Origin: Bacteroidales bacterium
GTDB lineage: Bacteria; Bacteroidota; Bacteroidia; Bacteroidales; F082
DNA: 64,000 bases
Direction: 5' to 3'
NCBI GenBank assembly: GCA_017649945.1
Contig: JAGCFU010000080.1
Location: 220-64,219, forward strand
Shown here: in pieces, positions 1 to 64,000 of the stretch
How the letters are laid out: every line of letters starts with the position of its first letter
How positions within the stretch are numbered: the stretch's first letter is position 1
Position numbers and translations under genes: made by a program
The notes under the pieces: generated by a model
Database searches by the model: none
Told to the model about the DNA's origin: nothing
Seen by the model: only the letters and a program-made list of their open reading frames with translations

Positions 1-63
1 CTCTTGGTTCTCACCGCTCTCGGTGCAGGATATGCCGTGGCGCGCAGGAGAAGAAACTTATAG
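1..63 (+). CDS. 3' end of a small exported protein with a Gly-rich/hydrophobic/Arg-rich C-terminal tail; paralog of 15417..15716
   Basis: Frame 1 reads LLVLTALGAGYAVARRRRNL-stop. This matches ...GSGLLILTALGAVYA of ORF 15417..15716 and is followed by a hairpin terminator. Confidence 0.4.
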   Translation, partial: LLVLTALGAGYAVARRRRNL

Positions 64-92
64 CAAATGGCAATTTAAATTTCGTGTAGTTT

Positions 93-121
93 AAGCCCGA
101 ACGTCAGTTCGGGCTTTTTTT
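93..121 (+). terminator. Rho-independent terminator
   Basis: Stem aagcccgaac / gttcgggctt with a 4-nt loop, followed by a T-run. Confidence 0.6.
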
Positions 122-122
122 G

Positions 123-437
123 TCACACAACAGGTCTTACAATCTCAATTCTTAACCCCAAAGCGTTAATGATACTGTGAAAAGTTGACAGTGTCGGATC
201 AATCATGCCGTTTTCAATTCGAGAGATGTAGCTTTTATTGGCTCCTATGCGTTTCCCCAGTTCGGATTGTGATATTTTTTCCTCTTTTCTCGCATCACGA
301 ATCACTTGTCCCATATAAAAAGCATACGCTTTTTTACGAAACTCCGTTCTCTCAGGTGTACCGACTTTGCCATATTTCTCATTCATTATGGCGTCATAAT
401 CATGAATCATATTCTCTTTTGTATTCATAGTATTCAT
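123..437 (-). CDS. XRE-family HTH protein, antitoxin-like (HigA/Gp48-like)
   Basis: 104-aa ORF with an HTH segment ISQSELGKRIGANKSYISRIENG. It lies immediately downstream of, and overlaps, a decayed RelE/Gp49-like toxin frame. Confidence 0.75.
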   Translation of the reverse strand: MNTMNTKENMIHDYDAIMNEKYGKVGTPERTEFRKKAYAFYMGQVIRDARKEEKISQSELGKRIGANKSYISRIENGMIDPTLSTFHSIINALGLRIEIVRPVV

Positions 438-622
438 TTTTAATTCTTAATGCTTTTTCAAATTCTCTTCTAAGCGTGTTTTTTGATTTTTTTTGAAAAC
501 CGTTGAATAAAACAACAATATTCCCTTTGTCAAAAATAAAAAACACTCTGTAAATGTTCCGTATTCAATGATTCGATAAAATCCTTGAAATAATCTCCAA
601 AATAAATAATTTTTCTTTCCAT
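400..622 (-). pseudogene. Decayed RelE/ParE (phage Gp49/HigB-like) toxin gene
   Basis: The minus strand reads MERKIIYFGDYFKDFIESLNTEHLQSVFYF-stop. One frame over it continues FFDKGNIVVLFNGFQKKSKNTLRREFEKALRIKNEYYEYK. This fits a family of roughly 100 aa with the central part missing and a frameshift near 530. Confidence 0.5.
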
Positions 623-792
623 TGCAAAATTATAAAAAGTTTCAATATGTTACAACATATTTTAAATCTTTTAACTGAAAAATGGAATTATGTGCTTGAA
701 ATATCAAGATCTCACAAATTCCGTTTTTGATTTTCCGGCTACAAAATTACAACAAAAATTCAATGCTGCAACTGGTTTTTGAATAAAAAAAT

Positions 793-818
793 AAGGAGCG
801 GACAATTATCCGCTCCTT
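793..818 (-). terminator. Hairpin terminator downstream of arcA
   Basis: Stem aaggagcgg / ccgctcctt, followed on the minus strand by a T-run (plus-strand aaaaaaat at 784-792). Confidence 0.5.
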
Positions 819-831
819 ATGAAATTTTCTG

Positions 832-2073
832 TTACCACTGCACGGGCTGTCGCTTCAGCGGCATCGTCATGCATCGTGCGCCGCCGCCGCCACGTGAGAG
901 CTCGTTGCCCTCGAAAGCGACCACGCAACGCTTGTAATCGTCGACGCTGACCTTTCCTGATGCCACGTCGGCGGCTTTAAGCACCTCGAAACCGTTCTGG
1001 TTCAAGGCTTCTATAGTGTTGTAGTTTCTTGCATATCCCAACACCTTGCCAGGGGCGAAGGCGAAGAAATTGGCTCCGCTGTGCCACTGCTCGCGCGGCC
1101 CGAAATACTCGTCACCGCCACCGCAGAAGATAGGCTCGAGGTTCATGCCGAGCTTGCCCAACGCCTCAATGAGGTTCGTTTCCTCAGTGATTTTCGTGTA
1201 TTCATGCCCCTTCACCTCGTAATGCACAGTCTTGAAGTCGTCGTTCATAATCACCGGCTTGTACGCCATGCAACGGTCTCTGTCTAAGAACGTGAACACC
1301 ATGTCGAGATGGATGAACGACTCAGGCTCCAACGGCAGCTCCTGCGTGATGAGATGACGCACGCCGCCAAGACTTCTCAGATGGTCGAGCAATGCCTGGA
1401 CGCCTTCTTTGCTCGTTCTGGCACCGCAGCCGCTCAAAATGATGTCGTGACGCGCTATCTCGACGTCGCCACCCTCAATGGAACCGATGCCATTCTTGCT
1501 GTAACGGTTAATCGGGTCGACGGCCTCAACATCAATGATGCTTGAATTGTTGAAGATTGCATTCCAAATCATCGTCTCACGGTCACGCACGTCGGTGGCC
1601 ATCTTGCTGATTATCACGTTGTTGTACATCGTGAGCGCAGCGTCTCTCATGAAGAAGAGGTTCGGAATAGGAGGGAAGATGTAACGTTCCTTGAGGCTCT
1701 TGTTGTCGTAGCCCTCGATGAACGCCGTCGCCAGTTTCTCGGCATCGAAATCCAAAAACAACTCTTTGAGATATTGCAGGTTCTCTCTTGCGCAAATGCT
1801 GGCTATGAGGCTTTCCTTGACGTCTTTGTTTTTAAGTATGTCTACCAACAAATCCTTGAAATACAATACGTTGGTGACTTTCTTCAGGCTTCCTTCAAAG
1901 TCTTTGTAGTTCTCCAACGCTTCACGATGGTTTAGGATGTCACTGAAAAGGAATTTGTGGGCGTTTTCCGGTGTCATATGCTCAATCTCCTCGCCGGGAG
2001 CATGCAAAATGACATAATCTAATTTACCAATTTCTGATTCAACACACGGTTTTACGCATCGAAAATAATCCAT
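832..2073 (-). CDS. arcA: Arginine deiminase
   Basis: 413 aa with the amidinotransferase-fold C-terminus ...GGGGARCMTMPL containing the catalytic Cys, and overall ADI-like sequence. Confidence 0.8.
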   Translation of the reverse strand: MDYFRCVKPCVESEIGKLDYVILHAPGEEIEHMTPENAHKFLFSDILNHREALENYKDFEGSLKKVTNVLYFKDLLVDILKNKDVKESLIASICARENLQYLKELFLDFDAEKLATAFIEGYDNKSLKERYIFPPIPNLFFMRDAALTMYNNVIISKMATDVRDRETMIWNAIFNNSSIIDVEAVDPINRYSKNGIGSIEGGDVEIARHDIILSGCGARTSKEGVQALLDHLRSLGGVRHLITQELPLEPESFIHLDMVFTFLDRDRCMAYKPVIMNDDFKTVHYEVKGHEYTKITEETNLIEALGKLGMNLEPIFCGGGDEYFGPREQWHSGANFFAFAPGKVLGYARNYNTIEALNQNGFEVLKAADVASGKVSVDDYKRCVVAFEGNELSRGGGGARCMTMPLKRQPVQW

Positions 2074-2096
2074 AAAGTATTTTTTTAATTAGACTG

Positions 2097-2104
2097 CAAA
2101 AATA
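2097..2104 (-). promoter_or_regulatory. Bacteroidetes -7 promoter box (TATTTTTG) for arcA
   Basis: Matches TAnnTTTG about 24 nt upstream of the ATG at 2073. Confidence 0.5.
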
Positions 2105-2130
2105 CAACTTTTTTTTGAAAAAAGAAAAAA

Positions 2131-2646
2131 TTAATAAAGTTCAATGAACTCGTACCTGTTTCCCATCGCGTCTAAAAACTTCACCAAATCTGTGGTCTTG
2201 ATGACGCATGTCCCTGTATTTTCGTTGGGATGGAAGCTGATATACTCGCGGTCGAGCAGGTTCTTGTCGAGATACAGATACACGTGGTGCTCCTCGTCGT
2301 TGATGATGCCGAAGGGGGAGACGCTGCCCGGTTTCAAGCCGAGATATTTGTCCATGCGCGCCTCAGAGGCGAAGCTGAGCTTGCCCTGTTTCAGACGATG
2401 CTCCAAATCGTGGATGGCAAGCTGCTGCATGCAGTCGAAAATCACCAGATAATGGCGGTTCCCCTTGTGATTCCTGAAAAACAGGTTCTTGCAGTGCGTC
2501 CACTCGAACTTGCCCCAGTAACTCAGCGCGTCCTCAATGGTCGGGAGCGCCGGATGAAATATCAGCTTAAACGGGATTCCCAACTCGTTCAGCTTGTCGA
2601 CGACCTTTTTCTGTCTTTCCGATAACTCGTGATTAATCTCTGTCAT
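2131..2646 (-). CDS. YbaK/ProX-type aminoacyl-tRNA deacylase domain protein
   Basis: Sequence is prolyl-tRNA-synthetase-associated/YbaK-like (HCKNLFF..., GLKPGSVSPFG). The start is moved to MTEINHEL (2646) because the ORF's N-terminal extension runs into a palindromic repeat. Confidence 0.7.
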   Translation of the reverse strand: MTEINHELSERQKKVVDKLNELGIPFKLIFHPALPTIEDALSYWGKFEWTHCKNLFFRNHKGNRHYLVIFDCMQQLAIHDLEHRLKQGKLSFASEARMDKYLGLKPGSVSPFGIINDEEHHVYLYLDKNLLDREYISFHPNENTGTCVIKTTDLVKFLDAMGNRYEFIELY

Positions 2647-2661
2647 AACATTCAATAAAAC

Positions 2662-2797
2662 CGTCATTTCGAGCGAAGTCGAGAAATCACCGCCATCTAA
2701 TTGCTGCAGATAATTCAAATGCCGGAGATTTATTCACCAAGGTGAATGCTTTCGCAAGCTCAGGTCTCCATTCCGCTTCGCTTCAGTCGAAATGACG
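2662..2797. repeat. Palindromic intergenic repeat, family A, copy 1
   Basis: Left arm is cgtcatttcgagcgaagtcgagaaatc and right arm is ctccattccgcttcgcttcagtcgaaatgacg. Related copies occur at 47852..47950 and 48577..48615. Confidence 0.7.
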
Positions 2798-2799
2798 AG

Positions 2800-3768
2800 T
2801 TATTTAAATATTTCCTTAATTCCTCCGATGCTTCCCAGCAGATTCGTTGCCTCGTAAGGGATGTAAACCGTCTTGTTATCCTTACCGCTGGTCATCTCCT
2901 TCAGAGTCTCGATGTATTTCGTCGCGAGCAGATACGATGCCGGGTCGGTCTTCGTCGCCTTGATGGCGTCAGCAACCAGCTGGATAGCCTTAGCCTCGGC
3001 TTCAGCCTGCATGATCTTGGCCTTCGCAACACCTTCAGCCTCAAGCAATGTCGACTGTTTTACAGCTTCGGCCTTGTTGATTGCCGATGTCTTTTCACCT
3101 TCTGAATTCAAGATTGCCGACTGTTTCTCACCTTCAGCCTTCAAAATCTCGGCACGACGGTTACGTTCAGCCTGCATCTGCTTCTCCATTGCCTGACGTA
3201 CTGTTTCAGGTGGTGTAATGTCTTGAAGCTCAACGCGATTAACCTTGACGCCCCATTTGTTTGTGGCATCGTCCAAAACGGCGCGAAGCTTGGCGTTTAT
3301 TGTATCACGTGATGTCAATGTCTCATCGAGTTCGAGCTCGCCGATGACGTTACGAAGCGTGGTCTGTGTCAGCTTTTCGATAGCATTCGGCAGGTTGTCA
3401 ATCTCATAAACCGACTTTATCGGGTCGACAATCTGGAAATACAGCAATGCGTTGATTTCTGTCGTGACGTTATCTTTTGTAATCACGTTCTGTTTAGGGA
3501 AGTCGTACACCTGCTCGCGGAGGTCGATTCTGGCGGTCTCGCTCATGCGCACTATTTGCCGGCCTTGATAGCCGTCGACAACCTTTCTTGTGATGATGAT
3601 TTTCGGGCGGTCGATGATAGGCCAGATGATATTGAGACCTGCAGGAAGCACCTTATGGAACTTGCCCAGGCGTTCGATTACTTTTGTTTCCGACTGTGGG
3701 ACGACCTTCAGTCCTGCCAATGCGAATATGATAACTATCGCAGCTATTACAATTACAACGTAAATCAT
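2800..3768 (-). CDS. SPFH/Band-7 (stomatin/paraslipin-like) protein
   Basis: 322 aa with an N-terminal TM segment, SPFH core sequence and a C-terminal coiled coil. It is paired with an upstream NfeD gene. Confidence 0.85.
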   Translation of the reverse strand: MIYVVIVIAAIVIIFALAGLKVVPQSETKVIERLGKFHKVLPAGLNIIWPIIDRPKIIITRKVVDGYQGRQIVRMSETARIDLREQVYDFPKQNVITKDNVTTEINALLYFQIVDPIKSVYEIDNLPNAIEKLTQTTLRNVIGELELDETLTSRDTINAKLRAVLDDATNKWGVKVNRVELQDITPPETVRQAMEKQMQAERNRRAEILKAEGEKQSAILNSEGEKTSAINKAEAVKQSTLLEAEGVAKAKIMQAEAEAKAIQLVADAIKATKTDPASYLLATKYIETLKEMTSGKDNKTVYIPYEATNLLGSIGGIKEIFK

Positions 3769-3770
3769 GA

Positions 3771-4208
3771 TTATAGTTTTTTAACGGTTAATATTATGCT
3801 TTCAAATGATTCTATCCGGACTTTCTCGCCGACTTCGGCTGCCGCACCGTCTGCTGTCTGCGCTTTCCAGTCGTCGCCGTCGATTTTAACGCGGCCGTAA
3901 CCGTTTCCCTCGATGCGTTCAGTGACAACGGCGGTCTTCCCGATGATGTTGTCCATATTGGTTTTAATGTGATTGTCGTTGGTCTTTTTGTCAAGATACC
4001 TCATCACTACCGGACGAATCAGAATGAACGAGAGGAATGTTCCGATGGCGAACGCCACCACCTGCCATGTGAGCGACAAATCGCATGCCGCCAATATTGC
4101 GCCAAACACGCAACCTACTGAGAAACAAGCGACTGCGAATCCTGAGGTGAAGATTTCAATCACCACGAACACAGCCGCAACCAGTAACCAAATCTGCCAA
4201 ATAGTCAT
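3771..4208 (-). CDS. NfeD-family membrane protein
   Basis: 145 aa with a hydrophobic N-terminal half and an OB-like C-terminus (GRVKIDGDDWKA). Classic NfeD-SPFH operon arrangement. Confidence 0.8.
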   Translation of the reverse strand: MTIWQIWLLVAAVFVVIEIFTSGFAVACFSVGCVFGAILAACDLSLTWQVVAFAIGTFLSFILIRPVVMRYLDKKTNDNHIKTNMDNIIGKTAVVTERIEGNGYGRVKIDGDDWKAQTADGAAAEVGEKVRIESFESIILTVKKL

Positions 4209-4233
4209 AATATTTAAATTTTAAATCAGTATG

Positions 4234-4241
4234 CAAAAATA
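4234..4241 (-). promoter_or_regulatory. -7 promoter box (TATTTTTG) for the nfeD-SPFH operon
   Basis: Matches TAnnTTTG about 26 nt upstream of the ATG at 4208. Confidence 0.5.
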
Positions 4242-4252
4242 CAAATCATTTT

Positions 4253-5134
4253 TCAAATTTCAAAATTTTTCGGAAAAGGAGTCTCAAATTTTAAATCTTC
4301 GCCTGTTATAGGGTGGATGAAGCACAATTTATATGCATGCAGTCCCAAACGCCCGATTTTATCGTCACCGTCGCCGTATTTCGGGTCACCGACGACAGGG
4401 AAACCGATGTCTTGCAAGTGAACGCGGATCTGGTTCTTGCGTCCGGTGTCCAATCGAAGCTCGACGAGAGAGTATCCGTCCGACACCTTTATTAATTTAT
4501 AGTGTGTCGTCGCAAACTTGCCGCCGTTGTCGGTCTTGCTCGAATATGTCACAAACTGCGCGTTGTCCTTGAGCCATGAGCTTATCGCGCCTTCTTTTTT
4601 GTGCATCTCGCCGTGCACTAGCGCCACATAGCGGCGGTCGTAAACCGTCTCTTTCCAGTTTTCCTCGAATTTCAGCGCCACTTTTTTGTCTTTCGCAAAC
4701 AAAAGCAGCCCCGAAGTGTCTCTGTCCAAACGATGTATCGTGTGCGCGTGACATTTCTGATGGTTCCGCTCAAGATACTGGTTCAGGATGCCTTGCACCG
4801 TCTCCTCGTCGGTATGCGGCGAATTACAAAGGATTCCGCTGCGTTTCTCGACAACAAAAAGATACTGGTCTTCGTACACTATCCTCACCCAATGACTGTT
4901 CAGAGGCTCGCCTGTCTGGTTACGCCCGATCTTCACTTCCATGCCCGGCTTAAGCTCAAAATCATGCTGTGTAACCTTCTTGCCATCGATAACGATTGAG
5001 CCGCCCGAAAGGATGTTCTTGGCCTTGTTGCGACTGATTCCGTTCATCTTCTTCATCACGAACGGTAAAAGCGTGTCGGTTTCCAATACCTTGAAAATCA
5101 AATCTTTAGGTTTGTTGTCTTTCTTGTTTTGCAT
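4253..5134 (-). CDS. RluA-family pseudouridine synthase with an S4 domain
   Basis: Contains the catalytic motif HRLDRDTSGLLLFAK and an N-terminal S4-like RNA-binding region. Confidence 0.85.
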   Translation of the reverse strand: MQNKKDNKPKDLIFKVLETDTLLPFVMKKMNGISRNKAKNILSGGSIVIDGKKVTQHDFELKPGMEVKIGRNQTGEPLNSHWVRIVYEDQYLFVVEKRSGILCNSPHTDEETVQGILNQYLERNHQKCHAHTIHRLDRDTSGLLLFAKDKKVALKFEENWKETVYDRRYVALVHGEMHKKEGAISSWLKDNAQFVTYSSKTDNGGKFATTHYKLIKVSDGYSLVELRLDTGRKNQIRVHLQDIGFPVVGDPKYGDGDDKIGRLGLHAYKLCFIHPITGEDLKFETPFPKNFEI

Positions 5135-5191
5135 AGGAAAAATTATTTACACAAAAATATTAAAAAATTTTCAAACTTCAAGAAAAATGTA

Positions 5192-5199
5192 TAAATTTG
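5192..5199 (+). promoter_or_regulatory. -7 promoter box (TAAATTTG) for the transketolase genes
   Basis: Matches TAnnTTTG about 40 nt upstream of the ATG at 5239. Confidence 0.5.
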
Positions 5200-5238
5200 C
5201 AAAAGAAAACGAATTATTTAAAACACTTAGATAATATT

Positions 5239-6081
5239 ATGACTATCAATGAGTTAAAAGATGTCGCGTCGCAAGTCAGACGTGATATTATCCGAATGGT
5301 TCATGGTTGTCAGTCGGGACATCCGGGCGGCTCGCTCGGTGCCACCGATGTTGTGACGGCTTTGTATTTCGACCAGATGCAAATCGACCCGAAGAACTTC
5401 AAGATGGACGGGGCAGGTGAGGACATGTTTTTCCTTTCCAACGGTCACATCAGCCCGATGCTGTATAGCATTCTGGCTCGCCGCGGTTATTTCCCTGTAA
5501 GCGAGCTCGCCACCTTCCGTCGCTTGGGCACTCGTCTCCAGGGGCACCCGACACCGGTAGAAGGTCTCCCGGGCATCCGCGTGGCAAGCGGCTCGCTCGG
5601 TCAGGGGCTCTCTGTGGCGGCAGGCGTCGCACAGGCTAAGAAACTCAACGGCGACAACTATCTCGTGTTCTGTCTCATGGGCGACGGCGAACAGGAGGAA
5701 GGTCAGATCTGGGAAGCCGTGATGTATGTGCCGGCAAAGAACGTCGACAACCTCGTGGCAATCGTCGATTACAACAAGAAACAGATCGACGGCAGCACCG
5801 ACGACGTGATGAATCTCGGCGACCTCCGTGCGAAATACGAATCATTCGGATGGAAAGTGTATGAATGCAACGGCAACGACATGCAGCAAGTTGTTGATAC
5901 TCTTAATATTACACGTCAGAACGCTCACAAAGGCCAGGCGCAGGTCATCCTCGCTCACACCGAAATGGGCTGTGGCGTCGACTTCATGATGGGAACGCAT
6001 AAATGGCACGGCACGCCACCTAACGACGAGCAAGCCGCGAACGCTCTTTCACAACTTAAAGAAACACTGGGAGATTATTAA
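5239..6081 (+). CDS. Transketolase, N-terminal (TPP-binding) subunit
   Basis: Carries GHPGGSLG, a GDG..EG TPP-binding motif and the split-transketolase layout. The start is set at MTINELK. Confidence 0.85.
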   Translation: MTINELKDVASQVRRDIIRMVHGCQSGHPGGSLGATDVVTALYFDQMQIDPKNFKMDGAGEDMFFLSNGHISPMLYSILARRGYFPVSELATFRRLGTRLQGHPTPVEGLPGIRVASGSLGQGLSVAAGVAQAKKLNGDNYLVFCLMGDGEQEEGQIWEAVMYVPAKNVDNLVAIVDYNKKQIDGSTDDVMNLGDLRAKYESFGWKVYECNGNDMQQVVDTLNITRQNAHKGQAQVILAHTEMGCGVDFMMGTHKWHGTPPNDEQAANALSQLKETLGDY

Positions 6082-6083
6082 TT

Positions 6084-7034
6084 ATGAAGATAGAAGTTCA
6101 AAACTACAAAGATACAAGAAGCGGTTTCGGCGACGGTCTGCTCGAAGCCGGAAAACGTAATCCTAAGGTTGTCGGCCTCACCGCTGACCTCACCGGCTCG
6201 CTGAAGATGGGCGATTTCGCCAAGGCATTTCCTGAGAGATTCTTCCAAGTAGGCATCGCTGAAGCTAACATGGTCGGCATCGCGGCAGGATTAGCCATCG
6301 GAGGCTACATCCCGTTCACCGGAACATTCGCCAACTTCTCATCGGCGCGCATCTACGACCAGATTCGCATGGTGGTGGCTTATTCCAACAAAAACGTGAA
6401 AATCTGCGCGTCGCACGCCGGCGTGACATTAGGTGAAGACGGCGCTACACACCAGACTCTCGAAGATGTCGGAATGATGAAGATGTTACCTAACATGACG
6501 GTTCTCGTGCCTTGCGACTACAACCAGACCAAGGCTGCAACAATAGCCGCCGCTGAGCTCAACGGACCGGTATACCTGCGTTTCGGTCGCCCGAAAGTGG
6601 CAAACTTCACCCCGGCCGACGAGCCATTTATAATAGGTAAGGCACAGATGATTCAGGAAGGCACCGACGTTTCTATCTTCGCTTGCGGTCACCTCGTGTG
6701 GAAAGCTATCGAGGCGCTCCCGATTCTGAAGGAGATGGGAATCAACGCGGAGCTCATCAATATACACACTATCAAGCCGTTGGATGTCGAGGCAGTGTTG
6801 AAGTCAGTTGCAAAGACAGGCTGCGTGGTGACAGCAGAAGAGCACATGCGCAACGGCGGTCTCGGCGACAGCATCGCACAGGTCCTCGCCTTGAACAACC
6901 CACGTCCGCTTGAGATGGTCGCCGTCAACGACGTCTTCGGTCAGAGCGGCACTCCTGATGAGCTGCTGAAGCACTATCATCTCGACACTCCGGACATCGT
7001 GGAGGCGGTGAAGAAAGTTATTGCGAGAAAGTAA
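6084..7034 (+). CDS. Transketolase, C-terminal (pyrimidine-binding) subunit
   Basis: 316 aa with the FQVGIAEANMVGIAAGLA motif, directly following the N-terminal subunit. Confidence 0.85.
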   Translation: MKIEVQNYKDTRSGFGDGLLEAGKRNPKVVGLTADLTGSLKMGDFAKAFPERFFQVGIAEANMVGIAAGLAIGGYIPFTGTFANFSSARIYDQIRMVVAYSNKNVKICASHAGVTLGEDGATHQTLEDVGMMKMLPNMTVLVPCDYNQTKAATIAAAELNGPVYLRFGRPKVANFTPADEPFIIGKAQMIQEGTDVSIFACGHLVWKAIEALPILKEMGINAELINIHTIKPLDVEAVLKSVAKTGCVVTAEEHMRNGGLGDSIAQVLALNNPRPLEMVAVNDVFGQSGTPDELLKHYHLDTPDIVEAVKKVIARK

Positions 7035-7050
7035 AACTTACTTATTAATA

Positions 7051-7121
7051 TTTTTAATGCCATTCGCAGAATTACGACTTACCACAGGGTACTGAGAGTA
7101 ATTCGAGAATGGCATTAAAAA
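7051..7121. repeat. Long-hairpin intergenic repeat, family B, copy 1
   Basis: The stems tttttaatgccattc...gaatggcattaaaaa enclose gaattac...gtaattc and the apical sequence taccacagggtactg. The second copy is at 48624..48694. Confidence 0.65.
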
Positions 7122-7124
7122 TGT

Positions 7125-7465
7125 CTAAAAGCTAAAAAGGATGTCGCTTTTGGTTCTCTCAAGTGCTTTTTGCAAACTGGTTAAATGCTTTTGAAATATT
7201 TCCTCATTTGCAAACAACCTTTTGTTCATAAACCAAAACGAGCCATATTTCATTGAAAATTTCTGAATCATCTGAGTACGCACGGCTATCTCAATGTGTT
7301 GAATGGAGCTAAAGAGAAGTGTTTTAAGTTCGCTGTCAAATTGATAAAGTGCAAGCACATTACTTAAATGGCAGTAGCTTCGCATTCATCATCAATAATT
7401 AGTCCGCGCTGTTTTAATGTTTCAATTTGTTGCGCAACGGTAATAGGTTTCTTAGTGTACTCCAT
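7125..7465 (-). pseudogene. Truncated, frameshifted Abi_2 (AbiD/AbiF-like) abortive-infection gene
   Basis: The minus strand reads MEYTKKPITVAQQIETLKQRGLIIDDECEATAI-stop. In another frame it continues SYCHLSNVLALYQFDSELKTLLFSSIQHIEIAVRTQ.... By recollection, full-length family members are several-fold longer than this remnant. Confidence 0.55.
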
Positions 7466-7469
7466 AGTA

Positions 7470-7525
7470 TAAAAAAATAAAACGTCCCGCCCTGGTGCGC
7501 TGTTCAGCGGGAAGCGTGGCGGGAA
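7470..7525 (-). terminator. GC-rich hairpin plus U-run between the promoter box and the Abi pseudogene start
   Basis: On the minus strand, stem tcccgcc...ggcggga is followed by gttttattttttt. Confidence 0.4.
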
Positions 7526-7536
7526 CTATCCGACTG

Positions 7537-7544
7537 CAAAAATA
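7537..7544 (-). promoter_or_regulatory. -7 promoter box (TATTTTTG)
   Basis: Matches TAnnTTTG. A 24-nt stretch around it is identical to the arcA promoter region (gactgcaaaaatacaacttttttt). Confidence 0.4.
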
Positions 7545-7608
7545 CAACTTTTTTTCATTTATGTAATCTTTTTATAGAAAAAATCTTTTTTTTTTCAAAA
7601 AACATTTC

Positions 7609-7616
7609 TATCTTTG
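7609..7616 (+). promoter_or_regulatory. -7 promoter box (TATCTTTG) upstream of the exported-protein cluster leader
   Basis: Matches TAnnTTTG about 275 nt upstream of the ATG at 7890. Confidence 0.45.
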
Positions 7617-7704
7617 CAGTCGCATTGTAAAACAAAAATATCATGTAGAAAAACAAACTGACATACATAAAAAAATAGCGTTTGTGCTATTCCTTGAAGC
7701 TCAA

Positions 7705-7793
7705 TTTCCACAAGTCTTAACTGACAACCAATCAAGGGACAGTTCACAAACGCCGTATTTAGGTACGGCGTGGAACAACTTGTTTGATTGGTG
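7705..7793 (+). promoter_or_regulatory. Structured 5' leader with nested helices and alternative pairing segments
   Basis: Helices are ccaatcaa (7728-7735) / ttgattgg (7784-7791) and acgccgta (7750-7757) / tacggcgt (7764-7771). The segments tttccac (7705-7711) and gcgtggaac (7768-7776) can compete with the terminator arms. Confidence 0.4.
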
Positions 7794-7794
7794 G

Positions 7795-7840
7795 GCGTGG
7801 AAACCCGAGCTTCGGCAAGTTGGTTTCCACGCTTTTTTTT
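7795..7840 (+). terminator. Intrinsic terminator inside the leader, 50 nt before the 7890 start codon
   Basis: Stem gcgtggaaacc / ggtttccacgc followed by eight T. Confidence 0.6.
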
Positions 7841-7889
7841 ATGTCTTTTTAGGAATAACTAATCAACATTAACTAATAATTATTTACAA

Positions 7890-8927
7890 ATGAAAACAAA
7901 TTTACTTAAAATGAGAAGAGTGTTGAGTGCCACTCTGTTAGTCCTGCTGCTGAATGTGGTGGGAATGACAAACGCATTCGCTCAAACACAAGTTGCCACT
8001 TTACAGCATAACGATACAATTAGCATGTATTACGGACAAAATGCTTTGGTCGAGGCTTATACGGCATCTGCAGATGGTGACGTAATAACCCTTTCAAGCG
8101 GAACTTTTACCACAACAGGAGACATTATGAAAAGCATTATTTTGCGTGGTGCAGGTTGTGTCGCTGATACGGCAACTAATACATTGCCAACAATAATTCC
8201 AGGAACAATTAAATTACAACATTGTTCACCAACAATAGAAGGAATAGTGTTTAGCGGAACTATTGTGTGTTATATATATGGCAATTCAAATATGAGTTAC
8301 AAGCCTACTTTTATAAAATGTAGTATTAATGAGATAAGACCGTTCGCATATGGGCAATGTAATCGTAGTTGCCAATGTACAGACTGCATTGTAAAAAACT
8401 TCGATTTTGCATATATGGTTGGAGCAGAATTTATTAATAGTGTCGTTTATTTTAGTAATTACGTACATGATGACATATATAATTTAACATCAGTCTATAA
8501 TTCTTTATTGGTTTTTCCTGATGGTAAAAATATCAAAAACTTAATTGCATATAACAGCATAATAGTCAGCAATAATCAAAATGTTGTTGATAACTGTACA
8601 TTCAACAATTGCATCGGCATAAAATTAGGCGACACATCAATATTTGAAGGTCAGGCCAACGCATCAAACATGGAAGTAAACAATTATTCAGATGTTTTTG
8701 AGACTTTTAACGGGACTGTGTCATTTGATGAAAATTACAACTTGAAAAATGATATTATAGACACTTTTCTGGGTAATGATGGCACCCAAGTCGGTATTTA
8801 TGGTGGTATGATGCCTTACAATCCTCGTCCTACTTATATGAAAATTAAACGCTGCAATGTGGCAAGCCGCTCAACAATCGATGGCAAGTTGAGTGTTGAT
8901 ATTGAAATCATAAACGAGGATAATTAA
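7890..8927 (+). CDS. Exported hypothetical protein with a signal peptide
   Basis: 345 aa with the N-terminus MKTNLLKMRRVLSATLLVLLLNVVGMTNAFAQ. It is Asn/Cys-rich with no recognisable catalytic motif and is the first gene of the cluster. Confidence 0.55.
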   Translation: MKTNLLKMRRVLSATLLVLLLNVVGMTNAFAQTQVATLQHNDTISMYYGQNALVEAYTASADGDVITLSSGTFTTTGDIMKSIILRGAGCVADTATNTLPTIIPGTIKLQHCSPTIEGIVFSGTIVCYIYGNSNMSYKPTFIKCSINEIRPFAYGQCNRSCQCTDCIVKNFDFAYMVGAEFINSVVYFSNYVHDDIYNLTSVYNSLLVFPDGKNIKNLIAYNSIIVSNNQNVVDNCTFNNCIGIKLGDTSIFEGQANASNMEVNNYSDVFETFNGTVSFDENYNLKNDIIDTFLGNDGTQVGIYGGMMPYNPRPTYMKIKRCNVASRSTIDGKLSVDIEIINEDN

Positions 8928-8945
8928 TCCTTAAAAACAAGTGTT

Positions 8946-11900
8946 ATGAAACGGATTTTATTGACATTGTGCAGTTTACTGCTGTGCCTTGTAATGAAAT
9001 CGCAGTCGCTTTATACTTGCCGTTATTGGTTTGATAATAATGAGCAGGTCTTTACTGCGGCTTACGATGACAACGCATGGCAAATTGATTTGGATGTCGG
9101 GGATATTTCTAATGGAATACACGTCTTCAATATTCAAGTCGCTGACACCTCATTAATATGGAGTGCGCCGCAAAGCTATATATTCATGAAAGTGCCTACT
9201 AATGAAGAAAGCACTTACAACACAAACAACATGGTTTTTCACAGTTGGTTTGACCAAAATTATGGCAACCGTCAGACAAATCCTTTGGGGAACGGACATT
9301 TTTTGATAAATGTCAGTGACATTGAAGACGGAATGCATACCATTAATGTGATGCTCGAAGGGAAGGCGCTGACATCAACACGGAGTTATATATTTATGAA
9401 AGTACCGACATACCAAAACGATACATTGAATATGAACAATTTAGTGTATCATTGTTGGTTCGACCAGGATTATGATGATCATCAGACTGACTCTTTAGGC
9501 AATGGACAATTTCTTTTGGATGTTAGCGATTTGCAGGATGGTATTCACACTGTAAACATTATGCTTGAAGGAGATGCAGTGACAACAACGCGTTCATATG
9601 TGTTTTTGAAAGTTCCGACCGAAAGCATCTCAAGTTCCGATATGCAGTACAAATTCTGGTTTGACAATGATTTATGCACATTGCAGACAGGAGTTTTGGG
9701 TACAGGCTGTTTTCAACTCGAAGTTGGGGAGCTGTCTAATGGAATTCATACTCTGAATATTTCAGTTGAGGGCAGCACTCCACAAAATTACATGTTTTAC
9801 AAGATGCCTTTAGGCGGATTTGGCGTTGCCAGATGGGACTATTGGATAAACAATGATTTGTTGCACACTCACACAACCAATATTGTGCCGTCGTTGGACA
9901 CATTAGACATTATATCTTTGCTACCCGTTGAAGCTCAACCTATAAGGACATCTTGTTTTCATTTCCATCCTGATGGTGAACATCCGTATATCAATGCGAA
10001 AAATGAGATTACATTCCGTTTTTGGGATGCCAACAACCATTATTTTGACATGTCGGCATTTTATATAGATGAAAATGTAACGGAAGACATTGTCGCTGAT
10101 GTTTTTGAACGTAATACAACACAAACAATAGATGTGCCAGACAAAAACGAAATCAAATGGTTCAAGTTTGATGTGGGTGTCGGCGATTATGTTGATGTCA
10201 AATCTGACAAAGCCTGTACTATGCAGATTTTCGCTCCTTCGGGAGAAGAAGTATACACTGCTTACGGACAGGAATCGATGACATTTAGTGGAATCAATGT
10301 TAACGAGAACGGCACATATTATTTGGCTGTGCATGATGTTACAGGAAGCGGTGACGAAGTGTCAATTACTTACAACTGGGTTTATCGTTATGCAATTTTG
10401 TCATACGATGTGCATATTGTCGGTAATGGCGGTTGCTCAACAATCACTTATCAGGGAAATGGCTTTAACAGTCTGTTGGATGTTTATTTTATTAGTGAAA
10501 ACAATGACACCATCCGCAGTTTGGATATCGGTCATGAAAGCAACACAACAACAACTGTTTCATGCAATTTCTATGAAGAGAATTTAGGAAGATATGATGC
10601 AGTTTTCGAGTTTTGGCAAGAAACAATAAGTATCAATGGAGCGTTGCAAGTTGATGAACCGATTGATATTCAATTAACTTCAACAGTTTCATATCCATCG
10701 GCATTTTTGAGGAATACGCCTTGCACATATACATATACCATTACTAACAATGGCAATATGTCGGCGTATGGAGTGCCGATATTCGTGTATATTTCAACAC
10801 CAACCGAAAAAGGCATCTCTCATTTAAATATTGATGGTCTAAATCTTTCGTCGGTTATTGATGGAATTAGTATGGACTCTATGTCGGAATCAGATAGGAT
10901 GATTCTTCAAGAATGGGCAGAGGAAATCGGAGAAGATCATTATTTTTTTAAATTTCATTCAATTGATAATGAAACAGGTGATTCATTATATGTTAGAAGT
11001 AACTATTTCTTTTTGAATATTGCTTCATTTGAAACAAAAACACTGACTTTTAGAATTACATCTAGTGAACCTGTTAGTGTATGGCTAACGGTACCAGAAG
11101 ATATAGTAGCACCATTAACATTTATTCCAAATCGTGGATTTATTGATCAATACTGTTGTGTTAAGGATAAAATTACATGTTATTTGGATCTTCTTTGCAA
11201 TGTTATTACTTTAACAAATTCAATTACAAGTTTTGCTCCTGGAACGCCTCTTGCAACGGTAATGTCCATTGCTGACTGTGTTTGTGGTTTTGTAAGTTCA
11301 TATAACACGGCATTAAGTGAAGATCTATGTGGAGGAGAATCACCTTCTGGTTTCTGGAGTACTTTTTGGCAATCACTTTCTAAATTAGTTGATATGAATT
11401 CTATGATTAATTCAATAGCTAATTGTTTTGCATCATTTTTACCAGGAGGGGGGAGTGCAAAAGCGATCAAAGAACTAAGTGAAAGTATTGCAAAAGCATT
11501 TTTCGGTGTTTCTGCAGCCAATTCAATAATGAATTGTTATCATGCATTTGACGACCCCAAACCAAATTGCCCCCCAGGAGACCCCAAGGGTGGCAAAACT
11601 CCAGCTGTTAACTCTCTTGACCCTAATGATATTTATGGTTATCAATCTGAATCAGGCAGTCGTTATATGAGACAAGAAATTCAAAATATCCATTACGAAA
11701 TCGAGTTTGAAAATGACACTACTTTTGCTACCGCTGCAGCGCATACAATCATAGTGCGCGATACTTTGGATGCAACGAAGTTTGACCTTAATTCCTTGTC
11801 GGCTCATAGCGTAACAATAGGGGATAAACATTTGGACCTCAATGGTGAACAGACTTTTGCCAAGACTTTGGATATGCGTCCTGAGCTTTATGTCATTGCA

Positions 11901-13583
11901 CAAGTTGAGCAGGATTATGACCCGGCAACTGGTATCATCCAATGGACAATATCGTCGTTAGACCCAATGACAATGGAACCTACTGATAATCCATATCAGG
12001 GAGTGTTACCAGTCAATTATTACGGCGACGGCGTTGGCTTCATCGACTATAGCGTCAATCTCAAACAAATGTTTGCCGATGGCACCGAAATAAGCAATCG
12101 GGCAGGCATCATTTTCGACAATGAAGATATGATAATGACCCCAACTTGGACCAATATCGTGGATGCTGTAAAACCAACATCTCATATTGCCGATGTAACT
12201 CAAGTAGCTGATACTCTTAACTTTATCTTTACATCAGAAGATAATCGTTCTGGCATTTGGTACCATACCTTATATTATAGAAACGAATCAACTGAAATGG
12301 AATGGAAAGTGAAGAAAAGCCAGATTCTGGAGAATAACTACAAGATGAATCTTGAGGATTTGCAGATGACGGAATATTTCGTTTTGGCAACCGACTCGGC
12401 AGGCAACAAGGAAGACAAGGATTTTCTGGCTGAATATATTTATAGTCAGGATAATGTTACTCTTCAGAATAACATATTGGATCAAGGCTGGAACTGGTGG
12501 TCAACATACGTTGAGCAAAGCACTATGGACGGCCTCACAACAGTCGAGAACGCATTGGGCAACAACGGTTTGACAATCAAGTCGCAAAATGAGTTCACCA
12601 CAAACTATTACGAGAACATGGGTTACGACTACTGGTATGGCGGTCTCGAAATGATCGACAATGAGCATGGTTATATGATAAACACCAATACCGCTTGCAA
12701 TGTGAGGATGCTAGGAACGCCTGCACAACCTGAAGACCATCCGATTGCCATTGGAGCAAATTGGAACTGGATTGGATACCCGGTCGGTCAGCAGCAGTTG
12801 CTTGCCACGTCAATATCCGACACATTCCAACCTGAAAGCGAAGATGTGATGAAGAGTCAATCAGGTTTCGCCACATATTATCCGGGCTACGGCTGGTATC
12901 CTGATGATTTCGTTATGACACCTGGTGAAGGCTATCTTTACAAGTCAAACTCAACTGCAAACAAGACGTTGACGTATGTTTTGAGCAGGAAGCATTCATC
13001 TGCCTCAAAACAGGAAGAAATTCATCAGTGGAAACCTGAAATTCACAAATATGCCGACAACATCAGCGTGATAGCAGTTTTGGATATGAACGGCTACGAA
13101 ATCCGTGAAAACATTGAAGTTGGAGCATTTGTGAACGGTGAATGCCGCGGAAGCGCTATTTTGAGATATTTCGAACCAACCGACCGTTACTACGCCATGT
13201 TGAGTATAGCAGGCGAGGATGATGATGTCGTAAGCTTTGAAATTCAAGGCTCGAATAGTGAAACGCACATTACATTCCATAAAAACGATGTAATCGGTAG
13301 TCTTGACGCTCCTTTACCAATAGAATTCGGTTTTCTTGGTAACGACGTCTCAGATTTGACATTGTATCCGAATCCTGTTGAGCGTGATGCGAATTTCTCA
13401 ATAGATATTCCTACATGGGAAAAAGTTTCGGAGGTTACAATAACCAACGTATTAGGCTTGGTTATCCGTAAAGAATCGACCAACGAAATCAATATGAATG
13501 GAATTCACGAACCAGGCATTTATATTGTAAAAATAACATGCAAGACAGGAAATGTTTATCAAAATGTGTTGATAGTCAAATAG
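8946..13583 (+). CDS. Giant T9SS-secreted surface protein (1545 aa)
   Basis: Has a signal peptide, four N-terminal tandem modules and a DPNDIYG...YEIEFEND region. The C-terminal sorting domain LYPNPVERDANFSI...GIYIVKITCKTGNVYQNVLIVK is TIGR04183-like. Confidence 0.8.
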   Translation: MKRILLTLCSLLLCLVMKSQSLYTCRYWFDNNEQVFTAAYDDNAWQIDLDVGDISNGIHVFNIQVADTSLIWSAPQSYIFMKVPTNEESTYNTNNMVFHSWFDQNYGNRQTNPLGNGHFLINVSDIEDGMHTINVMLEGKALTSTRSYIFMKVPTYQNDTLNMNNLVYHCWFDQDYDDHQTDSLGNGQFLLDVSDLQDGIHTVNIMLEGDAVTTTRSYVFLKVPTESISSSDMQYKFWFDNDLCTLQTGVLGTGCFQLEVGELSNGIHTLNISVEGSTPQNYMFYKMPLGGFGVARWDYWINNDLLHTHTTNIVPSLDTLDIISLLPVEAQPIRTSCFHFHPDGEHPYINAKNEITFRFWDANNHYFDMSAFYIDENVTEDIVADVFERNTTQTIDVPDKNEIKWFKFDVGVGDYVDVKSDKACTMQIFAPSGEEVYTAYGQESMTFSGINVNENGTYYLAVHDVTGSGDEVSITYNWVYRYAILSYDVHIVGNGGCSTITYQGNGFNSLLDVYFISENNDTIRSLDIGHESNTTTTVSCNFYEENLGRYDAVFEFWQETISINGALQVDEPIDIQLTSTVSYPSAFLRNTPCTYTYTITNNGNMSAYGVPIFVYISTPTEKGISHLNIDGLNLSSVIDGISMDSMSESDRMILQEWAEEIGEDHYFFKFHSIDNETGDSLYVRSNYFFLNIASFETKTLTFRITSSEPVSVWLTVPEDIVAPLTFIPNRGFIDQYCCVKDKITCYLDLLCNVITLTNSITSFAPGTPLATVMSIADCVCGFVSSYNTALSEDLCGGESPSGFWSTFWQSLSKLVDMNSMINSIANCFASFLPGGGSAKAIKELSESIAKAFFGVSAANSIMNCYHAFDDPKPNCPPGDPKGGKTPAVNSLDPNDIYGYQSESGSRYMRQEIQNIHYEIEFENDTTFATAAAHTIIVRDTLDATKFDLNSLSAHSVTIGDKHLDLNGEQTFAKTLDMRPELYVIAQVEQDYDPATGIIQWTISSLDPMTMEPTDNPYQGVLPVNYYGDGVGFIDYSVNLKQMFADGTEISNRAGIIFDNEDMIMTPTWTNIVDAVKPTSHIADVTQVADTLNFIFTSEDNRSGIWYHTLYYRNESTEMEWKVKKSQILENNYKMNLEDLQMTEYFVLATDSAGNKEDKDFLAEYIYSQDNVTLQNNILDQGWNWWSTYVEQSTMDGLTTVENALGNNGLTIKSQNEFTTNYYENMGYDYWYGGLEMIDNEHGYMINTNTACNVRMLGTPAQPEDHPIAIGANWNWIGYPVGQQQLLATSISDTFQPESEDVMKSQSGFATYYPGYGWYPDDFVMTPGEGYLYKSNSTANKTLTYVLSRKHSSASKQEEIHQWKPEIHKYADNISVIAVLDMNGYEIRENIEVGAFVNGECRGSAILRYFEPTDRYYAMLSIAGEDDDVVSFEIQGSNSETHITFHKNDVIGSLDAPLPIEFGFLGNDVSDLTLYPNPVERDANFSIDIPTWEKVSEVTITNVLGLVIRKESTNEINMNGIHEPGIYIVKITCKTGNVYQNVLIVK
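9012..9809 (+). repeat. Four tandem coding repeats of roughly 55-63 aa
   Basis: The repeated pattern is [YF]xxWFDxxxxxxQTxxLGxGxFxxxVxxxxxGxHTxNxxxEG...Y[IVM]FxK[VM]P at about aa 23-85, 96-155, 166-225 and 234-288. Confidence 0.7.
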
Positions 13584-13590
13584 TTTTAGT

Positions 13591-15420
13591 ATGAAAAAGA
13601 TAATGTTTTTAATAGTTGTTGTTTTGGGCTGGTTTTTGGCGCCAGCCCAGACACACTGGACTCCGGTTACCGGATATGAATCCACGATGAGCGTAACAGG
13701 CGTCATTATTATTGACGGTGTTGAGCAGACATCCACTCAGCTTGAGATTGGAGCTTTTTGCGGTGATGAATGCCGTGGCGCGAAAAAGGCGGGTTTCTTT
13801 CCACCGACAAGTCAATACACCGTGCCGATTTCTATTGCCGGTTTATCAGGTGATCTGATAACATTCCGTGTTTATGACCATTCGCAAGGGCAGGAGCTTG
13901 ATTTGGAGAGCGAGAGCTCGCTTACATTTGAGATAAACGCTGTGATTGGCACGTTCGGCAACTGGTATCAGTTTGTGTTCACCACTTCACAGCCTGCAAG
14001 TTGGAGTAATCCCGAAACATGGGGCGGCTCTGTTCCTGATGAAGGCTCGAGTGTAACGCTTCCAAACAATGTCATCATCGACAACAACGCTTCAGTCACG
14101 GTGGCTGAAATGACGATTCCTACTGAGTATACGCTTACCATCGAATCAGGTTCAACACTCATCGTCAATGGCGACTTAATCTGCAACGACGAAACCGGAC
14201 TCGTCATAGAAGACGGCGCTCAGGTTATCAACGCCTCGCCCAATGTGAAGGCAACGGTTGAAAAAGACATCAACGCCTTCACCGCCAAGGACACCGACGG
14301 CTGGTATCTGATTTCTTCTTCAGTAAACGAAATGGCTATAGCCGGCAGTGATTTCATTACGGAATCATACGATTTGTACAGGTATAAAGAGAACGGAAAC
14401 GGCAGCGTTTGGGAAAACTATCGTGCCGGTCATGCCGACTTTACCGCTTTTGAAAACGCAAGAGGGTATCTGTATGCCAACAGCAACTCGTTTACACCTG
14501 TGTTTACTGGCGATTTGAATTACGATGACATTGCTCGACCGATAACATGCACAGGCAGTAATGCAATCAGCGGATTCAACGTAATAGGCAACCCGTTCCC
14601 ACACAATATTTACAAAGGTGCAGGCGGCGCTATCGACGACGCAAGTCTCGCAGCCGGTTATTACACCTTGTCATTTAAAGGCGAATGGGAGGCTCATACC
14701 TACGAAGAGGCAATCCTTCCTGAACAAGGCATAATGGTGAAGACCACTACATCTAAAGACCTCATAATCGTCAAGACAACCGATGCCGCAACTTCAGAAA
14801 CAACTGCGAAGAATGAGATAGCACGTTTGAAATTCATGGTGTCGGGCGAAAAAGGCGAAGACCGCGCTTACGTTTATTTTGGCGAAGGCATAGGACTTGA
14901 TAAAATCGACCATCTCAGCGATGTCGCTCCGATGATTTACATTGCCAATGATGGCGGCGATTATGCTATAACGATGATAGATGAGGAAACAGAACGTTTC
15001 AACCTTAACTTCAAGGCTAAAAATATTGGTTGGTATACATTGAATGTCAACGCTGACGGCGATTTCAGTTATCTTTATCTCTTCGATAGATTAACAGGCG
15101 AAGAAGTGGATTTGCTTCTTGAAAACAGCTATACATTCATTGGCGCACCAGGCGATTCTGAGAATCGTTTTTTTGTTAAAGTTAAAGATTTCACCGATGT
15201 GGATGAAAATTATGCAAACATGACATTTGCATACGTTTCAAACGGCGAGATAATTGTCAATGGTAACGGTACGTTGCAGATGTTCGACATCACGGGAAAA
15301 AACGTGATGAATGTTAACGTGAACGGTGTAGAGACGGTTCGCAAACCGTCTCCCGGATTATACATCGTTAGAATTGTCAATGAAACCAATGTTAAAACCC
15401 AGAAAATCGTTGTGAGATGA
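13591..15420 (+). CDS. T9SS-secreted protein (609 aa)
   Basis: Has a signal peptide and a C-terminal sorting domain (...MFDITGKNV...PGLYIVRIVNETNVKTQKIVVR). Its N-terminal module (EIGAFCGDECRG) is shared with the C-terminal part of the 1545-aa protein (EVGAFVNGECRG). Confidence 0.75.
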   Translation: MKKIMFLIVVVLGWFLAPAQTHWTPVTGYESTMSVTGVIIIDGVEQTSTQLEIGAFCGDECRGAKKAGFFPPTSQYTVPISIAGLSGDLITFRVYDHSQGQELDLESESSLTFEINAVIGTFGNWYQFVFTTSQPASWSNPETWGGSVPDEGSSVTLPNNVIIDNNASVTVAEMTIPTEYTLTIESGSTLIVNGDLICNDETGLVIEDGAQVINASPNVKATVEKDINAFTAKDTDGWYLISSSVNEMAIAGSDFITESYDLYRYKENGNGSVWENYRAGHADFTAFENARGYLYANSNSFTPVFTGDLNYDDIARPITCTGSNAISGFNVIGNPFPHNIYKGAGGAIDDASLAAGYYTLSFKGEWEAHTYEEAILPEQGIMVKTTTSKDLIIVKTTDAATSETTAKNEIARLKFMVSGEKGEDRAYVYFGEGIGLDKIDHLSDVAPMIYIANDGGDYAITMIDEETERFNLNFKAKNIGWYTLNVNADGDFSYLYLFDRLTGEEVDLLLENSYTFIGAPGDSENRFFVKVKDFTDVDENYANMTFAYVSNGEIIVNGNGTLQMFDITGKNVMNVNVNGVETVRKPSPGLYIVRIVNETNVKTQKIVVR

Positions 15421-15716
15421 AAAAGGCAATCGTAACATTATCAATAGTTTTGGCGTTAGGTTTGTGTGCCAATGCACAATTTAATCATAATCGTAGCGAC
15501 GGTTTTTTCAACACGTGGGACGATGTCAGCAACGGTCTTGACAAACCTAGTGATGTGTTGCCGGTGATTCCTGGCGGTCACGGTGGTGGCGACGATGTCA
15601 ACGTTCCTGTCGGCAGCGGTTTGCTTATTCTAACCGCACTCGGAGCCGTATATGCTTTTATTCTATCCCTCTCAAATCCTTATACAACTCCACCGCATAA
15701 AGGTCAGTCATGTTAG
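15417..15716 (+). CDS. Small exported protein whose C-terminal anchor tail appears replaced
   Basis: Signal peptide MKKAIVTLSIVLALGLCANAQ, then ...HGGGDDVNVPVGSGLLILTALGAVYA. After that the reading frame runs antisense into the dgt 3' end. The intact paralog tail is at 1..63. Confidence 0.5.
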   Translation: MKKAIVTLSIVLALGLCANAQFNHNRSDGFFNTWDDVSNGLDKPSDVLPVIPGGHGGGDDVNVPVGSGLLILTALGAVYAFILSLSNPYTTPPHKGQSC

Positions 15717-16980
15717 AGATGTAATCAAGGACGACTTGTATCTTAGAATACAGGTCGTCTTTTTCTGTCTTGAACTGGTCGGGGATGATCGACATCAAAC
15801 GCTTGTGATAACCGCTGTCAGGATGCAGAATGGCGTCCATAAACTCGTTCATCAGGCTGCCTATGATGTTGTATCCGGTGACTTCAATCTTTACTACAGA
15901 TGGATGCTTGTAAATGTTTGGTACTGAGAAACTTCTGCATTCTTCAAGGGCGTCTTTTTCAAGCTCCGGCAGATGCGAAATCAAGCTGTTTTTGAACGTT
16001 CCGGACATGATGTCGTCGTAGTTCTCGATGAACACCTTCGACACACAGTCGACGAGCTTGTTGATGACCGTGGCACGCAGAAACGCCATCCTCTCGTTTG
16101 CGTCGGTGACGGTCTTGAAGATGTGCTCGCGACGCTCGAAAAACCACCGTTCCTCTGGCCTGTCTTCTCTGAAAAACGCCGTGAAATGCTTGTCGATGTC
16201 GGCAGTCTGTATGATGCCTCGTTTGTGGGCGTCTTCCATGTCAAGAATGAGATAGCAGATGTCGTCGGCAGCCTCCATCATATACGAAAGCGGATGACGT
16301 GCGTAGATAGGCTTTTCGCTGTCGATACGCGGTATTCCGCAGCCTTCCATGACCTTCTCAAACTGCTCGATTTCTGAGTTGAAGACGTTGTATTTTTTAC
16401 GGTCGCCCTTGCCGAACGAAGGGTAGGGGTATTTTATCAGCGTGGCTAACGAAGCGTATGTCAGCGACAAACCGCCTTCACGACGTCCTGCAAACTGATG
16501 CGTCAGCTGACGGAAAGCATTGGCGTTGCCCTCGAATGAAATCAGGTCACTCCATTGATTCTCAGGGATTTGACTCTGTAACGCCTTGCCTTCGCCGAAC
16601 TTGAAATAGCTGCTCATGGTCTCCTCGCCGGAATGTCCGAAAGGAGGGTTGCCGAGGTCGTGGGCGAGGCATGCCGTAGAGACGATGGTGTCGATGTCGT
16701 AGATGACATCATGGAAATCGGGACCGTACTTATCGATGAGGAACTTCGACACTTTACGCGCTATCGAACGTCCGACGCTGGCCACCTCGAGGCTGTGCGT
16801 CATACGGTTATGCACGAGCTTGGATCCAGGCAACGCAAACACCTGCGTCTTGTTCTGCAGACGGTGAAAAATATTCGAGAAGATGATTCTGTCATAGTCT
16901 CTCTGAAACTCGTTTCTGATGTCGGCGACACTTTGCGCCCGAGCCTCACGCTTTGCTGATAATAACGATTCCCAATTCAT
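15658..16980 (-). CDS. dgt: dGTP triphosphohydrolase-like HD-domain protein
   Basis: 440 aa with RMTHSLEVASVGRS and HDLGNPPFGH HD motifs. Confidence 0.85.
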   Translation of the reverse strand: MNWESLLSAKREARAQSVADIRNEFQRDYDRIIFSNIFHRLQNKTQVFALPGSKLVHNRMTHSLEVASVGRSIARKVSKFLIDKYGPDFHDVIYDIDTIVSTACLAHDLGNPPFGHSGEETMSSYFKFGEGKALQSQIPENQWSDLISFEGNANAFRQLTHQFAGRREGGLSLTYASLATLIKYPYPSFGKGDRKKYNVFNSEIEQFEKVMEGCGIPRIDSEKPIYARHPLSYMMEAADDICYLILDMEDAHKRGIIQTADIDKHFTAFFREDRPEERWFFERREHIFKTVTDANERMAFLRATVINKLVDCVSKVFIENYDDIMSGTFKNSLISHLPELEKDALEECRSFSVPNIYKHPSVVKIEVTGYNIIGSLMNEFMDAILHPDSGYHKRLMSIIPDQFKTEKDDLYSKIQVVLDYISNMTDLYAVELYKDLRGIE

Positions 16981-16982
16981 AG

Positions 16983-18005
16983 TTATTTATTGACGGTTCT
17001 TGCGTACGGTGTCATGTCCTGACTTCCAAATTCACCTCTCTGATACTTCAGATATCCCGCCACGCCGATCATCGCGGCATTGTCGGTGCTGAACTTGAAC
17101 TTCGGGATGAACACGTCCCAATGATATTTCTTTCCGGCGGCACGCATAGCATCCTGGAGCCCGGTGTTTGCCGACACTCCGCCCGCTATCGCCACCTGTT
17201 TGATGCCTGTGTCCTTCGCCGCCTTGATGAGTTTCTTCATCAAAGTGTCGATGATGTCTTTCTGGATGGAAGCGCACAAATCGGCCTTGTTTTCCTCGAT
17301 GAAATTCTCGTTTTCCTTCAATTTGTCTCTCAAAAAATACAGGAAACTGGTCTTCAATCCGCTGAAGCTGTAGTCGTAGCCTGGGATGTGCGGCTTGCTG
17401 AACTGGAACGCGTCGGGGTTGCCTTCCTTGGCCAGTTTGTTGATGATAGGGCCTCCGGGATAGCCTAATCCCATGATTTTCGCTGTCTTGTCGAAAGCTT
17501 CTCCTGCCGCGTCGTCGATGGTCTTACCCAAAATCTCAAGGTCGAAATAGTCGTTTACCTTCATGATCTGAGTGTGGCCGCCCGACACCGTGAGACAGAG
17601 GAATGGAAACTGCGGAACCGGCGTAGGATCGTCGGGCTCCTGGGCGAAAAGTGCCAGAACATGACCGTTCGTATGATTAATTTCAATCATCGGGATATTC
17701 ATCGCAAGAGCGAAAGCCTTTGAAAATGAAGTACCTACGAGCAAAGAACCTAATAATCCCGGTCCACGTGTAAAAGAAATTGCGCTTATTTGATTTTTTT
17801 GTATATTTGCTTGCTTAATTGCGGCGTCAACAACAGGTATGATATTCTGCTGGTGCGCACGCGATGCGAGCTCTGGGATGACACCCCCGTACTGGCGGTG
17901 AACCTCTTGATTAGCAATGACATTCGATAAGACTGTCGTGCCTCTGAGGACTGCCGCGGACGTGTCGTCACACGATGATTCGATGGCTAAAATGTATTCG
18001 TTCAT
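16983..18005 (-). CDS. tsaD: tRNA N6-adenosine threonylcarbamoyltransferase
   Basis: 340 aa with ILAIESSCDDTSAAV and the Kae1/Gcp fold motifs HxxGH (HTNGHV) and GGVSAN. Confidence 0.9.
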   Translation of the reverse strand: MNEYILAIESSCDDTSAAVLRGTTVLSNVIANQEVHRQYGGVIPELASRAHQQNIIPVVDAAIKQANIQKNQISAISFTRGPGLLGSLLVGTSFSKAFALAMNIPMIEINHTNGHVLALFAQEPDDPTPVPQFPFLCLTVSGGHTQIMKVNDYFDLEILGKTIDDAAGEAFDKTAKIMGLGYPGGPIINKLAKEGNPDAFQFSKPHIPGYDYSFSGLKTSFLYFLRDKLKENENFIEENKADLCASIQKDIIDTLMKKLIKAAKDTGIKQVAIAGGVSANTGLQDAMRAAGKKYHWDVFIPKFKFSTDNAAMIGVAGYLKYQRGEFGSQDMTPYARTVNK

Positions 18006-18017
18006 ATCTTAAAAAGA

Positions 18018-21000
18018 ATGCGCAAAGGTACAAAAAAGAATATTATACACGGCATTTTAATTATCTTTGTGATAATTTTTGCTCTCATGGCAAGCATCGT
18101 GGCTGCTTTCCGTGACGTCACCGTGCAGAGTATGGTTGCGCGTTCCATCGCCGGCACCTTGTCGGAAAAACTGAATACCGTCGTCAAAATCAAGACGTTT
18201 TACATCACAGAGAAACTCTTCGTGTGCATCGAAGACATGCAAATCAACGACTTGGAAGGCTATCCGATGTTTATGATAGGCCGCCTCGACGCTAAGATAA
18301 TCCCGATAATAAGCTCCAACGAAATCTGGATACGTGACATATATCTGAAAGACGTGCTCGGAAGGGTGGTGAAATACGAAGGGGAGAAGCGCCTGAACAT
18401 CATGGAGATAGTGGCCCAACTGAACGGCAACTCCGACAAAAACAAGGACAAGACGGAAACAGACGACGGCAACGGTATCCGTCTGCGTATCGATAATATG
18501 CAGCTCGACAACGGCCATGTGGTCTACTGGAACCAGAACAAAGACAAGCCGGAGAAGCTGATTATGGACTATGCGCATATCGATATCGACAGCATCTACG
18601 GCAAATTCAGCAACCTCGAGATGTATAACGACACTGTCTCGGGCGTAGTGCATACCCTCAGAGGCAAGGACAAATGCGGACTGCCTCTCGACGACGCCAG
18701 CGGAAAAGTGCTGTTCTGCGAGAAAAGCCTGACTGTCGACAATCTCATACTGAAAACCAACCAGTCGCATGTCGACCTCGACCTGAGATTCGAATACGAG
18801 AAATCAAGCGCTTATTTCGAATTCGTCAATTCAGTTTACATCAAAAGCAATATCCGCCAATCCACGATAGTGCTCAGCGACCTCCAATATTTCTGCTGGA
18901 CGTTGAGGAAAATGCCCGACAGATTCGACTTTACAACGAATTATGAGGGCTTCGTGAAGGAGTTTACTGTTACCGACTTCGTCGCTGACTTTGGCAACGA
19001 GTCACATATCGACCTCGATGTGTCGTTTGCCGGACTGCCTGACTTCTTCAACAGTTACATGGATATCAACATCAAGGAATTGTCATCGACGTATGACGAC
19101 ACGAAGAATTTTGCGATACCTGTTGAATCCCAGACAGTGCCAATGCCTGAAATGCTGGCCGGAATCGGGAGATATTCATTGTCAGGAACTTATCAAGGAT
19201 CTGCCAGCGATTTCAAAACGAATTTCAATCTGGTTTCGGAAATGGGTGACATCGACGCTCAGATTTATGTCGACGCCACCGAAAATGTGGATTATTCGTT
19301 TATTATCGATGCTAATAATTTGAAAATCAATGATTTGATTGGTATGCAAGATCATGCTGAAGTGTCGCTGAACCTCGATATGAACGGTCATGGAATGAAT
19401 GTGGAAGATGCTGATTTTGAAGCCGATCTGAATATCAAGCGTTTGAATATCTATGGCAATGAATTTGAAGATTGGACAATTCATGGAGACCTTGAAAATA
19501 AACGGTTTATAGCTCTTTCAGATGTCCGTCAGCAATATCTTGACGCCGACTTGTCGACTATGATTGATTTTACAGGTGATAAGCCGAGTTACAACATCAT
19601 CACGAAAATAAATAACGCCGACCTCGTGAACCTCAACATGCTTGACAGCGACTCGATAATGCTGCTCGCCACGAATATCGACCTGCAGTTCAGCGGCACA
19701 GATATCGACGATATCACCGGACACCTCGATATCAGCAAGACGAGATATTTCAACGGCGAAGAATTCCTGATGGACAATTTCTCAGCCAATATCAGCGAAA
19801 TGAGCGGTATCAAGGATGTCACTGTCGACTGCGATTTCTTCAGATTCTACGGCTACGGCATCGTAAAGGCGAAAACTTTCGTCAACGCGTTGAAAAACAC
19901 CGCAAAGAGGTACGTTGACATACCTGTTTGGTTCGCAAACACCGTGCCTGACGTCGACAAACAGGAGCTCTCGGTTTCGATGGAACTGAAAGACACGGAA
20001 ATGCTGTCGAGACTGTTTATGCCTACACTGTACGTCAGCAGTGGCACTACTATCAACGCTACATATACCGACGGATATTCGTATCACGGCTCGACTATTG
20101 AATCAGATGAAATTGTATTTAATGGACTGAAATTCAAGGGTATAGACGTTAGAAACACCGCTAAGTTCGATGAGTTTGTATCAAAAATAGATATCAGCGA
20201 CATCATACTGCGCGACACGACGGAGACCAACCCGGATGCCATCAACCTCGAAAATGTGGTGCTCATCTCGCGATGCGGCGACGACTTGATTAACTTCGAC
20301 TTGTCGTGGGATGACAACGATAGGAACGACCATAACAAGGCGATGATAAAATCGACATTCACGCCTCATCCTAACGCCGGCGGTCTGCTGACAATCAGGC
20401 CGGAGCTGATTTTGGTGAACGACACCGTCTGGAGCATGCATCCCGATTGCAATATCAATTTCCAGAAACACGAGACAGGTATCAACAACCTTGAGCTTTA
20501 CACTGACAATCAACTGATATCGGTGCACGGTGTCTATCCGAATACCGATGCCGACACCTTATACGTCGATTTCCAGAATCTTGACATTTCTGATTTCGAT
20601 TTCATAACAAAGGGCAATAACCTCAATTTTGACGGCTATTTGAACGGTTTTGTGGGACTTTCCGGCTTGAATGGTAATCTTTCATTCTCAGCAGATATCG
20701 ACCTGCAGAGCTTAAATGTCAACGGTCAGGAAGTGGGCGACGTGCTCGCAAGCGCGAAATGGTACGACCCGAAAGAGTCAATATTCATAAATCTTATCGT
20801 ATACAACACGCTTTTCAGCACTGAACAGAAGGAATCGATAGGCATGGTCGGTTTCTATTATCCGCGGAAAAAGAACGATAACCTCAGTTTCGACCTGTTT
20901 TTCAACGATTTCAAACTCGAGACGGTGTCGCCGTTTGTGTCAAAAGAGGATGTGGATAGAATCGGCGGCCTGGCAAGCGGAAACCTCGGCTTAAGGGGCT

Positions 21001-22523
21001 CACTGAGCGAACCGGAGATTTTCGGAAACGTCAAACTGAAAAACGCAGGATGCGAGGTTAAATACATAAATAGTTATTACTCAATCAATAACGACATCAA
21101 ATTAGAGAAAAACAAAATCGTATTTGAAAATATCATAGTGCAGGATTCTCTTGGCAATACGGCTGAAATCAATGGCGCCATAAATCATAACCATCTCAAG
21201 GATTTTGATTTCGATTTGAATCTGACATGCAACGATTTCCTCGGTTTGAACATACCTCCTGAGAATGCCAACGGCTTTTATGGCACTGCTGTCGCTGATG
21301 GTACAGTATCGATAAAAGGCCCTGTCGACGACATCAACATGAACATTGACGTTGTGACGAAAAAAGGCACGGTGATAGATGTGCCGCTTTCAGGAACAAG
21401 CAGCGTGGATAACAATTTCGTCGTTTTCGTCCAGGATATCAACGAACCTGACACCATTGTGGAGCAAGTGGTGACGGAGATTGAGAAAAAAGACAGCAAT
21501 TTTAAAATGAATCTGGATGCGGAGGTCAATCCTGACGCTCTCGTCAACATTTATCTGCCTGAAAACATGGGAAGTATCAGCGCGAGAGGCAACGGAAACA
21601 TCAATATCGGACTGACGCCACACGACTTCGAACTCCGTGGCGATTACGTGATAACAAGCGGTTCCTTCGTCTTCAAACTCGAGATGGTGCGCAGGACGTT
21701 TACCCTTCGCAGAGGCGGAACGTTACGTTGGACAGGCGACCCTACCGATGCCGACATCAACATCGTGGGTGTTTACAGAACAAAATCGTCGCTTACGTCG
21801 CTCGGAACACAGGCTGTCGACTCCTCAGCGTTGACAAACAACATCAACGTCGACTGCATTATCAGGCTCACCGACAAGCTCATGAACCCGACAATCACCT
21901 TTGGCATCGAGCTCCCGAACGCGACGGAAGATACTAAAAACACTGTTTATTCCGTCATCGACACCACCAACCAGGCGGTGATGGCGCAGCAAGTGTTCTC
22001 TCTCATGGTGCTCGGCTCGTTCTCGAATACAGCAGGCAGCAACATCGCGCGATTCGGCACAACGGCAGGCTACAGCGTCATAACAAATCAGCTGAGCAAC
22101 TGGCTGTCGCAGATTTCCAAAGATTTCGATATCGGTATCAGCTACACTCCAAACGATAATGTCACTAACGAAGAACTTGAAGTGGCGCTCTCGACACAGC
22201 TGTTCGACGACAGGCTCACCATCGAAGGCAATTTCGGCGTGATAAGAGGCAACAAAAACGACGCAAACAACGCCAATAACATCGTGGGTGACGTGGATCT
22301 CTCATTCCGACTCACTAACCGCTTGAGCCTCAAAGCTTATAACCATACCAACATCAGGAGTAATTACTATTATTCGTTTGAAAACTATTCGGATTTCACA
22401 CAGGGAGTGGGTATCTCATTCTCGCAAAGTTTCGACAATATCAGGGAGATTTTCCATTATAACAACAAGAATAAGAAGACAAAAAAGCCAAAACTGAAGC
22501 TGGACAATGAATCGAAGCCATAA
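18018..22523 (+). CDS. tamB: TamB-like translocation and assembly module protein
   Basis: 1501 aa with an N-terminal TM anchor, a long beta-rich body and a DUF490-like C-terminus. Confidence 0.7.
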   Translation: MRKGTKKNIIHGILIIFVIIFALMASIVAAFRDVTVQSMVARSIAGTLSEKLNTVVKIKTFYITEKLFVCIEDMQINDLEGYPMFMIGRLDAKIIPIISSNEIWIRDIYLKDVLGRVVKYEGEKRLNIMEIVAQLNGNSDKNKDKTETDDGNGIRLRIDNMQLDNGHVVYWNQNKDKPEKLIMDYAHIDIDSIYGKFSNLEMYNDTVSGVVHTLRGKDKCGLPLDDASGKVLFCEKSLTVDNLILKTNQSHVDLDLRFEYEKSSAYFEFVNSVYIKSNIRQSTIVLSDLQYFCWTLRKMPDRFDFTTNYEGFVKEFTVTDFVADFGNESHIDLDVSFAGLPDFFNSYMDINIKELSSTYDDTKNFAIPVESQTVPMPEMLAGIGRYSLSGTYQGSASDFKTNFNLVSEMGDIDAQIYVDATENVDYSFIIDANNLKINDLIGMQDHAEVSLNLDMNGHGMNVEDADFEADLNIKRLNIYGNEFEDWTIHGDLENKRFIALSDVRQQYLDADLSTMIDFTGDKPSYNIITKINNADLVNLNMLDSDSIMLLATNIDLQFSGTDIDDITGHLDISKTRYFNGEEFLMDNFSANISEMSGIKDVTVDCDFFRFYGYGIVKAKTFVNALKNTAKRYVDIPVWFANTVPDVDKQELSVSMELKDTEMLSRLFMPTLYVSSGTTINATYTDGYSYHGSTIESDEIVFNGLKFKGIDVRNTAKFDEFVSKIDISDIILRDTTETNPDAINLENVVLISRCGDDLINFDLSWDDNDRNDHNKAMIKSTFTPHPNAGGLLTIRPELILVNDTVWSMHPDCNINFQKHETGINNLELYTDNQLISVHGVYPNTDADTLYVDFQNLDISDFDFITKGNNLNFDGYLNGFVGLSGLNGNLSFSADIDLQSLNVNGQEVGDVLASAKWYDPKESIFINLIVYNTLFSTEQKESIGMVGFYYPRKKNDNLSFDLFFNDFKLETVSPFVSKEDVDRIGGLASGNLGLRGSLSEPEIFGNVKLKNAGCEVKYINSYYSINNDIKLEKNKIVFENIIVQDSLGNTAEINGAINHNHLKDFDFDLNLTCNDFLGLNIPPENANGFYGTAVADGTVSIKGPVDDINMNIDVVTKKGTVIDVPLSGTSSVDNNFVVFVQDINEPDTIVEQVVTEIEKKDSNFKMNLDAEVNPDALVNIYLPENMGSISARGNGNINIGLTPHDFELRGDYVITSGSFVFKLEMVRRTFTLRRGGTLRWTGDPTDADINIVGVYRTKSSLTSLGTQAVDSSALTNNINVDCIIRLTDKLMNPTITFGIELPNATEDTKNTVYSVIDTTNQAVMAQQVFSLMVLGSFSNTAGSNIARFGTTAGYSVITNQLSNWLSQISKDFDIGISYTPNDNVTNEELEVALSTQLFDDRLTIEGNFGVIRGNKNDANNANNIVGDVDLSFRLTNRLSLKAYNHTNIRSNYYYSFENYSDFTQGVGISFSQSFDNIREIFHYNNKNKKTKKPKLKLDNESKP

Positions 22524-25500
22524 CAAGCCGTTCAAGATATACAAAGCCTCCGCTGGCTCTGGCAAGACTTTCACCATCGTGAAGGAATACTTGACGCTTT
22601 GCCTTGGCGACACAGCCGACGCTTACCGCGAAATCTTAGCCGTGACATTCACAAATAAAGCGGCTAACGAGATGAAAGCCAAGATATTACGCTATCTTCT
22701 CGGCATCATCGAAGGCTCGAAAAAAGAAGATATCGTCCAGATGAAAGAGTATCTGATTTCAGCCGTCGGCGTTGAGGAACGACTACTTGTGGAACGGGCC
22801 AAACGCTTGTATGTCAATATTTTACATGACTATAGCGATTTTGCGGTATGCACCATCGACAGCTTCGTGCAAAGGCTTTCCAGGACATTCTCGAGAGAAC
22901 TGGAGCTCCCAGGTCAGTATAGCGTCATCTTGGACAACGACGACCTCGTGGATGAGATTATTCAACGCATCTCCGACGAGATAGGCAAAAACCGGTTCAT
23001 CACTACGATCCTGTCGAATTTCGTGGAATATAACCTCTCTGAAGAGACATCGTGGAACGTCAAGAAACTGATTGGCGAATACATCGAAAAACTCCTCTCG
23101 GAAGACGCTTACCGTAAAGGCAACTATAAGAATTTCAGCGATATCGACGAGACAAAATACAAAGAAATCAAAGACTACGTTCATTCTGAAAACAAGAAAA
23201 TGGATGAGGCTTTATCGTTGATTATCAAAGATATAGAATCTGAAGAAGAACGGCGCGGAATTTCTGAGCAGGATTATAACGGAAAGGCGAAAACCGGTCT
23301 GCCGTCGGTGAAACGCAAGATGCAGGAAGGCAAAAGTGTGCTCACGACGAAGACTATTGAAAGTATTTTGAACGGCGAAAAACGCTGGAACGACGCGAAA
23401 AGCAAGATATCCGACGATTCTATTGTTGATGTTTACAATGATGCGATACAAAAATATAAGTCGTTGTATTCCAAGAAGTTAATCTTCAATGACATCGAAA
23501 AGGATTTGTACCTTTACGTCTTGCGCAACCATATTTTCGAGCTGATTAGGAATTACATCGCGGAGACGTCGCAGGTGCATATTTCAGAGTTCAACAAGCG
23601 TATCTCCGACATTTTGGATGATTGCTCTGTGCCATTCATTTACGAGCGGATAGGCGAGAAGTACAAGCATTATTTCATCGATGAGTTTCAGGACACGTCG
23701 GTGTTGCAATGGCATAATTTCCTGCCTCTCGTGGAAAACAGCATCGCATTGGGCAACATGAATCTGATTGTAGGCGACGCGAAACAGTCGATTTACCGTT
23801 TCAGAAGCGGCGAGGTCGAGCAAATCATAAGCCTGCCGAAGATTTACAAACGTCCGGAAAACGAGTTCGGAATACGTTGCGAGGCGCAGTTTGTCGGTTC
23901 GGCGCAGAAGATGTCACTGACAACGAATTACCGTTCCTCGAAGAATGTTATAAAATTCAACAACACGTTTTTCCGTGCTGCCGGCACCCGTTTGGCTGAT
24001 GATGTCTATCATGACGCCGAGCAGGTTTACGACCCGAAAAATCAGGCCGGATACGTCTCCGTCGAAGTGTTTCACGGCGAGTTGAAGGCCGCGGAATACA
24101 AAGAAAAAGTCAAGAAATCAATGTTAAAGCAAATTATAGATTTGCACAATCAAAACATTGATTATAAAGATATTACAATTTTGGTTCGTTCCAACAGCGA
24201 CGGTACCGACATAGCGAATTATTTGGTCGCAAACGGCATCGGGGTGCTGTCGGCGGAGTCGGTGTTGTTGCAGACTTCCGACAAGGTGCAGCTGGTCATC
24301 AACATATTGAAATTGATGGTCGATGTCAAAAATCCGGTGACAAAAATGGCGGTGGAACATTTTGGTGGCGGCGACGCTACGAATCACGTCTGTACGGGTG
24401 GTTTGTACGATGTTTGCGCTCAGATTTGTAAGGAATACAATTTCAATGTGTTGGAAGACGTGTTCCTGCAATATTTCATGAACACCGTCTACGAATGGCA
24501 GTGCCGTCACAGCACCGGAATAGGCGATTTTCTGGAGTTTTGGGACAAGAAAAAAGACAAGCTGGCGGTGCAGATAACAGGCGACCTCGACTGCGTCCAA
24601 ATCATGACAATACACAAGGCTAAGGGTTTGGAATTCAACGTGGTGATGTACCCTTACGCCGATACAAGCCTGAATCCGTCGCATGGTTTCACGCAAAACG
24701 AGATGTGGGTGCAATGCGCTGATAATCAAGATACTAAAGATATTCCGTATCTTGACGCGTTCCTTCTGAAGCTGTCGAAAGACAAGCTGACTGGAACCAC
24801 ATACGAGCCTCTTGTCAAGAAAGAGAATGAGAAAACAATGCTCGATATCCTCGATATCATGTATGTCGCCATGACGCGTGCCAAGAACATGCTGTTTGTT
24901 TACACTAACGACAAGCGGCCTGTCGACGGATACAACCTCTTTACCGATTTCTTTGCTGATATACCTGACATTCAACATGTTAAGTCGGGAAATGATGATT
25001 CTGACTTCAATGATTATTTCGTTAAAAACGGAGAGTTTGAGGTTCAGGAAGGCGAGGAGATGACGTCATACAATTATGGCGATGCCGCTGCTACGCTTTT
25101 GGTTATCAATGAGAAACGCAAAAAAGATGACGATGTCAAGATTCTTGAACTGAAAGAAGGCGAGGAGCTCCCGAAAACGTTGAACTGGTCGGAAAAACTG
25201 CAAGTTGACGCCGATCCGACCATGATTTGGGCTGAAAAAGGCTCGTTTATGCCTGAAGAATGGGGCTCGTTGGTGCATCAGATACTGTCGAAAATAAAAA
25301 CGATTAAAGACGCTGAGAACGCCTTGAGACCATATGTCAACGACGGCACGATCGACGGGGAACAGGCGGCCAAATTGCTCGACACATTCCGTAAAGTGAC
25401 TGATATTAAGGAACTTAAGCCGGCGTTTTCCGACGATGCCATCGTGAAAAACGAGATGGATATCCATACCTGCGACGGCCGTATCATACGTCCCGACAGA

Positions 25501-25695
25501 TATGCGGAGACACAACAAGGCATCATCCTGATTGATTACAAGACAGGGAAGGAGCACGAGAAATATTACGACCAGCTGCGCGATTACATGAGCGCGATAA
25601 TTCAAATGAATCGCATGCAGCAAATCAAGGCATATCTCGTTTATATAGGAGATGAGGTTAAAGCCGTTGAAGTGAAAATGGACAGACTATTTTAA
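22507..25695 (+). CDS. UvrD-family helicase fused to a PD-(D/E)XK nuclease (AddA/RecB-like)
   Basis: Walker A ASAGSGKTF, helicase motifs (FIDEFQDTS, TIHKAKGLEF) and a C-terminal nuclease-like block (IILIDYKTGK). Confidence 0.8.
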   Translation: MNRSHNKPFKIYKASAGSGKTFTIVKEYLTLCLGDTADAYREILAVTFTNKAANEMKAKILRYLLGIIEGSKKEDIVQMKEYLISAVGVEERLLVERAKRLYVNILHDYSDFAVCTIDSFVQRLSRTFSRELELPGQYSVILDNDDLVDEIIQRISDEIGKNRFITTILSNFVEYNLSEETSWNVKKLIGEYIEKLLSEDAYRKGNYKNFSDIDETKYKEIKDYVHSENKKMDEALSLIIKDIESEEERRGISEQDYNGKAKTGLPSVKRKMQEGKSVLTTKTIESILNGEKRWNDAKSKISDDSIVDVYNDAIQKYKSLYSKKLIFNDIEKDLYLYVLRNHIFELIRNYIAETSQVHISEFNKRISDILDDCSVPFIYERIGEKYKHYFIDEFQDTSVLQWHNFLPLVENSIALGNMNLIVGDAKQSIYRFRSGEVEQIISLPKIYKRPENEFGIRCEAQFVGSAQKMSLTTNYRSSKNVIKFNNTFFRAAGTRLADDVYHDAEQVYDPKNQAGYVSVEVFHGELKAAEYKEKVKKSMLKQIIDLHNQNIDYKDITILVRSNSDGTDIANYLVANGIGVLSAESVLLQTSDKVQLVINILKLMVDVKNPVTKMAVEHFGGGDATNHVCTGGLYDVCAQICKEYNFNVLEDVFLQYFMNTVYEWQCRHSTGIGDFLEFWDKKKDKLAVQITGDLDCVQIMTIHKAKGLEFNVVMYPYADTSLNPSHGFTQNEMWVQCADNQDTKDIPYLDAFLLKLSKDKLTGTTYEPLVKKENEKTMLDILDIMYVAMTRAKNMLFVYTNDKRPVDGYNLFTDFFADIPDIQHVKSGNDDSDFNDYFVKNGEFEVQEGEEMTSYNYGDAAATLLVINEKRKKDDDVKILELKEGEELPKTLNWSEKLQVDADPTMIWAEKGSFMPEEWGSLVHQILSKIKTIKDAENALRPYVNDGTIDGEQAAKLLDTFRKVTDIKELKPAFSDDAIVKNEMDIHTCDGRIIRPDRYAETQQGIILIDYKTGKEHEKYYDQLRDYMSAIIQMNRMQQIKAYLVYIGDEVKAVEVKMDRLF

Positions 25696-25705
25696 ATTTT
25701 ATACT

Positions 25706-28700
25706 ATGAAAAAGCATTTCTTTATTTTCAGCATGTTGCTTGCTTTGGGCGCATTGTCGCTGCAGGCACAGAACGAGGCTAAGATGCTGCGTTTTCCGGC
25801 AATACACGGAAACCAGGTTGTCTTCAGCTATGCCGGTGACCTCTACACCGTCGACATCAACGGCGGAATGGCTCGCCAATTAACCAACGACCCTGACGGC
25901 TTCGAGATCTTCGCAAGATTCTCGCCCGACGGGAAAAACATCGCGTTCACAGGACAGTACGACGGAAACACTGAGGTTTATGTGATACCTTCACAAGGCG
26001 GTGAGCCTCAACGTGTTACGTATACCGCGACCCTCGACCGCGACGACCTGTCCGACCGCATGGGACCAAACAACATCGTGATGACTTGGAGAGACAACGA
26101 GAACATCGTATATCGCTCACGCAGAATCACTTGGGACGATTTCGTGGGTCAGCTTTTCGTTGCCAACATCAACGGCGGGCTCGGTGAGCAGCTGCCGTTC
26201 GAGGAAGGTGGCTGGATTAGCTATTCGCCTGACGGTCAGAAGATTGCGTTCAACCGTGTGATGCGTGAGTTCCGTACCTGGAAATACTACAAAGGCGGTA
26301 TGGCCGACGATGTCTGGATCTTCGACTTCAACACGAAAGAACTCACAAACATCACTAACAACGTCGCACAAGACATCTTCCCGATGTGGGCAGGCAACAA
26401 GATTTATTTCTGCTCCGACCGCGACCGTACGATGAATATCTTTTGCTATAACCTTGATAATAAACAACTTACAAAGGTTACCGACTACACATATTACGAT
26501 GTGAAATATCCTTCGCTCGGCGACAACGACATCGTTTATGAAAACGGCGGTGAGCTTTATCGCATGAGCCTGAAAGACAACTCAATACACAAGATTCCGG
26601 TGAAAATCATCGGCGACGGCATCTCATCGAGAACGAAATATGTCGACGCATCGAAATTCATCACCTCAGGCAACGTGTCACCCGACGGCAAACGTATCGT
26701 TTTGGGTGCTCGCGGCGATATCTGGACGTTGCCTGTAGAGGAAGGAATCACAAGGAATCTCACGAAATCCGACGGCGTCCACGACCGCAACGTCGCTTGG
26801 TCACCGGATGGCGAATACATCGCTTACATCTCCGACCGCACGGGCAACGACGAGCTTTACATCCAGAAACAGGATGGCAAGGAAGAAGCGATACAACTCA
26901 CTGACCCTCAAAAGGTTTCGGAGACTTACAAATACCAGCCTTCATGGTCGCCGGATAGCAAGAAAATCGCTTGGTACGACAAGATGAACCGCCTCATGAT
27001 GATTGACGTCGCCACCAAAAAAGTGACTGAGGTAGCTAAGAGTCAGGACGGCGAAATGAGCGATTTCAGCTGGTCGCCCGACAGCAAATGGATTGCTTAC
27101 TCAGATGAGAATATGTCGGAATTCAGCAGGATCTTCATCTATAACGTTGATACTCAGAAGACTGAAGCCGTCACCGACACTTGGTTCAATTCGGCAAATC
27201 CGGCCTTCGACAAGAACGGAAAATATCTGTACTTCACCTCTGAACGTGATTTCAACCCGACTTACAGCAGCGTGGAATGGAACTACGCCTACTGCGAGAT
27301 GAGCCGCATCTACATGATTACCTTGCAGAAAGACACTCCGTCGCCGTTCCTTGCAAAGAACGACGAGGTAACTGTCGAAAAAGGCGAGGCAAAAGATGAG
27401 AAACCTGGCAAATCTGACAAAGGCAAAGACAAGAAAAAAGATTCCAAGAAAGAGGATGACAAGTCGATAAAGATTGATTTTGAAGGCATTACGAGCCGTA
27501 TTATCCCGTTGCCAGACCTCAATACCGCATATTATTACTACCTTCAGGCCGTAGAAAACGGACTTTATTACATGACATGGGGCAATCGTGGTGGCGGTTT
27601 GTATTACTACAACCTGGAAGAAAAAGAAGCCACGAAAATCGGCGATTTCAACGGTTATTACCTGACTCCTGACGGCAAGAAGATGGCTCTCAGAAAACGT
27701 TGGGATATTACTGTTATCAACACTCCGACGCGTGAGGTGAAAGGCATCGAGAAGCCTATCGACCTGTCAAACATGAAGAAATGGGTCAACCTGCATGAGG
27801 AATGGGCTCAGATATACACCGAGGCATGGCGTCAGATGCGCGACTTCTTCTATGCGCCTAACATGCACGGCAACGACTGGCCTGCAATACACGACAAATA
27901 CTCTGTTTTGATTCCTTATTGCGGCGACCGTAACGACGTCAACTACCTCATCGGCGAGATGATTGGCGAATTGAACATCGGGCATGCCTATACCGGAGGC
28001 GGCGACCGTACACCGGCAAAACGCCTTAAACTCGGTCTGCTCGGCGCTCAGCTGAAACGCGACGACAGCGGTTATTACCAAATCGACAAGATTTTGAAAG
28101 GGGAGAGCTGGAACGACGCTACAATATCACCATTGACGGAAATCGGCGTCAACGCTAAGGAAGGCGACTTCATCGTGGCAGTCGACGGCGTCCCGACAAA
28201 AGACATGAACAACATCTTCGAGGCATTGGTTGACAAAGCCGGGAAACCTGTCGTTTTAAGCCTTAACAGCAAAGCTTCAGAAGCTGGCGCCCGTGACGTC
28301 GTGGTGAAACCGCTGGAAAGCGAGAACTCGCTATATTACTACAACATGGTGCAGAACAACATCGAGAAAGTCAGCAAGGCGACTAACGGTCAGGTAGGTT
28401 ACATACACATCCCTGACATGGGTCCTGAAGGGTTGAACGAGTTTGTGAAATATTTCTATCCGCAGCTCACAAAGAAGGCTTTGATTATCGACGACCGTGG
28501 CAATGGTGGCGGCAACGTCTCACCGATGATTATCGAGCGTCTGCGTCGTGAGGCCTCGATGTGGACCGTGACACGCAACGGCAACGCAGCCGAAATCAAG
28601 CCTAACCAGATGATGAACGGACCTAAAGTGCTGTTGTTCAACAAATATTCAGCATCCGACGGCGACTTGTTCCCGTGGCAGTTCAAACATTACAAGCTCG

Positions 28701-28999
28701 GCACCACCATCGGCACACGCTCATGGGGCGGCGTCGTAGGTATCCGTGGAAGCCTCCCGTTCATCGACGGCGGCACCTTGAACCGTCCTGAGTTCGCTCC
28801 GTTCGACCAAAACGGCAACTGGATCATCGAAGGTCACGGCGTCGACCCTGACATCGTCATCGACAACAATCCTTACGACGAGTTCAATGGCATTGACGCT
28901 CAGCTTGATAAGGCTATCGAAGTCATCCTCGAACAGATGAAAGATTGGCCTGAGGCACCGGCAATTCCGGCATGGCCCGACAAGACCAACGTGAAGTAA
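25706..28999 (+). CDS. Tricorn-type protease (peptidase S41B) with beta-propeller and PDZ regions
   Basis: 1097 aa with a signal peptide, LRFPAIHGNQVVFSYAGDLYTV and repeated TolB-like SPDG motifs. It also has the C-terminal S41 core. Confidence 0.8.
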   Translation: MKKHFFIFSMLLALGALSLQAQNEAKMLRFPAIHGNQVVFSYAGDLYTVDINGGMARQLTNDPDGFEIFARFSPDGKNIAFTGQYDGNTEVYVIPSQGGEPQRVTYTATLDRDDLSDRMGPNNIVMTWRDNENIVYRSRRITWDDFVGQLFVANINGGLGEQLPFEEGGWISYSPDGQKIAFNRVMREFRTWKYYKGGMADDVWIFDFNTKELTNITNNVAQDIFPMWAGNKIYFCSDRDRTMNIFCYNLDNKQLTKVTDYTYYDVKYPSLGDNDIVYENGGELYRMSLKDNSIHKIPVKIIGDGISSRTKYVDASKFITSGNVSPDGKRIVLGARGDIWTLPVEEGITRNLTKSDGVHDRNVAWSPDGEYIAYISDRTGNDELYIQKQDGKEEAIQLTDPQKVSETYKYQPSWSPDSKKIAWYDKMNRLMMIDVATKKVTEVAKSQDGEMSDFSWSPDSKWIAYSDENMSEFSRIFIYNVDTQKTEAVTDTWFNSANPAFDKNGKYLYFTSERDFNPTYSSVEWNYAYCEMSRIYMITLQKDTPSPFLAKNDEVTVEKGEAKDEKPGKSDKGKDKKKDSKKEDDKSIKIDFEGITSRIIPLPDLNTAYYYYLQAVENGLYYMTWGNRGGGLYYYNLEEKEATKIGDFNGYYLTPDGKKMALRKRWDITVINTPTREVKGIEKPIDLSNMKKWVNLHEEWAQIYTEAWRQMRDFFYAPNMHGNDWPAIHDKYSVLIPYCGDRNDVNYLIGEMIGELNIGHAYTGGGDRTPAKRLKLGLLGAQLKRDDSGYYQIDKILKGESWNDATISPLTEIGVNAKEGDFIVAVDGVPTKDMNNIFEALVDKAGKPVVLSLNSKASEAGARDVVVKPLESENSLYYYNMVQNNIEKVSKATNGQVGYIHIPDMGPEGLNEFVKYFYPQLTKKALIIDDRGNGGGNVSPMIIERLRREASMWTVTRNGNAAEIKPNQMMNGPKVLLFNKYSASDGDLFPWQFKHYKLGTTIGTRSWGGVVGIRGSLPFIDGGTLNRPEFAPFDQNGNWIIEGHGVDPDIVIDNNPYDEFNGIDAQLDKAIEVILEQMKDWPEAPAIPAWPDKTNVK

Positions 29000-29016
29000 C
29001 GAAATATTGTTTTTGA

Positions 29017-29997
29017 ATGTTTATAGGAGAGCTGATAGCTTTGTTTGTTGCCGTTTCGTGGACCGCCACCGCCTTGTTTGCGGAGGTCGGCTCGAAACAC
29101 ATGGGCTCTCTGCCGTTCAACACCATCCGCATGACGATGTCGCTGCTTTTTCTCGTGCTCACTCTGTGGCTCGTGATGGGCGTCCCTTATCCTCGTCATG
29201 CTGATGGTGGAACATGGCTGTGGCTGATTCTCTCAGGCTTAGTGGGCTATGTCATCGGCGACTACTGCCTGATGCAGGGATACATATATATCGGCTCGCG
29301 TTTTGGCCAGCTTTTCATGACGCTGTCGGCACCGACGGCGGCTCTCACCGGAAGGTTGCTGCTGGGCGAGCACATGCGCCCGATAGCTGTCATTGGCATG
29401 ATTATAACTGTAAGCGGTATCGCACTTTCGATACTCTCAAAAAGTGATGATTCTGAACACCGAACCTTGCATTTCAAGTTTCCTGCAAGAGGTATCTTCT
29501 ACGCTGCGATGGCCGGAATCTGCCAGGGTTTCGGGTTGGTGCTAAGCAAAGAAGGACTGACGCATTACGACGCGGCGCTTGAGGCTTTGAACATCGCGCA
29601 AGACTCTGTTTTTGAAGGCGCTATACTGCCGTTGCCGGTGAGCATCAGCGTGCCGTTTGCAGCGACCACAATACGCGCTTATATCGGCCTGACGGGTTTT
29701 TTCTTGGCTTTGGTGCTGTTCAATAAAGACGGCCTGGCGCAGTTACGTCATGCTGTCAACGACCGAAAGGCGATGTGGTGTGCGCTGGCATCCACAGTCT
29801 TCGGCCCGTTCATCGGAGTCAGCGCTTCGTTGCTTGCCACGCAGTACACCTCAACAGGTATCGCGCAGACGCTCTTCGCCCTCACGCCAATCCTCATCAT
29901 CGCTCCGGCGGCGATACTTTTCCATCAGAAAGTCACCGTCCGCGAAGTCATCGGCGCAATTATCAGCGTCGCTGGCGTCTGTTTGTTTTTTGTTTAA
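29017..29997 (+). CDS. EamA/DMT-family transporter
   Basis: 326 aa, about 10 hydrophobic segments, duplicated EamA-like halves. Confidence 0.7.
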   Translation: MFIGELIALFVAVSWTATALFAEVGSKHMGSLPFNTIRMTMSLLFLVLTLWLVMGVPYPRHADGGTWLWLILSGLVGYVIGDYCLMQGYIYIGSRFGQLFMTLSAPTAALTGRLLLGEHMRPIAVIGMIITVSGIALSILSKSDDSEHRTLHFKFPARGIFYAAMAGICQGFGLVLSKEGLTHYDAALEALNIAQDSVFEGAILPLPVSISVPFAATTIRAYIGLTGFFLALVLFNKDGLAQLRHAVNDRKAMWCALASTVFGPFIGVSASLLATQYTSTGIAQTLFALTPILIIAPAAILFHQKVTVREVIGAIISVAGVCLFFV

Positions 29998-30008
29998 AAC
30001 CTTAGATT

Positions 30009-30593
30009 ATGACCGAGCGCCATCCGTTGCAACCCTTTCTTCCAGCAAATGCTAAAGTGCTGTTTTTAGGCAGTTTTCCGCCGCCGAAGAAGCGCTGGTG
30101 CATGGACTTCTTTTACCCGAATTTCATGAACGACCATTGGCGTCTGGAAGGCGAGATTTGGTTTCACGACAAGAACCATTTCATCGATTTGGAGTGTAAA
30201 TGCTTTAAAAAAGATGAGATAATCGCATTTTTACATGAAAAAGGAATAGCGTTTTTCGACACTGCAATGGCTGTAAACCGGTTGAAAGACAACGCTTCAG
30301 ATGCGTTTCTTGAAATAGTTGAGAGAACCGACATCAGAGTTTTATTGGCGAAGATGCCACAATGCAAAGCCATTGCCACGACAGGGGAGAAGGCTACCGT
30401 TGAAGTCTGTGAATATTTCAATATCAATGATATTCCGGCGCCGAATAGCAAAATCACATTGGAAAACGACCTCGTTTTATATCGTTTGCCATCATCATCG
30501 CGAGCTTATCCGCTGGCGTTTGAAAAGAAAGCGGAGGCGTATCGGAAGATGTTTGAAGAGGTTTTAAGCTGCCAGCAGTGTCATAAACAGTAA
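30009..30593 (+). CDS. Uracil-DNA glycosylase superfamily protein (family 6 / hypoxanthine-DNA-glycosylase-like)
   Basis: Contains LFLGSFPP...FFYPNFMNDHW, which resembles the GSFPS...YY.HP.N.FW signature of this superfamily. The assignment is by motif only. Confidence 0.5.
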   Translation: MTERHPLQPFLPANAKVLFLGSFPPPKKRWCMDFFYPNFMNDHWRLEGEIWFHDKNHFIDLECKCFKKDEIIAFLHEKGIAFFDTAMAVNRLKDNASDAFLEIVERTDIRVLLAKMPQCKAIATTGEKATVEVCEYFNINDIPAPNSKITLENDLVLYRLPSSSRAYPLAFEKKAEAYRKMFEEVLSCQQCHKQ

Positions 30594-30830
30594 AACAAAC
30601 AATGCTATTGTAACAATCGCCAGTATGCTTCCGAGGCAGCCCCAGTTTCGGTCGCCATCAGGCAGCTTATCCGATAAAAGGCAGAAAATCAAGCCGATGA
30701 AAGGTGTGAACAGCACCGACAGGAAGAACGTCCAGCCGAAGCCTATTCTGCGTCTTGCGCCGAGCAGTCCCACCAAAGCGGCGACAAAAGTGTCAGAGAT
30801 AAGACCGAAAAGTAATAATGTGAAAGCCAT
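30564..30830 (-). CDS. Small hydrophobic membrane protein
   Basis: 88 aa with three hydrophobic segments. Its 3' end overlaps the convergent UDG-like gene by 30 nt. Confidence 0.4.
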   Translation of the reverse strand: MAFTLLLFGLISDTFVAALVGLLGARRRIGFGWTFFLSVLFTPFIGLIFCLLSDKLPDGDRNWGCLGSILAIVTIALFVLLFMTLLAA

Positions 30831-30873
30831 AATGTCATAATTTGATGCAAAGATAAAAACTATTTTTAAATAA

Positions 30874-31455
30874 TTACAAAATTGATAAAATTATCTCTTT
30901 CCCGATTTCCATTTTTGAGAAAGCGAACATTCTTTTTCCTAAATCTTTTAATGAAGCCCCGATGTGATATACTTCATTGTCAATAATCATAAATCTGTCA
31001 TGAGATTTATTGAACTGCTCAATGTTTATTGGCTGATACTGGGAATTGTGCTTTTTTAAATCCAGTTTAAGATTTTCAGAAATATGAGCTGTGTAGATTG
31101 TAGCGGAAACGTTGTCTTCTCGTTTGTTTAGAATTTTTAGAACCGAATCATCAACATAATTATCAATTAGTATAATTTCGTTCTTTGCTTTTCTTACTAA
31201 ATCAGAGATGAAGTTGTAGGCATCAAATATTTGTCCATCAAGTCGAACTACCGAGAAATTCTCGGAGGTTGAATCGGAGTCAATTTCATGTTCTTCATAA
31301 ATGTTTTTTAGATGTAAACTTATATTGTCTGTTGAACAGTCAAACAATATGGCCATTTGTGTTTGTGTCAGCCACACTGTTTCATCAGAAACCTTAACTT
31401 CAAGTTTAACGTTACTACTCTCTGTTTTGTAAACAACAACATTGTGATTATCCAT
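30874..31455 (-). CDS. RhuM-like N-terminus fused to a C-terminal domain seen on Bacteroidales ORF6N-type proteins (R-M-associated DNA-binding protein)
   Basis: N-terminus VVVYKTESSNVKLEVKVSDETVWLTQTQMAILF...LHLKNIYEE. C-terminus LIDNYVDDSVLKIL...SHDRFMIIDNEVYHIGASLKDLGKRMFAFSKM. The gene is AT-rich. Confidence 0.55.
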   Translation of the reverse strand: MDNHNVVVYKTESSNVKLEVKVSDETVWLTQTQMAILFDCSTDNISLHLKNIYEEHEIDSDSTSENFSVVRLDGQIFDAYNFISDLVRKAKNEIILIDNYVDDSVLKILNKREDNVSATIYTAHISENLKLDLKKHNSQYQPINIEQFNKSHDRFMIIDNEVYHIGASLKDLGKRMFAFSKMEIGKEIILSIL

Positions 31456-31504
31456 TATTTACAATTTTAAAAGATTCCAAAAATAGCGTTGAATTCCTTG
31501 GTTG

Positions 31505-31512
31505 CAAAATTA
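31505..31512 (-). promoter_or_regulatory. -7 promoter box (TAATTTTG) for 30874..31455
   Basis: Matches TAnnTTTG about 50 nt upstream of the ATG at 31455. Confidence 0.45.
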
Positions 31513-31621
31513 AGTCGTAATTCCTTATGTGTCAAGGATTTTAGTGTTAAATTTTGTTAACAAAAGTTGCGGAATTTTGGAGGAAATCTTAAAAAATTTT
31601 AACAATTATTATGCCTTTATT

Positions 31622-31798
31622 GGCCCCCGCTGCAGCCGTCCTAAGGCGGTGATCCTCATGGCGGGGAGTGCTTTCTGCTGAAAGCAAACGACTGGGCGCC
31701 CCGTCTTGAGTATCATCCGCTTAGTCCGGCTTTTAGGCCCTCGCTGCCCCGCAATCGGGCCGGGCCCCCGCGCCGCGAAGCGAAGTGGGGGCGAAGCC
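31622..31798 (-). repeat. GC-rich structured repeat, left copy (inverted relative to 43855..44030)
   Basis: Its reverse complement aligns end to end with 43855..44030, roughly four-fifths identical by eye. Several differences are paired across predicted helices. Confidence 0.85.
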
Positions 31799-32027
31799 AT
31801 GATGGAATGTGCAAAAAATGCAAATTGCTTTTTAAACCAATCTCAAAACTCATCGTTTAAATAGAATCTAATGTCAATTTTTCATCTTATTATTAAAAAT
31901 ATGTTTTCTATATTTGTTTTATTGCCTGCTTTTCATATAATGGCAGAGGTGCTATAATTAACAAAATGCAAAATAATTACACTGATATTTTTTTTCTGAA
32001 AAAAGTTGAAAATTGAAAAAAAATAAT

Positions 32028-32035
32028 TAAATTTG
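32028..32035 (+). promoter_or_regulatory. -7 promoter box (TAAATTTG) for the island operon(s)
   Basis: Matches TAnnTTTG 32 nt upstream of the ATG at 32067. A second match (TATATTTG) lies at 31909..31916. Confidence 0.45.
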
Positions 32036-32066
32036 CAAATCAAGTATTTTACATAAATTATATAGG

Positions 32067-33410
32067 ATGAAAAGCACTAACAATAAGAGTTTTAACGAGT
32101 TATCTTTAAAAAAAGATAAAGAAATGGTGTTTGACATCCATCAAAAAGAAAAGGTTCATGCTAAAAAAAGTAAAAACATTACACACACTGTAATAGATTT
32201 GTTCGCTGGCTGCGGAGGTTTGTCGCTTGGTTTATATCAAGCCGGTTGGGAAGGTCTTTTTGCCATTGAAAAGAATGCTTTTGCTTTTGAAACGCTTAAG
32301 TTCAATTTGATCGATAACAAGAAGCACTTCCAATGGCCTGAATGGCTGCCTCAAACCGAGCATGACATCAATGAAGTGTTGGAGAAATATCCGAAACAAT
32401 TGAGAGCATTGCGGGGAAAGGTGGATTTGGTAGCTGGAGGGCCTCCGTGTCAGGGCTTTTCCATGGCTGGAAAGCGTGTTGAGGATGATGTGCGCAATCA
32501 GTTGGTGTTTTCGTACATTAAGTTTATTGACTTGGTACAGCCGAAAATGATTCTTTTCGAAAATGTGAAAGGTTTCACTTATGCTTTCGATAAAGGGAAA
32601 TCGGCTTCTTCCGAGAATGAACCTTATTCCCACAAAGTGATTCGTGGGTTGGGAGATTTGGGTTACAACGTGAAACCCCATGTGATTGATTTTTCAGAGT
32701 ATGGTGTCCCTCAACGTCGCAAGCGTTTTATCCTTGTTGGGATTCGAAAAGAACTGGGTGCTCCTGATGGTTTCGAGGATTTGTTGAAAGCCAATCGAGA
32801 TTCATTCTTGGCTCAAAAAGGTTTGAAGTCCATCAATACCTTGCAGGATGCCATTTCTGATTTGCTTCGTTCCAACGGAGAAGTTTCCTCTCCTGACCGC
32901 AAAGGTTTTTATTCTGGAATATACGGCAAGAAGAAACTGACAGCGTACCAAAAACTGATGCGGGGCGATTATCCCCAAATGCACGAAATAGCGGATAGCC
33001 ATAGTTTTGCAAAGCACAAACAGGAGAAAATTACTTGTTACAAACGATTGTTGGCTGAATATCCAAAACGTGGCAAACGAATTGATGGGGAAGCCCGCGA
33101 ACAATGGGGCATCAAACAACGGGGGATCACCATTTTGGATCCCAATGTGGTTTCGCCGACCATTACCGGCAGTCCGGATGACTATTTGCACTATTCCGAA
33201 CCACGCATCATGACGGTTCGCGAATGTGCCCGCATACAGTCGTTCCCTGATTGGTACGAGATTAAAAAGAAATACACTACCGGTGGCAAGATGCGCAAGT
33301 TGGAAGTGCCCCGTTACACCCAAATTGGTAACGCCATTCCGCCACTATTTGCGGAGTTGGCGGGGAAAGTTTTATTAAATATGCTACGATATGGAACAGA
33401 TGCAGTTTAA
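32067..33410 (+). CDS. DNA (cytosine-5)-methyltransferase
   Basis: Motifs I DLFAGCGGLSLG, IV GGPPCQGFS, VI ENV, VIII QRRKR, IX TVRECARIQSFPD and X GNAIPP. Confidence 0.9.
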   Translation: MKSTNNKSFNELSLKKDKEMVFDIHQKEKVHAKKSKNITHTVIDLFAGCGGLSLGLYQAGWEGLFAIEKNAFAFETLKFNLIDNKKHFQWPEWLPQTEHDINEVLEKYPKQLRALRGKVDLVAGGPPCQGFSMAGKRVEDDVRNQLVFSYIKFIDLVQPKMILFENVKGFTYAFDKGKSASSENEPYSHKVIRGLGDLGYNVKPHVIDFSEYGVPQRRKRFILVGIRKELGAPDGFEDLLKANRDSFLAQKGLKSINTLQDAISDLLRSNGEVSSPDRKGFYSGIYGKKKLTAYQKLMRGDYPQMHEIADSHSFAKHKQEKITCYKRLLAEYPKRGKRIDGEAREQWGIKQRGITILDPNVVSPTITGSPDDYLHYSEPRIMTVRECARIQSFPDWYEIKKKYTTGGKMRKLEVPRYTQIGNAIPPLFAELAGKVLLNMLRYGTDAV

Positions 33411-35664
33411 AATAAGTTCATTTTTAAAAGATCTTATTGGACGAGAATTGATAACTGATGAATTCGTGGCAGTTTTCGAATTGGTTAAGAATTCTTTTGA
33501 TGCACATGCAAAAAAAGTAAAAGTTATTTTTGAAAATCAATATGACCCTACAAACGCCAGAATCATTATTTGGGACAATGGACGAGGAATGGACAAATCA
33601 GATTTACAAAACAAATGGTTATTTGTTGCGCATTCTGATAAAAGGGATGGAACGGAAGACAAAGATTACAGAGATAAAATCCAACACAAACGCACTTTTG
33701 CCGGAGCTAAAGGTGTTGGTCGCTTCTCTTGTGATAGATTAGGAAGATATTTAAATCTTATCTCAATTAAAGACGCACCTAATGCTTTAATAGAGAATCT
33801 CAAGATAGATTGGACTTCTTTTGAACAAGACTCCAACAAGGAATTCATAGATATTAAAGTTGAACATAATACTTTATCAGCAACAAACTATGAAGATTTT
33901 CATCAAGGAACTATTTTAGAGATCTCGGGGCTGCGAGATATATGGGATAGAGATAGGATTAAGAAATTGAAAGTATCATTAGAAAAGCTTATTAATCCAA
34001 TTCAAGGGAATGATGTTGACGATTTTGCTATTGAGATTATTGCTGACGATGAGTTATTACAAGATCAGAAAGAAAAAGATGATAGAGACAAGGTTAATGG
34101 TGTTGTTCGAAATATTGTCTTTGAGCGTTTGGGATTAAAGACAACACAAATTAAAGTGAGTATTACAAATCATGGTGGAACAATCACAACAACATTAACA
34201 GACAGAGGCACAGAGATATATACTTTAACAGAACGCAATCCATATGACAAATTATATGATATAGATATTGTATTGTTTGTTTTAAATAGAGCTGGAAAAA
34301 TCAACTTCAAAAAAATAATGGGTGTTGATTCCGTTAAATACGGGTCTGTCTTTATTTACAAGAATGGTTTCCGCATATATCCTTTTGGAGAGGAAGGTGA
34401 TGACACCTTGCAAATAGACCGACGCAAGCAACAAGGTTTCTATCGTTATTTGGGAACCCGTGATTTATTGGGACGTATTGAGATTAATGGCGAACGTTCT
34501 GATTTAAGAGAAACCACTAGTCGAGACGGTGGATTTATTAAAAATGAATCATGGAATCAGTTAGTTGAGTTTTTCTATGACAAAGCTTTACGCCGTCTTG
34601 AAACTTATACTGTGGGCATCATTAAATGGGGTGATGAAAAGTTTGACAAGGAAACTGGTGAAATTATTCAACCAGAACTAAAGCCCGAAGACGTTAAAGA
34701 CAAAATATTGGACATTATTTCTAATCTGACAAAAGCCAAAGAGGTAATAGATGTTCAATATAATCAGGATTTTTTAAAAATCTATGAATCTAAACAAGAA
34801 AAAAGCGCCACTCAACTTGTGAAAAATCTCACCCGCATGGCTGAAGAGACAAATAATCCACAATTTGTCAAACAAGCGAAAGCTGTAGAGAAACAAGTTA
34901 GCGAGATGAGACAATCCATTGGCGAACTTGAACGGGATAATGCCACCAAAACTGAAGAGAATAAAAATATTAAAAAAACTGTATCGCAATTACAAACAGA
35001 AAATTTATTCTTGATATCGGATGTCACAAATGATACCAAAGAGTTTAAAAGTTTGCATCATCACATCACGCACACTTCTGATTTGATTGCTGAATATATT
35101 TCCATTGCTATTGAAGCATTAAGTAAAGGCGACAACAAACGCGTGAAAGAATCGTTGCAATACATAGAAATAGAGAATCAGAAAATTTTGACATTATCCA
35201 ATTTCGTAAGCAAAGCAAAATTTGATACGAAAACAACTAAAATAAACGATGACATTATCAGTTTTGTTTACGAATACATAAACAATCTATATGTAATTAC
35301 TCATAAGAAACTAATTGTCAATGTTGAAAAAGCTTCGTTCAAATTTGTCACAAGGTTTGTGCCAATTGAAATGATAATACTCATTGATAATTTGCTGAAC
35401 AACTCTGAAAAAGCCAAAGCTCAAAATGTTTCGATAAGCTGGGTACTTGAGGAAAGCACCTTGACAATGCATTATGCTGATGATGGGCACGGCATTAAGC
35501 AAGAAGTTTTGCCACATGTATTTGAATACCGTTTTTCCACTACTAACGGAGGTGGTTTAGGATTGTATTATGTGAAAGAAATAGTTAACAAGATGAAAGG
35601 CTCGGTCCAAATTGATAACAGCAAGTCTAAAGGTGTGGAGTTTATTATAACTTTGAAGAAATGA
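33391..35664 (+). CDS. Cytoplasmic dual-GHKL protein: MORC/HATPase_c_3-like N-terminal ATPase plus a C-terminal histidine-kinase-like module
   Basis: N-terminal Bergerat motifs are ELVKNSFDA, WDNGRGMD and GAKGVGRFS. A coiled coil leads to the His-rich segment SLHHHITHTSDLI (aa 555-567). C-terminal kinase boxes are IDNLLNNSEKA, DDGHGI, VFEYRFST and GGGLGLYYVKEIV. No TM segment is seen. The start overlaps the MTase stop by 20 nt. Confidence 0.75.
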   Translation: MEQMQFKISSFLKDLIGRELITDEFVAVFELVKNSFDAHAKKVKVIFENQYDPTNARIIIWDNGRGMDKSDLQNKWLFVAHSDKRDGTEDKDYRDKIQHKRTFAGAKGVGRFSCDRLGRYLNLISIKDAPNALIENLKIDWTSFEQDSNKEFIDIKVEHNTLSATNYEDFHQGTILEISGLRDIWDRDRIKKLKVSLEKLINPIQGNDVDDFAIEIIADDELLQDQKEKDDRDKVNGVVRNIVFERLGLKTTQIKVSITNHGGTITTTLTDRGTEIYTLTERNPYDKLYDIDIVLFVLNRAGKINFKKIMGVDSVKYGSVFIYKNGFRIYPFGEEGDDTLQIDRRKQQGFYRYLGTRDLLGRIEINGERSDLRETTSRDGGFIKNESWNQLVEFFYDKALRRLETYTVGIIKWGDEKFDKETGEIIQPELKPEDVKDKILDIISNLTKAKEVIDVQYNQDFLKIYESKQEKSATQLVKNLTRMAEETNNPQFVKQAKAVEKQVSEMRQSIGELERDNATKTEENKNIKKTVSQLQTENLFLISDVTNDTKEFKSLHHHITHTSDLIAEYISIAIEALSKGDNKRVKESLQYIEIENQKILTLSNFVSKAKFDTKTTKINDDIISFVYEYINNLYVITHKKLIVNVEKASFKFVTRFVPIEMIILIDNLLNNSEKAKAQNVSISWVLEESTLTMHYADDGHGIKQEVLPHVFEYRFSTTNGGGLGLYYVKEIVNKMKGSVQIDNSKSKGVEFIITLKK

Positions 35665-36608
35665 GAATAAAATATAAGATACTCTGGGTAGATGATCGCA
35701 AGGATGAGTTCGAAAGGTTGTCTTATGATAAACGGATTATTGAATATGTCAAGAATCTGTTTTTCGAACCGCACTTAACATTCTGTGAGAATGTCGAGGA
35801 AGCTAAAGACATAATTAGTCATAATCATTTTGATGTCATTTTTTCAGATTATAACATCAATGATGGATCTTCCGGAGAGCAAGGAGACGGATTTATTTCA
35901 TATATTCGTTCCAGAAATGTGAATACTGAGGTGCTGTTTTATTCTGCCATGAAGGAATTGCCCACTTTAAAATTAAATCGTATAGTCTTTTTCTCGTTGG
36001 CGGGTTTGCAAGATGGTTATCGCAAGTTGTTAGAACAAATGGAAGGGCTCATATATCTCACAACGGAAAAACTACATGATTTGACGGCTCTGCGTGGTCT
36101 TGTTATGGCAGAGGTGAGTGAACTGGATGTCTTAATGGAACAAATCATTTTAGCATATTTCAATTCTCCAGAGAGAATGCGTACATTCCATGACCACATC
36201 ACAGCGAATCGAGAAGAAACTTGGCATAAAATGCTAAATTCTAGTACTCAGTGCGATAAGCAATGTTTTCACATATGGCGTGAAAAAGATCTAACAGAGT
36301 ATGTCAGCAAATTAGATTCTTCACAAAAAGCGCGTGCCATTAACATTGTGCTTTCAGATATTGACTCTGCTCATGCTATTTGTACAGATAGCAAATTTTT
36401 CAAGAACTATGATGATTCTATCATTCTCAATCGGAATAATTTAGCTCACTGCATTAGCGAAAAAGATAAGAATGGAAATGAAATCTTAAAAACATGGAAA
36501 GGAGAGAAAATATACAATGATGAAGAATTCCGCATTATGAGAGCGAATATTATTAAATATCACAACATGTTTACAACATTATTGACTACATTAACCGAAT
36601 CCGAATAA
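35661..36608 (+). CDS. Receiver (REC) domain protein with a HEPN-like C-terminal domain
   Basis: REC features are ILWVDDRKD (acidic pocket), FDVIFSDYNI (putative phospho-Asp D63), VLFYSAMKELP and K98. The C-terminal ~180 aa are helical and carry RNNLAH (R258-H263), which matches HEPN Rx4-6H. There is no HTH. The ATG overlaps the upstream stop (ATGA). Confidence 0.6.
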   Translation: MRIKYKILWVDDRKDEFERLSYDKRIIEYVKNLFFEPHLTFCENVEEAKDIISHNHFDVIFSDYNINDGSSGEQGDGFISYIRSRNVNTEVLFYSAMKELPTLKLNRIVFFSLAGLQDGYRKLLEQMEGLIYLTTEKLHDLTALRGLVMAEVSELDVLMEQIILAYFNSPERMRTFHDHITANREETWHKMLNSSTQCDKQCFHIWREKDLTEYVSKLDSSQKARAINIVLSDIDSAHAICTDSKFFKNYDDSIILNRNNLAHCISEKDKNGNEILKTWKGEKIYNDEEFRIMRANIIKYHNMFTTLLTTLTESE

Positions 36609-36740
36609 AGTATGGTTATAACAATATAATAGATTTTACAGTAAAACGAATAAAAAAGATTATGCATCAATTATGCCTATAGAACATTGCCCAGACCGCG
36701 ATTACTTGGCATATCATAGAGATAGAATTTTTAAAGGGAT

Positions 36741-38378
36741 ATGAAACAAAACATTTTAATGAAGAAAGAACAGACATTAAAACAAAAGGTAGCCGATTTA
36801 ATCGCACGGCATATGATTTGTTATTCCGAACAAGATTGTGCACAGATTCTTGTTGGACTTAATGTTATTTCCTCGTTTAATTTGAATATAGACCATCCAC
36901 AAGCATCGATTAACCTTAATCTTTTCCAAGAATCTTTGGCGAAAATCAATGAAAAAGAATTGAGGAGGCGTGATGAAGGTGTATACTATACCCCAAAAGA
37001 CGCAACAGAATATGTTGTTGCTAACACATACCTTAATTACGTTTGTCCAGACAACGTTCAAGTACATCCCGTTGATAAATGTTTGCAGATACTAACCCAA
37101 ATCAATAGTAGTAAGTTGGTTTGCGCTAAAGTTTTTGACCCAACATGTGGAACAGCCGAATTCTTGTTAAGTGCAATAAATCTAAAGTTGCAGATAATTG
37201 ATTGTGATTCCGATGACGCAATATTAAATCTTGTGTCAACAATATATGGCAACGATATTGCAGAAGAATCCATCTTTTTATCCAAGGTGAGATTGTTCTT
37301 TGCAGTTGTTAAGTTTCTTCAGGACAAGAATAATTCTGTAAGATTAGCAAAGATTTTAAATAAGAACTTCACCTCATTGGATTATATAATTAACCATAAC
37401 ATATCGCCAAAATATGATATAATTGTGGGTAATCCGCCATATGTAGAATACCGCAAATTACCCGTAAAGCCAACCACAAACTATGGAAACACATACGCCG
37501 ATGTTTTGCTAAATTCTATTAATGCAGCAAAGCAAAATGGTGCCTTGGGTTTCGTGATTCCCATATCATTTGTATCCACCGGACGCATGAAAGCTATTCG
37601 TGAGTATTCATATTCAAAGTTAAGCAAAATGTTTTTGCTTAACTTTGCGGATCGTCCTGATTGCTTATTTGATGGCGTTCACCAAAAACTTACAATATTC
37701 TTCGGAATCAAAGGCAGAAATAAATGCTGTGTCTACTCATCCAGTTACTACCATTGGTATAGCGAGGAACGAGATTATTTGCTCAGCAACGCAAGTGTTT
37801 TACCCGTTATTCCTTATGAAAAATACATTCCTAAAATCGGTAATGATTTTGAGCGGAGTATATTTGATAAAATAATGAGTGCTAAAGGGCTGACCTTAGC
37901 GGACATCACATCAGACACAAAAAGCAATACTTTGCTATATCTTAACATGCGTGGATGTTTTTGGATGAAAGCATTCTCTTTTAATCCGGGGTCAAATGAA
38001 TATAAGCAATTCAAAAGCCCGAAGGAAATGCAACCGTATATCCTTGCCATCTTAAATTCCAATCTCTATTTCCTTTATTGGACAATAGTTTCTGATTGTT
38101 GGCATATAACTGGAAAGGAAATATCCGAATTTATCATACCTATTAAAGACGTCAACTTCAAAGCTTTTAGAAATATATACAACAATATTGAAAAAAAATT
38201 AGAGGAAACCAAGAAGTATATCGGTAGCAAACAAACGGCTTATGAGTACAAACATAAAGATTGTAAGCCAGAGATAGACGCTGTTGATGATGCTTTGAAA
38301 GGTATATATAATCTCTCAGATGATGAAGTTGAATATTTAAGAAACTATAAAGTCAAATATAGAACTAGTAATGGCTAA
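36741..38378 (+). CDS. N6-adenine DNA methyltransferase (gamma class, Eco57I/TaqI-like)
   Basis: Motif X GVYYTPKD, motif I VFDPTCGTAEFLL and motif IV VGNPPY. Confidence 0.85.
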   Translation: MKQNILMKKEQTLKQKVADLIARHMICYSEQDCAQILVGLNVISSFNLNIDHPQASINLNLFQESLAKINEKELRRRDEGVYYTPKDATEYVVANTYLNYVCPDNVQVHPVDKCLQILTQINSSKLVCAKVFDPTCGTAEFLLSAINLKLQIIDCDSDDAILNLVSTIYGNDIAEESIFLSKVRLFFAVVKFLQDKNNSVRLAKILNKNFTSLDYIINHNISPKYDIIVGNPPYVEYRKLPVKPTTNYGNTYADVLLNSINAAKQNGALGFVIPISFVSTGRMKAIREYSYSKLSKMFLLNFADRPDCLFDGVHQKLTIFFGIKGRNKCCVYSSSYYHWYSEERDYLLSNASVLPVIPYEKYIPKIGNDFERSIFDKIMSAKGLTLADITSDTKSNTLLYLNMRGCFWMKAFSFNPGSNEYKQFKSPKEMQPYILAILNSNLYFLYWTIVSDCWHITGKEISEFIIPIKDVNFKAFRNIYNNIEKKLEETKKYIGSKQTAYEYKHKDCKPEIDAVDDALKGIYNLSDDEVEYLRNYKVKYRTSNG

Positions 38379-39498
38379 ATATAACGTCATAGATTTGTTT
38401 TCAGGCTGTGGAGGTTTTTCTGTAGGTTTTGAAAGAGCGGGCTATCGTATCATTAAGGCGGTAGAATACGACAAAACAATTGCCGTTTCTTACTCGCATA
38501 ATCATAAGGCAACAATTATGTATGCAGAAGATATAGGAAAGATAGACAATGAAGATCATTTTACATGCGGAGAATCAGATGTAATCATTGGGGGCCCCCC
38601 ATGTCAAGGTTTCTCTATGGCAGGTGCGAGAATTCGTGAAAAAAATGCATTTATGAACGACCCGCGAAACTTTCTTTTTCGTCACTATGTGAACGTTGTC
38701 AAAATAGTTCGTCCAAAAGTATTCTTGTTGGAAAATGTTAAGGGAATCTTGTCAAAAGACAAAGGCGCCATATTCAAAGAGATAGTCAGTGCTTTTAGCA
38801 ACCCTGATAATTTTGAAGGGGATAGATATTATTTGCACTACAAAGTTTGCAAGGCTGTAGAATATGGAGTACCTCAACAACGAGAACGTGTTGTTGTGAT
38901 AGGCGTGCTCAATCACGATTTTAATATAGACGAAGTATTTGAGTTTGCCCGGAGAAATATCCTTAAAAAAGATAAGCACTTCTTTGATGCTGTATCATTG
39001 CGAGATGCAATTTCTGATTTAGGTCACCCGACAATTGATGGCATTACGGAATTACAACCTTGTCAATCCAGGTATCAAGAATTCTTGCGTGAGGGGTGCG
39101 ATAAAACTTCAAATCACATAGCATCTAAACATAATGCAATTGCTATTAACCGGATGCAACATATTGAAGTGGGACAAAACTGGGAAGTATTAAATGAAGA
39201 TATCCACTCTGTGCATAGCGGTGCATATGGTCGATTGGCATGGGACAAGCCAACTATGACAATAACAACTCGTTTTGATACACCAGCTGGAGGAAGATTT
39301 ATTCATCCGGTAGAAAATAGGACTCTAACGCCGCGCGAAGCTGCCCGCATACAGTCTTTCCCTGACAGTTTTGAGTTCTTAGGAAATAAAACAATTGTTT
39401 GTAGACAAATAGGAAATGCGGTACCACCGAAAATGGCATACTTTTTAGCAAATGTAGTAAAACATATATTTTATGAATATGGGAAAACTAAGCGATGA
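38371..39498 (+). CDS. DNA (cytosine-5)-methyltransferase (second copy, different TRD)
   Basis: Motifs DLFSGCGGFSVG, GGPPCQGFS, ENV, QQRER, TPREAARIQSFPD and GNAVPP. It overlaps the upstream gene by 8 nt. Confidence 0.9.
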   Translation: MAKYNVIDLFSGCGGFSVGFERAGYRIIKAVEYDKTIAVSYSHNHKATIMYAEDIGKIDNEDHFTCGESDVIIGGPPCQGFSMAGARIREKNAFMNDPRNFLFRHYVNVVKIVRPKVFLLENVKGILSKDKGAIFKEIVSAFSNPDNFEGDRYYLHYKVCKAVEYGVPQQRERVVVIGVLNHDFNIDEVFEFARRNILKKDKHFFDAVSLRDAISDLGHPTIDGITELQPCQSRYQEFLREGCDKTSNHIASKHNAIAINRMQHIEVGQNWEVLNEDIHSVHSGAYGRLAWDKPTMTITTRFDTPAGGRFIHPVENRTLTPREAARIQSFPDSFEFLGNKTIVCRQIGNAVPPKMAYFLANVVKHIFYEYGKTKR

Positions 39499-41257
39499 AA
39501 AACTCGCCAAATTGAAAACCTTGGATAGTCAAGGAGGATTTTGGTATATCACAAAGCAAAATCTAGTATTTCGAGATTTATGCTTTATGGCAAAAATTCT
39601 TGAGGCATGGGATGACCGTAAGGAGGAGAATTATGAAAGTTTCTTTAATAAGCACAAGATTCTTCCTGATTTTGGTGCTTTTGATCCCCTTATTGCTCAT
39701 CGTGCTACAAAAAATTGTGAATACATCGGATTGACTGTGCCTTCTGAAAAATACAGTGCACAAAATTTGACTCCGTTCTATTTCGCGCTAAAGAAGTTGT
39801 GTGGAGGCGATTTTAACCAATTGTCTTCTTATCCTCAAATTATTGATAAACAATTGGAACGGATGTTTATTGATTCGCGTACAAATAAAACATATACTAC
39901 TAATTTTCAAATTTGCCCATTTATGTTTTTGTTCAAAGTTTTGCTCCTTATAGGAGATATTACAAAATCGTATAAAATTTCGACAGCAGAATTTAAGCTG
40001 TTTGTTGCAACTGCACAGAGTTGGAATGAATACTTTGAAGTTGTAGAATCTATTTTAAGATATAGAACCGACGCGGATTTCCAAGCACAATGCAATAAGA
40101 ACAACACAAAAGTTAGCGATGTTCGTTACAATATATTAGCTCAAAATCATTCTCAGCTTGCAGTTACAAGTAGCGATATAGCTATATTGGAAAATGAAGT
40201 TAGAAATGTACGTAGAAAAGTAGCAGAATATGAATTAAGTGAAAGAGTTCAATCTGCAGAAGAAATTTTTACAGCGGGTTCTTTTGTTGAAAAAACATTC
40301 CAGAAAATATATTACGGTGCTCCTGGAACCGGCAAAAGCCACGAAGTAAAAAAGCAAACTGAAGAATTGTTGGATAGTGGCGAAGAAAGAGACTTGCCCA
40401 ATGTTTTCCGCACCACTTTCCATCCTGATACGGATTATGCTTCTTTCGTGGGATGTTATAAGCCTACCATGAAACCGACATCCAAAGAGGAAAAGACTCT
40501 CACCGGCAAAGATGAAGAGATAGTATATGAATTTGTTCCGCAGGTCTTTACAGATGCGTACGTTTATGCGTATAATAATTCCGACCAACCGACCTACTTG
40601 GTTATAGAGGAAATCAACCGTGGTAACTGTGCACAGATATTTGGCGACCTGTTCCAGCTATTGGACAGAAACGGAGGCGTTTCCGAATATAAAATCAAAG
40701 CAGACAAAGACTTGGCGCTATACCTCCGTGACAAATTGGATGCAGACTCCCAAGGCATCCAAGACGGAAAACTATGCTTGCCTGCCAACCTGCATATCCT
40801 TGCCACCATGAACACCTCCGACCAGAGTCTGTTCCCTATGGACAGCGCCTTCAAACGCCGTTGGGAATGGGAATACGTGCCCATCAATTATGACACAACC
40901 ATCAAATCGGGCGAGTTTGAAGTTACCATCGGTGACAAGTCCTATTCATGGGTTGTATTTATCAAGCAAGTGAACGAGAAGATCTTCGACCTTACCCAAA
41001 GCGAAGACAAACAAATGGGTAACTTTTTCATCAAACAATCCATTGATGAAAAAGGGTTCAAGAGCAAAGTGATGTTCTACCTTTGGTACGAAGTGCTACG
41101 TGACGAAACGGAAAACAACAAATACTTCTTCTACAAGAAAACTATCGTTGACGGCAAAGAAGTGTCAAGCAAATTCACATTTAAAGACCTATTCGGAGAT
41201 AAAGCGACGGAGACATTGCAGCAGTTCATGGATTACTTGAAGGTTGACCCTAAATGA
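39473..41257 (+). CDS. McrB-like AAA+ GTPase restriction subunit (LlaJI R1-like) with an unassigned ~270-aa N-terminal domain
   Basis: Walker A GAPGTGKSH, then FHPDTDYASFVG, VIEEINRGN, ATMNTSDQS (McrB NTAD-like) and AFKRRWEW. Confidence 0.85.
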   Translation: MNMGKLSDEKLAKLKTLDSQGGFWYITKQNLVFRDLCFMAKILEAWDDRKEENYESFFNKHKILPDFGAFDPLIAHRATKNCEYIGLTVPSEKYSAQNLTPFYFALKKLCGGDFNQLSSYPQIIDKQLERMFIDSRTNKTYTTNFQICPFMFLFKVLLLIGDITKSYKISTAEFKLFVATAQSWNEYFEVVESILRYRTDADFQAQCNKNNTKVSDVRYNILAQNHSQLAVTSSDIAILENEVRNVRRKVAEYELSERVQSAEEIFTAGSFVEKTFQKIYYGAPGTGKSHEVKKQTEELLDSGEERDLPNVFRTTFHPDTDYASFVGCYKPTMKPTSKEEKTLTGKDEEIVYEFVPQVFTDAYVYAYNNSDQPTYLVIEEINRGNCAQIFGDLFQLLDRNGGVSEYKIKADKDLALYLRDKLDADSQGIQDGKLCLPANLHILATMNTSDQSLFPMDSAFKRRWEWEYVPINYDTTIKSGEFEVTIGDKSYSWVVFIKQVNEKIFDLTQSEDKQMGNFFIKQSIDEKGFKSKVMFYLWYEVLRDETENNKYFFYKKTIVDGKEVSSKFTFKDLFGDKATETLQQFMDYLKVDPK

Positions 41258-43332
41258 AAATACTCATTGAGCAATACGGCTACGACAAGGGCAGGTTGAG
41301 TTCCATACTCGACCCACACTATTTCACTGAACTGCGTGACGGGAAAGCCAAGATACCCTATGTGGGTTATTTCCTGTCGCACAAGATTCCGGACATGGTG
41401 TTTATCCTGCCGAAAGTATTCATCATCGAAGGCAAAGCCTTTGGTGAATACGATCCGGAAGAGATTATCGACTTCGAGCAACTCAAGCCGGAGCACAAAG
41501 CCAATGTGTTCAGCCTTTCGGTATGGATATATCGCGCCATCAAACTCTATTTCCAACACAAAGACAAGATAGGAGAGGAATCGGAGATATTGCAGAACGT
41601 GGTTTCTCACCAAGGTCCGAGAAGCGAGACAATGATAGATATTGTGCTTTCTCTGCTGAAGTTTGACAAAGAGCACAAGAACCTGTTTGCCTATATCACC
41701 CGCCTCAAGCACTCCGGACAAAACAAAATCCATTGGCAGAAAACAATCTCCCGGACACAGGCACTCATCCAAAACGGTGTACCTATTTACCTCCAACCGC
41801 ACACCAAACAGAAAGACATTAACTTCGATGAAGAGCTGATTGTACTGTTTTACTCAGTACTGAACTATCTCGCTCAGGAATTCAAGTTCAATGTGCGTCC
41901 GGCATTTGGGTACGACTTACTCAAACCCGAGACCATCCAATCCATGATAGACAGTGGGAAAGGCGTTCATGTGCTCCGTCAAAACCGCCGCAAGTACTTC
42001 ACGGACGAGATGGTACAGTTGTGGAACCTACTCTTCACCTTCTTCGAGCAATCCCAATATGTCCAAAGCAAAGATAATGACGACGAACAAGCTATGCTGG
42101 TTCGCGAGTTCAACCTTGTCTTTGAAGATATGATTGACTCACTCATCGGCGATAGTGATATATCAGGAGGACTGAAAGAGCAAAAAGATGGTAAAATCAT
42201 CGACCATATCTACCGCGATAATGCACTGATAGAAGATAAGAAACAAATCTATTTCATTGGTGACAGCAAATATTACAAGGATGACAACGACATCGGTCCG
42301 AATTCTATCTACAAGCAGTTCACATACGCCAAGAACGTCATCCAGTACAATATTGATTTCTTCAACAGCAGGCCTCAAGAGTTTGAGGCGGAGAACCTGC
42401 AATATCGGGATAACACTACCGAAGGCTACAACATCACCCCGAACTTCTTTATTCGAGGTCACCTGCAAGCCGGGCAACTGAATGACTACAGCAATGCTAA
42501 TTTGAAATTGGAGAAGATGAATGATGGTAAGAGCCATAGGATTTCGTACCATTTTGAGAATCGGCTCTTTGACCGTGACACGCTGATTTTGCAAACGTAT
42601 AGCATTAATTTCCTGTTTGTGCTGGCTTGTTATGTGCAAGGGGCAGGCGAGCACACACAAGAAATCAGAAGTATATTCCGTGAAAATATCAAGAAGGTTC
42701 TTCAATTGCAATATGGTTTCTTTGCCATCAAGCCGAGAGTTCATGACGAGACAGAGCAGTTCTTGCATGACAATTTTCAACAGGTGCTTGGCAAAGTATT
42801 TGCACCGTATGGTGGTTCGACCAATTGCATGACTTTAGCTTTAGATAATGATGCTGATAATACGGAAACACTTGCGCTGATAGATAAGTATTTTTACAGG
42901 AAACCTATTCCAAATAATCAACTGGATGTAAAACCGGATACATTGTTTGACACTGACGAGCAGACGATTATGCATGCTGTGGAACTTTCGGTGGATATGC
43001 ATGATAAATGTGTCATTACGGCACTTGTCAGAAAAGATGACAAGAGTTTTGACAAATTTAATATCGGAGGAGCTAAAGAATATGTCATGGAGTCGATTCC
43101 GGCTGTTAGTTTATGGAGCATCAAATACTTAATGCCGATGGCCTCATATGATTTTATTGGATATTATGAGGTGACGGACATAAAGTTTAATCCAATGACA
43201 AAAAGATTGCGGTTCATGTTGGGGCAGTTCTTCCCGTTGGGCGATTTACCGGTTAACGTGGCTGGGAAAATGAGGCACGGTGAATTGATTAACCTTGAAT
43301 ACGTACAAAAATTATATAACAAGGAAATATAA
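41254..43332 (+). CDS. LlaJI/McrC-like restriction endonuclease subunit
   Basis: 692 aa. The ATGA overlap with the McrB-like gene suggests translational coupling. The PD-(D/E)xK-like block is IIDHIY...(x)...YFIGDSKYYKD (D317, D337-S-K339). Confidence 0.65.
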   Translation: MKILIEQYGYDKGRLSSILDPHYFTELRDGKAKIPYVGYFLSHKIPDMVFILPKVFIIEGKAFGEYDPEEIIDFEQLKPEHKANVFSLSVWIYRAIKLYFQHKDKIGEESEILQNVVSHQGPRSETMIDIVLSLLKFDKEHKNLFAYITRLKHSGQNKIHWQKTISRTQALIQNGVPIYLQPHTKQKDINFDEELIVLFYSVLNYLAQEFKFNVRPAFGYDLLKPETIQSMIDSGKGVHVLRQNRRKYFTDEMVQLWNLLFTFFEQSQYVQSKDNDDEQAMLVREFNLVFEDMIDSLIGDSDISGGLKEQKDGKIIDHIYRDNALIEDKKQIYFIGDSKYYKDDNDIGPNSIYKQFTYAKNVIQYNIDFFNSRPQEFEAENLQYRDNTTEGYNITPNFFIRGHLQAGQLNDYSNANLKLEKMNDGKSHRISYHFENRLFDRDTLILQTYSINFLFVLACYVQGAGEHTQEIRSIFRENIKKVLQLQYGFFAIKPRVHDETEQFLHDNFQQVLGKVFAPYGGSTNCMTLALDNDADNTETLALIDKYFYRKPIPNNQLDVKPDTLFDTDEQTIMHAVELSVDMHDKCVITALVRKDDKSFDKFNIGGAKEYVMESIPAVSLWSIKYLMPMASYDFIGYYEVTDIKFNPMTKRLRFMLGQFFPLGDLPVNVAGKMRHGELINLEYVQKLYNKEI

Positions 43333-43847
43333 TGACCGACCACTTCACCCCAATCCAACGGCACCTTGTGATGTCACACATCCGCAGCCGTAACACTAAA
43401 CCCGAGCTGAAGGTGCGCAAATGGCTTTGGTCTCATGGCTATCGCTATCGTCTTAACGTAAAAGGAGTTCCTGGCAAGCCAGACATCGTAATGCGTCGTT
43501 ATCGCACTGCAATCTTTGTTAATGGTTGCTTCTGGCATGGTCATGAGGGATGTGAGAAGTTCAAGATGCCGAAAACAAATGTCGAGTTTTGGGAGGCGAA
43601 AATACGGAGAAATAGAGAACGAGACTGTCAAAACTATCAGATTTTAAAGGAAAACGGATGGCAAGTACTTGTGCTTTGGGAGTGCGAGCTTACAAAGAAG
43701 TCGTTTGAAGCAACTATGCAGAAAGTGGAAGTGATGCTGCATGATTATTGCTTGAAGACTATAAGTCCCAAGGTTAAAGAATATATTAGAGTGGATGAAG
43801 ATGCCATTCAGATGGCAGCTGAAGCAGAAGCTGATTATGGAGATTAA
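43332..43847 (+). CDS. vsr: Very short patch repair endonuclease
   Basis: Contains TKPELKVRKWLWSHGYRYRLN...PGKPDIVMRRYRTAIFVNGCFWHGH, the diagnostic Vsr core. Confidence 0.9.
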   Translation: MTDHFTPIQRHLVMSHIRSRNTKPELKVRKWLWSHGYRYRLNVKGVPGKPDIVMRRYRTAIFVNGCFWHGHEGCEKFKMPKTNVEFWEAKIRRNRERDCQNYQILKENGWQVLVLWECELTKKSFEATMQKVEVMLHDYCLKTISPKVKEYIRVDEDAIQMAAEAEADYGD

Positions 43848-43854
43848 CTCTCTT

Positions 43855-44030
43855 GGCTTCGCCCCACGTCGCTTCGCGGTGCGGGGGCTCGGCCCGAATC
43901 GCGGGGCAGCGATGGCCAAAGAGCCAGGCTAAGGCGCTGATTCTCAAGTGGGGCGCCCGGTCGTTTGTTTTCGTAAGAAAACACTACCCACGCTGAGAAT
44001 CACAGCCTTAGACCGGCTGCAGCGGGGGCC
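43855..44030 (+). repeat. GC-rich structured repeat, right copy
   Basis: Begins 8 nt after the vsr stop and aligns with the reverse complement of 31622..31798. Confidence 0.85.
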
Positions 44031-44054
44031 GATTATTCGGGCCTTGATTTTTTG

Positions 44055-44082
44055 GATACTTTTTTATCAAGAAAAAAGTATC
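44055..44082. repeat. A/T palindrome GATACTTTTTT-ATCAA-GAAAAAAGTATC, copy 1
   Basis: Near-perfect 11-bp arms. It lies 30 nt upstream of the -7 box at 44112. The twin is at 44759..44786. Confidence 0.6.
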
Positions 44083-44111
44083 ATACAACCGCCTGTTAAG
44101 GCCAAAATTCC

Positions 44112-44119
44112 TATATTTG
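44112..44119 (+). promoter_or_regulatory. -7 promoter box (TATATTTG)
   Basis: Matches TAnnTTTG. The listed ORF start at 44117 lies inside it, so the real start is taken as 44159. Confidence 0.45.
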
Positions 44120-44158
44120 CAAAACATTTCTCATGAAGTGCACAATGACATCGTTACC

Positions 44159-44605
44159 ATGGAACAAACCTATTCCAACTACACCAACCGCATCCTGAAT
44201 CTCCGCCAGGCGAAAATCCATGGCGAGGTGATAGTCGCAAAGCCTGTTCTGCTGCTCGCACTGATTGATGGCATAGGGCAGGGGATATTCAAAGAAAACC
44301 GTTTCGTGCTTAACGAGTGGCTCGAAGCCCGCTACCTGAAGCTGATGGTGGAAAACACCCGTCATTCGCAATTCGACAAGCCTGCCGATATAGCCAATCC
44401 TTTCTGGCATCTCGCCACCGACGGCTTCTGGCATCTGAATGGCAAAGATGTGCTTGAGATGAAAACCACACCATCAAGAAAATGGCTCAAAGAGAATGTT
44501 AACTACGCCTATTTTGATGAAGACCTATGGCTCCTGTTACAAAACCAGCCATGGAGAGAAAAACTGCGCAACTTTATCGTAGAACAAAAACTTACCAATT
44601 TATAG
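44159..44605 (+). CDS. Stand-alone domain resembling the N-terminal DNA-reader domain of HNH-type type IV restriction enzymes (ScoMcrA SBD-like); no nuclease domain
   Basis: The pattern AKPVLLLALIDGIGQG...NEWLEARYLKLM...NPFWHLATDGFWHL recalls KP(L/I)LLLA...PF(W/Y)HL..DGFW.L N-termini of such enzymes. This is motif-level recall only. Confidence 0.35.
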   Translation: MEQTYSNYTNRILNLRQAKIHGEVIVAKPVLLLALIDGIGQGIFKENRFVLNEWLEARYLKLMVENTRHSQFDKPADIANPFWHLATDGFWHLNGKDVLEMKTTPSRKWLKENVNYAYFDEDLWLLLQNQPWREKLRNFIVEQKLTNL

Positions 44606-44758
44606 ATGTGGCTTTGCCCCATATGGTTTACAGCGTTGGCCCGCGTCATACAGCGGTCAGAGCTTTGTATGGCGCTTGACTTTTTAGTTTTACTGATTTT
44701 GCTTTGTCTCAGCATAGCTCAAGTAAACTTGGCTCTGCATTCGACATTCGCAAAATTG

Positions 44759-44786
44759 GTTACTTTTTTGTCAAGAAAAAAGTAAC
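44759..44786. repeat. A/T palindrome GTTACTTTTTT-GTCAA-GAAAAAAGTAAC, copy 2
   Basis: Has the same 24-nt core as copy 1 with a compensating A:T to T:A swap in the outer stem. It lies 44 nt upstream of the -7 box at 44830. Confidence 0.6.
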
Positions 44787-44829
44787 AAGATAATATAAAA
44801 TAAACCTCTGAACTTTCAAAAATTTTTCG

Positions 44830-44837
44830 TACCTTTG
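44830..44837 (+). promoter_or_regulatory. -7 promoter box (TACCTTTG) for the Fic gene
   Basis: Matches TAnnTTTG 25 nt upstream of the ATG at 44862. Confidence 0.45.
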
Positions 44838-44861
44838 CAAAGACAACATTTAGCATTTATA

Positions 44862-46046
44862 ATGTCTGACAATCATCCATATCTGAACTTCGATGAGTAC
44901 ATCCGGCAAGGGGAGCCGTCGCAAAAAGAGAAGGCTCTGAACTGGGAGACTGCTATTGGCTTGCAGGCCGTAGACGGACTTCGTGTGTCGGATTATCTGC
45001 GAGAGACCGCACAAAAGCACATCGAAGGGGAGATATCGTCAGATGATGTAAAACGGCGCATCAGAGAGTATTATCAAACCAAAACCAAACGCGAACCGGA
45101 CGACGATGAGCACCAGGAAGCGGATAGCGTGTCGAGCAACATCCAGGAAATACTGGCGACAAACACTCTCGATTTTTCAGTCAGAGGCTATATGGCCTTA
45201 CATCGAAAAATTTTTGACGGTGTTTTCAAACATGCTGGCCAACTGCGTAAATGTGACATCTCCAAAAAGGAATGGGTGCTTGAATGGGATACAGTCGATT
45301 ATCTGTTTTGGCAAGATTTGCACCGCGCTTTGGAATACGATATCGCAAAAGAACGCGAATTCAGCTACAAAGGCATCTCTAAGGATGATCTGATAAAGCA
45401 TGTCGCCAGATTTACTTCTGATCTTTGGCAAATCCATGCTTTCGGCGAAGGCAACACCCGAACAACTGCGGTTTTCATTATCCAGTATCTGCGGTCGTTG
45501 GGTTTTGAAGTGACTAACGATATGTTTGCCAAGCATTCTTGGTATTTTCGCAACGCTCTCGTTCGTGCTAATTACAAAAGCGCGGTGAAAGGCATTGATT
45601 ATTCTCCAATTTATTTGGAAAGATTCTTCCGCAACCTGCTTCTCGGCGAGCAATGGGATATGCGGAACCGCTATCTGCATATTCATCCTACAGTAGAATG
45701 GAGAATACAGCCAAATTTGGCAGACCCCACAAGTATCCCCACAAGTAAGGAACAAACACCCATCAAGCACACATCAAGCACCCATCAAGTTGTGAACAAG
45801 TTTCATACAAAGAATCAGAATATAATAGATCTGATAAAAATTGTAGGGGATGAGGGAATCTCAGTTAAAAATATGATGGTAAGGATTGGGTTAAAAGATC
45901 GTGTGAACTTTATGAATCTTTATCTGAATCCAGCCATTGCCGAAGGTTATATTCGAATGTTATATCCAGATAAACCACACCATCCTCGCCAGAAATACCT
46001 CCTCACAGTGAAAGGATTGTCGCTTTACAAAGAAATTACAAGATAA
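44862..46046 (+). CDS. Fic/DOC-family protein with an N-terminal VbhA-like segment and a C-terminal wHTH-like region
   Basis: The Fic motif variant HAFGEGNTRTTA lies at 45435..45470. The canonical form is HxFx(D/E)GNGRxxR, so G is replaced by T and the last R by A. The start is moved to ATG 44862 because the listed start is a TTG inside the promoter box. Confidence 0.75.
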   Translation: MSDNHPYLNFDEYIRQGEPSQKEKALNWETAIGLQAVDGLRVSDYLRETAQKHIEGEISSDDVKRRIREYYQTKTKREPDDDEHQEADSVSSNIQEILATNTLDFSVRGYMALHRKIFDGVFKHAGQLRKCDISKKEWVLEWDTVDYLFWQDLHRALEYDIAKEREFSYKGISKDDLIKHVARFTSDLWQIHAFGEGNTRTTAVFIIQYLRSLGFEVTNDMFAKHSWYFRNALVRANYKSAVKGIDYSPIYLERFFRNLLLGEQWDMRNRYLHIHPTVEWRIQPNLADPTSIPTSKEQTPIKHTSSTHQVVNKFHTKNQNIIDLIKIVGDEGISVKNMMVRIGLKDRVNFMNLYLNPAIAEGYIRMLYPDKPHHPRQKYLLTVKGLSLYKEITR

Positions 46047-46047
46047 A

Positions 46048-46302
46048 ATGAAACACCTACAATACACCACCCAGGGCACCTGCTCAATACTCATCGACGT
46101 CACCGCCGACGACGACAACATCATACAAAACGTGGCCTTCCTCGGCGGCTGCAACGGAAACCTCCAAGGCATCTGCCGCCTCGTGACATGTCAGAAAATC
46201 GACGACGTGATAAACAAACTCGAAGGAATACGCTGCGGAAACAAGATTACTTCTTGCCCTGATCAACTTTGCCAAGCACTGAAAGAGCTGAAGAGACAAT
46301 AA
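46048..46302 (+). CDS. TSCPD-domain protein (TIGR03905-like)
   Basis: 84 aa carrying the literal TSCPDQL motif and conserved Cys/Gly pattern (FLGGCNGNLQGI). Confidence 0.65.
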   Translation: MKHLQYTTQGTCSILIDVTADDDNIIQNVAFLGGCNGNLQGICRLVTCQKIDDVINKLEGIRCGNKITSCPDQLCQALKELKRQ

Positions 46303-46307
46303 CGACC

Positions 46308-46670
46308 TCACACTCCCATCATCGCTGCAGGAGTAATGCCCAAAACCTGACATAGCAAACGCGCGATTTTTAAAGTCGGCTCGGCACGACCTGAAATGTA
46401 ATCGCTAATACGAGAAGGACTTACACCGATTTCCTGCGCAAGTTGTTTCTGACTCATGTTTTTGTCTTCAAGTGAAAGCTCAATCAATTGAGCAACTGTA
46501 GGCTTCCCAATAGGATAATGTTCTTTTTCATATTCGATGACAGTATCCGACATCAGAGTAAGTTCAACGGCGTTGCGGTCGTTGGTAGGGGTGTTGTCGT
46601 CAACCAATGGTAGCAACTCTTCAATACGCTGAAGCGCGAAATCATACTGCTGTTTTGTTATTTTTCTCAT
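46308..46670 (-). CDS. XRE-family HTH protein, HigA-like antitoxin architecture (orphan)
   Basis: 120 aa with an N-terminal helical extension plus the HTH MSQKQLAQEIGVSPSRISDYISGR. No toxin ORF lies upstream. Confidence 0.7.
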   Translation of the reverse strand: MRKITKQQYDFALQRIEELLPLVDDNTPTNDRNAVELTLMSDTVIEYEKEHYPIGKPTVAQLIELSLEDKNMSQKQLAQEIGVSPSRISDYISGRAEPTLKIARLLCQVLGITPAAMMGV

Positions 46671-46760
46671 AATATGCCTCTTATATATTTAACATTAAAA
46701 GGTGACTAAATATTGATTTGTTACCTGTTGCAAAATTATAAATTTTTTCATAAAAATCAT

Positions 46761-46768
46761 TATCTTTG
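46761..46768 (+). promoter_or_regulatory. -7 promoter box (TATCTTTG)
   Basis: Matches TAnnTTTG 17 nt upstream of the ATG at 46785. Confidence 0.45.
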
Positions 46769-46784
46769 CAAAAAATTTCAAACT

Positions 46785-47159
46785 ATGATTCAAATCGGAT
46801 TATCTCATACATCAACAACAACTGTAAACAACACTAACACCGCCCGTACTTACGGCTCCGGCGGTCTCGACGTGTTCGCAACGCCGGCAATGATCGGCCT
46901 CATGGAAAACGCAGCAATGACTGCCGTTGAGAACGACCTGCCGGAAGGCTCGTCTACCGTGGGCGCGCATATCAGCACATCACACGTCAAGCCTTCAAAA
47001 CTCGGCGCAACGATAAAAGCAACCGCCGTCCTCGAAGAAATCGACGGCCGTAAGCTCACGTTCAAAGTGTCGGCATGCGACGACGAAGGCATCATCGGCG
47101 AAGGCACTCACATCCGCTATATCGTCGACATCGAACGCTTTATGGCGAAACTCAAATGA
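46785..47159 (+). CDS. Hotdog-fold thioesterase (FlK/fluoroacetyl-CoA-thioesterase-like family)
   Basis: Contains ...GSGGLDVFATPAMIGLMENAA...VGAHISTSHVKPS...KLTFKVSACDD. The start is set at MIQIGL. Confidence 0.65.
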   Translation: MIQIGLSHTSTTTVNNTNTARTYGSGGLDVFATPAMIGLMENAAMTAVENDLPEGSSTVGAHISTSHVKPSKLGATIKATAVLEEIDGRKLTFKVSACDDEGIIGEGTHIRYIVDIERFMAKLK

Positions 47160-47848
47160 TAAAAACCACCATCATCAACGGCTCGGAAATCCGCTACGAG
47201 TTCAAACGCTCGCCTCGGCGGAGCGTGTCGGCTCACATACGTCGCGACGGCGTGATAGAGGTGAAAGCGCCGCTGCTGTACCGCGAAAGCGACATGCTAT
47301 CATTCCTGAACCAGCATAAACGATGGATTTTTAATCATCTCGACAGACTGCAAAACACTGATAATCAACAGAAAAAGTACATTTCTGGAGAGATTCATTA
47401 CTATCTTGGCGAAAAATACACGCTTCAAGTGGTTGAAAGCAACAAAAACTCAGTTTTTATTGAAGGTAACTCATTGATAATCAATTCTAAATATCCGGAA
47501 AACCCGGACTATTTAGAGGTTTTATTAAACAAATGGTATAGAAACCAAGCAAAAAAAGTGTTTGCTGAACTGCTGCCTCCAATTATCGAAAAATTCAAGA
47601 AATACAACGTTGCTCCAGCCAAAATAAGCATCCGCGACATGCGGTCGAGATGGGGCAGCTGCTCACGAAAAGGCAACATAAGCCTCAACCTGCAGCTTAT
47701 AAAACTCAACGAAAACTGCATCCGACAAGTGATGGTCCACGAAATGTGCCACCTCGTTTATTTCAACCACCAAGCCGGATTCCATGCACTAATGGATGAA
47801 ATGATGCCTGATTGGAAACTATGGAAGAAGGATCTGAAGTTTCTTTAA
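47156..47848 (+). CDS. M48-family / YgjP-like (DUF45) metallohydrolase
   Basis: HEMCHL zinc motif plus WGSCS. The start MIKTTII overlaps the upstream stop (ATGA). Confidence 0.75.
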   Translation: MIKTTIINGSEIRYEFKRSPRRSVSAHIRRDGVIEVKAPLLYRESDMLSFLNQHKRWIFNHLDRLQNTDNQQKKYISGEIHYYLGEKYTLQVVESNKNSVFIEGNSLIINSKYPENPDYLEVLLNKWYRNQAKKVFAELLPPIIEKFKKYNVAPAKISIRDMRSRWGSCSRKGNISLNLQLIKLNENCIRQVMVHEMCHLVYFNHQAGFHALMDEMMPDWKLWKKDLKFL

Positions 47849-47851
47849 TAC

Positions 47852-47950
47852 CGTCATTTCGACCGAAGCCGTCAGGCGTAGCGGAGAAATCTCCTGCATT
47901 TATGTTTGAAGGAGATTTCTCCATTTCGCTACGCTTCAGTCGAAATGACG
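47852..47950. repeat. Palindromic intergenic repeat, family A, copy 2 (near-perfect ~99-nt palindrome)
   Basis: The sequence is cgtcatttcgaccgaagccgtcaggcgtagcggagaaatctcc ... ggagatttctccatttcgctacgcttcagtcgaaatgacg. It supplies the last codons and the stop of the HAD gene. Confidence 0.75.
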
Positions 47951-48547
47951 TATAATGTGTCTCAAATCCTCTTTTAGTTTTTTGGCGTTTTCGAAGCGTA
48001 TTGCATTGATTCCTACTGCTTTAGCACCTTCGACGTTTTTGATGTTATCGTCGATAAACAGACTTTCCTCAGCTTTGAGGCCGAAAGTGTTCAGCAATGT
48101 GTGGAAAATCTCTGGATTCGGCTTTAATTGCTTGACTTCTCCGGAAACAATAATCTTGTCGATGAGGCTAAAGATACGATACTTTTTCCGCACCGTCGGG
48201 AATGTCTCCGCCGACCAGTTTGTGAGACCGTAAATGATAGGGAAGCCGTTGTCTTTCAATGACTTGATAAGCTCGTACATGCCCGGAATCTCATCGCCCA
48301 TGGTATCCATCCAGTTGGTTTGATAAAGCTTCAGCGGCTCGGCATATTTCGGGAACATGGCAGTGCGTTCCTTCACCGCCTGCTCAAAAGGCTTTCCGCC
48401 GTCCATCTCGGCATTCCATTCGGTATTGCACACATTCTCAATGAAATAGTTCGATTCCTCCATATCATTGAAATACTTATCAAACAGATAGTGCGGATTC
48501 CAATCCACCAACACTCCACCAAAATCAAAAATAATATTCTTTATCAT
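47936..48547 (-). CDS. HAD-superfamily hydrolase (subfamily IA)
   Basis: Has the IIFDFGGVL motif I and a C-terminal DD motif (LFIDDN). Confidence 0.8.
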   Translation of the reverse strand: MIKNIIFDFGGVLVDWNPHYLFDKYFNDMEESNYFIENVCNTEWNAEMDGGKPFEQAVKERTAMFPKYAEPLKLYQTNWMDTMGDEIPGMYELIKSLKDNGFPIIYGLTNWSAETFPTVRKKYRIFSLIDKIIVSGEVKQLKPNPEIFHTLLNTFGLKAEESLFIDDNIKNVEGAKAVGINAIRFENAKKLKEDLRHIIRHFD

Positions 48548-48576
48548 ACACTTAAAACTTCATACTTTCATTATCC

Positions 48577-48615
48577 GAGATTTATTCACTCCGCTTCGCT
48601 TCGGTCGAAATGACG
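48577..48615. repeat. Family A repeat, half copy
   Basis: gagatttattcactccgcttcgcttcggtcgaaatgacg matches the right arm of copies 1 and 2. Confidence 0.6.
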
Positions 48616-48623
48616 GGAGAGAT

Positions 48624-48694
48624 TTTTAATGCCCTTTGCAGAAAAACGACCTACCACAGGGTACTGGTGAGTCTTTCGAAAATGGTATTAAAAA
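48624..48694. repeat. Long-hairpin repeat, family B, copy 2
   Basis: The sequence tttttaatgccctttgcagaaaaacgacctaccacagggtactggtgagtctttcgaaaatggtattaaaaa aligns with 7051..7121. It overlaps the 3' end of miaA. Confidence 0.65.
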
Positions 48695-49568
48695 TCCCAT
48701 CTACTTCATCAATTGTAAACCATTGATAATCACCGTTCTTCCGCAGCCATGTCATCTGACGCTTGGCATATTGGCGCGTGTTAATCTTAATCTGCTCAAC
48801 AGCCTGCTCCAAGGTGCATTTTCCGTCGAGATAATCGAACAATTCTTTGTAACCTACTGTGTTTAAAGAGTTTAGGTGACGTTTCTGATACACCGATTTC
48901 ACCTCATCAAGCAAACCTTGCCGCATCATCATGTCGACGCGCTTGTTGATGCGCTCGATGAGCTTGTCTCTGTCCCAAAGTATCGCCAGCTTCACTATGT
49001 CAAAATCGCGTTTTGCCACATTTCTCTGCCTGAAAGCGGAGTAGGGTCTGCCAGTTTGATAATAAACCTCCAAAGCGCGCTGCAAGCGACGCGGATTCTG
49101 CTTGTCGACGACCCGAAAATACTCGTTGTCAACCTTCTCGACTTCTTTTTGCAAAGCCTCAATGCCATCTGTCTCAAGCATCTTGGAAACCCTGTCGCGC
49201 ACCTCTTCGGAAATATCCGGCATCGAGTCCAATCCGTTGCACACTGCATCGATAAAAAGCCCCGAGCCACCGGTAATGATGGCGACATTTTTAGTATTAA
49301 AGTATTGCTTTAAGAAATCTAATACATCTCTTTCATAATCAGCCACGTCGTATTTGTCTTCAATGCTCAAATTATGAACAAAATGATGCTTCACCTGACT
49401 CAATTCCTCCGCTGTCGGAGCGGCTGTTCCAATCGATAATTCTTTGTAAAACTGACGGCTGTCGGCGGATATGATTTCAGCATCAAAGGCCTTCGCGAGC
49501 TTTATCGCGGTCTCCGTTTTTCCTGACGCCGTCGGTCCCGCCAATACTATGAGATGCTTGCCTTCCAA
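48651..49568 (-). CDS. miaA: tRNA dimethylallyltransferase
   Basis: P-loop GPTASGKT and MiaA-specific sequence throughout. The last few codons lie in repeat B2. Confidence 0.9.
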   Translation of the reverse strand: MEGKHLIVLAGPTASGKTETAIKLAKAFDAEIISADSRQFYKELSIGTAAPTAEELSQVKHHFVHNLSIEDKYDVADYERDVLDFLKQYFNTKNVAIITGGSGLFIDAVCNGLDSMPDISEEVRDRVSKMLETDGIEALQKEVEKVDNEYFRVVDKQNPRRLQRALEVYYQTGRPYSAFRQRNVAKRDFDIVKLAILWDRDKLIERINKRVDMMMRQGLLDEVKSVYQKRHLNSLNTVGYKELFDYLDGKCTLEQAVEQIKINTRQYAKRQMTWLRKNGDYQWFTIDEVDGIFNTIFERLTSTLW

Positions 49569-49576
49569 AATGTGAA

Positions 49577-51043
49577 TTATTTTACCGGAACCGGTCCGTT
49601 TGACTTTACTTCCACAGGTTCTGTGACCTCGCAGACGACCTTCAAGCCGAGTTTTTCGCCCTCAGTTTTCATAAACTGATAAGCTTCCTCGAAGTTGTTG
49701 CCGATAACGCCGTCAAGAATGGCTTCACGGATGGCGGTTTTAATCACGCCAACCTCGCGACTCTCAGGAATTCCAAAGGTTTTCATGATGACGGTGCCGT
49801 CGACAGGCGGCTGCCAGTTACGCAGATGGTCTTTCGCCTCAATCTCCTTGAGTTTCCTTCTTACAATCTGGAAATTATTGTGGAAACGGGCTTTCTTTTC
49901 CTCGTTTTTCGATGTGATGTCGGCATCGCAAAGTGTCATCAGATCGTCGATGTCGTCGCCGGCATCGAAGAGCAAACGCCTTACTGCTGAATCGGTTACG
50001 ATGTCTTGGGCCAGCACGATGGGGCGGAGGTGGAGGTAAACGAGTTTCTCCACATATTTCATCTTCTCGTTAAGTGGCAGCTTGAAGTTGGCGAAAATCT
50101 TATGCACCATCTTCGAGCCTTTCACCTCGTGTCCGTGGAATGTCCAGCCGGCTTCTTTTTCAAATTTCTTGGTAAGCGGCTTTGCGATATCATGTAAGAT
50201 GGCAGCCCAGCGAAGCCATAAGTCGCCACCGCTATTCGCCACATTATCAAGCACTTCCAAGGTGTGATAGAAATTGTCCTTATGTCCTTTGCCTTCTTGG
50301 ACCTCTATGCCTTTCAACGCCGCCATCTGCGGGAAAATCAATGGTAACAGTCCGCATTTGTCAAGGAGTTTGAAACCGATGCTCGGCACACTCGACATGA
50401 TGATTTTGTTCATCTCCTCGGTGACGCGTTCCATTGATATTATCTTGATTCTCTGAGCGTTACGTCTTATCGCCTCGAACGATTCCGCCTCAATCATGAA
50501 ATGCAGCTGTGTGGCAAATCTTATGGCGCGCATCATTCTCAAAGGGTCGTCGGAATAGGTGATGTCGGGGTCTAAAGGTGTCCTGATGATCTTGTCTTCA
50601 AGGTCCTGAACTCCGTTGAATGGGTCGACGAGCTCGCCGAAGTTGTTATCGTTCAATGAGATAGCCATGGCGTTGATGGTGAAGTCACGGCGGTTCTGGT
50701 CGTCTTCCAAAGTGCCGTTTTCACAGGTCGGCTTGCGGCTGTCGGCAGTGTATGACTCTTTTCTCGCGCCCACGAACTCAATCTCATGGCCGGCCGCATT
50801 GATCATCGCAGTGCCGAAACGTCCGTAATATTTCACGTGTTTCTTGCCAGGCAACAACTCGGCGGTTTTCTTGGCCAACTCGATGCCGCTGCCGACCGTA
50901 ACCACATCAATATCATTGGATTGGCGCTGCAGAAGCAGGTCACGGACATAGCCGCCCACGATGTAGGAATCGAATCCCAACTCACGCGACGCGGCTGTGA
51001 TTACCTTGAAAAATTTGTTATCGATCTTATCCTTCAGATTCAT
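49577..51043 (-). CDS. CCA-adding / poly(A) polymerase-family nucleotidyltransferase with an HD domain
   Basis: Carries the GGYVRD...DIDV nucleotidyltransferase motif, RDFTINA and an HD domain (HDIAKP). Confidence 0.8.
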   Translation of the reverse strand: MNLKDKIDNKFFKVITAASRELGFDSYIVGGYVRDLLLQRQSNDIDVVTVGSGIELAKKTAELLPGKKHVKYYGRFGTAMINAAGHEIEFVGARKESYTADSRKPTCENGTLEDDQNRRDFTINAMAISLNDNNFGELVDPFNGVQDLEDKIIRTPLDPDITYSDDPLRMMRAIRFATQLHFMIEAESFEAIRRNAQRIKIISMERVTEEMNKIIMSSVPSIGFKLLDKCGLLPLIFPQMAALKGIEVQEGKGHKDNFYHTLEVLDNVANSGGDLWLRWAAILHDIAKPLTKKFEKEAGWTFHGHEVKGSKMVHKIFANFKLPLNEKMKYVEKLVYLHLRPIVLAQDIVTDSAVRRLLFDAGDDIDDLMTLCDADITSKNEEKKARFHNNFQIVRRKLKEIEAKDHLRNWQPPVDGTVIMKTFGIPESREVGVIKTAIREAILDGVIGNNFEEAYQFMKTEGEKLGLKVVCEVTEPVEVKSNGPVPVK

Positions 51044-53565
51044 TTGGTCGTAACGGTCATATCACCCTTTTCGGCATCGTAGTCAATCACAATCTTAGCG
51101 CCTTTTTCAGGGTTTGATTTGATTATTTCCTCTGCCAAGACATCTTCCACATATTTCTGGATGGCACGTTTCAGCGGACGTGCGCCATATTGCTCGTCCC
51201 AGCCTTTCTCCACGATGTAATTGCGAGCTTTTTCTGTCAATTCCGGCTCGTAACCCATCTCTTTTATGCGCTCGAACACCTTCTTCAGCTCGATATTGAT
51301 GATTTGGTTGATGTTTTCCTTGTTCAGCGACTCGAAAATCACCACCTCGTCGATTCTGTTAAGGAATTCAGGGGCAAACGAGCGTTTTAAGGCATTTTCT
51401 ATCACGGCGCGACTGTTCTTATCTTTCGCATCTTTCTTCGCCTGTGTGCCAAATCCAACGCCTTGTCCGAAGTCCTTCAGCTGACGTGAACCGATGTTCG
51501 ATGTCATGATGATGATGGTGTTCTTGAAATCGACCTTTCTGCCAAGAGAATCAGTGAGCTGACCGTCGTCTAACACCTGCAAAAGCAGATGGAACACATC
51601 GGGATGTGCTTTCTCGATTTCGTCCAAAAGCACGATAGAGTAGGGCTTCCTGCGAACTTTCTCGGTCAACTGGCCGCCTTCTTCGTAACCGACGTATCCT
51701 GGAGGCGCTCCCACGAGACGCGAAACGGCGAATTTTTCCATGTATTCGCTCATGTCAATGCGTATCAAAGCGTCCTCTGAATCAAAGAGATACTTCGCGA
51801 GAACCTTTGCCAAATATGTTTTTCCGACGCCTGTAGGACCGAGGAAAATGAAGCTTCCAATCGGTCTGTTCGGGTCTTTCAAACCGGCTCTGTTGCGTCT
51901 GATGGCCTTCACCACATTCTTAATGGCTTCATCCTGACCGATGACGGTGCCTGCGAGCTCTGATTCCATGCTCATCAGGCGGTCGCCTTCGTTTTGTGCG
52001 ATACGCTGAACCGGAACACCTGTCATCATTGCCACGACTTCCGCGACGTTCTGCTCAGTGACTGTCTCACGATGGTTGTTGGTCTCGTTATCCCAGTCTT
52101 TTTTGGCTTTTTCGAGTTTTTCAGCAAGCTGTTTCTCTTCGTCACGATAATGTACCGCATCCTCAAATCTCTGCTCTTTTATCGCGAGTTTCTTCTGCTG
52201 ACGAATCTCTTCAACCTGTTTCTCCATCTCTATAATCTCCGTCGGGACGTGGATGTTGCCAATATGCACTCTCGCTCCGGCTTCATCTAAAACGTCGATA
52301 GCCTTGTCGGGCAAATGACGGTCGGAGATATAGCGGTTTGTGAGTTTCACACAAGCCTCGATCGCATCCTGTGAATATCTAACGAGATGATGGTCTTCGT
52401 ACTTGCTCTTGATGTTGTTTAGAATCTGTACGGTCTCTTCCGGAGTCGTCGGTTCCACTAATATTTTCTGGAAACGGCGTTCCAAAGCTCCGTCTTTTTC
52501 AATGTATTGGCGGTATTCGTCCAAAGTGGTTGCTCCGATGCACTGCAGCTCGCCGCGTGCCAATGCAGGCTTGAACATATTCGATGCGTCGAGAGAGCCG
52601 TTGGCGTTGCCTGCTCCGATGATAGTGTGAATCTCGTCGATAAACAGGATTATATCAGGATTTTTCTCTAACTCACTGAGTATCGACTTCATGCGTTCCT
52701 CAAACTGGCCTCTGTACTTCGTTCCGGCAACCACCGAGCCGAGGTCTAAAACCACGATGCGTTTGTTATACAAAGTACGCGACACTCTATGTTCCACAAT
52801 GCGTTGCGCCAATCCTTCCGCAATAGCCGACTTTCCTACACCTGGCTCGCCAATGAGAATAGGGTTGTTTTTCTTTCTGCGGCTCAAAACCTGCGCGATG
52901 CGTTCCAACTCTGTCTCGCGTCCGACGATAGGGTCGAGGCGGCCTTCTTCAGCTGCTTTCGTCAAATCACGGCCGAAACTGTCGAGGGTAGGTGTTGACG
53001 ACTTCGCATTTTTCTTATTCTGTTGTTTATCAGTGGTTTGCGTTGGAGTCTCGTCTTCTTCGTCCTCATCCTGAAACACATTCGTCGGCTCCGAAACGAC
53101 ATCTTCATTCTTACTTCTCGCCGGATAATTCGGCATCAATTTCTCCACTTCCTTCTTGTATTTGTTAAATGTAATACCTTCATATTCAAGACGTTGCGAA
53201 ACAATATTGTTGTCATCGTGAAGGATGGCAAGCATCAGATGCTCCGACGCGACTTGCTCGCTGTTGAAGTCCTTGGCCACTATATATGTGAACTTCAGCG
53301 CGCGTTCGGCCTGCTTGGTCAAAGGCAGATTGTCTGTATTTCCGAGAACGGTGTTGTTAGTCTTAATCGATGCCTCGAGTTTTTGTCTAAACGCCTCAAT
53401 ATCAAGCTCTAAATTCCTCAAAATCTGCACCGCATTGCTGTCGCTGTCATCCACAATTCCAAGGAAAATATGCTCCAATCCGATGTACGCATTGCCCATC
53501 TTCACAGCTTCCTTGCGACTATGCTGCATTATATCTTGAACTCTTGGTGAAAATTTCTGATCCAT
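51040..53565 (-). CDS. clpC: Clp/Hsp100 ATPase, ClpC-type
   Basis: Clp_N repeats, two AAA+ modules (GEPGVGKSA and GPTGVGKTY) and a UVR-like linker. Confidence 0.8.
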
Positions 53566-53585
53566 CTTCTAAAAATTTCAAACTG

Positions 53586-53593
53586 CAAAAATA
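53586..53593 (-). promoter_or_regulatory. -7 promoter box (TATTTTTG) for clpC
   Basis: Matches TAnnTTTG 21 nt upstream of the ATG at 53565. Confidence 0.5.
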
Positions 53594-53672
53594 CAAAATT
53601 TTTGTTAAATTTATTGTTAATTAAATGTTAAAAATTTTTAATTAATATTGTGTCCAATTCAAAAAAAATCCG

Positions 53673-53680
53673 TATTTTTG
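53673..53680 (+). promoter_or_regulatory. -7 promoter box (TATTTTTG) for gyrA
   Basis: Matches TAnnTTTG 39 nt upstream of the ATG at 53719. Confidence 0.5.
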
Positions 53681-53718
53681 TAAATTATTTTTTGGATTTA
53701 AAATTAAAGGAAAGATAA

Positions 53719-56289
53719 ATGGAAGAACAGTTAGAAGGTGAAAAACTTGAAGGTGAACGAATAGTCCCGATTGGCATTGAGGATCACATGAAAACGAGTT
53801 ATATCGACTATTCAATGTCGGTTATCGTCGCCCGTGCATTGCCTGATGTCAGAGACGGTTTGAAACCTGTACACCGCCGTATCCTTTACGGAATGATGGA
53901 CATGGGCGTCCTCTCGAATCGCCCGTATAAGAAGTCAGCGAAGGTGGTCGGCGAAGTTTTGGGAAAATATCACCCACATGGTGACTCGTCAGTGTATGAC
54001 GCCATGGTGCGTCTGGCTCAGGACTGGAGCATGCGTTATCCTCTCATCGACGGTCAGGGTAACTTCGGCTCTATGGACGCCGACCCGCCGGCGGCAATGC
54101 GTTACACCGAGGCTCGTCTGAGAAAGATAGCCGAAGAGATGCTTGCCGACCTCGACAAAGACACTGTCGATTTTATGAACAACTACGATGATTCCGAGCA
54201 GGAACCTACAGTGCTGCCGTCACTCATCCCGAACCTCCTGGTGAACGGAGCGAGCGGTATCGCAGTGGGTATGGCAACAAACATGCCGCCTCATAACCTC
54301 AGCGAGGTGGTCGACGGAATCATTGCTTATATCGATAACAACGATATCACCGTAAGCGAGTTGATGGAATATATCAAGGCTCCTGACTTCCCGACAGGCG
54401 GCATCATCTACGGCTACGAGGGCGTGAAAGACGCTTTCGAGACTGGCCGCGGACGTATCGTTTTGCGTGCAAATACCACCATCGAGGAACATAACGGACA
54501 CGAGAGAATCATCGCTACGTCAGTGCCTTATCAGACCAACAAGGCTGATATGATTAAGCGTACCGCCGACCTCATCGGAGAGAAGAAACTCGACGGCATC
54601 GCTGACATCCGCGACGAATCCGACCGTAACGGTCTCCGTATCGTCTACGACTTGAAACGTGACGCCGTGTCAAGCGTGGTGTTGAACAAATTGTTCCAGA
54701 TGACAGGCCTCCAGAGCTCGTTCAGCGTGAACAACGTGTGCTTGGTGAACGGCCGTCCTCACACATTGAATCTCAAACAGTTGATTCAATATTACGTCGA
54801 ACACCGTCATCAGTGCGTGGTGCGACGTACACAGCATGACCTCCGTGAGGCTGAGAAACGCGCTCATATCTTGGAAGGTCTCGCACGCGCAATCGATATC
54901 GTCGACGAGATCATCGCTACGATTCGTGCTTGTAAAGGTGGCTCACAGGAGGCAAAGCAGGCTTTGATGGATCAGTACGGATTCGACGACCCGCAGGCTG
55001 CTGCAATCGTGGCTTACCGCTTAGGTCAGTTGGCAGGCCTCGAAATCAAGAAGATTATGGATGAACTCGAGCAGCTGCACCAGCTCATCGCACATCTCAA
55101 GGAAATCCTGGCAAGTCCTGCAATGCAGTTCGACATCATCAAGAAAGAGCTGCTTTACGTAAAAGAGAAATACGGTGACGAGAGAAAGAGCACCATCGAG
55201 CGCACGGCCGAGGACTTCAAGATGGAAGACATCATCGCCGACGACGCAGTGGTCGTGACAATCTCACACCTTAATTATATTAAACGCACCAACCTGACGG
55301 AATACCGCCGCCAGAGCAGGGGAGGCAAGGGCTCGAAAGGCTCCGACGCACGCGACGAGGACTTCATCGAACAGATATTCGTGGCGACGAACCATAACTA
55401 CATGCTGTTCTTCACTGAGAAGGGCAGATGCTACTGGCTCCGCGTCTACGAAATCCCTGAAGGCACCAAGGCAAGCAAGGGTAGGGCTATCCAGAACCTC
55501 ATCCATCTGGAGCCTGACGACAACGTCAAAGCGTACATCAACCTGACTGATATGAGCCCTGAATTCGTTGAGAATCATTATCTTACACTCATCACGAAGA
55601 AGGGTATCATCAAGAAGACCACGCTCGAGGCTTACTCACGTCCGCGTGCAACAGGTATCATCGCTCTCGGCATCCGCGAAGGCGACGAGTTGCTTGAAGC
55701 CAAGATGACCAGCGGCAACAGCGAGATTTTGATTGCGTTGAAGTCGGGTAGGGCTATCAGATTCCCGGAGAAGACAGTGCGTCCAATGGGCAGAACGGCA
55801 TCAGGCGTGCGCGCTATCACCGTTGACAGCGAAGACGACGAAGTTGTCGGCATGATTTGCATCGACGACCCGCAGACTAACGTGCTCGTGGTTTCTGAGA
55901 AGGGCTACGGAAAACGTTCCGACCTTGAGGAATACCGCATCACCAACCGTGGCGGCAAGGGCGTCAAGACCATGAACATCACCGACAAGACCGGCCAGCT
56001 GGTCGCAATCAAAGATGTGGTCGACGGCGATGACCTCATGATTATCAACAAATCAGGAATCCTCATCCGTATAGCCGTTGATACTCTGAGAGTTATGGGT
56101 CGTGCAACACAGGGCGTACGTCTCATCAACCTCCGCGATAACGATGAAATCGCAGCTGTTACAAAAGTCAAGGCTGAAGACATCGAAGAAGAGGAAGAAT
56201 TTGATGAAAATGCGGAAAACGTTGAGAATCAGGACAATAATGATAACAACGAAAACGTTAATACAGAGAATAATCCACAAGAAGTTTAA
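53719..56289 (+). CDS. gyrA: DNA gyrase subunit A
   Basis: Contains [12 protein letters not shown], the active-site AAMRYTE region, a GyrA-box beta-pinwheel CTD and an acidic tail. Confidence 0.95.
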
Positions 56290-56308
56290 CAAATAAAAAT
56301 TAAATAAA

Positions 56309-57556
56309 ATGAAGAAAGTATTGTTAGTATTAGCATTGGCTGTTTTAGCACAGTTTGCTATAGCTCAAAACGTACAGGTACAAAACGCTTTCAACAACCA
56401 GAAATCGGCACAGCAGTACATCGAACAGGCTGAAGCGTTGAGAACACAGAATAAGGTAGATAAGGCTGCAAAACAGATGCAGAACGCCAAGATGATGATT
56501 CAGAAGGCAAAAGACGCCATCGATGCAGCATCACAGCATGAAGCTACAATGAATCAGGCCAAGACATGGCACTATTATGCAGTTATTTACTACAAAATCG
56601 GCGCTTATCCGGAATTCGTCGACATCGACCACGACGCTTTCGTGAAGACTTTGGACGCTTTCGTGAAGATTCAGAATCTCGACACCGATTATTACATGAG
56701 AAACCGCGGAGAATTCCAGCAGTATGCAAGCAATATCGGCGCACGTTACTATGACCTCGGCGCAAACAGCTACAATGAAGGCAACTTCGAGGATGCTTAC
56801 ATCAATTTCAAGAAAGCTTACGATGCAACAGCCATCATCGGCGGTAAAGACAACAGCGCTTTGCTCAATGCAGCTCTCAGCGCAATGAAAGTCGAGAAAT
56901 TTGACGAGAGCGTCGCTATGTTTGAAATGTTGATTGCAAACGGTCTTGAAGAGCCTACAGTTTATTCAAATATGGCCGCTGCATACCGCGGAGCCGGCAA
57001 CACCGACAAGATGCTTGAGACAATTACAATCGCAAGAGAGAAATTCCCTGAGGATGAAGCAGTTATGAATGAAATGATTAACTCATACCTCACACTTCAC
57101 AGAGAAGCTGAAATCATCGACCAGATCAGAGCAATGGCTGAAGCCAACACAAATCAGCCGATTTATTACTTCATCCTTGGTACAATCTACGGAAATCGCG
57201 AGTCAGACCTTTATAGCATTGACAATGCACTTGAAGCTTACAACAAAGCCATCGAAGAAAACGACAAATACGCTGACGCATATTACAACGCAGGCGCTTT
57301 GCTGATCGACAAGGCATCAGAAATCTATCAGGCAGCAAACGATAAAGACCCGAGCGAATACTCGAACTTCAACGCTTATCTCAAAGCTACCAACGAAATG
57401 ATGGACGAAGCAAAAGAGTATGACCAGAGAGCATTGCCATACGTCGAGAAGACTTATGAGCTGCTTCCGGGTGATCCTGCAGTGAAACAAGCTCTGAAAG
57501 GTATTTACGCACGTCTTAAGATGACAGAGAAAGCTCAGGAGCTTGATCAAGAATAA
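56309..57556 (+). CDS. Exported tetratricopeptide-repeat protein
   Basis: Signal peptide followed by repeated A/Y/N-rich TPR-like helices. Confidence 0.65.
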   Translation: MKKVLLVLALAVLAQFAIAQNVQVQNAFNNQKSAQQYIEQAEALRTQNKVDKAAKQMQNAKMMIQKAKDAIDAASQHEATMNQAKTWHYYAVIYYKIGAYPEFVDIDHDAFVKTLDAFVKIQNLDTDYYMRNRGEFQQYASNIGARYYDLGANSYNEGNFEDAYINFKKAYDATAIIGGKDNSALLNAALSAMKVEKFDESVAMFEMLIANGLEEPTVYSNMAAAYRGAGNTDKMLETITIAREKFPEDEAVMNEMINSYLTLHREAEIIDQIRAMAEANTNQPIYYFILGTIYGNRESDLYSIDNALEAYNKAIEENDKYADAYYNAGALLIDKASEIYQAANDKDPSEYSNFNAYLKATNEMMDEAKEYDQRALPYVEKTYELLPGDPAVKQALKGIYARLKMTEKAQELDQE

Positions 57557-57563
57557 ATTTAAC

Positions 57564-57591
57564 GGTGGAGTATGAGTCTCCACCTTTTTTT
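57564..57591 (+). terminator. Rho-independent terminator
   Basis: Stem ggtggag / ctccacc followed by seven T. Confidence 0.6.
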
Positions 57592-57740
57592 AAAACACTT
57601 TATTTAACATAATGTATATTATTTTACAATAGGGGTTTCTTAAAAACGCAACAAATCTTAATATATTTTAAGATTACAATCTTTCTTTTGCAAGTTGTGT
57701 TAAAAATTGTAAAAATTGAAAATCGTTCCGAAATTTTTAA

Positions 57741-57748
57741 TAACTTTG
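57741..57748 (+). promoter_or_regulatory. -7 promoter box (TAACTTTG)
   Basis: Matches TAnnTTTG 29 nt upstream of the ATG at 57777. Confidence 0.45.
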
Positions 57749-57776
57749 CAGTTAGAAAATAATAAATGAAAAATAT

Positions 57777-58166
57777 ATGGAAATAGTTGGAAAAGTCGTA
57801 CAATTAGGTACTTTGATTGAAGGAAACTCGCCTCGCGGTCCGTGGAAAAAACAGGAATTGATTATTGAAACTGTCGAGCAATATCCGAAGAAGATTTGTC
57901 TGCTTTGCTGGAACGAACGCGTCAACGACGCCAACAGCTTCTTTGTCGGACAAACAATCAAAGCTCAGATCAGCATAGAATCACGTGAGTTTAACGGCAA
58001 ATGGTACACCGACGTCAGAGCGTTCAGATTCGACCTCGAACAGCCGGCACAGCAGCCTGCAGCACAGCCTATGAATCAGATGCCGCCACAAGTGCCTCAA
58101 CAACCGCTGCCACCGATGAACGAAGATTATTTCGCGTCGGATAACGGCGACGATCTGCCTTTCTAA
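57777..58166 (+). CDS. DUF3127-like small OB-fold protein with a Pro/Gln-rich tail
   Basis: The N-terminus MEIVGKVVQLGTLIEGNSPRGPWKKQELIIET... resembles DUF3127 family members by recollection. Confidence 0.55.
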   Translation: MEIVGKVVQLGTLIEGNSPRGPWKKQELIIETVEQYPKKICLLCWNERVNDANSFFVGQTIKAQISIESREFNGKWYTDVRAFRFDLEQPAQQPAAQPMNQMPPQVPQQPLPPMNEDYFASDNGDDLPF

Positions 58167-58177
58167 GGAATAACTTG

Positions 58178-59224
58178 TTATTTAAGAATTGTTGTTATTT
58201 GACCTGTGTTCGGGTTGAATAACACTTTATTATTCTTTACCGAAATCACTCTAAGGGCGCCAAACTGACTGATAATCAGCTGTTTCTCGGCTATTACATT
58301 GTTTCCGGAAAGCACCTTTAAAGTGGTCTCTACAGGCATTCTGTAGAACAGTTTGTTGCTCTGACTTGTTGTTTTGGTCTCGTCATTGACCGGATTGATA
58401 TTCGCAAGCTGATTCTTGCTCTCAAACTGAAGCTTTATCTGCTCTCCGGCAATCTTAGTTATTGATGCTGAGGCATTTGCCTGTTTTTCCTCAGGTGTGA
58501 AGTACACAGTCTGTTTATATGTGCTTTTGATAATTTTACCTTTAAAAAGGCTAATATATTCATTTTCAAGCTCTTTCATCTGGTCGACCATATACGAAGT
58601 GGTATTGCCGTAAACGACCTCGTTAAAGCCCGAAATAAGCTCAAAATTAGCATTTCTAATCTTGGAAATCTTGTCTGCAATAGCATTCGCCTTGTCTTCC
58701 TTGCTGATTTTTTTAGGAGCACTACTACCCTCTTCGTCATCATCGTCGTCTTTTTCAACCTCAACCTCATTTTCAAGTATATCGATAAAATTCGGATTAT
58801 TATCTTTAACTGTATTTAAATCATTGATAGTAAATGTATTACGACTTATTTTTGATTTAGAAGGTATACTGTCAAAACCTAATGCAAGGATGATTCCGTC
58901 TGAATCCAAAATGATATTCGGCATGGGTTCTTTGCTTTTCTCATCGGATGCAACGAAAAACACCGCATTTGGATCCGGCTCGTCAGCTACTTGAATATCA
59001 ACGCTTTTGATCTCATATTCAGTCTTGTTTTCCTTGATGTAATCGCTTGTCCCCATTATTTTCATGGCAAATTCAGCATAAGGCCCGATGAAATAATTGG
59101 TTTCTTCTATCGTGAACTCAAGTTTGATTACATTTCTCGGCAGATAATAGAAAATTCCATCTTCCTGTTGAGCTTCAAGACTTAACGAGGCCAACAATGA
59201 TAATATTAAAAACAGTTTTCTCAT
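58178..59224 (-). CDS. Exported hypothetical protein (possibly DUF4831 family)
   Basis: Signal peptide and an internal acidic stretch DDDDDEEG. Its stop overlaps the upstream symporter gene. The family call is tentative. Confidence 0.45.
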   Translation of the reverse strand: MRKLFLILSLLASLSLEAQQEDGIFYYLPRNVIKLEFTIEETNYFIGPYAEFAMKIMGTSDYIKENKTEYEIKSVDIQVADEPDPNAVFFVASDEKSKEPMPNIILDSDGIILALGFDSIPSKSKISRNTFTINDLNTVKDNNPNFIDILENEVEVEKDDDDDEEGSSAPKKISKEDKANAIADKISKIRNANFELISGFNEVVYGNTTSYMVDQMKELENEYISLFKGKIIKSTYKQTVYFTPEEKQANASASITKIAGEQIKLQFESKNQLANINPVNDETKTTSQSNKLFYRMPVETTLKVLSGNNVIAEKQLIISQFGALRVISVKNNKVLFNPNTGQITTILK

Positions 59225-60690
59225 ATTTTTACTTTTTTTGATGAGATTAACAACGCGATAAATGTTATTAACCCATTGATAATCAATATTTCAAATCCAA
59301 ATTTATATCCGTTGAACAGTTGTACCGAATACATGTTTAATATATAACTCAAAATCGGCGAAGCTATTGCGATGTAAGGTACAAATTTGTCGATTGGCCT
59401 GCGGTTTTTCACAAAAAGTCCGAATGAATATAAGCCAAGCAGCGGTCCGTAAGTGTAACCGGCGATTTCAAACACCTTGTCGATGAGCGATTGGTTGTGG
59501 AACGGACGGAATGCAATGATTACCAATAAGTAAACGATTGCAAATGCGATGTGAATACGTTTTCTTGTCTTGAGTTTCTGCTCTTCTGTAAGGTCTTTTT
59601 TAGTGTCGAAATCGAGGAAGTTGTAACAGAATGTCGTTGTAAGCGCCGTCAAGGTGCCGTCAGCTGACGAATAACCTGCTGCGACGAGTCCGATGACAAA
59701 CACAATACTCGTGAACTTGCTGAAACTGAACGCGATAGCTGGGAAAATCTTATCGTTGACCACTACTCCACTATCGTTTGCAGGCAACTGAAAACCAGTG
59801 TGCTGTGCGTAATAAATCAGCGAGGCGCCGAGGCACAGGAAGATGATGTTCACGAAAATAAACAGAATGCTCGATGTCATGACGTTTTTCTGGGCGTCAC
59901 GCAAACTCTTGCATGTCATGTTTTTCTGCATCATATCCTGGTCGAGACCGGTCATCACAATGGTGATGAAAGCGCCGCTGAGTATCTGTTTAAGCCAGAA
60001 ACGGCTATGATTCGGGTCGGTCTCAAAAAGTTTCGTATAACCTTGTTTTGCCGAGGCTTTCAGCAAGTCAGGGATTGAAATGTTGAGTTCTTTCAGGATA
60101 CAAACGACGGTTATTATCGCTGCCAAAAGCAGAAACGTAGTTTGCAGTGTGTCGGTCCATACCACGGTTTTAATGCCGCCTTTGAAGGTGTAGACAAGGA
60201 TTAACGCTATGAATATGACCGCCGGCACCCAGAACGGTATGCCCCAGGCCTTGAATACGAATTCATATAACACGAAGACCACCAAATACATTCGCAGTGC
60301 AGAGCCAAGCAGACGCGACAAGATAAAGAACGCCGCGCCGGTTTTTTCGGAATTCCTTCCGAAACGCATCTCGAGATACGAATATATTGAGGTCAGGTTG
60401 AGCTTGTAATACAGCGGCAGCAACAGCAGTGCGATGACAGCGTAGCCGATGATATAGCCGAGAACTATGCCGAAATATGTGAACTGACTCGTGTAGACGT
60501 TGCCTGGCACCGACATAAATGTGACTCCCGACAGCGACGCCCCAATCATACCGTATGCAACCACAAACCACGGCGATTTGCGGTTTCCGGTGAAAAACGT
60601 GTCATTTGTCGACTTCCGAGATGTGATGTGTGCAATCACTAAAATCAGCACCGTGTAAATGGCAAAAACCGTTAATATTAACGTCGACAT
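59221..60690 (-). CDS. Sodium:solute symporter family transporter
   Basis: 489 aa, about 13 TM segments, SSF-like sequence. Confidence 0.8.
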   Translation of the reverse strand: MSTLILTVFAIYTVLILVIAHITSRKSTNDTFFTGNRKSPWFVVAYGMIGASLSGVTFMSVPGNVYTSQFTYFGIVLGYIIGYAVIALLLLPLYYKLNLTSIYSYLEMRFGRNSEKTGAAFFILSRLLGSALRMYLVVFVLYEFVFKAWGIPFWVPAVIFIALILVYTFKGGIKTVVWTDTLQTTFLLLAAIITVVCILKELNISIPDLLKASAKQGYTKLFETDPNHSRFWLKQILSGAFITIVMTGLDQDMMQKNMTCKSLRDAQKNVMTSSILFIFVNIIFLCLGASLIYYAQHTGFQLPANDSGVVVNDKIFPAIAFSFSKFTSIVFVIGLVAAGYSSADGTLTALTTTFCYNFLDFDTKKDLTEEQKLKTRKRIHIAFAIVYLLVIIAFRPFHNQSLIDKVFEIAGYTYGPLLGLYSFGLFVKNRRPIDKFVPYIAIASPILSYILNMYSVQLFNGYKFGFEILIINGLITFIALLISSKKVKI

Positions 60691-60733
60691 AATTTATTGA
60701 CTATAAAAATGTTAAATTACTTTATTTAAAGCG

Positions 60734-61273
60734 TTACTTTAATATTTTCGCAAACTTGATAAGCGACTCGAATTGGCTGTCAGGTTTGCATTTCACGGGC
60801 TCGTCACCTATTAATATTGTGTACATCCCGGCGTTTTTTCCGAACTCGATGTCGGAATTTGAATCGCCAATCATCACGGATTTGTCGAAATCTATTTCCG
60901 GAAAGTCGTGCTGTGCCATGTAAGCCATGCGAGGACTTGGCTTGCGGAAGTTATCAGGGTCGGATTTCAGTTGTGGGCAGACATAAATTTTGTCAACTCT
61001 CCCCTTCTGCTTTTCAATCTCCTTAACCATGAAATCGTGAACTTTGTCGACATCTTGTAAAGTCATCAGTCCTTTCCCTACACCTTGTTGGTTGGTCACA
61101 ATTATGATTCGGCCGAATTTCTCTGCAAAGATTGTGAAAGCGTCCAAAACGCCGGGCAGAAATTCAAATTCCCCAAGATTTTTGACATAATCGTCTATTA
61201 GACGCACGTTGATGACGCCGTCGCGGTCGAGGAACAAAGTCCATGATTTGTCGATTTTGCCTCTCCAGTCCAT
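60734..61273 (-). CDS. gmhB: HAD-IIIA phosphatase, GmhB-like (heptose-1,7-bisphosphate phosphatase)
   Basis: Contains LFLDRDGVIN, VTNQ and a GDSNSD motif. The start is set at MDWRGK (61273), overlapping the gmhA stop by 1 nt. Confidence 0.65.
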   Translation of the reverse strand: MDWRGKIDKSWTLFLDRDGVINVRLIDDYVKNLGEFEFLPGVLDAFTIFAEKFGRIIIVTNQQGVGKGLMTLQDVDKVHDFMVKEIEKQKGRVDKIYVCPQLKSDPDNFRKPSPRMAYMAQHDFPEIDFDKSVMIGDSNSDIEFGKNAGMYTILIGDEPVKCKPDSQFESLIKFAKILK

Positions 61274-61851
61274 CACTTTTTCGGGAAAATCGTGGCTTCG
61301 ATGATTTCGCAGATGATATGTCCTATCATGATGTGCGACTCTTGGATGCGAGGAGTGCATTTGCTCGGCACGTTCAGTAAAATGTCGCAGCATTCGGCCA
61401 TTTTGCCGCCGGTCTCCCCTGTCATCCCTATCGTCTTCACACCGACTTCTTTGGCCACTTCAATGGCTTTCAATATGTTGGCGGAGTTTCCTGACGTGCT
61501 GATGCCTATGAAAACATCGCCTTTCTTAGCTGAAGCCTGCAACATTCTTGAATAAATCACATCGTAGGAATAATCATTGGCTACAGCCGTGAGGTAGCTC
61601 GTATTCACGTGTAAGGCCTCGGCATTCAACGGTGGACGGTCGTAATAGAAACGTCCGCTCAACTCGGCAGCGAGATGCTGTGCGTCGGCAGCGCTTCCGC
61701 CATTGCCGCAGAAATGAATCTTTCCGCCGTTTTTAAGAGATTCGACGCACATCATGGCAGCGTCGTTTATCTTTTTAACAAATGCCTTGTCGCTGACAAT
61801 CAACTGTTTAACATTGATTGAATCATTTATAATATTCTCAATAGAAATCAT
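61273..61851 (-). CDS. gmhA: SIS-domain phosphoheptose isomerase
   Basis: 192 aa with GNGGSAADAQH and ISTSGNS motifs. Confidence 0.8.
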   Translation of the reverse strand: MISIENIINDSINVKQLIVSDKAFVKKINDAAMMCVESLKNGGKIHFCGNGGSAADAQHLAAELSGRFYYDRPPLNAEALHVNTSYLTAVANDYSYDVIYSRMLQASAKKGDVFIGISTSGNSANILKAIEVAKEVGVKTIGMTGETGGKMAECCDILLNVPSKCTPRIQESHIMIGHIICEIIEATIFPKK

Positions 61852-61860
61852 TTTTTCAAA

Positions 61861-61868
61861 TATTTTTG
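61861..61868 (+). promoter_or_regulatory. -7 promoter box (TATTTTTG)
   Basis: Matches TAnnTTTG 47 nt upstream of the ATG at 61915. Confidence 0.4.
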
Positions 61869-61914
61869 CAAAGATATATAAAAAATCCCGATTTTTGCAG
61901 CAAATTTTTGAAAA

Positions 61915-62283
61915 ATGAAAACTCTTTATACTATTTTGCTGTTGGTCGTATCCAACATTTTTATGACATTTGCTTGGTATGGAAATTTGAAACTTACCGA
62001 CATGGGCATTATAAAGGATTGGCCGTTGTTTCTCATTATTTTAGCAAGTTGGGGCGTCGCGTTGTTTGAATATTCATTTATGGTTCCGGCCAACCGTATC
62101 GGCTCTGAAGTTAACGGAGGCTCGTTCAATCTTGTGCAACTCAAAGTGATTCAAGAGGTAGTAAGTCTTATCGTCTTCATGATAATAACAATAAAAGTGT
62201 TTAAAATGGGCGAATTCAGTTGGAATCATGTGATAGGTTTCTGTTTCATGGTGCTCGCTGTTTATTTTTGTTTTAAAAAATAA
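61915..62283 (+). CDS. Small DMT-superfamily membrane protein (DUF486-like)
   Basis: 122 aa, four hydrophobic segments, N-terminus ...NIFMTFAWYGNLK. Confidence 0.65.
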   Translation: MKTLYTILLLVVSNIFMTFAWYGNLKLTDMGIIKDWPLFLIILASWGVALFEYSFMVPANRIGSEVNGGSFNLVQLKVIQEVVSLIVFMIITIKVFKMGEFSWNHVIGFCFMVLAVYFCFKK

Positions 62284-62315
62284 CGAAAAAACTTGTATTT
62301 TTAAAGAAAACACTG

Positions 62316-62323
62316 TACTTTTG
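62316..62323 (+). promoter_or_regulatory. -7 promoter box (TACTTTTG)
   Basis: Matches TAnnTTTG 23 nt upstream of the ATG at 62346. Confidence 0.45.
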
Positions 62324-62345
62324 TAAGTCAAAAATTTATTAGGAT

Positions 62346-62756
62346 ATGAAATTTTACGACATTGATTCGATTTTCACTTTCGGAAAATATGAGGGTGAGA
62401 CTTTGGCTGAAGTTTTTGAAAAAGACCCTAAATATATTAAATATTGCCAGGAAAACATCGATGATTTCTACATCGCCCCTGATGTCTTGAAAGAGTTGAG
62501 GGCATCGTCACGCGACAATAAGTTGTTGACAGCCAACCTCGATGAGATGAGTGACGAGGAGTTGCGCGACTTCATGAGCCAGATGAACGACATCGATGAG
62601 TTTGACGAGAGCAAGCTTGAAGAGGATTTCGACTGGGAAGAAGGCGAAAACATGTTTGCCGACGACGAGGAAGATATCTTCGGCGAAGACGAGGATGAAT
62701 ATTATGAGGATGAAAGCTTTGACGAGCCGTTTGATGATCCTTACGACCGCTATTAA
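62346..62756 (+). CDS. Hypothetical protein with a strongly acidic C-terminal half
   Basis: 136 aa. The N-terminus FTFGKYEGETLAEVFEKDPKYIKYC is followed by a D/E-rich tail. Confidence 0.5.
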   Translation: MKFYDIDSIFTFGKYEGETLAEVFEKDPKYIKYCQENIDDFYIAPDVLKELRASSRDNKLLTANLDEMSDEELRDFMSQMNDIDEFDESKLEEDFDWEEGENMFADDEEDIFGEDEDEYYEDESFDEPFDDPYDRY

Positions 62757-63688
62757 ATCCTTTCGGAGATTCCGTAAACCTTATTTTTTGACGACGTCGA
62801 CTGCACGAGTTCCGCGAGGAATCCTGTCATAAATAATTGTACGCCGACGATGACGCATACCAGTGCGAAGTAGAACAGCGGACGGTTGGTCATGCCATAT
62901 GCATGGAATGCGAACTTCTTGACTGCCAGCACTATACCGATTATGAAACCGACAAGGAAGGTCAGTGAGCCGAGGCCGCCGAAGAGATGCATAGGGCGTT
63001 TACCGAACTTGGAGATGAACGAGATAGTGAGCAGGTCGAGGTAACCTCTTATGAAACGGCTCATTCCGAATTTCGACTCGCCATATTTGCGTTTCTGATG
63101 ATGAACCACCTTCTCCCCTATATGTGAGAATCCTGCAGCCTTTGCGATGACTGGGATGTAGCGGTGCATCTCGCCGTAAATCTCTATGCTTTTCACCACT
63201 TCGTTGCGGTAAGCCTTGAGCCCGCAGTTGAAATCGTGAAGTTTGATGCCTGTCATGCGACGTGTCGACCAGTTGTAGAACTTAGACGGGATGTTTTTCG
63301 ACATAGTGGAGTCGTAACGTTTTTTCTTCCATCCGCTTACGATATCATAGCCGTCTCTCTCAATCATGTTGTAGAGTTCCGGTATCTCATCCGGACTATC
63401 CTGAAGGTCAGCGTCCATGGTGATGACGACGTCGCCTTGTACGATTTTGAAGCCTTCGTTGAGGGCTGCCGACTTGCCGTAGTTTCTTCTGAAACGGATA
63501 CCTTTTATGTTAGGATTGCTTTCTTTAAGTTTCTGTATGCAATGCCATGAGCCGTCGGTGCTGCCGTCGTCGACGAACACGATTTCGTAAGAATAGTTGT
63601 TTTCGGTCATGACGCGACGAATCCATGCCTCGAGTTCAGGCAATGATTCCTCTTCGTTCAGCAAAGGTATGATGACAGATATATTCAT
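62753..63688 (-). CDS. Family 2 glycosyltransferase (polyprenol-phosphate glycosyltransferase-like) with C-terminal TM segments
   Basis: Contains VIIPLLNEEESL, VDDGSTDGS and a DADLQD motif. The start is set at MNISVIIP. Confidence 0.85.
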   Translation of the reverse strand: MNISVIIPLLNEEESLPELEAWIRRVMTENNYSYEIVFVDDGSTDGSWHCIQKLKESNPNIKGIRFRRNYGKSAALNEGFKIVQGDVVITMDADLQDSPDEIPELYNMIERDGYDIVSGWKKKRYDSTMSKNIPSKFYNWSTRRMTGIKLHDFNCGLKAYRNEVVKSIEIYGEMHRYIPVIAKAAGFSHIGEKVVHHQKRKYGESKFGMSRFIRGYLDLLTISFISKFGKRPMHLFGGLGSLTFLVGFIIGIVLAVKKFAFHAYGMTNRPLFYFALVCVIVGVQLFMTGFLAELVQSTSSKNKVYGISERI

Positions 63689-63689
63689 T

Positions 63690-64000
63690 TCAATCTTTTT
63701 TGCGTGCAAAAATAGCAATTATTAATGAATAAAACAGCGATAATATCACATTTATTATCAACAACGAGATGGCGGTGGCTTTTGGTGAGAAAAGTTCGCG
63801 CATCATGCGGCCGTTTTCGTAAAGTCCCATCCTACTCTCCATTCCGATGTAGGCGTAGAGTATGTAAATTACGCCGCTGAAGCATATTGAGCCGATTATT
63901 CCGCTCATTAAGCTCATGGTGAAGGCTTTGCCGTAAGAGAACTCGCTCCACACGAATCTGTTTTTGAAGAATGCGAGAGTGATGCTGAGCCACACGAACG
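63690..64000 (-). CDS. Membrane protein, partial (DUF4199-like); continues beyond the window
   Basis: Hydrophobic ORF open to the window end, in the position typically upstream of a GT2 gene in Bacteroidales. Confidence 0.45.
   Translation of the reverse strand, partial: FVWLSITLAFFKNRFVWSEFSYGKAFTMSLMSGIIGSICFSGVIYILYAYIGMESRMGLYENGRMMRELFSPKATAISLLIINVILSLFYSLIIAIFARKKD

Follow-up and report, generated by a model that had tools for sequence, protein, structure and literature searches.

The window (the whole 64-kb stretch of DNA that was analysed) contains a restriction-modification island, arranged as one co-oriented, operon-like block between two inverted arms, 31619–31798 (−) and 43855–44033 (+); all features are collected in Table 1. 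The arms, which a first-pass annotation had described as inverted GC-rich repeats of ~177 nt round the island, were confirmed as a real pair by repeat search of the window, which resolved them into three collinear inverted segments, and by BLASTN (82.2% identity across 185 nt, small indels present); the longest identical run common to both is 17 nt. The repeat thus stood and its length did not, about 75 nt more belonging to it on the 3' side. The GGCTTCGCC ends lie towards the island and the GCGGGGGCC ends outward, as had been described (ggcttcgcc inward, gcgggggcc outward); the last base of the vsr stop codon is 43847, and the right arm follows from 43855, about 7 nt further on. Conserved 16-mer and 18-mer motifs were confined, within the 64-kb window, to the two arms (chance expectation 0.11 and 0.06).

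The left arm (GC 0.678) is the top 177-nt window of the whole stretch; the right arm (GC 0.648) is third, with coding stretch 5454–5630 ranking between them, so that the description of the repeats as the most GC-rich sequence is nearly, but not fully, right. The enclosed DNA is AT-richer than the flanks overall, as stated (GC 0.380 vs 0.464 and 0.468), strongly so only at 31.8–40 kb (GC 0.359; 0.424 at 40–43.9 kb). No tRNA was found anywhere in the window, and no integrase or transposase among the island proteins or in the ~10-kb flanks annotated on identical contigs, as the annotation had it; a tRNA- or integrase-anchored island was rejected on these grounds. The arms were also considered as coding DNA (63-aa ORF, 31609–31800 (−); 62-aa ORF, 43948–44136 (+); similar frame), which was rejected because indels between copies break the frame.

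Table 1. Positions of genes, repeat copies and sequence motifs in the window.
Feature	Position	Strand	Remark
Truncated RhuM-like protein	30874–31455	−	193 aa; PADLOC candidate family PDC-S05 match
RhuM-like (PDC-S05) gene leader and promoter	31456–31546	−	
−7 box TAATTTTG of RhuM-like gene leader	31505–31512	−	
Left copy ('head' position)	31547–31801	−	GC-rich core 31619–31798
Left copy, P0 5' strand GGCCCGATT	31753–31761	−	
Bacteroidetes-type −7 box TATATTTG	31909–31916	+	reads into cargo; 115 nt from left copy 5' end
Cargo, operon-like block	32067–43847	+	
Dcm	32067–33410	+	
Double GHKL/MORC-like ATPase	33391–35664	+	
REC-like protein	35661–36608	+	
Eco57I-type N6-methyltransferase	36741–38378	+	
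Second Dcm	38371–39498	+	
McrB-like AAA+ LlaJI.R1-type protein	39473–41257	+	
LlaJI.R2-like protein	41254–43332	+	
Vsr	43332–43847	+	
Right copy ('tail' position)	43852–44108	+	full length
Right copy, invariant core GGCCCGAATCGCGGGGCAGCG	43891–43911	+	
Right copy, optional long hairpin P3	43929–44011	+	
Right copy, P0 3' strand ATTCGGGCC	44035–44043	+	
Right copy, U-rich tract TTGATTTTTT	44044–44053	+	directly 3' of P0
Right copy, hairpin H2	44054–44082	+	
Right copy, hairpin H3	44091–44102	+	
−7 box TATATTTG	44112–44119	+	reads outward into next gene; 9 nt past H3
ScoMcrA-type DNA-SBD gene	44138–44605	+	further cassette
Degenerate third copy	44610–44787	+	3' of ScoMcrA-SBD gene
Fic/DOC gene	about 44835–46046	+	further cassette
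Inverted segment 1	31619–31702/43950–44033		84 nt, 82% identity
Inverted segment 2	31700–31769/43884–43953		70 nt, 74% identity
Inverted segment 3	31755–31790/43862–43897		36 nt, 92% identity

The RhuM-like PDC-S05 gene outside the left arm behaves as a cassette (a copy of the repeat lies on either side of it in locus L127); its leader carries operator-like palindromes (TGTTAA...TTAACA) and is common to related cassettes in L081, L100, L116, L127 and L131. Neither the ScoMcrA-SBD nor the Fic/DOC cassette on the right is present in the orthologues of this locus (L088, L124, L170); in these the gene at 46048 follows directly on the right copy.

Element family and fold

The two arms are old, diverged paralogues of a structured, polar intergenic element. 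The full element (~255 nt) is made up of hairpin P2, helix P0, which closes a GC-rich core (with an optional 90-nt hairpin P3), a U-rich tract, and two hairpins more, the AU-rich H2 and the small H3. The left copy has lost its 3' module (P0 3' strand, U-tract, H2, H3) via a ~70-nt deletion relative to its orthologue in L100. The third copy retains a decayed core-like stretch (GGCTTTGCCCC...ACAGCGG...), CTTGACTTTTT and an intact H2-type hairpin (44758–44786), and carries a ~75-nt insertion common to L040 and L081.

In all, 48 full-length matches (47 distinct) and short forms were obtained, every copy from uncultured Bacteroidales MAGs (rumen, omasum, deer, others) or metagenome contigs; the family is limited to one clade of ruminant-gut Bacteroidales. 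Besides short forms it includes 5'-only remnants, solo 3' modules and the form with the 75-nt insertion. Rfam 15 gave no match at gathering score for the window and 13 related loci, and for the right copy at E ≤ 10 chance microRNA and SmY matches alone, so that a known RNA family was rejected; a phage or plasmid origin was likewise rejected (IMG/VR motif scans of 2.9 M viral contigs: chance matches or none; PLSDB plasmids, blastn: no copy). The literature on Bacteroidales defence-cassette repeats yielded rAID and general reviews only. The repeats are an uncatalogued element family.

Orthologous copies (same locus, other genomes) are 90–99% identical, above the coding flanks (79–86% in L088 and L099), which is read as purifying selection. 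Paralogues are 67–85% identical overall, yet their 21-nt core is near-invariant; left and right lineages stay distinct across species, without homogenisation. Not more than five copies were seen per MAG, a count to be read with the incompleteness of MAGs and the breakage of assemblies at repeats.

Helices P2, P0 and H2 were analysed sequence by sequence and not from RNAalifold, applied to the whole alignment and to the 3' hairpins, because the alignment registers were inconsistent in C/G runs and round gaps. In the proposed helices 91.4% of cells pair (30–48% with slid partners); 13 pairs vary on both sides, amounting to 81 cells vs 24 in shuffles (0/500 shuffles as high). P0 (9 bp) reads GGCCCGAAU/AUUCGGGCC in 21 distinct copies, and 10 have the compensated pair GGCCCGAUU/AAUCGGGCC; the conserved tract UUGAUCUUUU comes next on the 3' side of P0; compensatory changes occur over 23 variants of H2, a hairpin of 11 bp; P2 variants include CUCCCAC/GUGGGAG. 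Of the two strands, the sense strand gives the stabler fold in 34 of 38 copies, and conserved U-G pairs are present on the sense strand only. The short forms, folded as single sequences, did not exceed shuffles in stability (z −0.3 to −0.9), and the element has several competing helices that exclude one another. The RNAalifold helix GCUUCGCGG/UCGCGGGGC, which shows only one-sided C/U changes opposite an invariant G and competes with P2, was set aside as tentative.

Cassette edges and cargo turnover

All nine adjacent inverted pairs face outward (−,+), none being (+,−); six further pairs are tandem. The 3' end of the element always points away from the cargo, and its sites are the edges of accessory cassettes, overwhelmingly of defence. 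Of 20 tail copies, 14 begin 0–42 nt past a stop codon in the same orientation, and cargo-specific DNA begins 8–35 nt from the 5' end of head copies with many independent cargos. Where a head copy is at most about 360 nt from its cargo gene, it never has a sense-strand TAnnTTTG box upstream; the box reading towards the cargo was found 50–67 nt from the element 5' end in 11 of 40 copies (9 head, 2 tail-classed). On the other side, an outward promoter lies 9–21 nt past H3 at many loci, including upstream of core hydF-hydG, and the terminator-then-promoter layout of the right copy was also found at L053, L059, L168, L170 and the hydF loci; a simple sigma-70 scan was uninformative for Bacteroidetes promoters. 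The ~396-aa genes beside short forms, considered as Bacteroides integrases, were rejected as such, being the core genes HydF and HydG.

At this locus the orthologous left and right copies enclose different defence cargo between related MAGs and metagenomes: Type I restriction-modification + AbiH (L100/L053), Mrr + integrase (L059/L088), AbiH (L099), Type I + OLD-family gene (L116), DndC-like gene (L131), Dcm + SNF2 (L132) and T5orf172 + HsdM (L134). At least seven different cargos lie between or beside orthologous copies, with syntenic flanks, and their range covers Type I, II and III restriction-modification, AbiH, DndC-like, Mrr and GmrSD-like genes. Elsewhere inverted pairs enclose a helicase, a Type III system, an MmeI-like system and cas12a; outward inverted pairs lie at unrelated core loci (beside valS, atpB, rplQ and hydF), and elements also accompany a tRNA-like gene and core hydF. 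Gene-element-gene-element arrays were found in L081, L127 and L040, 'empty' leader-element units in L116, and the 88-aa, RhuM-like and SBD genes in different slots in different genomes.

Of the arrangements to be looked for after the first-pass annotation, inverted pairs round variable cargo were found both at the same locus and at unrelated loci; an empty site (flanks joined by a single copy) was present at none of the fetched loci, L140 and L160 being reshuffled small cassettes. There is strong support for reading the repeats as the edge of a cassette or as a hotspot at which defence cargo is inserted, since orthologous copies enclose swapped systems and the pattern recurs elsewhere; the locus resembles a docking bay for such genes. 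Because the elements keep their place and their sequence and the cargo between them is replaced, they mark off a hotspot of defence exchange that is free of recombinases.

Inversion of the island had also been suggested; that the arms invert it as a whole, as in a phase-variation or shufflon-like switch, is extremely improbable. The arms are indeed inverted, and the direction of cargo operons with respect to the flanks varies between genomes; opposite orientations, however, were found only where the cargo itself differs. The proposal is unsupported because the arms share only about 80% identity with indels and no run above 17 nt, their left and right lineages are distinct across species without homogenisation, and same-population contigs (L026, L031, L029; island parts, no contig spanning both arms) and the related L127 are collinear.

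That the repeats are MITE-like and non-autonomous, their inverted pairs being the ends of composite, transposase-less cargo transposons (cf. integron mobilisation units), is quite unlikely. Such units would account for outward pairs enclosing cargo at the unrelated core loci, and the modular build (short forms, remnants, solo 3' modules, 75-nt insertion) recalls BIME, BOX and Correia elements; but the element has no terminal inverted repeats (its ends, GGCTTCGCC... and ...GCCYGNNNRGGC, are not mutual inverted repeats), no target-site duplications were seen at the pair boundaries, and no transposase in any examined locus. Copy number looks low, within the limits given above for MAGs, and no recent burst is indicated because paralogues are so much less alike (67–85%) than orthologues (90–99%). 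Across species, a single locus keeps both arms and changes its cargo, the opposite of whole-unit mobility.

Functional readings

Besides the boundary, which stood, and inversion, which did not, the first-pass annotation had suggested a transcription insulator; this role is plausible and is the mechanism preferred here. The full reading, an outward-facing terminator/insulator marking cassette boundaries in a defence-exchange hotspot, is held tentatively, as a possibility just short of probable. As part of the sense transcript the element would be a strong terminator/insulator that works in one direction and caps the 3' end: the 'tail' copy would end the cargo transcript, and the 'head' copy would keep antisense or divergent transcription that leaves AT-rich foreign DNA from entering neighbour genes. 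Putative promoters flank the element, reading from ~50–67 nt off its 5' end into the cargo and from 9–21 nt past H3 into the next gene; with promoters directly on both sides, each cassette would be an insulated expression unit. Cargo would be replaced probably via homologous recombination in the conserved elements and flanks.

An intrinsic terminator may be indicated by the 9-bp covarying P0 followed by UUGAUCUUUU and by the placement of tail copies 0–42 nt past the stop codon; a scan for the intrinsic-terminator consensus did not call the element, because the local stem is bulged and P0 encloses about 140 nt. Against a terminator stand further observations. Head copies are without a driving promoter, which makes any RNA role of theirs conditional; their conservation nevertheless equals that of tail copies, which could reflect a role at the DNA level. 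For termination by itself, 255 nt and an invariant 21-mer are more than would be needed; the left copy of the window is without U-tract and hairpins; and the tight stop-element junction across unrelated cargos also fits precise recombination.

An independent functional RNA (regulatory small RNA, antitoxin-like or sensor RNA, or guide-type RNA), for which the island-edge position would be secondary, is distinctly improbable. The complex conserved fold with its optional P3 and conserved loops GGGGCGCCCAGUCGUUUG and CGCGGGGCAGCG, the wobble pairs of the sense strand, the 3' U-tract and the tight association with defence genes are what such an RNA would have; no conserved upstream promoter was found, however, the sense −7 box occurs in no true head copy, tail copies start a few nt past a stop codon, no guide-like variable segment is apparent, and the cargo is mechanistically unrelated and joined by the tRNA-like gene and core hydF.

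It is unlikely, too, that the element serves, in the manner of integron attC/VCR, rAID or pdif sites, as the target of a recombinase whose gene lies at another place in the genome; that enzyme would recognise the element in folded or duplex form, and would cut cassettes out and put them in precisely at the 5' edge of the element. Consistent with such a site, cargo-specific DNA starts 0–42 nt (tail) or 8–35 nt (head) from the 5' end, gene-element arrays and 'empty' leader-element units occur, small genes change slots by genome, and the 21-nt core is near-invariant among otherwise diverged paralogues; attC sites, which are recognised as single-stranded DNA in folded form, are likewise characterised by covariation that keeps structure, and H2, with its 11-bp arms round an asymmetric spacer of 6 bp, is similar to the core site of a recombinase. 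No recombinase adjoins any array, though, a confirmed Phage_integrase being present only in L059, inside the cargo (the equivalent ORF of L088 lay outside the domain scan). Moreover, inverted pairs predominate, whereas integron and rAID arrays are co-oriented; the attC-type GTTRRRY core is absent; the paralogues are old and unhomogenised, with no near-identical copies across loci that would imply recent movement; and the H2 arms vary between copies of one genome, which argues against a single sequence-specific protein. A cassette-boundary site of an unrecognised integron-like gene-capture system, with its recombinase in trans or RNA-templated, is rated equally low. If it existed, it would assemble and shuffle defence cassettes in ruminant-gut Bacteroidales, with cargo ranging from lone genes up to restriction-modification operons of 12 kb and including cas12a, and each slot, with its divergent promoter and its terminators facing outward, would be an insulated expression bay; as a recombination site the element would belong to a new gene-capture system beyond the integron paradigm.

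Most described chromosomal defence hotspots are bounded by core genes alone or are integrase-dependent. Here a dedicated, conserved, polar structured repeat lies at the edges of many defence cassettes, at several loci, in one clade. As the repeat marks cassette edges, boundaries become predictable from sequence, and rumen metagenomes can be searched with it, a gene between outward-facing copies being a candidate defence gene. The predicted order terminators-promoter-cargo-terminators would form a natural insulated expression slot, possibly useful for Bacteroides engineering.

Comparison with known systems

Integron attC sites are imperfect palindromes of 57–141 nt with GTTRRRY R/L core sites and otherwise variable sequence, lying co-oriented behind the intI tyrosine recombinase and attI/Pc at the array head. 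The element resembles attC/VCR as a structured repeat just past the stop of each cassette, with helices kept by compensation, and its loci resemble integron arrays in their gene-repeat-gene-repeat order, accessory or defence cargo and edge promoter into the cargo. Unlike attC it is ~255 nt long and strongly sequence-conserved, with the near-invariant 21-mer and a non-palindromic 5' domain, and is without the GTTRRRY boundary motif (inspection of alignments); its U-tract and extra hairpins, absent from attC, suggest an RNA-level role. Copies often form outward inverted pairs round multi-gene operons (9 inverted vs 6 tandem), unlike integrons, and no intI was found in the island, its ~10-kb flanks or beside arrays at other loci.

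The pdif sites of Acinetobacter plasmids are 28-bp XerC/XerD sites of strictly alternating orientation; gene modules between opposed sites, toxin-antitoxin and resistance genes among them, are exchanged across replicons without a recombinase of their own. Gene modules bounded by opposed copies, likewise without their own recombinase, are found here too; no dif-like site is evident in the element, however, and tandem co-oriented copies occur. REP/BIME, ERIC, BOX and Correia elements are GC-rich or palindromic, mosaic 3'-untranslated or intergenic repeats in tens to hundreds of dispersed copies; Correia elements have outward promoters and terminator activity, REP stabilises upstream mRNA, and MITEs have terminal inverted repeats and target duplications. 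The present element is likewise a GC-rich, structured, modular intergenic repeat; unlike the REP and MITE families it appears low-copy, old, positionally conserved and bound to cassette edges with fixed outward polarity.

In rAID-1 a XerD-family recombinase is followed by at least two co-oriented short low-GC genes (PMC12247911); these Bacteroidales arrays have conserved repetitive intergenic sequences and were called 'reminiscent of integrons' by the authors (bioRxiv 10.1101/471110; PMC12247911). Common to both are Bacteroidales hosts and low-GC accessory arrays, the small co-oriented cassettes of L081 having a similar look; short-gene arrays resembling rAID-1 were seen in L081 and the window flanks only. 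Compared by description and not by motif sequence, the present loci differ in their large restriction-modification/phage-defence operons and inverted pairs, and no rAID-1-type XerD recombinase was found in the window or the examined loci.

In the E. coli immigration control region (ICR) and other core defence hotspots, alternative systems replace one another between strains (PMC12707154). The present locus is ICR-like in being chromosomal, with conserved boundaries, alternative, exchangeable restriction-modification/defence systems and no integrase, transposase or other mobilising gene in the site (island, ~10-kb flanks). Unlike the ICR, which is bounded by the core genes yjiA/yjiN only, it has a dedicated structured polar repeat, and this repeat recurs at several independent hotspots within the same genomes.

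Inverted arms and the enclosed island

Repeat search of the window: three collinear inverted segments (84 nt, 82% identity; 70 nt, 74%; 36 nt, 92%) covering both arms; BLASTN of arm against arm gave 82.2% identity over 185 nt, and their alignment by MAFFT contained a few 1-nt indels. The pair of GC-rich inverted repeats noticed in the first-pass annotation is therefore real. The GGCTTCGCC ends of both arms point inward, to the island, and two conserved motifs were confined to the arms within the window (chance expectation 0.11 and 0.06 matches). Coordinates and GC contents are collected in the table; marked AT-richness was limited to the left two thirds of the island. Eight island proteins were assigned: two Dcm methylases, a double-GHKL ATPase, a REC-like protein, an Eco57I-type methylase, an LlaJI/McrBC-like pair and Vsr. 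No tRNA was found in the window; over ~10 kb to each side, identical metagenome contigs with precomputed Pfam matches had neither an integrase nor a transposase. Inversion of the island between its arms, proposed earlier, is very improbable because the longest identical run common to the arms is 17 bases, the arms are not homogenised and all contigs are collinear.

The GHKL protein (757 aa; HATPase_c_3 and HATPase_c, MORC-like) and its REC-like partner (315 aa) lie between the two Dcm genes; PADLOC gave no match for either, and a longer variant of the former (855 aa) was present in L032, a contig of the source population. The two may form a possibly undescribed methylation-linked defence module. 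A second AT-rich stretch of the window contained a 1545-aa ORF and was flanked by neither the element nor any long inverted repeat; the element is therefore not used by every low-GC region of the genome.

Coordinates of the features (window positions unless a related locus, L, is named)
Feature	Position (strand)	Remark
Left arm	31619-31798 (-)	GC 0.678, highest 177-nt window
Right arm	43855-44033 (+)	GC 0.648, third highest
Island		GC 0.380
Flanks		GC 0.464 and 0.468
Right copy, whole element	43852-44108	
Third copy	44610-44787	decayed
vsr ORF, last base	43847	
GHKL and REC-like genes	33391-36608 (+)	
Second AT-rich stretch	7000-12000	GC 0.34-0.40
1545-aa ORF	8946-13583	
~75-nt insertion	44681-44757; L040 5950-6025; L081 6458-6535	between U-tract and H2
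L032 mosaic	L032 1-6960 / 32187-40313	breakpoint near 40313
SBD and Fic/DOC genes	44139-46047	indel
Cargo-ward -7 box, equivalent	31909-31916	
-7 box after H3	44112-44119	
Common promoter/leader	31456-31618 (-); L081 4410-4546, 5421-5590; L100 3715-3865; L127 9612-9700	
cas12a-flanking remnants	L139 2353-2403 (-), 6777-6844 (+)	outward-facing
tRNA-like gene	L136 ~5505-5605 (+)	~95 nt

Architecture, structure and age of the element

The arms belong to a repeat family that is polar, preserves its structure in evolution and occupies cargo boundaries. The family was collected by motif scans of one-genome-per-species contigs and JGI metagenomes, followed by BLAST and nhmmer: 48 full-length matches, 47 of them distinct, besides short forms and remnants. 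The element (total length ~255 nt) consists, in 5' to 3' order, of GGCTTCGCC; hairpin P2; near-invariant GGCCCGAATCGCGGGGCAGCG; an optional hairpin P3 (~90 nt); GGCTGCAGCGGGGGCC; CGATTATTCGGGCC; U-rich TTGATCTTTT (U-tract UUGAUCUUUU); AU-rich hairpin H2 (11 bp, loop RTCAAG); and small hairpin H3 (GCCYG...RGGC). In the short forms P3 was missing precisely between two GCAGCG repeats (L140, L118, L137, L151, L158). In the left copy all that follows GGGGGCCAATAA on the 3' side is gone, a deletion of ~70 nt compared with its orthologue in L100. After the next gene beyond the right copy a third copy retained an intact H2; its insertion of ~75 nt (TAGTTTYACTGATTTTGCTTTGTCTCAGCATAGCTCAAG...) recurs at two other loci, in L040 and L081 (87–91% identity among the three), and may represent either a small mobile sequence or an extra RNA module.

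On the hand-drawn structure 91.4% of cells paired (30–48% with partners slid); 13 pairs changed on both sides (81 cells vs 24 in shuffles; reached by 0 of 500 shuffles). The long-range helix P0 was GGCCCGAAU/AUUCGGGCC in 21 distinct copies, doubly compensated GGCCCGAUU/AAUCGGGCC in 10 and mismatched in 6. H2 retained its 11 bp via T-A, C-G, G-C and A-T swaps across 23 variants, and its loop covaried with upstream CUUGAY; P2 variants: GCCCCC/GGGGGC, CUCCCAC/GUGGGAG and CCUCCC/GGGAGG. The sense strand folded better than the antisense in 34 of 38 copies and carried conserved U-G pairs. Several helices are mutually exclusive or pseudoknotted, with a P1/P0 pseudoknot proposed, and single-sequence folds of the short forms were no better than shuffles, so the structure drawn is provisional. 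No Rfam family matched the element. That it is an independent small RNA appears improbable.

All true copies came from uncultured Bacteroidales MAGs or metagenome contigs, the MAG sources being mostly ruminant (water buffalo rumen, goat omasum, red deer, RUG and Tb.RUG bins; source unstated for Bact_22 and UBA1173); none was found in IMG/VR or PLSDB. Same-locus copies in different genomes were 90–99% identical, paralogues within a genome or pair 67–85%, and at L088 and L099 the element was 94% identical to that of the window vs 79–86% for neighbouring coding DNA. These values mark the family as an old one that keeps its positions and is under purifying selection, not as a repeat that has spread recently. 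Composite transposons delimited by MITE pairs have a low probability. Four of the 12 source-population contigs (L028, L030, L036, L037) ended at or within elements or their leader, which would fit assemblies interrupted by the repeat or by cargo differences between coexisting strains.

Cargo exchange and flanking promoters

At the locus of the window, the cargo that lies between or beside the orthologous left and right copies varies from genome to genome: L100 and L053 (one Red-deer scaffold) – Type I HsdR/S/M, AAA_13 protein and AbiH; L059 and L088 – Mrr and a tyrosine recombinase (Pfam-confirmed only in L059); L099 – AbiH; L116 – Type I system and OLD-family ATPase; L131 – DndC-like PAPS reductase; L132 – Dcm and SNF2; L134 – T5orf172 and HsdM; L127 and L118 – variants of the island of the window. 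The suspected cassette boundary was thus recognized correctly. Inverted pairs also enclosed cargo at unrelated loci: L040, adjoining valS – UvrD-type helicase; L048, adjoining atpB – two unknown genes; L115 – Type III Res/Mod; L123 – KAP NTPase and MmeI-like enzyme; L145 – NERD and HNH proteins; L139 – cas12a, between remnant copies. Adjacent pairs were (-,+) in 9 cases, (+,-) in 0 and tandem in 6, and enclosed DNA of GC 0.28–0.41; tandem gene-element-gene-element arrays were present in L081, L127, L116 and L136. Between genomes with different cargo, similarity ended within a few bases of the element 5' end.

The cas12a product (1262 aa) has all five Cpf1 Pfam domains, and the remnants beside it retain only the 5' domain of the element; Rfam reported no CRISPR-repeat family in L139. 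Two tandem copies in L136 flank a tRNA-like gene that has a TATCTTTG promoter of its own, a terminal stem of 13 bp and a T-arm with GGGTTCGACTCCCAC; it was called by neither ARAGORN nor Rfam, and its product might be Y-RNA-like or another kind of tRNA-like RNA. The ScoMcrA-type SBD gene and the Fic/DOC gene of the window form an indel: in L088, L124 and L170 the leader of the right copy directly joins the gene at 46048, and the breakpoint falls on or beside its start codon.

L032 is a mosaic variant of the island with its breakpoint inside the McrB-like gene; cargo therefore diversifies also by internal recombination. Vsr is identical; DNA to the right of the breakpoint is 98.5% identical, that to the left only 74% or unalignable, with different Dcm, ATPase and AAA_5 genes, which suggests specificity swapping inside the island.

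Copies with an intact 5' end and enough flank (n = 40) were classified by the nearest 5'-side gene: co-oriented (tail copies, 20) or divergent (head copies, 20). Fourteen of the 20 tail copies began ≤42 nt after the stop codon of the co-oriented gene. A sense-direction Bacteroidetes -7 box (TAnnTTTG) was found upstream in no head copy within ~360 nt of the cargo gene. A -7 box reading away from the element to the cargo, 50–67 nt from the 5' end, was present in 11 of 40 copies (nine head; two tail-classed, L081 and L116), four of which have a common conserved block (ATTATTTTT...GAAAAAAT...TATTTTTGCAT). On the other side a -7 box follows H3 by 9–21 nt at many loci (the window, L053, L059, L063, L136, L158, L168, L170 and the hydF-hydG core operon loci, among others). 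An orthologous copy can be tail in one genome and head in another, by cargo orientation only; thus the elements are fixed landmarks and the cargo changes. Several loci share a promoter/leader situated between the 3' side of the element and the small cassette genes that follow (-7 box TAATTTTG; two or three palindromes resembling operators, TGTTAAAAATTTTTAACA and TTGTTAACAAAATTTAACA), which suggests control of several cassettes by one repressor.

Proposed role and comparison with known systems

The element is tentatively read, at somewhat less than even confidence, as an outward-facing terminator/insulator marking cassette edges, because of the sense-strand bias, the U-tract after a covarying GC helix, the post-stop position and the promoters on both sides. 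Each cassette would thereby become an insulated expression unit, and transcription arising in AT-rich foreign DNA would be contained. Recombination within the conserved elements and flanks would replace the cargo, as in a hotspot like the E. coli immigration control region. Insulation, as first suggested, is plausible, but a simple terminator scan does not call the element, untranscribed head copies are still conserved and the element is more elaborate than termination requires. A site-specific mechanism would also be compatible with the tight cargo junctions; the main rival, though an unlikely one, is a recombination site of the attC, rAID or pdif type, acted on by a recombinase whose gene lies elsewhere. 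In form the element resembles the attC/VCR sites of integrons and, in Bacteroidales, the conserved repeats between the genes of rAID-1 arrays (10.1101/471110; PMC12247911), but the features that define these are missing: no recombinase is adjacent, copies are not co-oriented and an attC core is absent.

BIME and Correia repeats are likewise mosaic and able to terminate or promote transcription; the element appears to be low-copy by comparison, and it shows neither the terminal repeats nor the target duplications of such families. Functionally the locus is comparable to the immigration control region of E. coli, a recombinase-free hotspot for defence genes (PMC12707154), from which it differs in that its boundaries are a dedicated repeat. 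While the mechanism is one we infer, the pattern itself is clear and reproducible, and seemingly new to the literature. The locus is classed as an accessory-gene hotspot punctuated by repeats, whose RNA or DNA element is without a catalogue entry.

Follow-up and report, generated by a model that had tools for sequence, protein, structure and literature searches.

A methylase-linked, two-component-like gene trio with a receiver-HEPN protein as its proposed output in a Bacteroidales bacterium

Three coupled genes in the genome of a Bacteroidales bacterium (GenBank assembly GCA_017649945.1, contig JAGCFU010000080.1) are a variant of a methylase-linked, two-component-like family, whose validated member is the anti-phage system Ambrosia. 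They encode a C5 cytosine DNA methyltransferase, a soluble protein joining a MORC/MutL-type GHKL ATPase to a histidine-kinase core, and a receiver protein with a HEPN-like C-terminal domain. We read the trio as a methylase-linked defence module in which the output of a phosphorelay is the receiver-HEPN protein, a reading whose chances we judge to be about even. The receiver-HEPN effector appears to be new, being unmentioned both in the 2021 description of related elements (PMC8011034) and in the Ambrosia preprint (bioRxiv 10.1101/2025.09.30.679545), and it argues for direct enzymatic output over transcriptional control. Positions given below refer to the window, that is, the whole stretch of 64,000 nucleotides that was analysed, and the features are as follows.

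32067..33410, + strand: C5 cytosine DNA methyltransferase open reading frame (gene 1), 447 aa
32442-32450, + strand: catalytic PPC of gene 1, conserved in orthologs
33391..35664, + strand: gene 2, dual-GHKL kinase-like protein, 757 aa, soluble
33391..34650, + strand: N-terminal sensor half of gene 2 (HATPase_c_3), with the MORC/MutL-type GHKL ATPase at aa 1-210
within 33391..34650, + strand: Arg-rich conserved middle domain of gene 2, aa 211-420
34765..35664, + strand: C-terminal half of gene 2, with coiled coil (aa ~459-545), DHp and CA domain
35059-35061, + strand: phospho-acceptor H557 in the DHp of gene 2
35661..36608, + strand: gene 3, receiver-HEPN-like protein, 315 aa
35661..36035, + strand: receiver domain of gene 3, aa 1-125, with acid pocket D11/D12 and S95 conserved
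35847-35849, + strand: phospho-acceptor D63 of gene 3
36036..36608, + strand: HEPN-like domain of gene 3, predicted all-alpha, aa 126-315
from 36093, + strand: helix-1 motif of gene 3, RGLVMAEVSELD
36432-36449, + strand: RNNLAH of gene 3, aa 258-263
36673..36744, + strand: remnant of an HNH_2 endonuclease, 23 codons, MPIEHCPDRDYLAYHRDRIFKGI, whose TGA overlaps the ATG of the next gene
36741..43847, + strand: neighbouring context outside the core (Pfam, PADLOC, NCBIfam)

The open reading frames of the three + strand genes at 32067-36608 are exact as the earlier note gave them, with overlaps of 20 nt and 4 nt, and the junction between genes 2 and 3 is an ATGA overlap that is read directly from the sequence. 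The trio lies in an AT-rich island (36.9% GC, against 43.8% for the window) and is followed downstream by a LlaJI/McrB-like operon and Vsr, assigned with Pfam, PADLOC and NCBIfam; the operon coupling and the defence-island context that had been proposed both stand, as do the domain calls for all three genes, including the HEPN-like C-terminus of gene 3. The segment 36741..43847 encodes an Eco57I-like N6 methylase, a second C5 methylase, an McrB/LlaJI.R1-like AAA protein, an LlaJI.R2-like protein and Vsr, and besides the LlaJI-like R-M system and Vsr the island contains PDC-S05, PDC-S72 (Fic) and a PDC-M37B-like gene. No plausible open reading frame for an upstream C-protein or XRE regulator was found in 31456-32066, no tRNA genes or Rfam matches were found in the island, and the GC-rich patch at 31600-31860 has no second copy within the window. 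A sigma-70 promoter and terminator scan carries no information for a Bacteroidales genome.

Gene 1 matches practically the whole Pfam profile PF00145 DNA_methylase (positions 2-320 of 324, E 5.7e-59) as well as TIGR00675 (3e-47), and of the C5-methylase motifs attributed to it, PPC (P126-C128) and ENV (E165-V167) show a conservation of at least 95% among 49 orthologs. Because the first 40 residues of the open reading frame are unconserved and conservation begins at residue 41, M20 at 32124 may be the true start of the methylase. The trio-linked methylases form a specific subfamily, with phmmer E values of 1e-124 to 1e-257 against gene 1 and of about 1e-30 against the window's second C5 methylase, and in their target-recognition region 14 positions are at least 95% conserved across the module's orthologs. 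In four loci without any other methylase (L049, L051, L061 and L062), Vsr directly adjoins the trio; this adjacency, together with the conserved methylase subfamily, suggests that the host genome is constitutively 5mC-methylated by the trio's own enzyme. Identity of the methylase target region correlates only weakly with that of the sensor domains (r about 0.3-0.47), and thus gives no sign of co-evolving sequence specificity.

Gene 2 carries two ATPase modules, matched by HATPase_c_3 at aa 26-157 (1.2e-24) and by HATPase_c at aa 662-756 (1.9e-26). Over residues 545-755 it aligns with solved DHp+CA kinase cores, among them YycG and HK853, which are the top Foldseek matches (1.8e-11); phmmer against PDB kinase cores reaches 2.3e-09. 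The CA domain has its N box at N671 and its G boxes at D697, G699, G701, G720, G722 and G724, so that gene 2 shows what defines a two-component histidine kinase, a DHp phospho-acceptor histidine and a CA domain with N, G1 and G2 boxes; the kinase-type motifs quoted for it at first reading are all present. H557, N671, G722 and G724 show no variation in 50/50 sequences, and in the sensor half the same is true of E30, N34, D37, D62, G64, G66, G105, G108, G110, G173 and K303, the GHKL ATPase motifs I-IV being invariant in the 50 sequences. In the His-rich helix that had been pointed out, the phospho-acceptor is H557, and the neighbouring histidines vary: at position 558, 21 of the 50 sequences have H, 15 have D and 8 have Q, and the window has H557-H558. 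The absence of a transmembrane segment was likewise confirmed, the maximum 19-residue Kyte-Doolittle score being 1.29. The AlphaFold2 model places long helices at 459-607; its overall pLDDT is 68, with low confidence in the sensor half and values of 45-60 in the middle domain.

Gene 3 itself matches Response_reg weakly (9e-5, under the gathering score), and 61/61 members of its family match that profile at E<0.01. Its AlphaFold2 model (pLDDT 88) retrieves the receiver domains of PorX, ComE and CheY-type proteins with Foldseek, and the full-length model, used as a query against PDB and BFVD, gave receiver-domain matches alone. Most of the receiver hallmarks claimed earlier were recovered, D11/D12 being nearly invariant and D58, D63 and S95 invariant, but K98 is unconserved. 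A conserved beta5 lysine is missing from the family, and the model has no helix alpha4; for these reasons receiver switching in gene 3 may be atypical. As had been noted, the protein has no HTH; nor does the receiver come with a DNA-binding domain.

In place of such a domain, the C-terminal part is modelled as helices with one beta hairpin after RNNLAH. R258, N259 and H263 of this motif are invariant down to archaeal homologs, and the pattern R258-N259-x-x-A262-H263, a HEPN Rx4-6H whose R precedes a polar residue, does not vary in three alignments that reach archaea; across phyla, R145, G146, E151, R258, N259 and H263 are the invariant residues of the domain. Matches to HEPN-clan Pfam families were obtained in 15/61 member scans at E<0.01 (HEPN_RiboL-PSP 9, HepT-like 4, MAE_28990 2), the homologs P0014 and P0020 reaching the gathering score of PF18735; the window's gene 3 has no HEPN Pfam match. 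A profile of the C-terminal domain found no significant match, and no solved sequence homolog, among PDB sequences. TrwK was rejected as a homolog of the domain (E 1.3, a chance match on RDNLAH), and so was PDB 9qih, 'SenB', as a relative, as the match is weak and confined to the receiver and the literature under this name concerns unrelated SenB proteins. The R, N and H of the motif stay invariant over hundreds of 50%-identity clusters, which argues for a catalytic domain.

The three genes travel together. Among 56 related loci that were gathered, 49 are informative, in that they are not cut by contig ends and have enough upstream sequence, and all 49 show the same order of methylase, kinase and receiver-HEPN gene, mostly overlapping (typically by -4 and by -8 to -20 nt), in at least eight phyla including archaea, from Bacteroidota to Methanosarcinales. 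The linkage of the three genes is far above chance, and the synteny of genes 2 and 3 with each other and with a specific C5 methylase subfamily, on which the earlier proposal depended, holds in 49/49 loci. Identity of the kinase core and identity of the receiver rise and fall together (r=0.91). In one locus, L007, the sensor is 96% and the HEPN domain 91% identical, but the kinase core 60% and the receiver 65%, the two having been swapped jointly as one contiguous DNA tract; this joint exchange and the correlation form the pattern expected of a cognate phosphotransfer pair.

The module also moves. It occurs alone on a Bacteroides mobile element present in 580 contigs, and gene 2 recurs on many contigs in copies that are identical or 96% identical. 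The profile of the C-terminal domain gathers 864 clusters at 50% identity, nearly all of them showing the receiver-plus-domain architecture of 300-320 aa, and among the receiver partners of these kinases the C-termini are interchangeable, an effector modularity typical of defence systems. Phage, plasmid and IMG/VR collections were searched for the receiver-HEPN gene without a match, which indicates that the module is cellular or ICE-borne and not phage-borne. Taken jointly with the full mechanism set out below, the view that it is a self-contained, horizontally mobile conflict or defence unit could go either way in our estimate.

A fourth component exists in some relatives. The 23 codons at 36673-36744 are 82% identical over 22 aa (tblastn) to the intact 258-aa HNH_2 proteins of loci L023 and L025, which match PF13391 at 5e-12; the HNH_2 gene is deleted in the window copy. 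An intact HNH_2 gene directly follows the receiver-HEPN gene in 7/56 related loci, and about 85% naturally have none. The flanks of the 56 loci contain McrB-like genes in 17, LlaJI-like genes in 12, Vsr in 14 and a second C5 methylase in 22, and in many of the loci the trio stands alone, without such neighbours.

The suggestion in the earlier note that no named system has this layout did not survive comparison with the literature and with the HNH_2 remnant. The succession of a C5 methylase, a HATPase_c_3+DHp+HATPase_c protein and a receiver-like gene was described bioinformatically in 2021 by Bellieny-Rabelo et al. in 628 strains, often with Vsr or HNH_2; these authors recognised no known domain beyond the receiver, gave statistics for R-M enrichment and proposed a role in R-M regulation (PMC8011034). 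Their HEF_HK/Response_reg_2 elements share with the present family the upstream C5 methylase, the soluble dual-ATPase kinase, the adjacent receiver gene, the frequent Vsr or HNH_2 and the enrichment near R-M genes, and Bacteroides, Prevotella and Akkermansia are common to both sets. The core histidine is followed by Glu or Asp in the 2021 elements (PMC8011034), whereas the present family has H, D or Q there. The profiles PF19191 (HEF_HK) and PF19192 (Response_reg_2) had no match in the window proteins and 104 members, nor in the Enterobacter and Stenotrophomonas relatives, with a profile library that may omit both.

Ambrosia, from Pseudomonas aeruginosa, is a validated anti-phage system of five genes, AbrR-AbrA-AbrB-AbrC-AbrD, reported in a 2025 preprint, and its parts include a methylase, the 747-aa dual-GHKL AbrB, the receiver AbrC and an HNH endonuclease (bioRxiv 10.1101/2025.09.30.679545). 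Its defence is abolished by the AbrB ATPase mutant N40A or the AbrC phospho-acceptor mutant D60A, AbrA methylation left phage unprotected, infection induces the genes, and transcriptional induction is the explanation that the authors prefer; their HMM bit-score cutoffs are 500 for AbrB and 150 for AbrC (bioRxiv 10.1101/2025.09.30.679545). Both systems have a soluble HATPase_c_3/coiled coil/HATPase_c protein of about 750 aa after a methylase gene and a receiver gene immediately downstream, gene 3 overlapping gene 2 by 4 nt and having D63 invariant. With the first 399 aa of AbrB (Table S1 of the preprint) as a BLASTP query, AbrB aa 11-211 aligned with the gene 2 N-terminus at 30% identity over 210 aa (E 7e-24). 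The differences are several. AbrA is an N6-adenine methylase, whereas the window's upstream gene is a C5 cytosine methylase (PF00145); AbrC, a protein of 209 aa, ends in a short helical tail with a wHTH annotation and has no Rx4H, in contrast to the HEPN-like domain of gene 3, and hhalign found no significant match between AbrC and the gene 3 family or its HEPN domain; the XRE/HipB-like regulator AbrR has no counterpart in 31456-32066 of the window; AbrD, the HNH, is the last gene of Ambrosia, whereas in the present family HNH_2 is intact in seven loci and a remnant in the window; and Ambrosia is reported in Gammaproteobacteria only, whereas the present family spans bacteria and archaea. The DefenseFinder type II REase model flagged AbrB, so that the methylase and gene 2 may be reported as ordinary type II R-M.

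Detocs (DtcA-DtcB-DtcC) resembles the trio in its kinase-to-receiver-effector logic, swappable effectors and anti-phage role, but is an analogue and not a relative. It has the buffer receiver DtcB and the receiver-PNP DtcC, where the trio has neither and a single receiver gene, and the trio adds a GHKL ATPase sensor and an obligatory methylase; the differences from Detocs listed earlier were all found again, genes 2 and 3 having no PADLOC match, no buffer receiver and no PNP domain. The GHKL module of gene 2 has homologs in the ATPase heads of paraMORCs and BbrUII/HgiDII-type restriction enzymes. A 2013 study reported direct fusions of paraMORC to HEPN (Ymh) near R-M genes (PMC3710099), and paraMORC systems share with the trio the functional pairing of a GHKL ATPase with a HEPN domain, close to cytosine methylases and Vsr in R-M neighbourhoods (PMC3710099, PMC2292703). 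These fusions join the ATPase directly to a HEPN domain of the Ymh type, whereas the trio interposes a histidine-kinase core and a receiver, and its HEPN subfamily is closest to RiboL-PSP/AbiD-F. In paraMORCs (Iyer 2008), motifs I-IV are followed by an S5-fold domain; the middle domain of gene 2 is modelled at pLDDT 45-60. The BbrUII/HgiDII type II enzymes have the same GHKL head (gene 2 aa 27-216, NF050001, E 3e-18) and a paired C5 methylase, but where they have a nuclease half gene 2 has a coiled coil and kinase core, and the 65.7-bit match to NF050001 (cutoff 550) is confined to the head. Vibrio WASA (GHKL-Shedu VcSduA) was rejected as the same system, since it is a GHKL-DUF4263 fusion.

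The mechanism we favour would run as follows. The C5 methylase would constitutively mark a fixed sequence in host DNA, and the GHKL ATPase and Arg-rich middle domain of the 757-aa protein would detect invading DNA, most simply unmarked DNA. ATP-driven dimerisation would be relayed through the coiled coil to the DHp/CA core and lead to autophosphorylation of H557, whose phosphoryl group would pass to D63 of the receiver-HEPN protein. Phosphorylation would bring about dimerisation of the latter and so assemble a composite Rx4H active site, and the activated HEPN domain would cleave RNA and halt growth of the infected cell by abortive infection; by the same logic, loss of the methylase would lead to arrest (addiction). 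In some relatives the HNH_2 DNA endonuclease would act as a fourth component, which is deleted in the window. A phosphorelay to an RNase in abortive infection, gated by methylation, was already put forward as an inference and is plausible; what triggers the system, which way methylation gates it, that the HEPN domain acts as an RNase and what phenotype results are all inferred. The stricter version, R-M logic with its restriction arm replaced, in which the MORC-like ATPase reads methylation and the kinase signals through the receiver to a HEPN RNase, is put forward tentatively and falls clearly short of an even chance.

Other readings account for parts of the same evidence. Under a logic of the Ambrosia type, a cue unrelated to methylation status would lead the kinase to phosphorylate the receiver, and the methylase would leave no self-mark; it would belong to the attack or to another layer, for example by making the substrate for a methyl-dependent HNH_2 or McrB/LlaJI-like nuclease, and the HEPN domain would be an extra effector or an RNA-level regulator. 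AbrA methylation that did not shield phage and genes induced by infection (bioRxiv 10.1101/2025.09.30.679545) would fit such a logic, as would HNH_2 after the trio in 7/56 loci and its remnant in the window, McrB-like genes at 17/56 and LlaJI-like genes at 12/56 loci, and the weak co-variation of methylase target region and sensor; yet most loci have neither HNH_2 nor McrB-like genes, the trio alone being the conserved unit, Vsr adjacency in methylase-only loci suggests constitutive self-methylation, and the gene 3 receiver has no DNA-binding domain. We consider it unlikely. A different role for the R-M neighbours is envisaged if the GHKL-kinase is a guardian like PrrC or RloC, which would watch over a partner R-M activity, either its own methylase or the LlaJI-like system next to the trio, and fire HEPN when phage anti-restriction disables it. 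The 2013 HEPN survey drew the same analogy for paraMORC-HEPN (Ymh) fusions (PMC3710099), and R-M genes are frequent neighbours of the trio, in our loci and in the statistics of PMC8011034, but their type varies or they are missing and the C5 methylase alone is constant, which leaves this guardian role improbable.

The 2021 authors' own speculation (PMC8011034) and the transcriptional induction in Ambrosia (bioRxiv 10.1101/2025.09.30.679545) would both suit a housekeeping role, in which an ordinary cytoplasmic two-component system tunes nearby R-M genes and the C-terminal domain is a non-catalytic output that binds RNA or protein. We hold this to be very improbable, as the HEPN R, N and H are invariant over hundreds of 50%-identity clusters, gene 3 has no HTH, and the module moves on mobile elements and between domains of life with no regulated target that stays fixed. 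It could also be that the window copy is a decayed system, non-functional after the loss of HNH_2; the reduction of that gene to 23 codons at 36673-36744 points this way and is a point against our main reading, but the three open reading frames are intact with every catalytic residue kept, gene 2 is present on many contigs, identical or at 96% identity, and about 85% of related loci naturally lack HNH_2, so that decay seems to us quite improbable.

Annotation tools label these genes 'sensor histidine kinase' and 'hypothetical protein'. The family to which they belong is large, has members in bacteria as well as archaea, and is common in gut Bacteroidales, a group with few studied defence systems. 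It combines a methylase, a two-component phosphorelay and a putative HEPN RNase, all parts of well-understood kinds, in one translationally coupled operon, and each proposed step is thus testable by a point mutant. If the stricter version is true, this would be the first histidine kinase with an epigenetic DNA mark as its input and the first case of an RNase toxin as a two-component output, and Ambrosia-type systems would signal to enzymatic effectors and not to promoters. A real HEPN output would give the Ambrosia-like class a direct biochemical read-out, and the module would probe whether bacterial MORC-like ATPases read DNA methylation, as is thought for their eukaryotic relatives.

The trio is a variant of the kind that comprises Ambrosia, the Pseudomonas aeruginosa anti-phage system AbrR-AbrA-AbrB-AbrC-AbrD, and the two-component-like elements HEF_HK/Response_reg_2. 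Its methylase is of the C5 type, its output is a receiver protein with a probable HEPN domain, and an XRE regulator is absent. The three overlapping forward-strand ORFs proposed in the earlier note were recovered by ORF calling with the same coordinates:

32067-33410, + strand, gene 1 ORF, C5 cytosine methyltransferase
33391-35664, + strand, gene 2 ORF, 757 aa
35661-36608, + strand, gene 3 ORF, 315 aa

Gene 1 and gene 2 share 20 nt, and gene 2 and gene 3 share 4 nt, the ATGA being read directly in the sequence. The setting is AT-rich, as had been claimed, since the trio has a GC content of 36.9% in a window of 43.8%. The AT-rich 611-bp spacer upstream of the methylase contains a GC-rich patch (31600-31860), for which neither a second copy in the window nor an Rfam match was found.

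Via alignment of gene 3 homologs, 56 related loci were fetched from one-genome-per-species contigs, and these were analysed by ORF calling and a subsequent search of the ORFs with the window proteins. They span Bacteroidota (several orders), Treponema and other Spirochaetota, Fibrobacterota, Akkermansia, Eubacteriales, Gastranaerophilales, Sericytochromatia, Holosporaceae, Patescibacteria, Aminicenantes, Methanosarcinales and Aenigmatarchaeota. Methylase, dual-GHKL kinase and receiver protein follow one another on one strand in 49 of the 56 loci, the contig ending inside or before the operon in the remaining seven. The kinase-to-receiver gap is -4 nt in 23 loci, and the methylase-to-kinase gap is usually -4 to -20 nt. 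In six loci (L001-L006, a Bacteroides uniformis-type element), the trio stands alone on a mobile element, with a DDE transposase at one flank and, at the opposite flank, a Toprim primase plus an Hc1-like gene; at least five distinct chromosomal settings harbour this element, and P0048, its gene 3 homolog, is present on 580 contigs.

The C5 cytosine methyltransferase encoded by gene 1 is full-length (PF00145, E 5.7e-59; TIGR00675, 3e-47), and its best solved relative is 3g7u. The methylases of the related loci match it at E 1e-124 to 1e-257, and the second C5 methylase of the window at only about 1e-30, so the trio methylase represents a specific subfamily, in whose variable target-recognition region 14 positions show conservation of at least 95%. 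Since the first 40 codons of the ORF (32067-32186) are not conserved across 49 orthologs, the actual initiation codon may be M20 (32124) or lie further downstream. Vsr adjoins the trio in loci without any other methylase (L049, L051, L061 and L062), which suggests that the trio methylase acts constitutively on the host genome.

The product of gene 2 proved to be the soluble kinase-type protein that had been expected, with an N-terminal HATPase_c_3 domain (aa 26-157, 1.2e-24), a C-terminal HATPase_c domain (aa 662-756, 1.9e-26) and no hydrophobic segment along its length. Its last 210 residues align by sequence with solved DHp+CA cores (5c93/4u7n, 2.3e-09; HK853), and also match DHp+CA kinase cores by fold (Foldseek 1.8e-11). 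In all 50 kinase sequences compared, the GHKL motif residues E30, N34, D37, D62, G64, G66, G105, G108, G110 and G173 are invariant, as are K303, H557, the N-box residue N671, G722 and G724. The conserved histidine is H557 and not one of the neighbouring residues, and it falls on the H-box His when I559 is paired with the conserved hydrophobic residue two places downstream. The GHKL head resembles BbrUII/HgiDII restriction enzymes (NCBIfam) with a score far below cutoff, and a search of PADLOC-DB 2.0 gave no match for gene 2 or gene 3.

The Response_reg match of gene 3 is sub-threshold on its own (9e-5), and the AlphaFold2 model (pLDDT 88) places a helical domain after a receiver domain. Invariant in 61 homologs are D58, D63, R83, Y94, S95, R145, G146, E151, R258, N259, A262 and H263, and D63, R145, G146, R258, N259 and H263 remain so in relatives of 20-31% identity. 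Of the receiver hallmarks originally claimed, D63 and S95 stand, but conservation does not extend to K98; a conserved lysine on beta5 is lacking in the family, and helix alpha4 in the model. The receiver variant cREC_REC is weakly matched by 8 of the 61 members of the family alignment A1 (best E 4e-4, below gathering score). This variant has been linked to the processing of RNA 2',3'-cyclic phosphate ends, the kind of end that HEPN cleavage leaves. The C-terminus of the window protein has no Pfam match, and a sequence comparison of this domain with solved proteins gave none. For two close homologs (P0014, P0020), the match to HEPN_RiboL-PSP (PF18735) is at the gathering score or above, and HEPN-clan matches at E<0.01 were obtained when the 61 members were scanned singly (RiboL-PSP-HEPN in nine, HepT-like in four, MAE_28990 in two). 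The domain is predicted to be helical, with RNxxAH ending a long helix, after which come a hairpin and one last long helix; another invariant polar patch, RGLVMAEvSeLD, is located in its first helix. The domain reading first given for the trio was judged right, and the gene 3 C-terminus is likely a HEPN domain. Searched against 1.84 billion representatives, a profile of this domain matched 864 clusters (50% identity); among the best 150 clusters, nearly all are 290-330 aa long with the domain starting from residue ~120-130, so its fusion to the receiver is a fixed architecture. A protein from a phage contig (BFVD A0A8S5LY51, Myoviridae sp. ctrnx29, 298 aa, 'response regulator protein') aligns to the whole gene 3 model over 319 columns (E 2.8e-4), but tblastn searches of phage records and IMG/VR with gene 3 gave no hit.

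The view that no named system has such a layout was not borne out, as it is covered by two previous studies. Across 628 strains, receiver-like genes were found with 91.6% linkage to soluble HATPase_c_3+DHp+HATPase_c proteins, in genera including Bacteroides, Prevotella and Akkermansia, with DNA_methylase upstream, Vsr often directly downstream, and HNH_2 as the commonest nuclease neighbour; no known domain was found beyond the receiver (Bellieny-Rabelo et al. 2021, PMC8011034). Ambrosia, validated in P. aeruginosa in a 2025 preprint (10.1101/2025.09.30.679545), consists of the XRE regulator AbrR, the N6 methylase AbrA, AbrB (747 aa, HATPase_c_3, coiled coil and HATPase_c), the receiver AbrC (209 aa) and the HNH endonuclease AbrD, and its defence requires all five genes and is abolished by AbrB N40A and AbrC D60A. 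The first 399 residues of AbrB (preprint Table S1) align with aa 5-207 of gene 2 at 30% identity (E 7e-24). In contrast, AbrA is an N6 methylase where the trio has a C5 enzyme, AbrC has neither Rx4H nor a match to the gene 3 HEPN domain, and no counterpart of the XRE regulator accompanies the trio.

An intact HNH_2 gene (240-258 aa, PF13391, about 1e-11) lies directly after the receiver-HEPN gene in 7 of the 56 loci (L012, L014, L022, L023, L025, L026 and L036), where it completes an Ambrosia-like four-gene layout, and is wholly absent from about 85% of the related loci. In the window, the spacer after gene 3 holds a remnant whose TGA overlaps the ATG of an Eco57I-like N6 methylase at 36741; because just 23 C-terminal codons remain, the window copy is an HNH-deleted form. 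The claimed neighbourhood was also found, since the same island contains a LlaJI-like R-M with two methylases and Vsr, together with PDC-S05, a Fic protein (PDC-S72) and a PDC-M37B-like gene. The Fic, SIR2/mad8-like and PDC-M37B-like proteins are additional genes of defence type, located past Vsr.

Features around the trio
30874-31455, - strand, match to PADLOC candidate PDC-S05, 193 aa (2.3e-73)
36673-36744, + strand, HNH_2 endonuclease remnant, last 23 codons, MPIEHCPDRDYLAYHRDRIFKGI*, 82% identical to L023
44835-46046, + strand, Fic/DOC protein with VbhA-like motif, PDC-S72 (2.2e-119)
47075-47848, YgjP-like metallopeptidase
48651-49568, - strand, SIR2/mad8-like protein, weak match
51040-53565, - strand, PDC-M37B/DolB-like protein, 841 aa

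The PDC-S05 match seems shorter than the 285-346-aa profiles, of which it matches only the N- and C-terminal parts. In the other AT-rich stretch of the window (7890-15420, + strand) lie genes for large proteins of 1545 and 609 aa that carry C-terminal sorting domains for type IX secretion; they are unrelated to the trio.

Kinase-core identity tracks receiver-domain identity far better than anything else (r=0.91, 49 loci). Because the two adjoin in the DNA (window 34765-36035, where gene 2 ends and gene 3 begins), they are exchanged as a single tract between operons that are otherwise nearly identical. Relative to the window, L007 is 96-97% identical in the sensor half and 91% in HEPN, with 60% in the kinase core and 65% in the receiver, and L008 is 91-95% identical in the sensor and 80% in the receiver, with 41% in HEPN; the HEPN domain is exchanged independently of the kinase core/receiver tract. 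This is how kinase core and receiver should behave if they form a cognate phosphotransfer pair whose input and output modules can be exchanged. The receivers that pair with dual-GHKL kinases in two plasmid loci end differently, that of Enterobacter mori (L063, 7144-8217) in a ~230-aa domain without Pfam match, and that of Stenotrophomonas (L064, 7135-7773) in a short helical tail, as in AbrC. Such unrelated C-termini suggest a family whose effectors are swappable.

Observed are the components with intact catalytic residues, the coupling between them and the co-variation of kinase core and receiver; to these, the best-supported reading adds a trigger, a methylation gate, an RNase activity and a phenotype that we infer. 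The methylase would mark self DNA, the GHKL-plus-middle-domain module would detect foreign DNA, most simply unmarked DNA, and a phosphoryl group would pass from H557 to D63, switching on the HEPN RNase and leading to abortive infection, or to addiction on methylase loss. Methylation gating is called into question by three points: methylation in Ambrosia did not protect phage (10.1101/2025.09.30.679545), the methylase target region co-varies weakly with the sensor (r 0.3-0.47), and the receiver of gene 3 is atypical. The cue could instead be one of infection that has nothing to do with methylation, and the methylase would then supply a methyl-dependent nuclease. Less well supported than the four-step reading are also a decayed relic, to be set beside the intact catalytic residues, and plain regulation of neighbouring genes, a regulation of R-M having been speculated for the related elements (PMC8011034). 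The trio might likewise be a PrrC-like guardian of a partner R-M, PrrC being the likeness drawn for direct paraMORC-HEPN fusions in R-M neighbourhoods in the 2013 HEPN survey (PMC3710099).

A receiver-HEPN fusion such as that of the trio is not described in that survey, and this effector appears to have been unreported so far. It makes the signalling output of Ambrosia/HEF_HK-type systems directly testable.

Follow-up and report, generated by a model that had tools for sequence, protein, structure and literature searches.

Within the window, a stretch of 64,000 nucleotides from a Bacteroidales genome, a kinase gene lies between its two partners in an operon whose genes overlap tightly, with an m5C methylase gene on its 5' side and a gene for a receiver-HEPN protein on its 3' side. 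The overlaps measure 20 nt between methylase and kinase and 4 nt between kinase and partner. The genes and their domains are:

32067..33410, + strand: C-5 cytosine DNA methyltransferase, 447-aa ORF (Pfam DNA_methylase, E 5.7e-59; NCBIfam dcm, E 3e-47)
33391..35664, + strand: paraMORC-type ATPase joined to a histidine-kinase transmitter, 757 aa, soluble (ORF with its ATG at 33391 and its stop ending at 35664)
33391..33990, + strand: kinase aa 1-200, GHKL ATPase domain of the MutL/MORC/Hsp90 branch (Pfam HATPase_c_3, E 1.2e-24)
34027..34761, + strand: kinase aa 213-457, beta-rich middle domain (AF2 secondary structure, invariant alignment columns)
34765..35019, + strand: kinase aa 459-543, long helical linker, predicted coiled coil, from the sensor module to the DHp (AF2 helices)
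35038..35211, + strand: kinase aa 550-607, DHp helical hairpin (AF2 helices)
35242..35661, + strand: kinase aa 618-757, histidine-kinase catalytic ATP-binding (CA) domain (Pfam HATPase_c, E 1.9e-26)
35661..36608, + strand: partner protein, 315 aa, receiver (REC) and HEPN-type predicted RNase (ATG start overlapping the stop codon of the kinase gene, ATGA)
35661..36014, + strand: partner aa 1-118, REC domain (Pfam Response_reg, E 9e-5, under the cut-off)
36015..36605, + strand: partner aa 119-315, all-helical C-terminal domain, putative HEPN superfamily member (R258-N-N-L-A-H263 at 36432-36449)

The methylase ORF shows no conservation over its first ~40 residues, so that its true start is probably located further downstream.

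The kinase is identical to the deposited MBO7470041.1, an 'ATP-binding protein' from a Bacteroidales MAG. Pfam finds two domains in it, HATPase_c_3 at aa 26-157 (87 bits; cut-off 25) and HATPase_c at aa 662-756 (93 bits; cut-off 26.4), and judged by these scores both are far beyond chance. An earlier note on this DNA had proposed two Bergerat (GHKL) folds in one polypeptide, and this is what we found. On profile evidence the two folds come from different GHKL branches, because a profile of aa 1-470 matched only MutL/PMS1/MLH1, MORC2 and Hsp90 (HtpG) in the PDB and residues 545-755 align to DHp and CA cores of the WalK/HK853 type. In both domains, each residue of the ATP-binding motifs is identical in 77 to 82 of the 82 sequences over which conservation was counted, and both folds are intact. 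Every motif that the earlier note had listed was present where it had been placed. No membrane segment was detected by hydropathy (highest 19-residue Kyte-Doolittle mean 1.29), in line with the cytoplasmic location proposed before. The gene product is thus a soluble histidine kinase with a second ATPase, of the MutL/MORC type, at its sensor end.

The N-terminal ATPase carries E30-x3-N34-x2-D37 (within ELVKNSFDA, aa 30-38), D62-x-G64-x-G66 (within WDNGRGMD, aa 61-68), G105-x2-G108-x-G110 (within GAKGVGRFS, aa 105-113) and G173-T174. Each of these residues is the same in 82/82 sequences with the exception of T174 (81/82), and the domain retains more than a binding pocket, namely all the catalytic residues of a MutL/MORC ATPase that hydrolyses ATP. 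Among NCBIfam models it matched the BbrUII/HgiDII restriction-enzyme family (E 3e-18, over aa 27-216) and MutL (E 4e-10). The middle domain stands where MORC and MutL have their S5/transducer domain and had no match among Pfam and PDB sequences. Two alignments place the most conserved block of the whole kinase here, at about aa 315-381, including YKNGFRIYPFG and TSRDGG; FIYKNGFRIYPFGEEGDD covers aa 321-338. All the evidence is consistent with the claim that this N-terminal ATPase module is the input domain; the second part of the claim, ATP-driven DNA clamping, would be carried over from the MutL/MORC relatives.

The linker and the C-terminal domains were modeled by AF2 (monomeric model of moderate quality, pLDDT 68). 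Helices at aa 459-486 and 490-543 agree with the coiled coil predicted ahead of the DHp, and for this region Pfam gave only weak coiled-coil-type matches. They are followed by a helical hairpin of aa 550-578 and 582-607 bearing H557 and then by an alpha/beta CA domain at aa 618-757; the earlier note had placed a DHp-like helical dimer around aa 545-610. That note had also pointed to an H-box site, SLHHHITHTSDLI, which starts at aa 554. A DHp-like hairpin with a conserved histidine does lie directly before the CA domain, with the small correction that the invariant one, and predicted phospho-acceptor, is H557 (codon 35059-35061), the middle residue of HHH (82/82). By phmmer the HHH run aligned with the SHELRTP box of 5c93 at an offset of one residue from H557. 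HisKA kinases use an acidic residue at H+1 for catalysis. The H box of the kinase reads H-H-I-T-H, and the acidic residue typical of HisKA is absent, with His in place of Glu at H+1 (H558, His in 60/82 sequences).

Foldseek aligned the kinase with whole DHp and CA cores (4u7o, HK853) over ~230 columns (E 1e-11) and the CA domain with that of WalK (3sl2; target-normalised TM-score 0.83, rmsd 2.3). The N box (NLLNNSEKA, aa 667), G1 box (DDGHGI, aa 697), F box (FEYRF, aa 711) and G2 box (GGGLGL, aa 720) are all in place; N671, G720, G722 and G724 are invariant (82/82), and D697 is Asp in 77/82. The C-terminus is a complete kinase core, with a DHp hairpin bearing H557 and a HATPase_c domain.

The receiver of the partner scores 23 bits against the Response_reg threshold of 30.2. 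Even so, all 38 members of the partner alignment match the model at E <= 0.01, some partners at related loci exceed its cut-off, and Foldseek matched REC domains with a target-normalised TM-score of about 0.7. The predicted phospho-acceptor D63 (codon 35847-35849) is found in 68/68 sequences, along with S95 ([ST]95 in 68/68); the receiver also has an acidic pair, D11-D12, and the usual beta5 Lys is missing. Because the H box lacks an acidic H+1 residue and the receiver lacks this lysine, phosphotransfer chemistry may be atypical or absent. These two features, together with the existence of direct GHKL-HEPN and GHKL-nuclease fusions, would suit a vestigial phosphorelay, in which kinase core and receiver merely form the docking pair of a paraMORC-RNase complex that would function like the known direct paraMORC-HEPN fusions and be controlled by the N-terminal ATPase cycle alone. 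We consider this improbable, as H557, D63, D11/D12, [ST]95 and all residues of the N, G1, F and G2 boxes have been kept across phyla, and it is difficult to see why if no catalysis takes place; in scaffolds with a dead kinase such residues are normally lost.

The C-terminal half of the partner was assigned to the HEPN superfamily, with predicted RNase activity. R258 and H263 occur in 68/68 partners and N259 in 66/68; every full-length partner has R-[ND]-x-x-[AG]-H (Rx4H in 67/67), and R145-G146 and R294 are conserved too. The 315-aa protein itself reaches the Pfam threshold of no HEPN model (HEPN_MAE_28990, E 0.027), whereas homologues 42-57% identical to it pass the gathering score of HEPN_RiboL-PSP (28.6-30.7 bits against 28.4). 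When the C-terminal halves were searched alone, HEPN families were the only ones matched by more than one member. Two Foldseek searches, in which the REC half dominated, gave no structural match for the HEPN half. The closest subfamilies are RiboL-PSP, Swt1 and MAE_28990, not Ymh. No DNA-binding output domain was seen in the partner by Pfam search or in the alignment of 38 members.

The earlier note, which considered the protein alone, had missed the two neighbours that give the kinase its meaning, namely the methylase gene that overlaps it on the upstream side and the receiver-HEPN gene that follows it. We compared 80 related loci from Bacteroidota, Bacillota, Acidobacteriota, Planctomycetota, Spirochaetota, Verrucomicrobiota, Pseudomonadota, Patescibacteria and others. 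In 76/80 the gene immediately upstream of the kinase encodes a methylase, and 70 of these 76 are close orthologues (45-85% identity, median 56%); the kinase-adjacent methylases make up one orthologous clade. Directly downstream, a receiver gene is detectable in 70/80 loci and a full-length REC-HEPN in 67/80, with typical intergenic gaps of -8 to -4 nt. The order of the three genes is kept almost everywhere, and conservation does not extend to the genes outside the trio. At a few loci REC-HEPN is replaced by a stand-alone REC beside an HNH nuclease, or by other proteins; such effector modularity is typical of defence systems. The module here sits in a low-GC island (0.33-0.40, compared with 0.50-0.53 upstream) by other defence genes, namely a LlaJI-like R-M system, Vsr and a Fic/DOC gene. 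The PADLOC v2 defence models, Detocs included, matched neither kinase nor partner, and no cognate DNA endonuclease was found among the ORFs and Pfam matches of the operon. The kinase family is present in 506 species genomes, and a search with kinase aa 1-545 (E <= 1e-30) returned 482 clusters at 50% identity.

This neighbourhood bears on a housekeeping role, in which the GHKL domain of a regulatory two-component system senses nucleotide levels and REC-HEPN trims specific transcripts, such as those of the neighbouring R-M genes, with no discrimination of self from non-self DNA. GHKL domains do bind nucleotides, NTP sensing and R-M control were suggested by the authors of a 2021 study (PMC8011034), and a partner devoid of a DNA-binding output domain would mean that regulation has to act on RNA. 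However, such a role, to which we attach little probability, does not explain why, at nearly all loci and in many phyla, the gene immediately upstream belongs to one m5C methylase clade, nor the non-conserved genes beyond the trio and the HNH nuclease swaps, and the N-terminal domain retains the residue set for hydrolysis.

We favor, at a probability of roughly 0.55, an R-M-like conflict module of three genes, serving defence or addiction, with the kinase as sensor and transmitter and the REC-HEPN RNase as output. The DHp histidine, the REC aspartate and the HEPN R-x4-H are invariant. The methylase would mark the cell's own DNA, and the N-terminal GHKL ATPase and conserved middle domain would form a dimerising, ATP-dependent module that interacts with DNA and senses its state, in the simplest case the presence of unmethylated target sites on DNA entering the cell. 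A conformational change might then pass through the coiled coil to the DHp, upon which the CA domain would phosphorylate H557 and the phosphoryl group would move to D63 of the partner. The phosphorylated receiver, probably via dimerisation, would turn on the HEPN RNase, and RNA cleavage would arrest the cell or the invader. We infer, within this scheme, the sensing of DNA or its methylation, the direction of switching (kinase-on versus kinase-off), the RNase activity with its targets and any anti-phage effect; the literature searched contained no experimental work on any member of the kinase family.

The same parts and invariant residues would equally serve a module of addiction (post-segregational killing) rather than defence, whose kinase monitors methylation of the host chromosome. 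Loss of the methylase, hence of the island, would release the RNase and so stabilise a selfish element. The methylase is co-inherited with the kinase as one clade, the operon has no cognate DNA endonuclease, and selfish R-M behaviour was raised as a possibility in 2021 (PMC8011034). Yet addiction is compatible with defence, since R-M systems do both, and the patchy phyletic spread and effector swapping are equally typical of defence systems; we regard pure addiction as unlikely, if somewhat less so than the regulatory or vestigial alternatives.

The conflict module resembles several known systems. The earlier note had regarded the domain combination as unrecognised and unusual, but the family is large, and a computational study had already described HATPase_c_3 + DHp + HATPase_c together with the neighbouring receiver and the link to a C5-methylase, as HEF_HK / Response_reg_2 'two-component-like' elements associated with R-M systems and paraMORCs, with significant R-M enrichment around such pairs (Bellieny-Rabelo, Pretorius and Moleleki 2021, PMC8011034). 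Shared with these elements are the soluble kinase with its core DHp His, the adjacent receiver-type gene, the upstream C-5 cytosine methylase, R-M-rich surroundings and a range including Bacteroides and many other phyla. They differ in that PF19191 and PF19192 match neither our kinase, its partner nor any relative tested, that His rather than Glu or Asp follows H557, that the receiver Lys reported as conserved there is missing here, and that no receiver output domain was assigned there, where we propose HEPN. We found no description of the HEPN output, the unusual His-His box or the swapping of effectors in the literature searched.

Prokaryotic MORC/paraMORC ATPases (Iyer, Abhiman and Aravind 2008, PMC2292703) have the same N-terminal MutL/MORC-branch GHKL with intact motifs and a conserved second domain, and their genes likewise adjoin cytosine methylases, Vsr and nucleases and spread laterally. 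Unlike our kinase with its transmitter, paraMORC1-5 have nuclease, TIR or unknown C-terminal domains, or helicase partners, and their second domain is S5, whereas the middle domain here has no sequence match in Pfam or PDB. GHKL ATPase-nuclease fusions act in restriction and defence, as in the GHKL-Shedu protein VcSduA (PMC12137116) and the BbrUII/HgiDII family (NCBIfam NF050001). The latter has a related N-terminal GHKL, although the kinase scores 66 bits, far under the 550-bit cut-off; in VcSduA the ATPase glutamate is required for defence, as E27A and nuclease mutants lose it. In these fusions ATPase and DNA nuclease share one polypeptide and the former governs the latter, in contrast to the phosphorelay that we propose, whose target is an RNase carried by another protein.

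An example of an abortive-infection effector driven by a His-Asp phosphorelay is provided by Detocs (Rousset et al., bioRxiv 10.1101/2023.01.24.525353), which has a soluble sensor kinase and a receiver-effector fusion with swappable toxic effectors replacing the DNA-binding domain, and in which both His and Asp are required for defence. Detocs differs by its TPR-repeat sensing, a third 'buffer' receiver protein, an ATP nucleosidase effector and the lack of a methylase. Finally, direct fusions of HEPN domains to paraMORCs occur in R-M neighbourhoods, and the HEPN RNases there were proposed to act as a second defence line (Anantharaman et al. 2013, PMC3710099). The paraMORC-HEPN proteins (Ymh family) and the R-M-linked anticodon nucleases of the PrrC/RloC type likewise couple an ATPase sensor to a HEPN RNase, but as direct fusions without His-Asp signalling, whereas the HEPN domain here is nearest to other subfamilies and would be reached through a receiver.

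An earlier note had read two ATP-binding folds of the Bergerat (GHKL) type in one polypeptide, which we refer to as the kinase and which is encoded by the following gene:

33391..35664, + strand: kinase ORF, 757 aa

All motifs that the note had quoted were found in place, and the two folds proved to be separate. In Pfam, aa 26-157 matched HATPase_c_3 (E 1.2e-24) and aa 662-756 matched HATPase_c (E 1.9e-26), each exceeding its cut-off by a wide margin, and the structural relatives of the two regions were distinct. A profile of aa 1-470 searched against solved structures returned MutL/PMS1/MLH1, MORC2 and Hsp90/HtpG only, with zero kinase CA domains, and in NCBIfam the N-terminus matched restriction enzymes of the BbrUII/HgiDII family (E 3e-18) as well as MutL. 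Residues 545-755, on the other hand, aligned with kinase cores of the WalK, HK853 and SrrB type. As judged from these comparisons, the two predicted folds are from different branches of the GHKL superfamily.

In the AF2 model of the kinase (mean pLDDT 68, with ATP-lid loops of low confidence), a GHKL domain (aa 1-200) is followed by a beta-rich middle domain (aa 213-457), two long helices (aa 459-486 and aa 490-543) and a helical hairpin (aa 550-578/582-607), and aa 618-757 form an alpha/beta domain. Foldseek aligned about 230 columns of the model with complete DHp+CA kinase cores (E about 1e-11) and gave a target-normalised TM-score of 0.83 against the isolated WalK CA domain 3sl2. Two further claims of the note, a C-terminal CA domain with N, G1, F and G2 boxes and a DHp-like helix pair preceding it, are thus borne out, the latter by the hairpin and its invariant histidine, even though Pfam DHp models gave zero matches. 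The protein is soluble, as had been proposed: no segment reaches the hydrophobicity of a transmembrane helix. The middle domain is conserved and takes the position of the S5-fold (transducer) domain of MORC/paraMORC ATPases; it had no match in Pfam or among PDB sequences.

We then aligned 82 sequences: the kinase itself, 79 relatives encoded in other genomes, and two plasmid-borne relatives that are more distant. The catalytic sets are intact. GHKL motifs I-IV of the N-terminal ATPase are complete, with motif residues kept in 81-82 of the 82 sequences and E30, N34, D37, D62, G64, G66, G105, G108, G110 and G173 invariant. The CA domain retains N671, G720, G722 and G724 in all sequences, D697 in 77 and F711 in 78. 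The predicted phospho-acceptor H557, the middle histidine of an HHH stretch, is likewise present in 82/82. This invariance indicates that both nucleotide sites and the acceptor histidine are under selection. While HisKA kinases carry a catalytic Glu/Asp at the H+1 position, the kinase carries a histidine there (H558; codons of H557-H558 at 35059..35064). His was found at this position in 60 of the 82 sequences, the remainder having mostly Gln, Ser or Trp and Asp in a few. In the two plasmid-borne relatives (L081 and L082), the acceptor box reads H-E.

The kinase gene lies between a methylase gene and a receiver gene. The former (32067..33410, + strand) encodes a C-5 cytosine DNA methylase (Pfam E 5.7e-59), with the catalytic Cys in GPPCQ at about aa 126-130 of the ORF, and overlaps the kinase gene by 20 nt. 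Its codons 1 to ~40 (32067..32186) are not conserved, with majority-residue frequencies of 0.02-0.12 among 71 aligned methylases, so the true start is probably 3' of 32067. The receiver gene, whose product we refer to as the partner, follows directly:

35661..36608, + strand: partner, 315 aa, ATGA overlap (4 nt) with the kinase gene
35661..36014, + strand: REC domain, N-terminal half of the partner

A scan with one genome per species detected relatives of the kinase in 506 genomes, and the loci of the best 80 of these relatives, from at least nine phyla, were examined. A methylase gene lay directly 5' of the kinase gene in 76/80 loci and a receiver gene directly 3' in 70/80 (67 full-length REC-HEPN proteins and three short REC-only matches). 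All these neighbors share the strand of the kinase gene, and the gaps are typically -8 to -4 nt. Among the ten loci in which no receiver was detected, three end at contig ends and seven hold stand-alone or divergent candidate receiver ORFs that were found by inspection, one of which was confirmed by Pfam. Of the adjacent methylases, 70 fall into a single clade with 45-85% identity to the methylase of the window, other m5C methylases at those loci being far more distant. Furthermore, a search with aa 1-545 returned 482 clusters (50% identity) at E <= 1e-30, and most of the best 150 of them are 720-920 aa long, indicating that the sensor module hardly ever occurs without an attached kinase. The unit is widespread: the 506 species-level genomes span many phyla and include common gut Phocaeicola and Bacteroides.

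The third gene is exchanged at some loci. In L076 (8280-9553), REC-HEPN is replaced by a stand-alone receiver of 130 aa, behind which an HNH nuclease of 282 aa is encoded. In L057 (8248-9620), L062 (8283-9693), L063 (8262-9622) and L064 (8277-9637), a 222-231-aa candidate receiver with a different extension and no Pfam match precedes an uncharacterised protein of 231-243 aa. This protein carries a conserved 'AHG ... C-x-S-C-D-S-N' pattern and might be a Cys/His hydrolase. Two plasmids hold distant GHKL-kinase relatives. That of Bacteroides finegoldii (L082:4001-8633) has its own receiver-like gene, and genes for an HNH nuclease and for an N-6 methylase follow. That of Enterobacter mori (L081:3995-7217) has its own receiver-like gene; no methylase is listed alongside it in the plasmid gene table, which is incomplete.

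The N-terminal half of the partner scored below the Pfam cut-off as a receiver (E 9e-5), and the receiver model matched 38/38 members of the partner homologue alignment at E <= 0.01. Foldseek comparison of the partner model with receiver domains gave a target-normalised TM-score of about 0.7. D63 is present in 68/68 sequences, and the acidic pair at positions 11/12 and Ser/Thr95 are also kept. The beta5 Lys that is conserved in receivers was absent from all of them (0/68). This absence, together with the missing acidic residue next to H557, is what a vestigial phosphorelay would have in its favor; set against the invariant D63 and the selection on the acceptor histidine, we regard such a decayed relay as improbable.

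Several lines of evidence bear on the C-terminal half of the partner. In the AF2 model (pLDDT 87) it is mainly helical with one beta hairpin. The window partner itself matched a HEPN profile at E 0.027 only, but full-length homologues with 42-57% identity reached 28.6-30.7 bits against a gathering score of 28.4 for HEPN_RiboL-PSP. When C-terminal halves were scanned alone, HEPN families (RiboL-PSP, Swt1, MAE_28990) were the sole families matched by more than one member. HEPN RNases, which are metal-independent, are marked by an R-x4-6-H motif in which a polar residue usually comes after the Arg. The partner carries R258-N-N-L-A-H263, whose R and H are invariant (68/68) and whose N is kept in 66/68 sequences, and an Rx4H motif of the form R-[ND]-x-x-[AG]-H is found in 67/67 full-length partners of related loci. 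On the basis of the homologue scores, the scan of C-terminal halves and this motif, we assigned the C-terminal half to the HEPN superfamily as a predicted RNase. Foldseek runs with the full-length partner model against PDB and viral libraries returned receiver domains only, the REC half dominating both runs, and a profile of the C-terminal half matched nothing among PDB sequences. A transcription factor was ruled out, as no DNA-binding domain was found in the window partner or its homologues. The unit could also be a regulatory system that senses nucleotides, which we consider improbable.

We wondered in which setting the unit is found. GC content is 0.33-0.40 in a stretch at 30500..40000, compared to 0.50-0.53 just upstream. 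This stretch, which spans the three-gene unit and most of a LlaJI-like restriction-modification (R-M) operon, has a composition compatible with acquired DNA. The operon (36741..43847 including Vsr) adjoins the unit downstream but is separate, with two methylases of its own. The genes of the operon, of the island edge and of the upstream higher-GC flank are:

18018..22523: TamB, beside the UvrD-type helicase
22507..25695: UvrD-type helicase, 1062 aa, with a C-terminal PD-(D/E)XK nuclease domain (AddA/RecB-like), in the upstream higher-GC flank
25706..28999: tricorn-type protease, beside the UvrD-type helicase
36741..38378: N6 methylase of the LlaJI-like R-M operon
38371..39498: m5C methylase of the LlaJI-like R-M operon
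39473..41257: AAA_5/McrB-like protein of the LlaJI-like R-M operon
41254..43332: LlaJI-type endonuclease
43332..43847: Vsr mismatch endonuclease
44835..46046: Fic/DOC-family protein whose N-terminal segment resembles the VbhA antitoxin, at the island edge

The 64-kb window contains no tRNA genes, which were sought as mobile-element boundaries. A promoter and terminator scan performed no better than on shuffled sequence, its sigma-70 consensus being one that may not suit the organism. A phage-borne element was rejected, the partner having no phage homologue; the kinase gave two weak phage matches, confined to the N-terminal GHKL domain and located in unannotated phage contigs.

We suggest that the three genes form a system resembling R-M, with signalling in place of the endonuclease. 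The data show that the catalytic sets are intact, that the genes are linked and in what setting they lie, whereas the signal, the direction in which the switch works, RNase activity and a defence phenotype are inferred. The methylase would mark self DNA, whose state would be read by the MutL/MORC-type ATPase together with the middle domain. The coiled coil would relay the conformational change to the DHp, H557 would be phosphorylated and would pass its phosphate to D63 of the partner, and the HEPN RNase would thereby be turned on. The boldest form of this proposal, to which we give a probability of about 0.4, would be a methylation-gated immune phosphorelay: a MORC-like ATPase that detects unmethylated non-self DNA and, by a His-to-Asp relay and not by cutting, activates a HEPN RNase. 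A two-component relay acting on an abortive-infection effector would stand in for the 'R' of restriction, and would make use of an unusual His-His acceptor box. There are precedents for the individual elements. GHKL ATPases control nucleases in BbrUII/HgiDII-type enzymes (NCBIfam), and in VcSduA, a validated Shedu variant, mutation of the ATPase glutamate abolishes defence (PMC12137116). Direct HEPN-paraMORC fusions occur in R-M neighbourhoods (PMC3710099), and Detocs demonstrates that an abortive-infection effector can be triggered by a His-Asp relay (bioRxiv 10.1101/2023.01.24.525353). The linkage of a methylase to a predicted RNase might alternatively represent an addiction module instead of defence, which we consider unlikely.

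The combination of methylase, MORC-like kinase and REC-HEPN RNase provides a specific, testable hypothesis for a widespread and uncatalogued conflict system. As the key residues are known (E30, N34, H557, N671, D63, R258, H263), it can be tested directly. If the methylation-gated reading is true, the kinase would be the first two-component kinase with DNA modification state as its input, and MORC-type epigenetic surveillance would have a counterpart in bacteria. If the mechanism holds, the unit would represent a second defensive two-component family beside Detocs, mechanistically distinct from it, would show a MutL/MORC-type ATPase wired to a signalling output and not to a nuclease, and would offer a tractable bacterial model for the reading of DNA or methylation by MORC-like ATPases.

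How does the unit relate to known systems? HisKA-type sensor kinases share with it the CA boxes, a DHp hairpin with a conserved histidine and an adjacent receiver gene. Type II R-M systems likewise have a methylase, whereas the three-gene unit lacks an endonuclease. Detocs consists of a TPR kinase, a buffer receiver and a receiver-effector (DtcA/DtcB/DtcC); in contrast, the unit has neither TPR repeats nor a second receiver gene. PADLOC v2 matched neither the kinase nor the partner, and identity with Detocs or another catalogued defence system was rejected on this ground. In the literature searched, coverage of which was incomplete, we found no paper that joins HEPN, a response regulator and GHKL, and no experimental study on any family member. 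With the paraMORCs, defined by Iyer et al., 2008 (PMC2292703), and with MORC proteins the kinase shares an intact GHKL domain of the MutL/MORC branch and a methylase/R-M neighbourhood (Vsr, LlaJI-like).

The closest likeness is to the HATPase_c_3 + HEF_HK + HATPase_c proteins described by Bellieny-Rabelo et al., 2021 (PMC8011034), and the remark of the earlier note that the domain combination is not recognised from characterised histidine kinases has to be qualified, as this kind of protein had already been described computationally. That study found a linkage of 91.6% to a receiver-like gene, with C5-methylases upstream and R-M systems enriched, and derived the proteins from paraMORCs; the receiver protein was given no output domain. 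The kinase of the window is also a soluble HATPase_c_3 + DHp + HATPase_c protein with an adjacent receiver gene and an upstream C5-methylase. The architecture and context of the unit are accordingly not new, and the value of the finding is the operon-level reading, the kinase itself being of an already described kind. There are two differences: the core His is followed by Glu/Asp in the described proteins and by His in the kinase, and the receiver beta5 Lys is conserved there while it is missing in the partner and its relatives. The Pfam models PF19191 (HEF_HK) and PF19192 (Response_reg_2), which are perhaps narrow or missing from the profile library used, gave zero matches in the window proteins, 38 receiver homologues, proteobacterial homologues and the Enterobacter and Bacteroides plasmid relatives, and were absent from the precomputed Pfam annotation of 240 kinase homologues. 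Taken together with the lack of an acidic H+1 residue and of the beta5 Lys, this places the clade of the window, as far as sequence comparison can tell, either as a divergent branch of the PMC8011034 family or as its sister.
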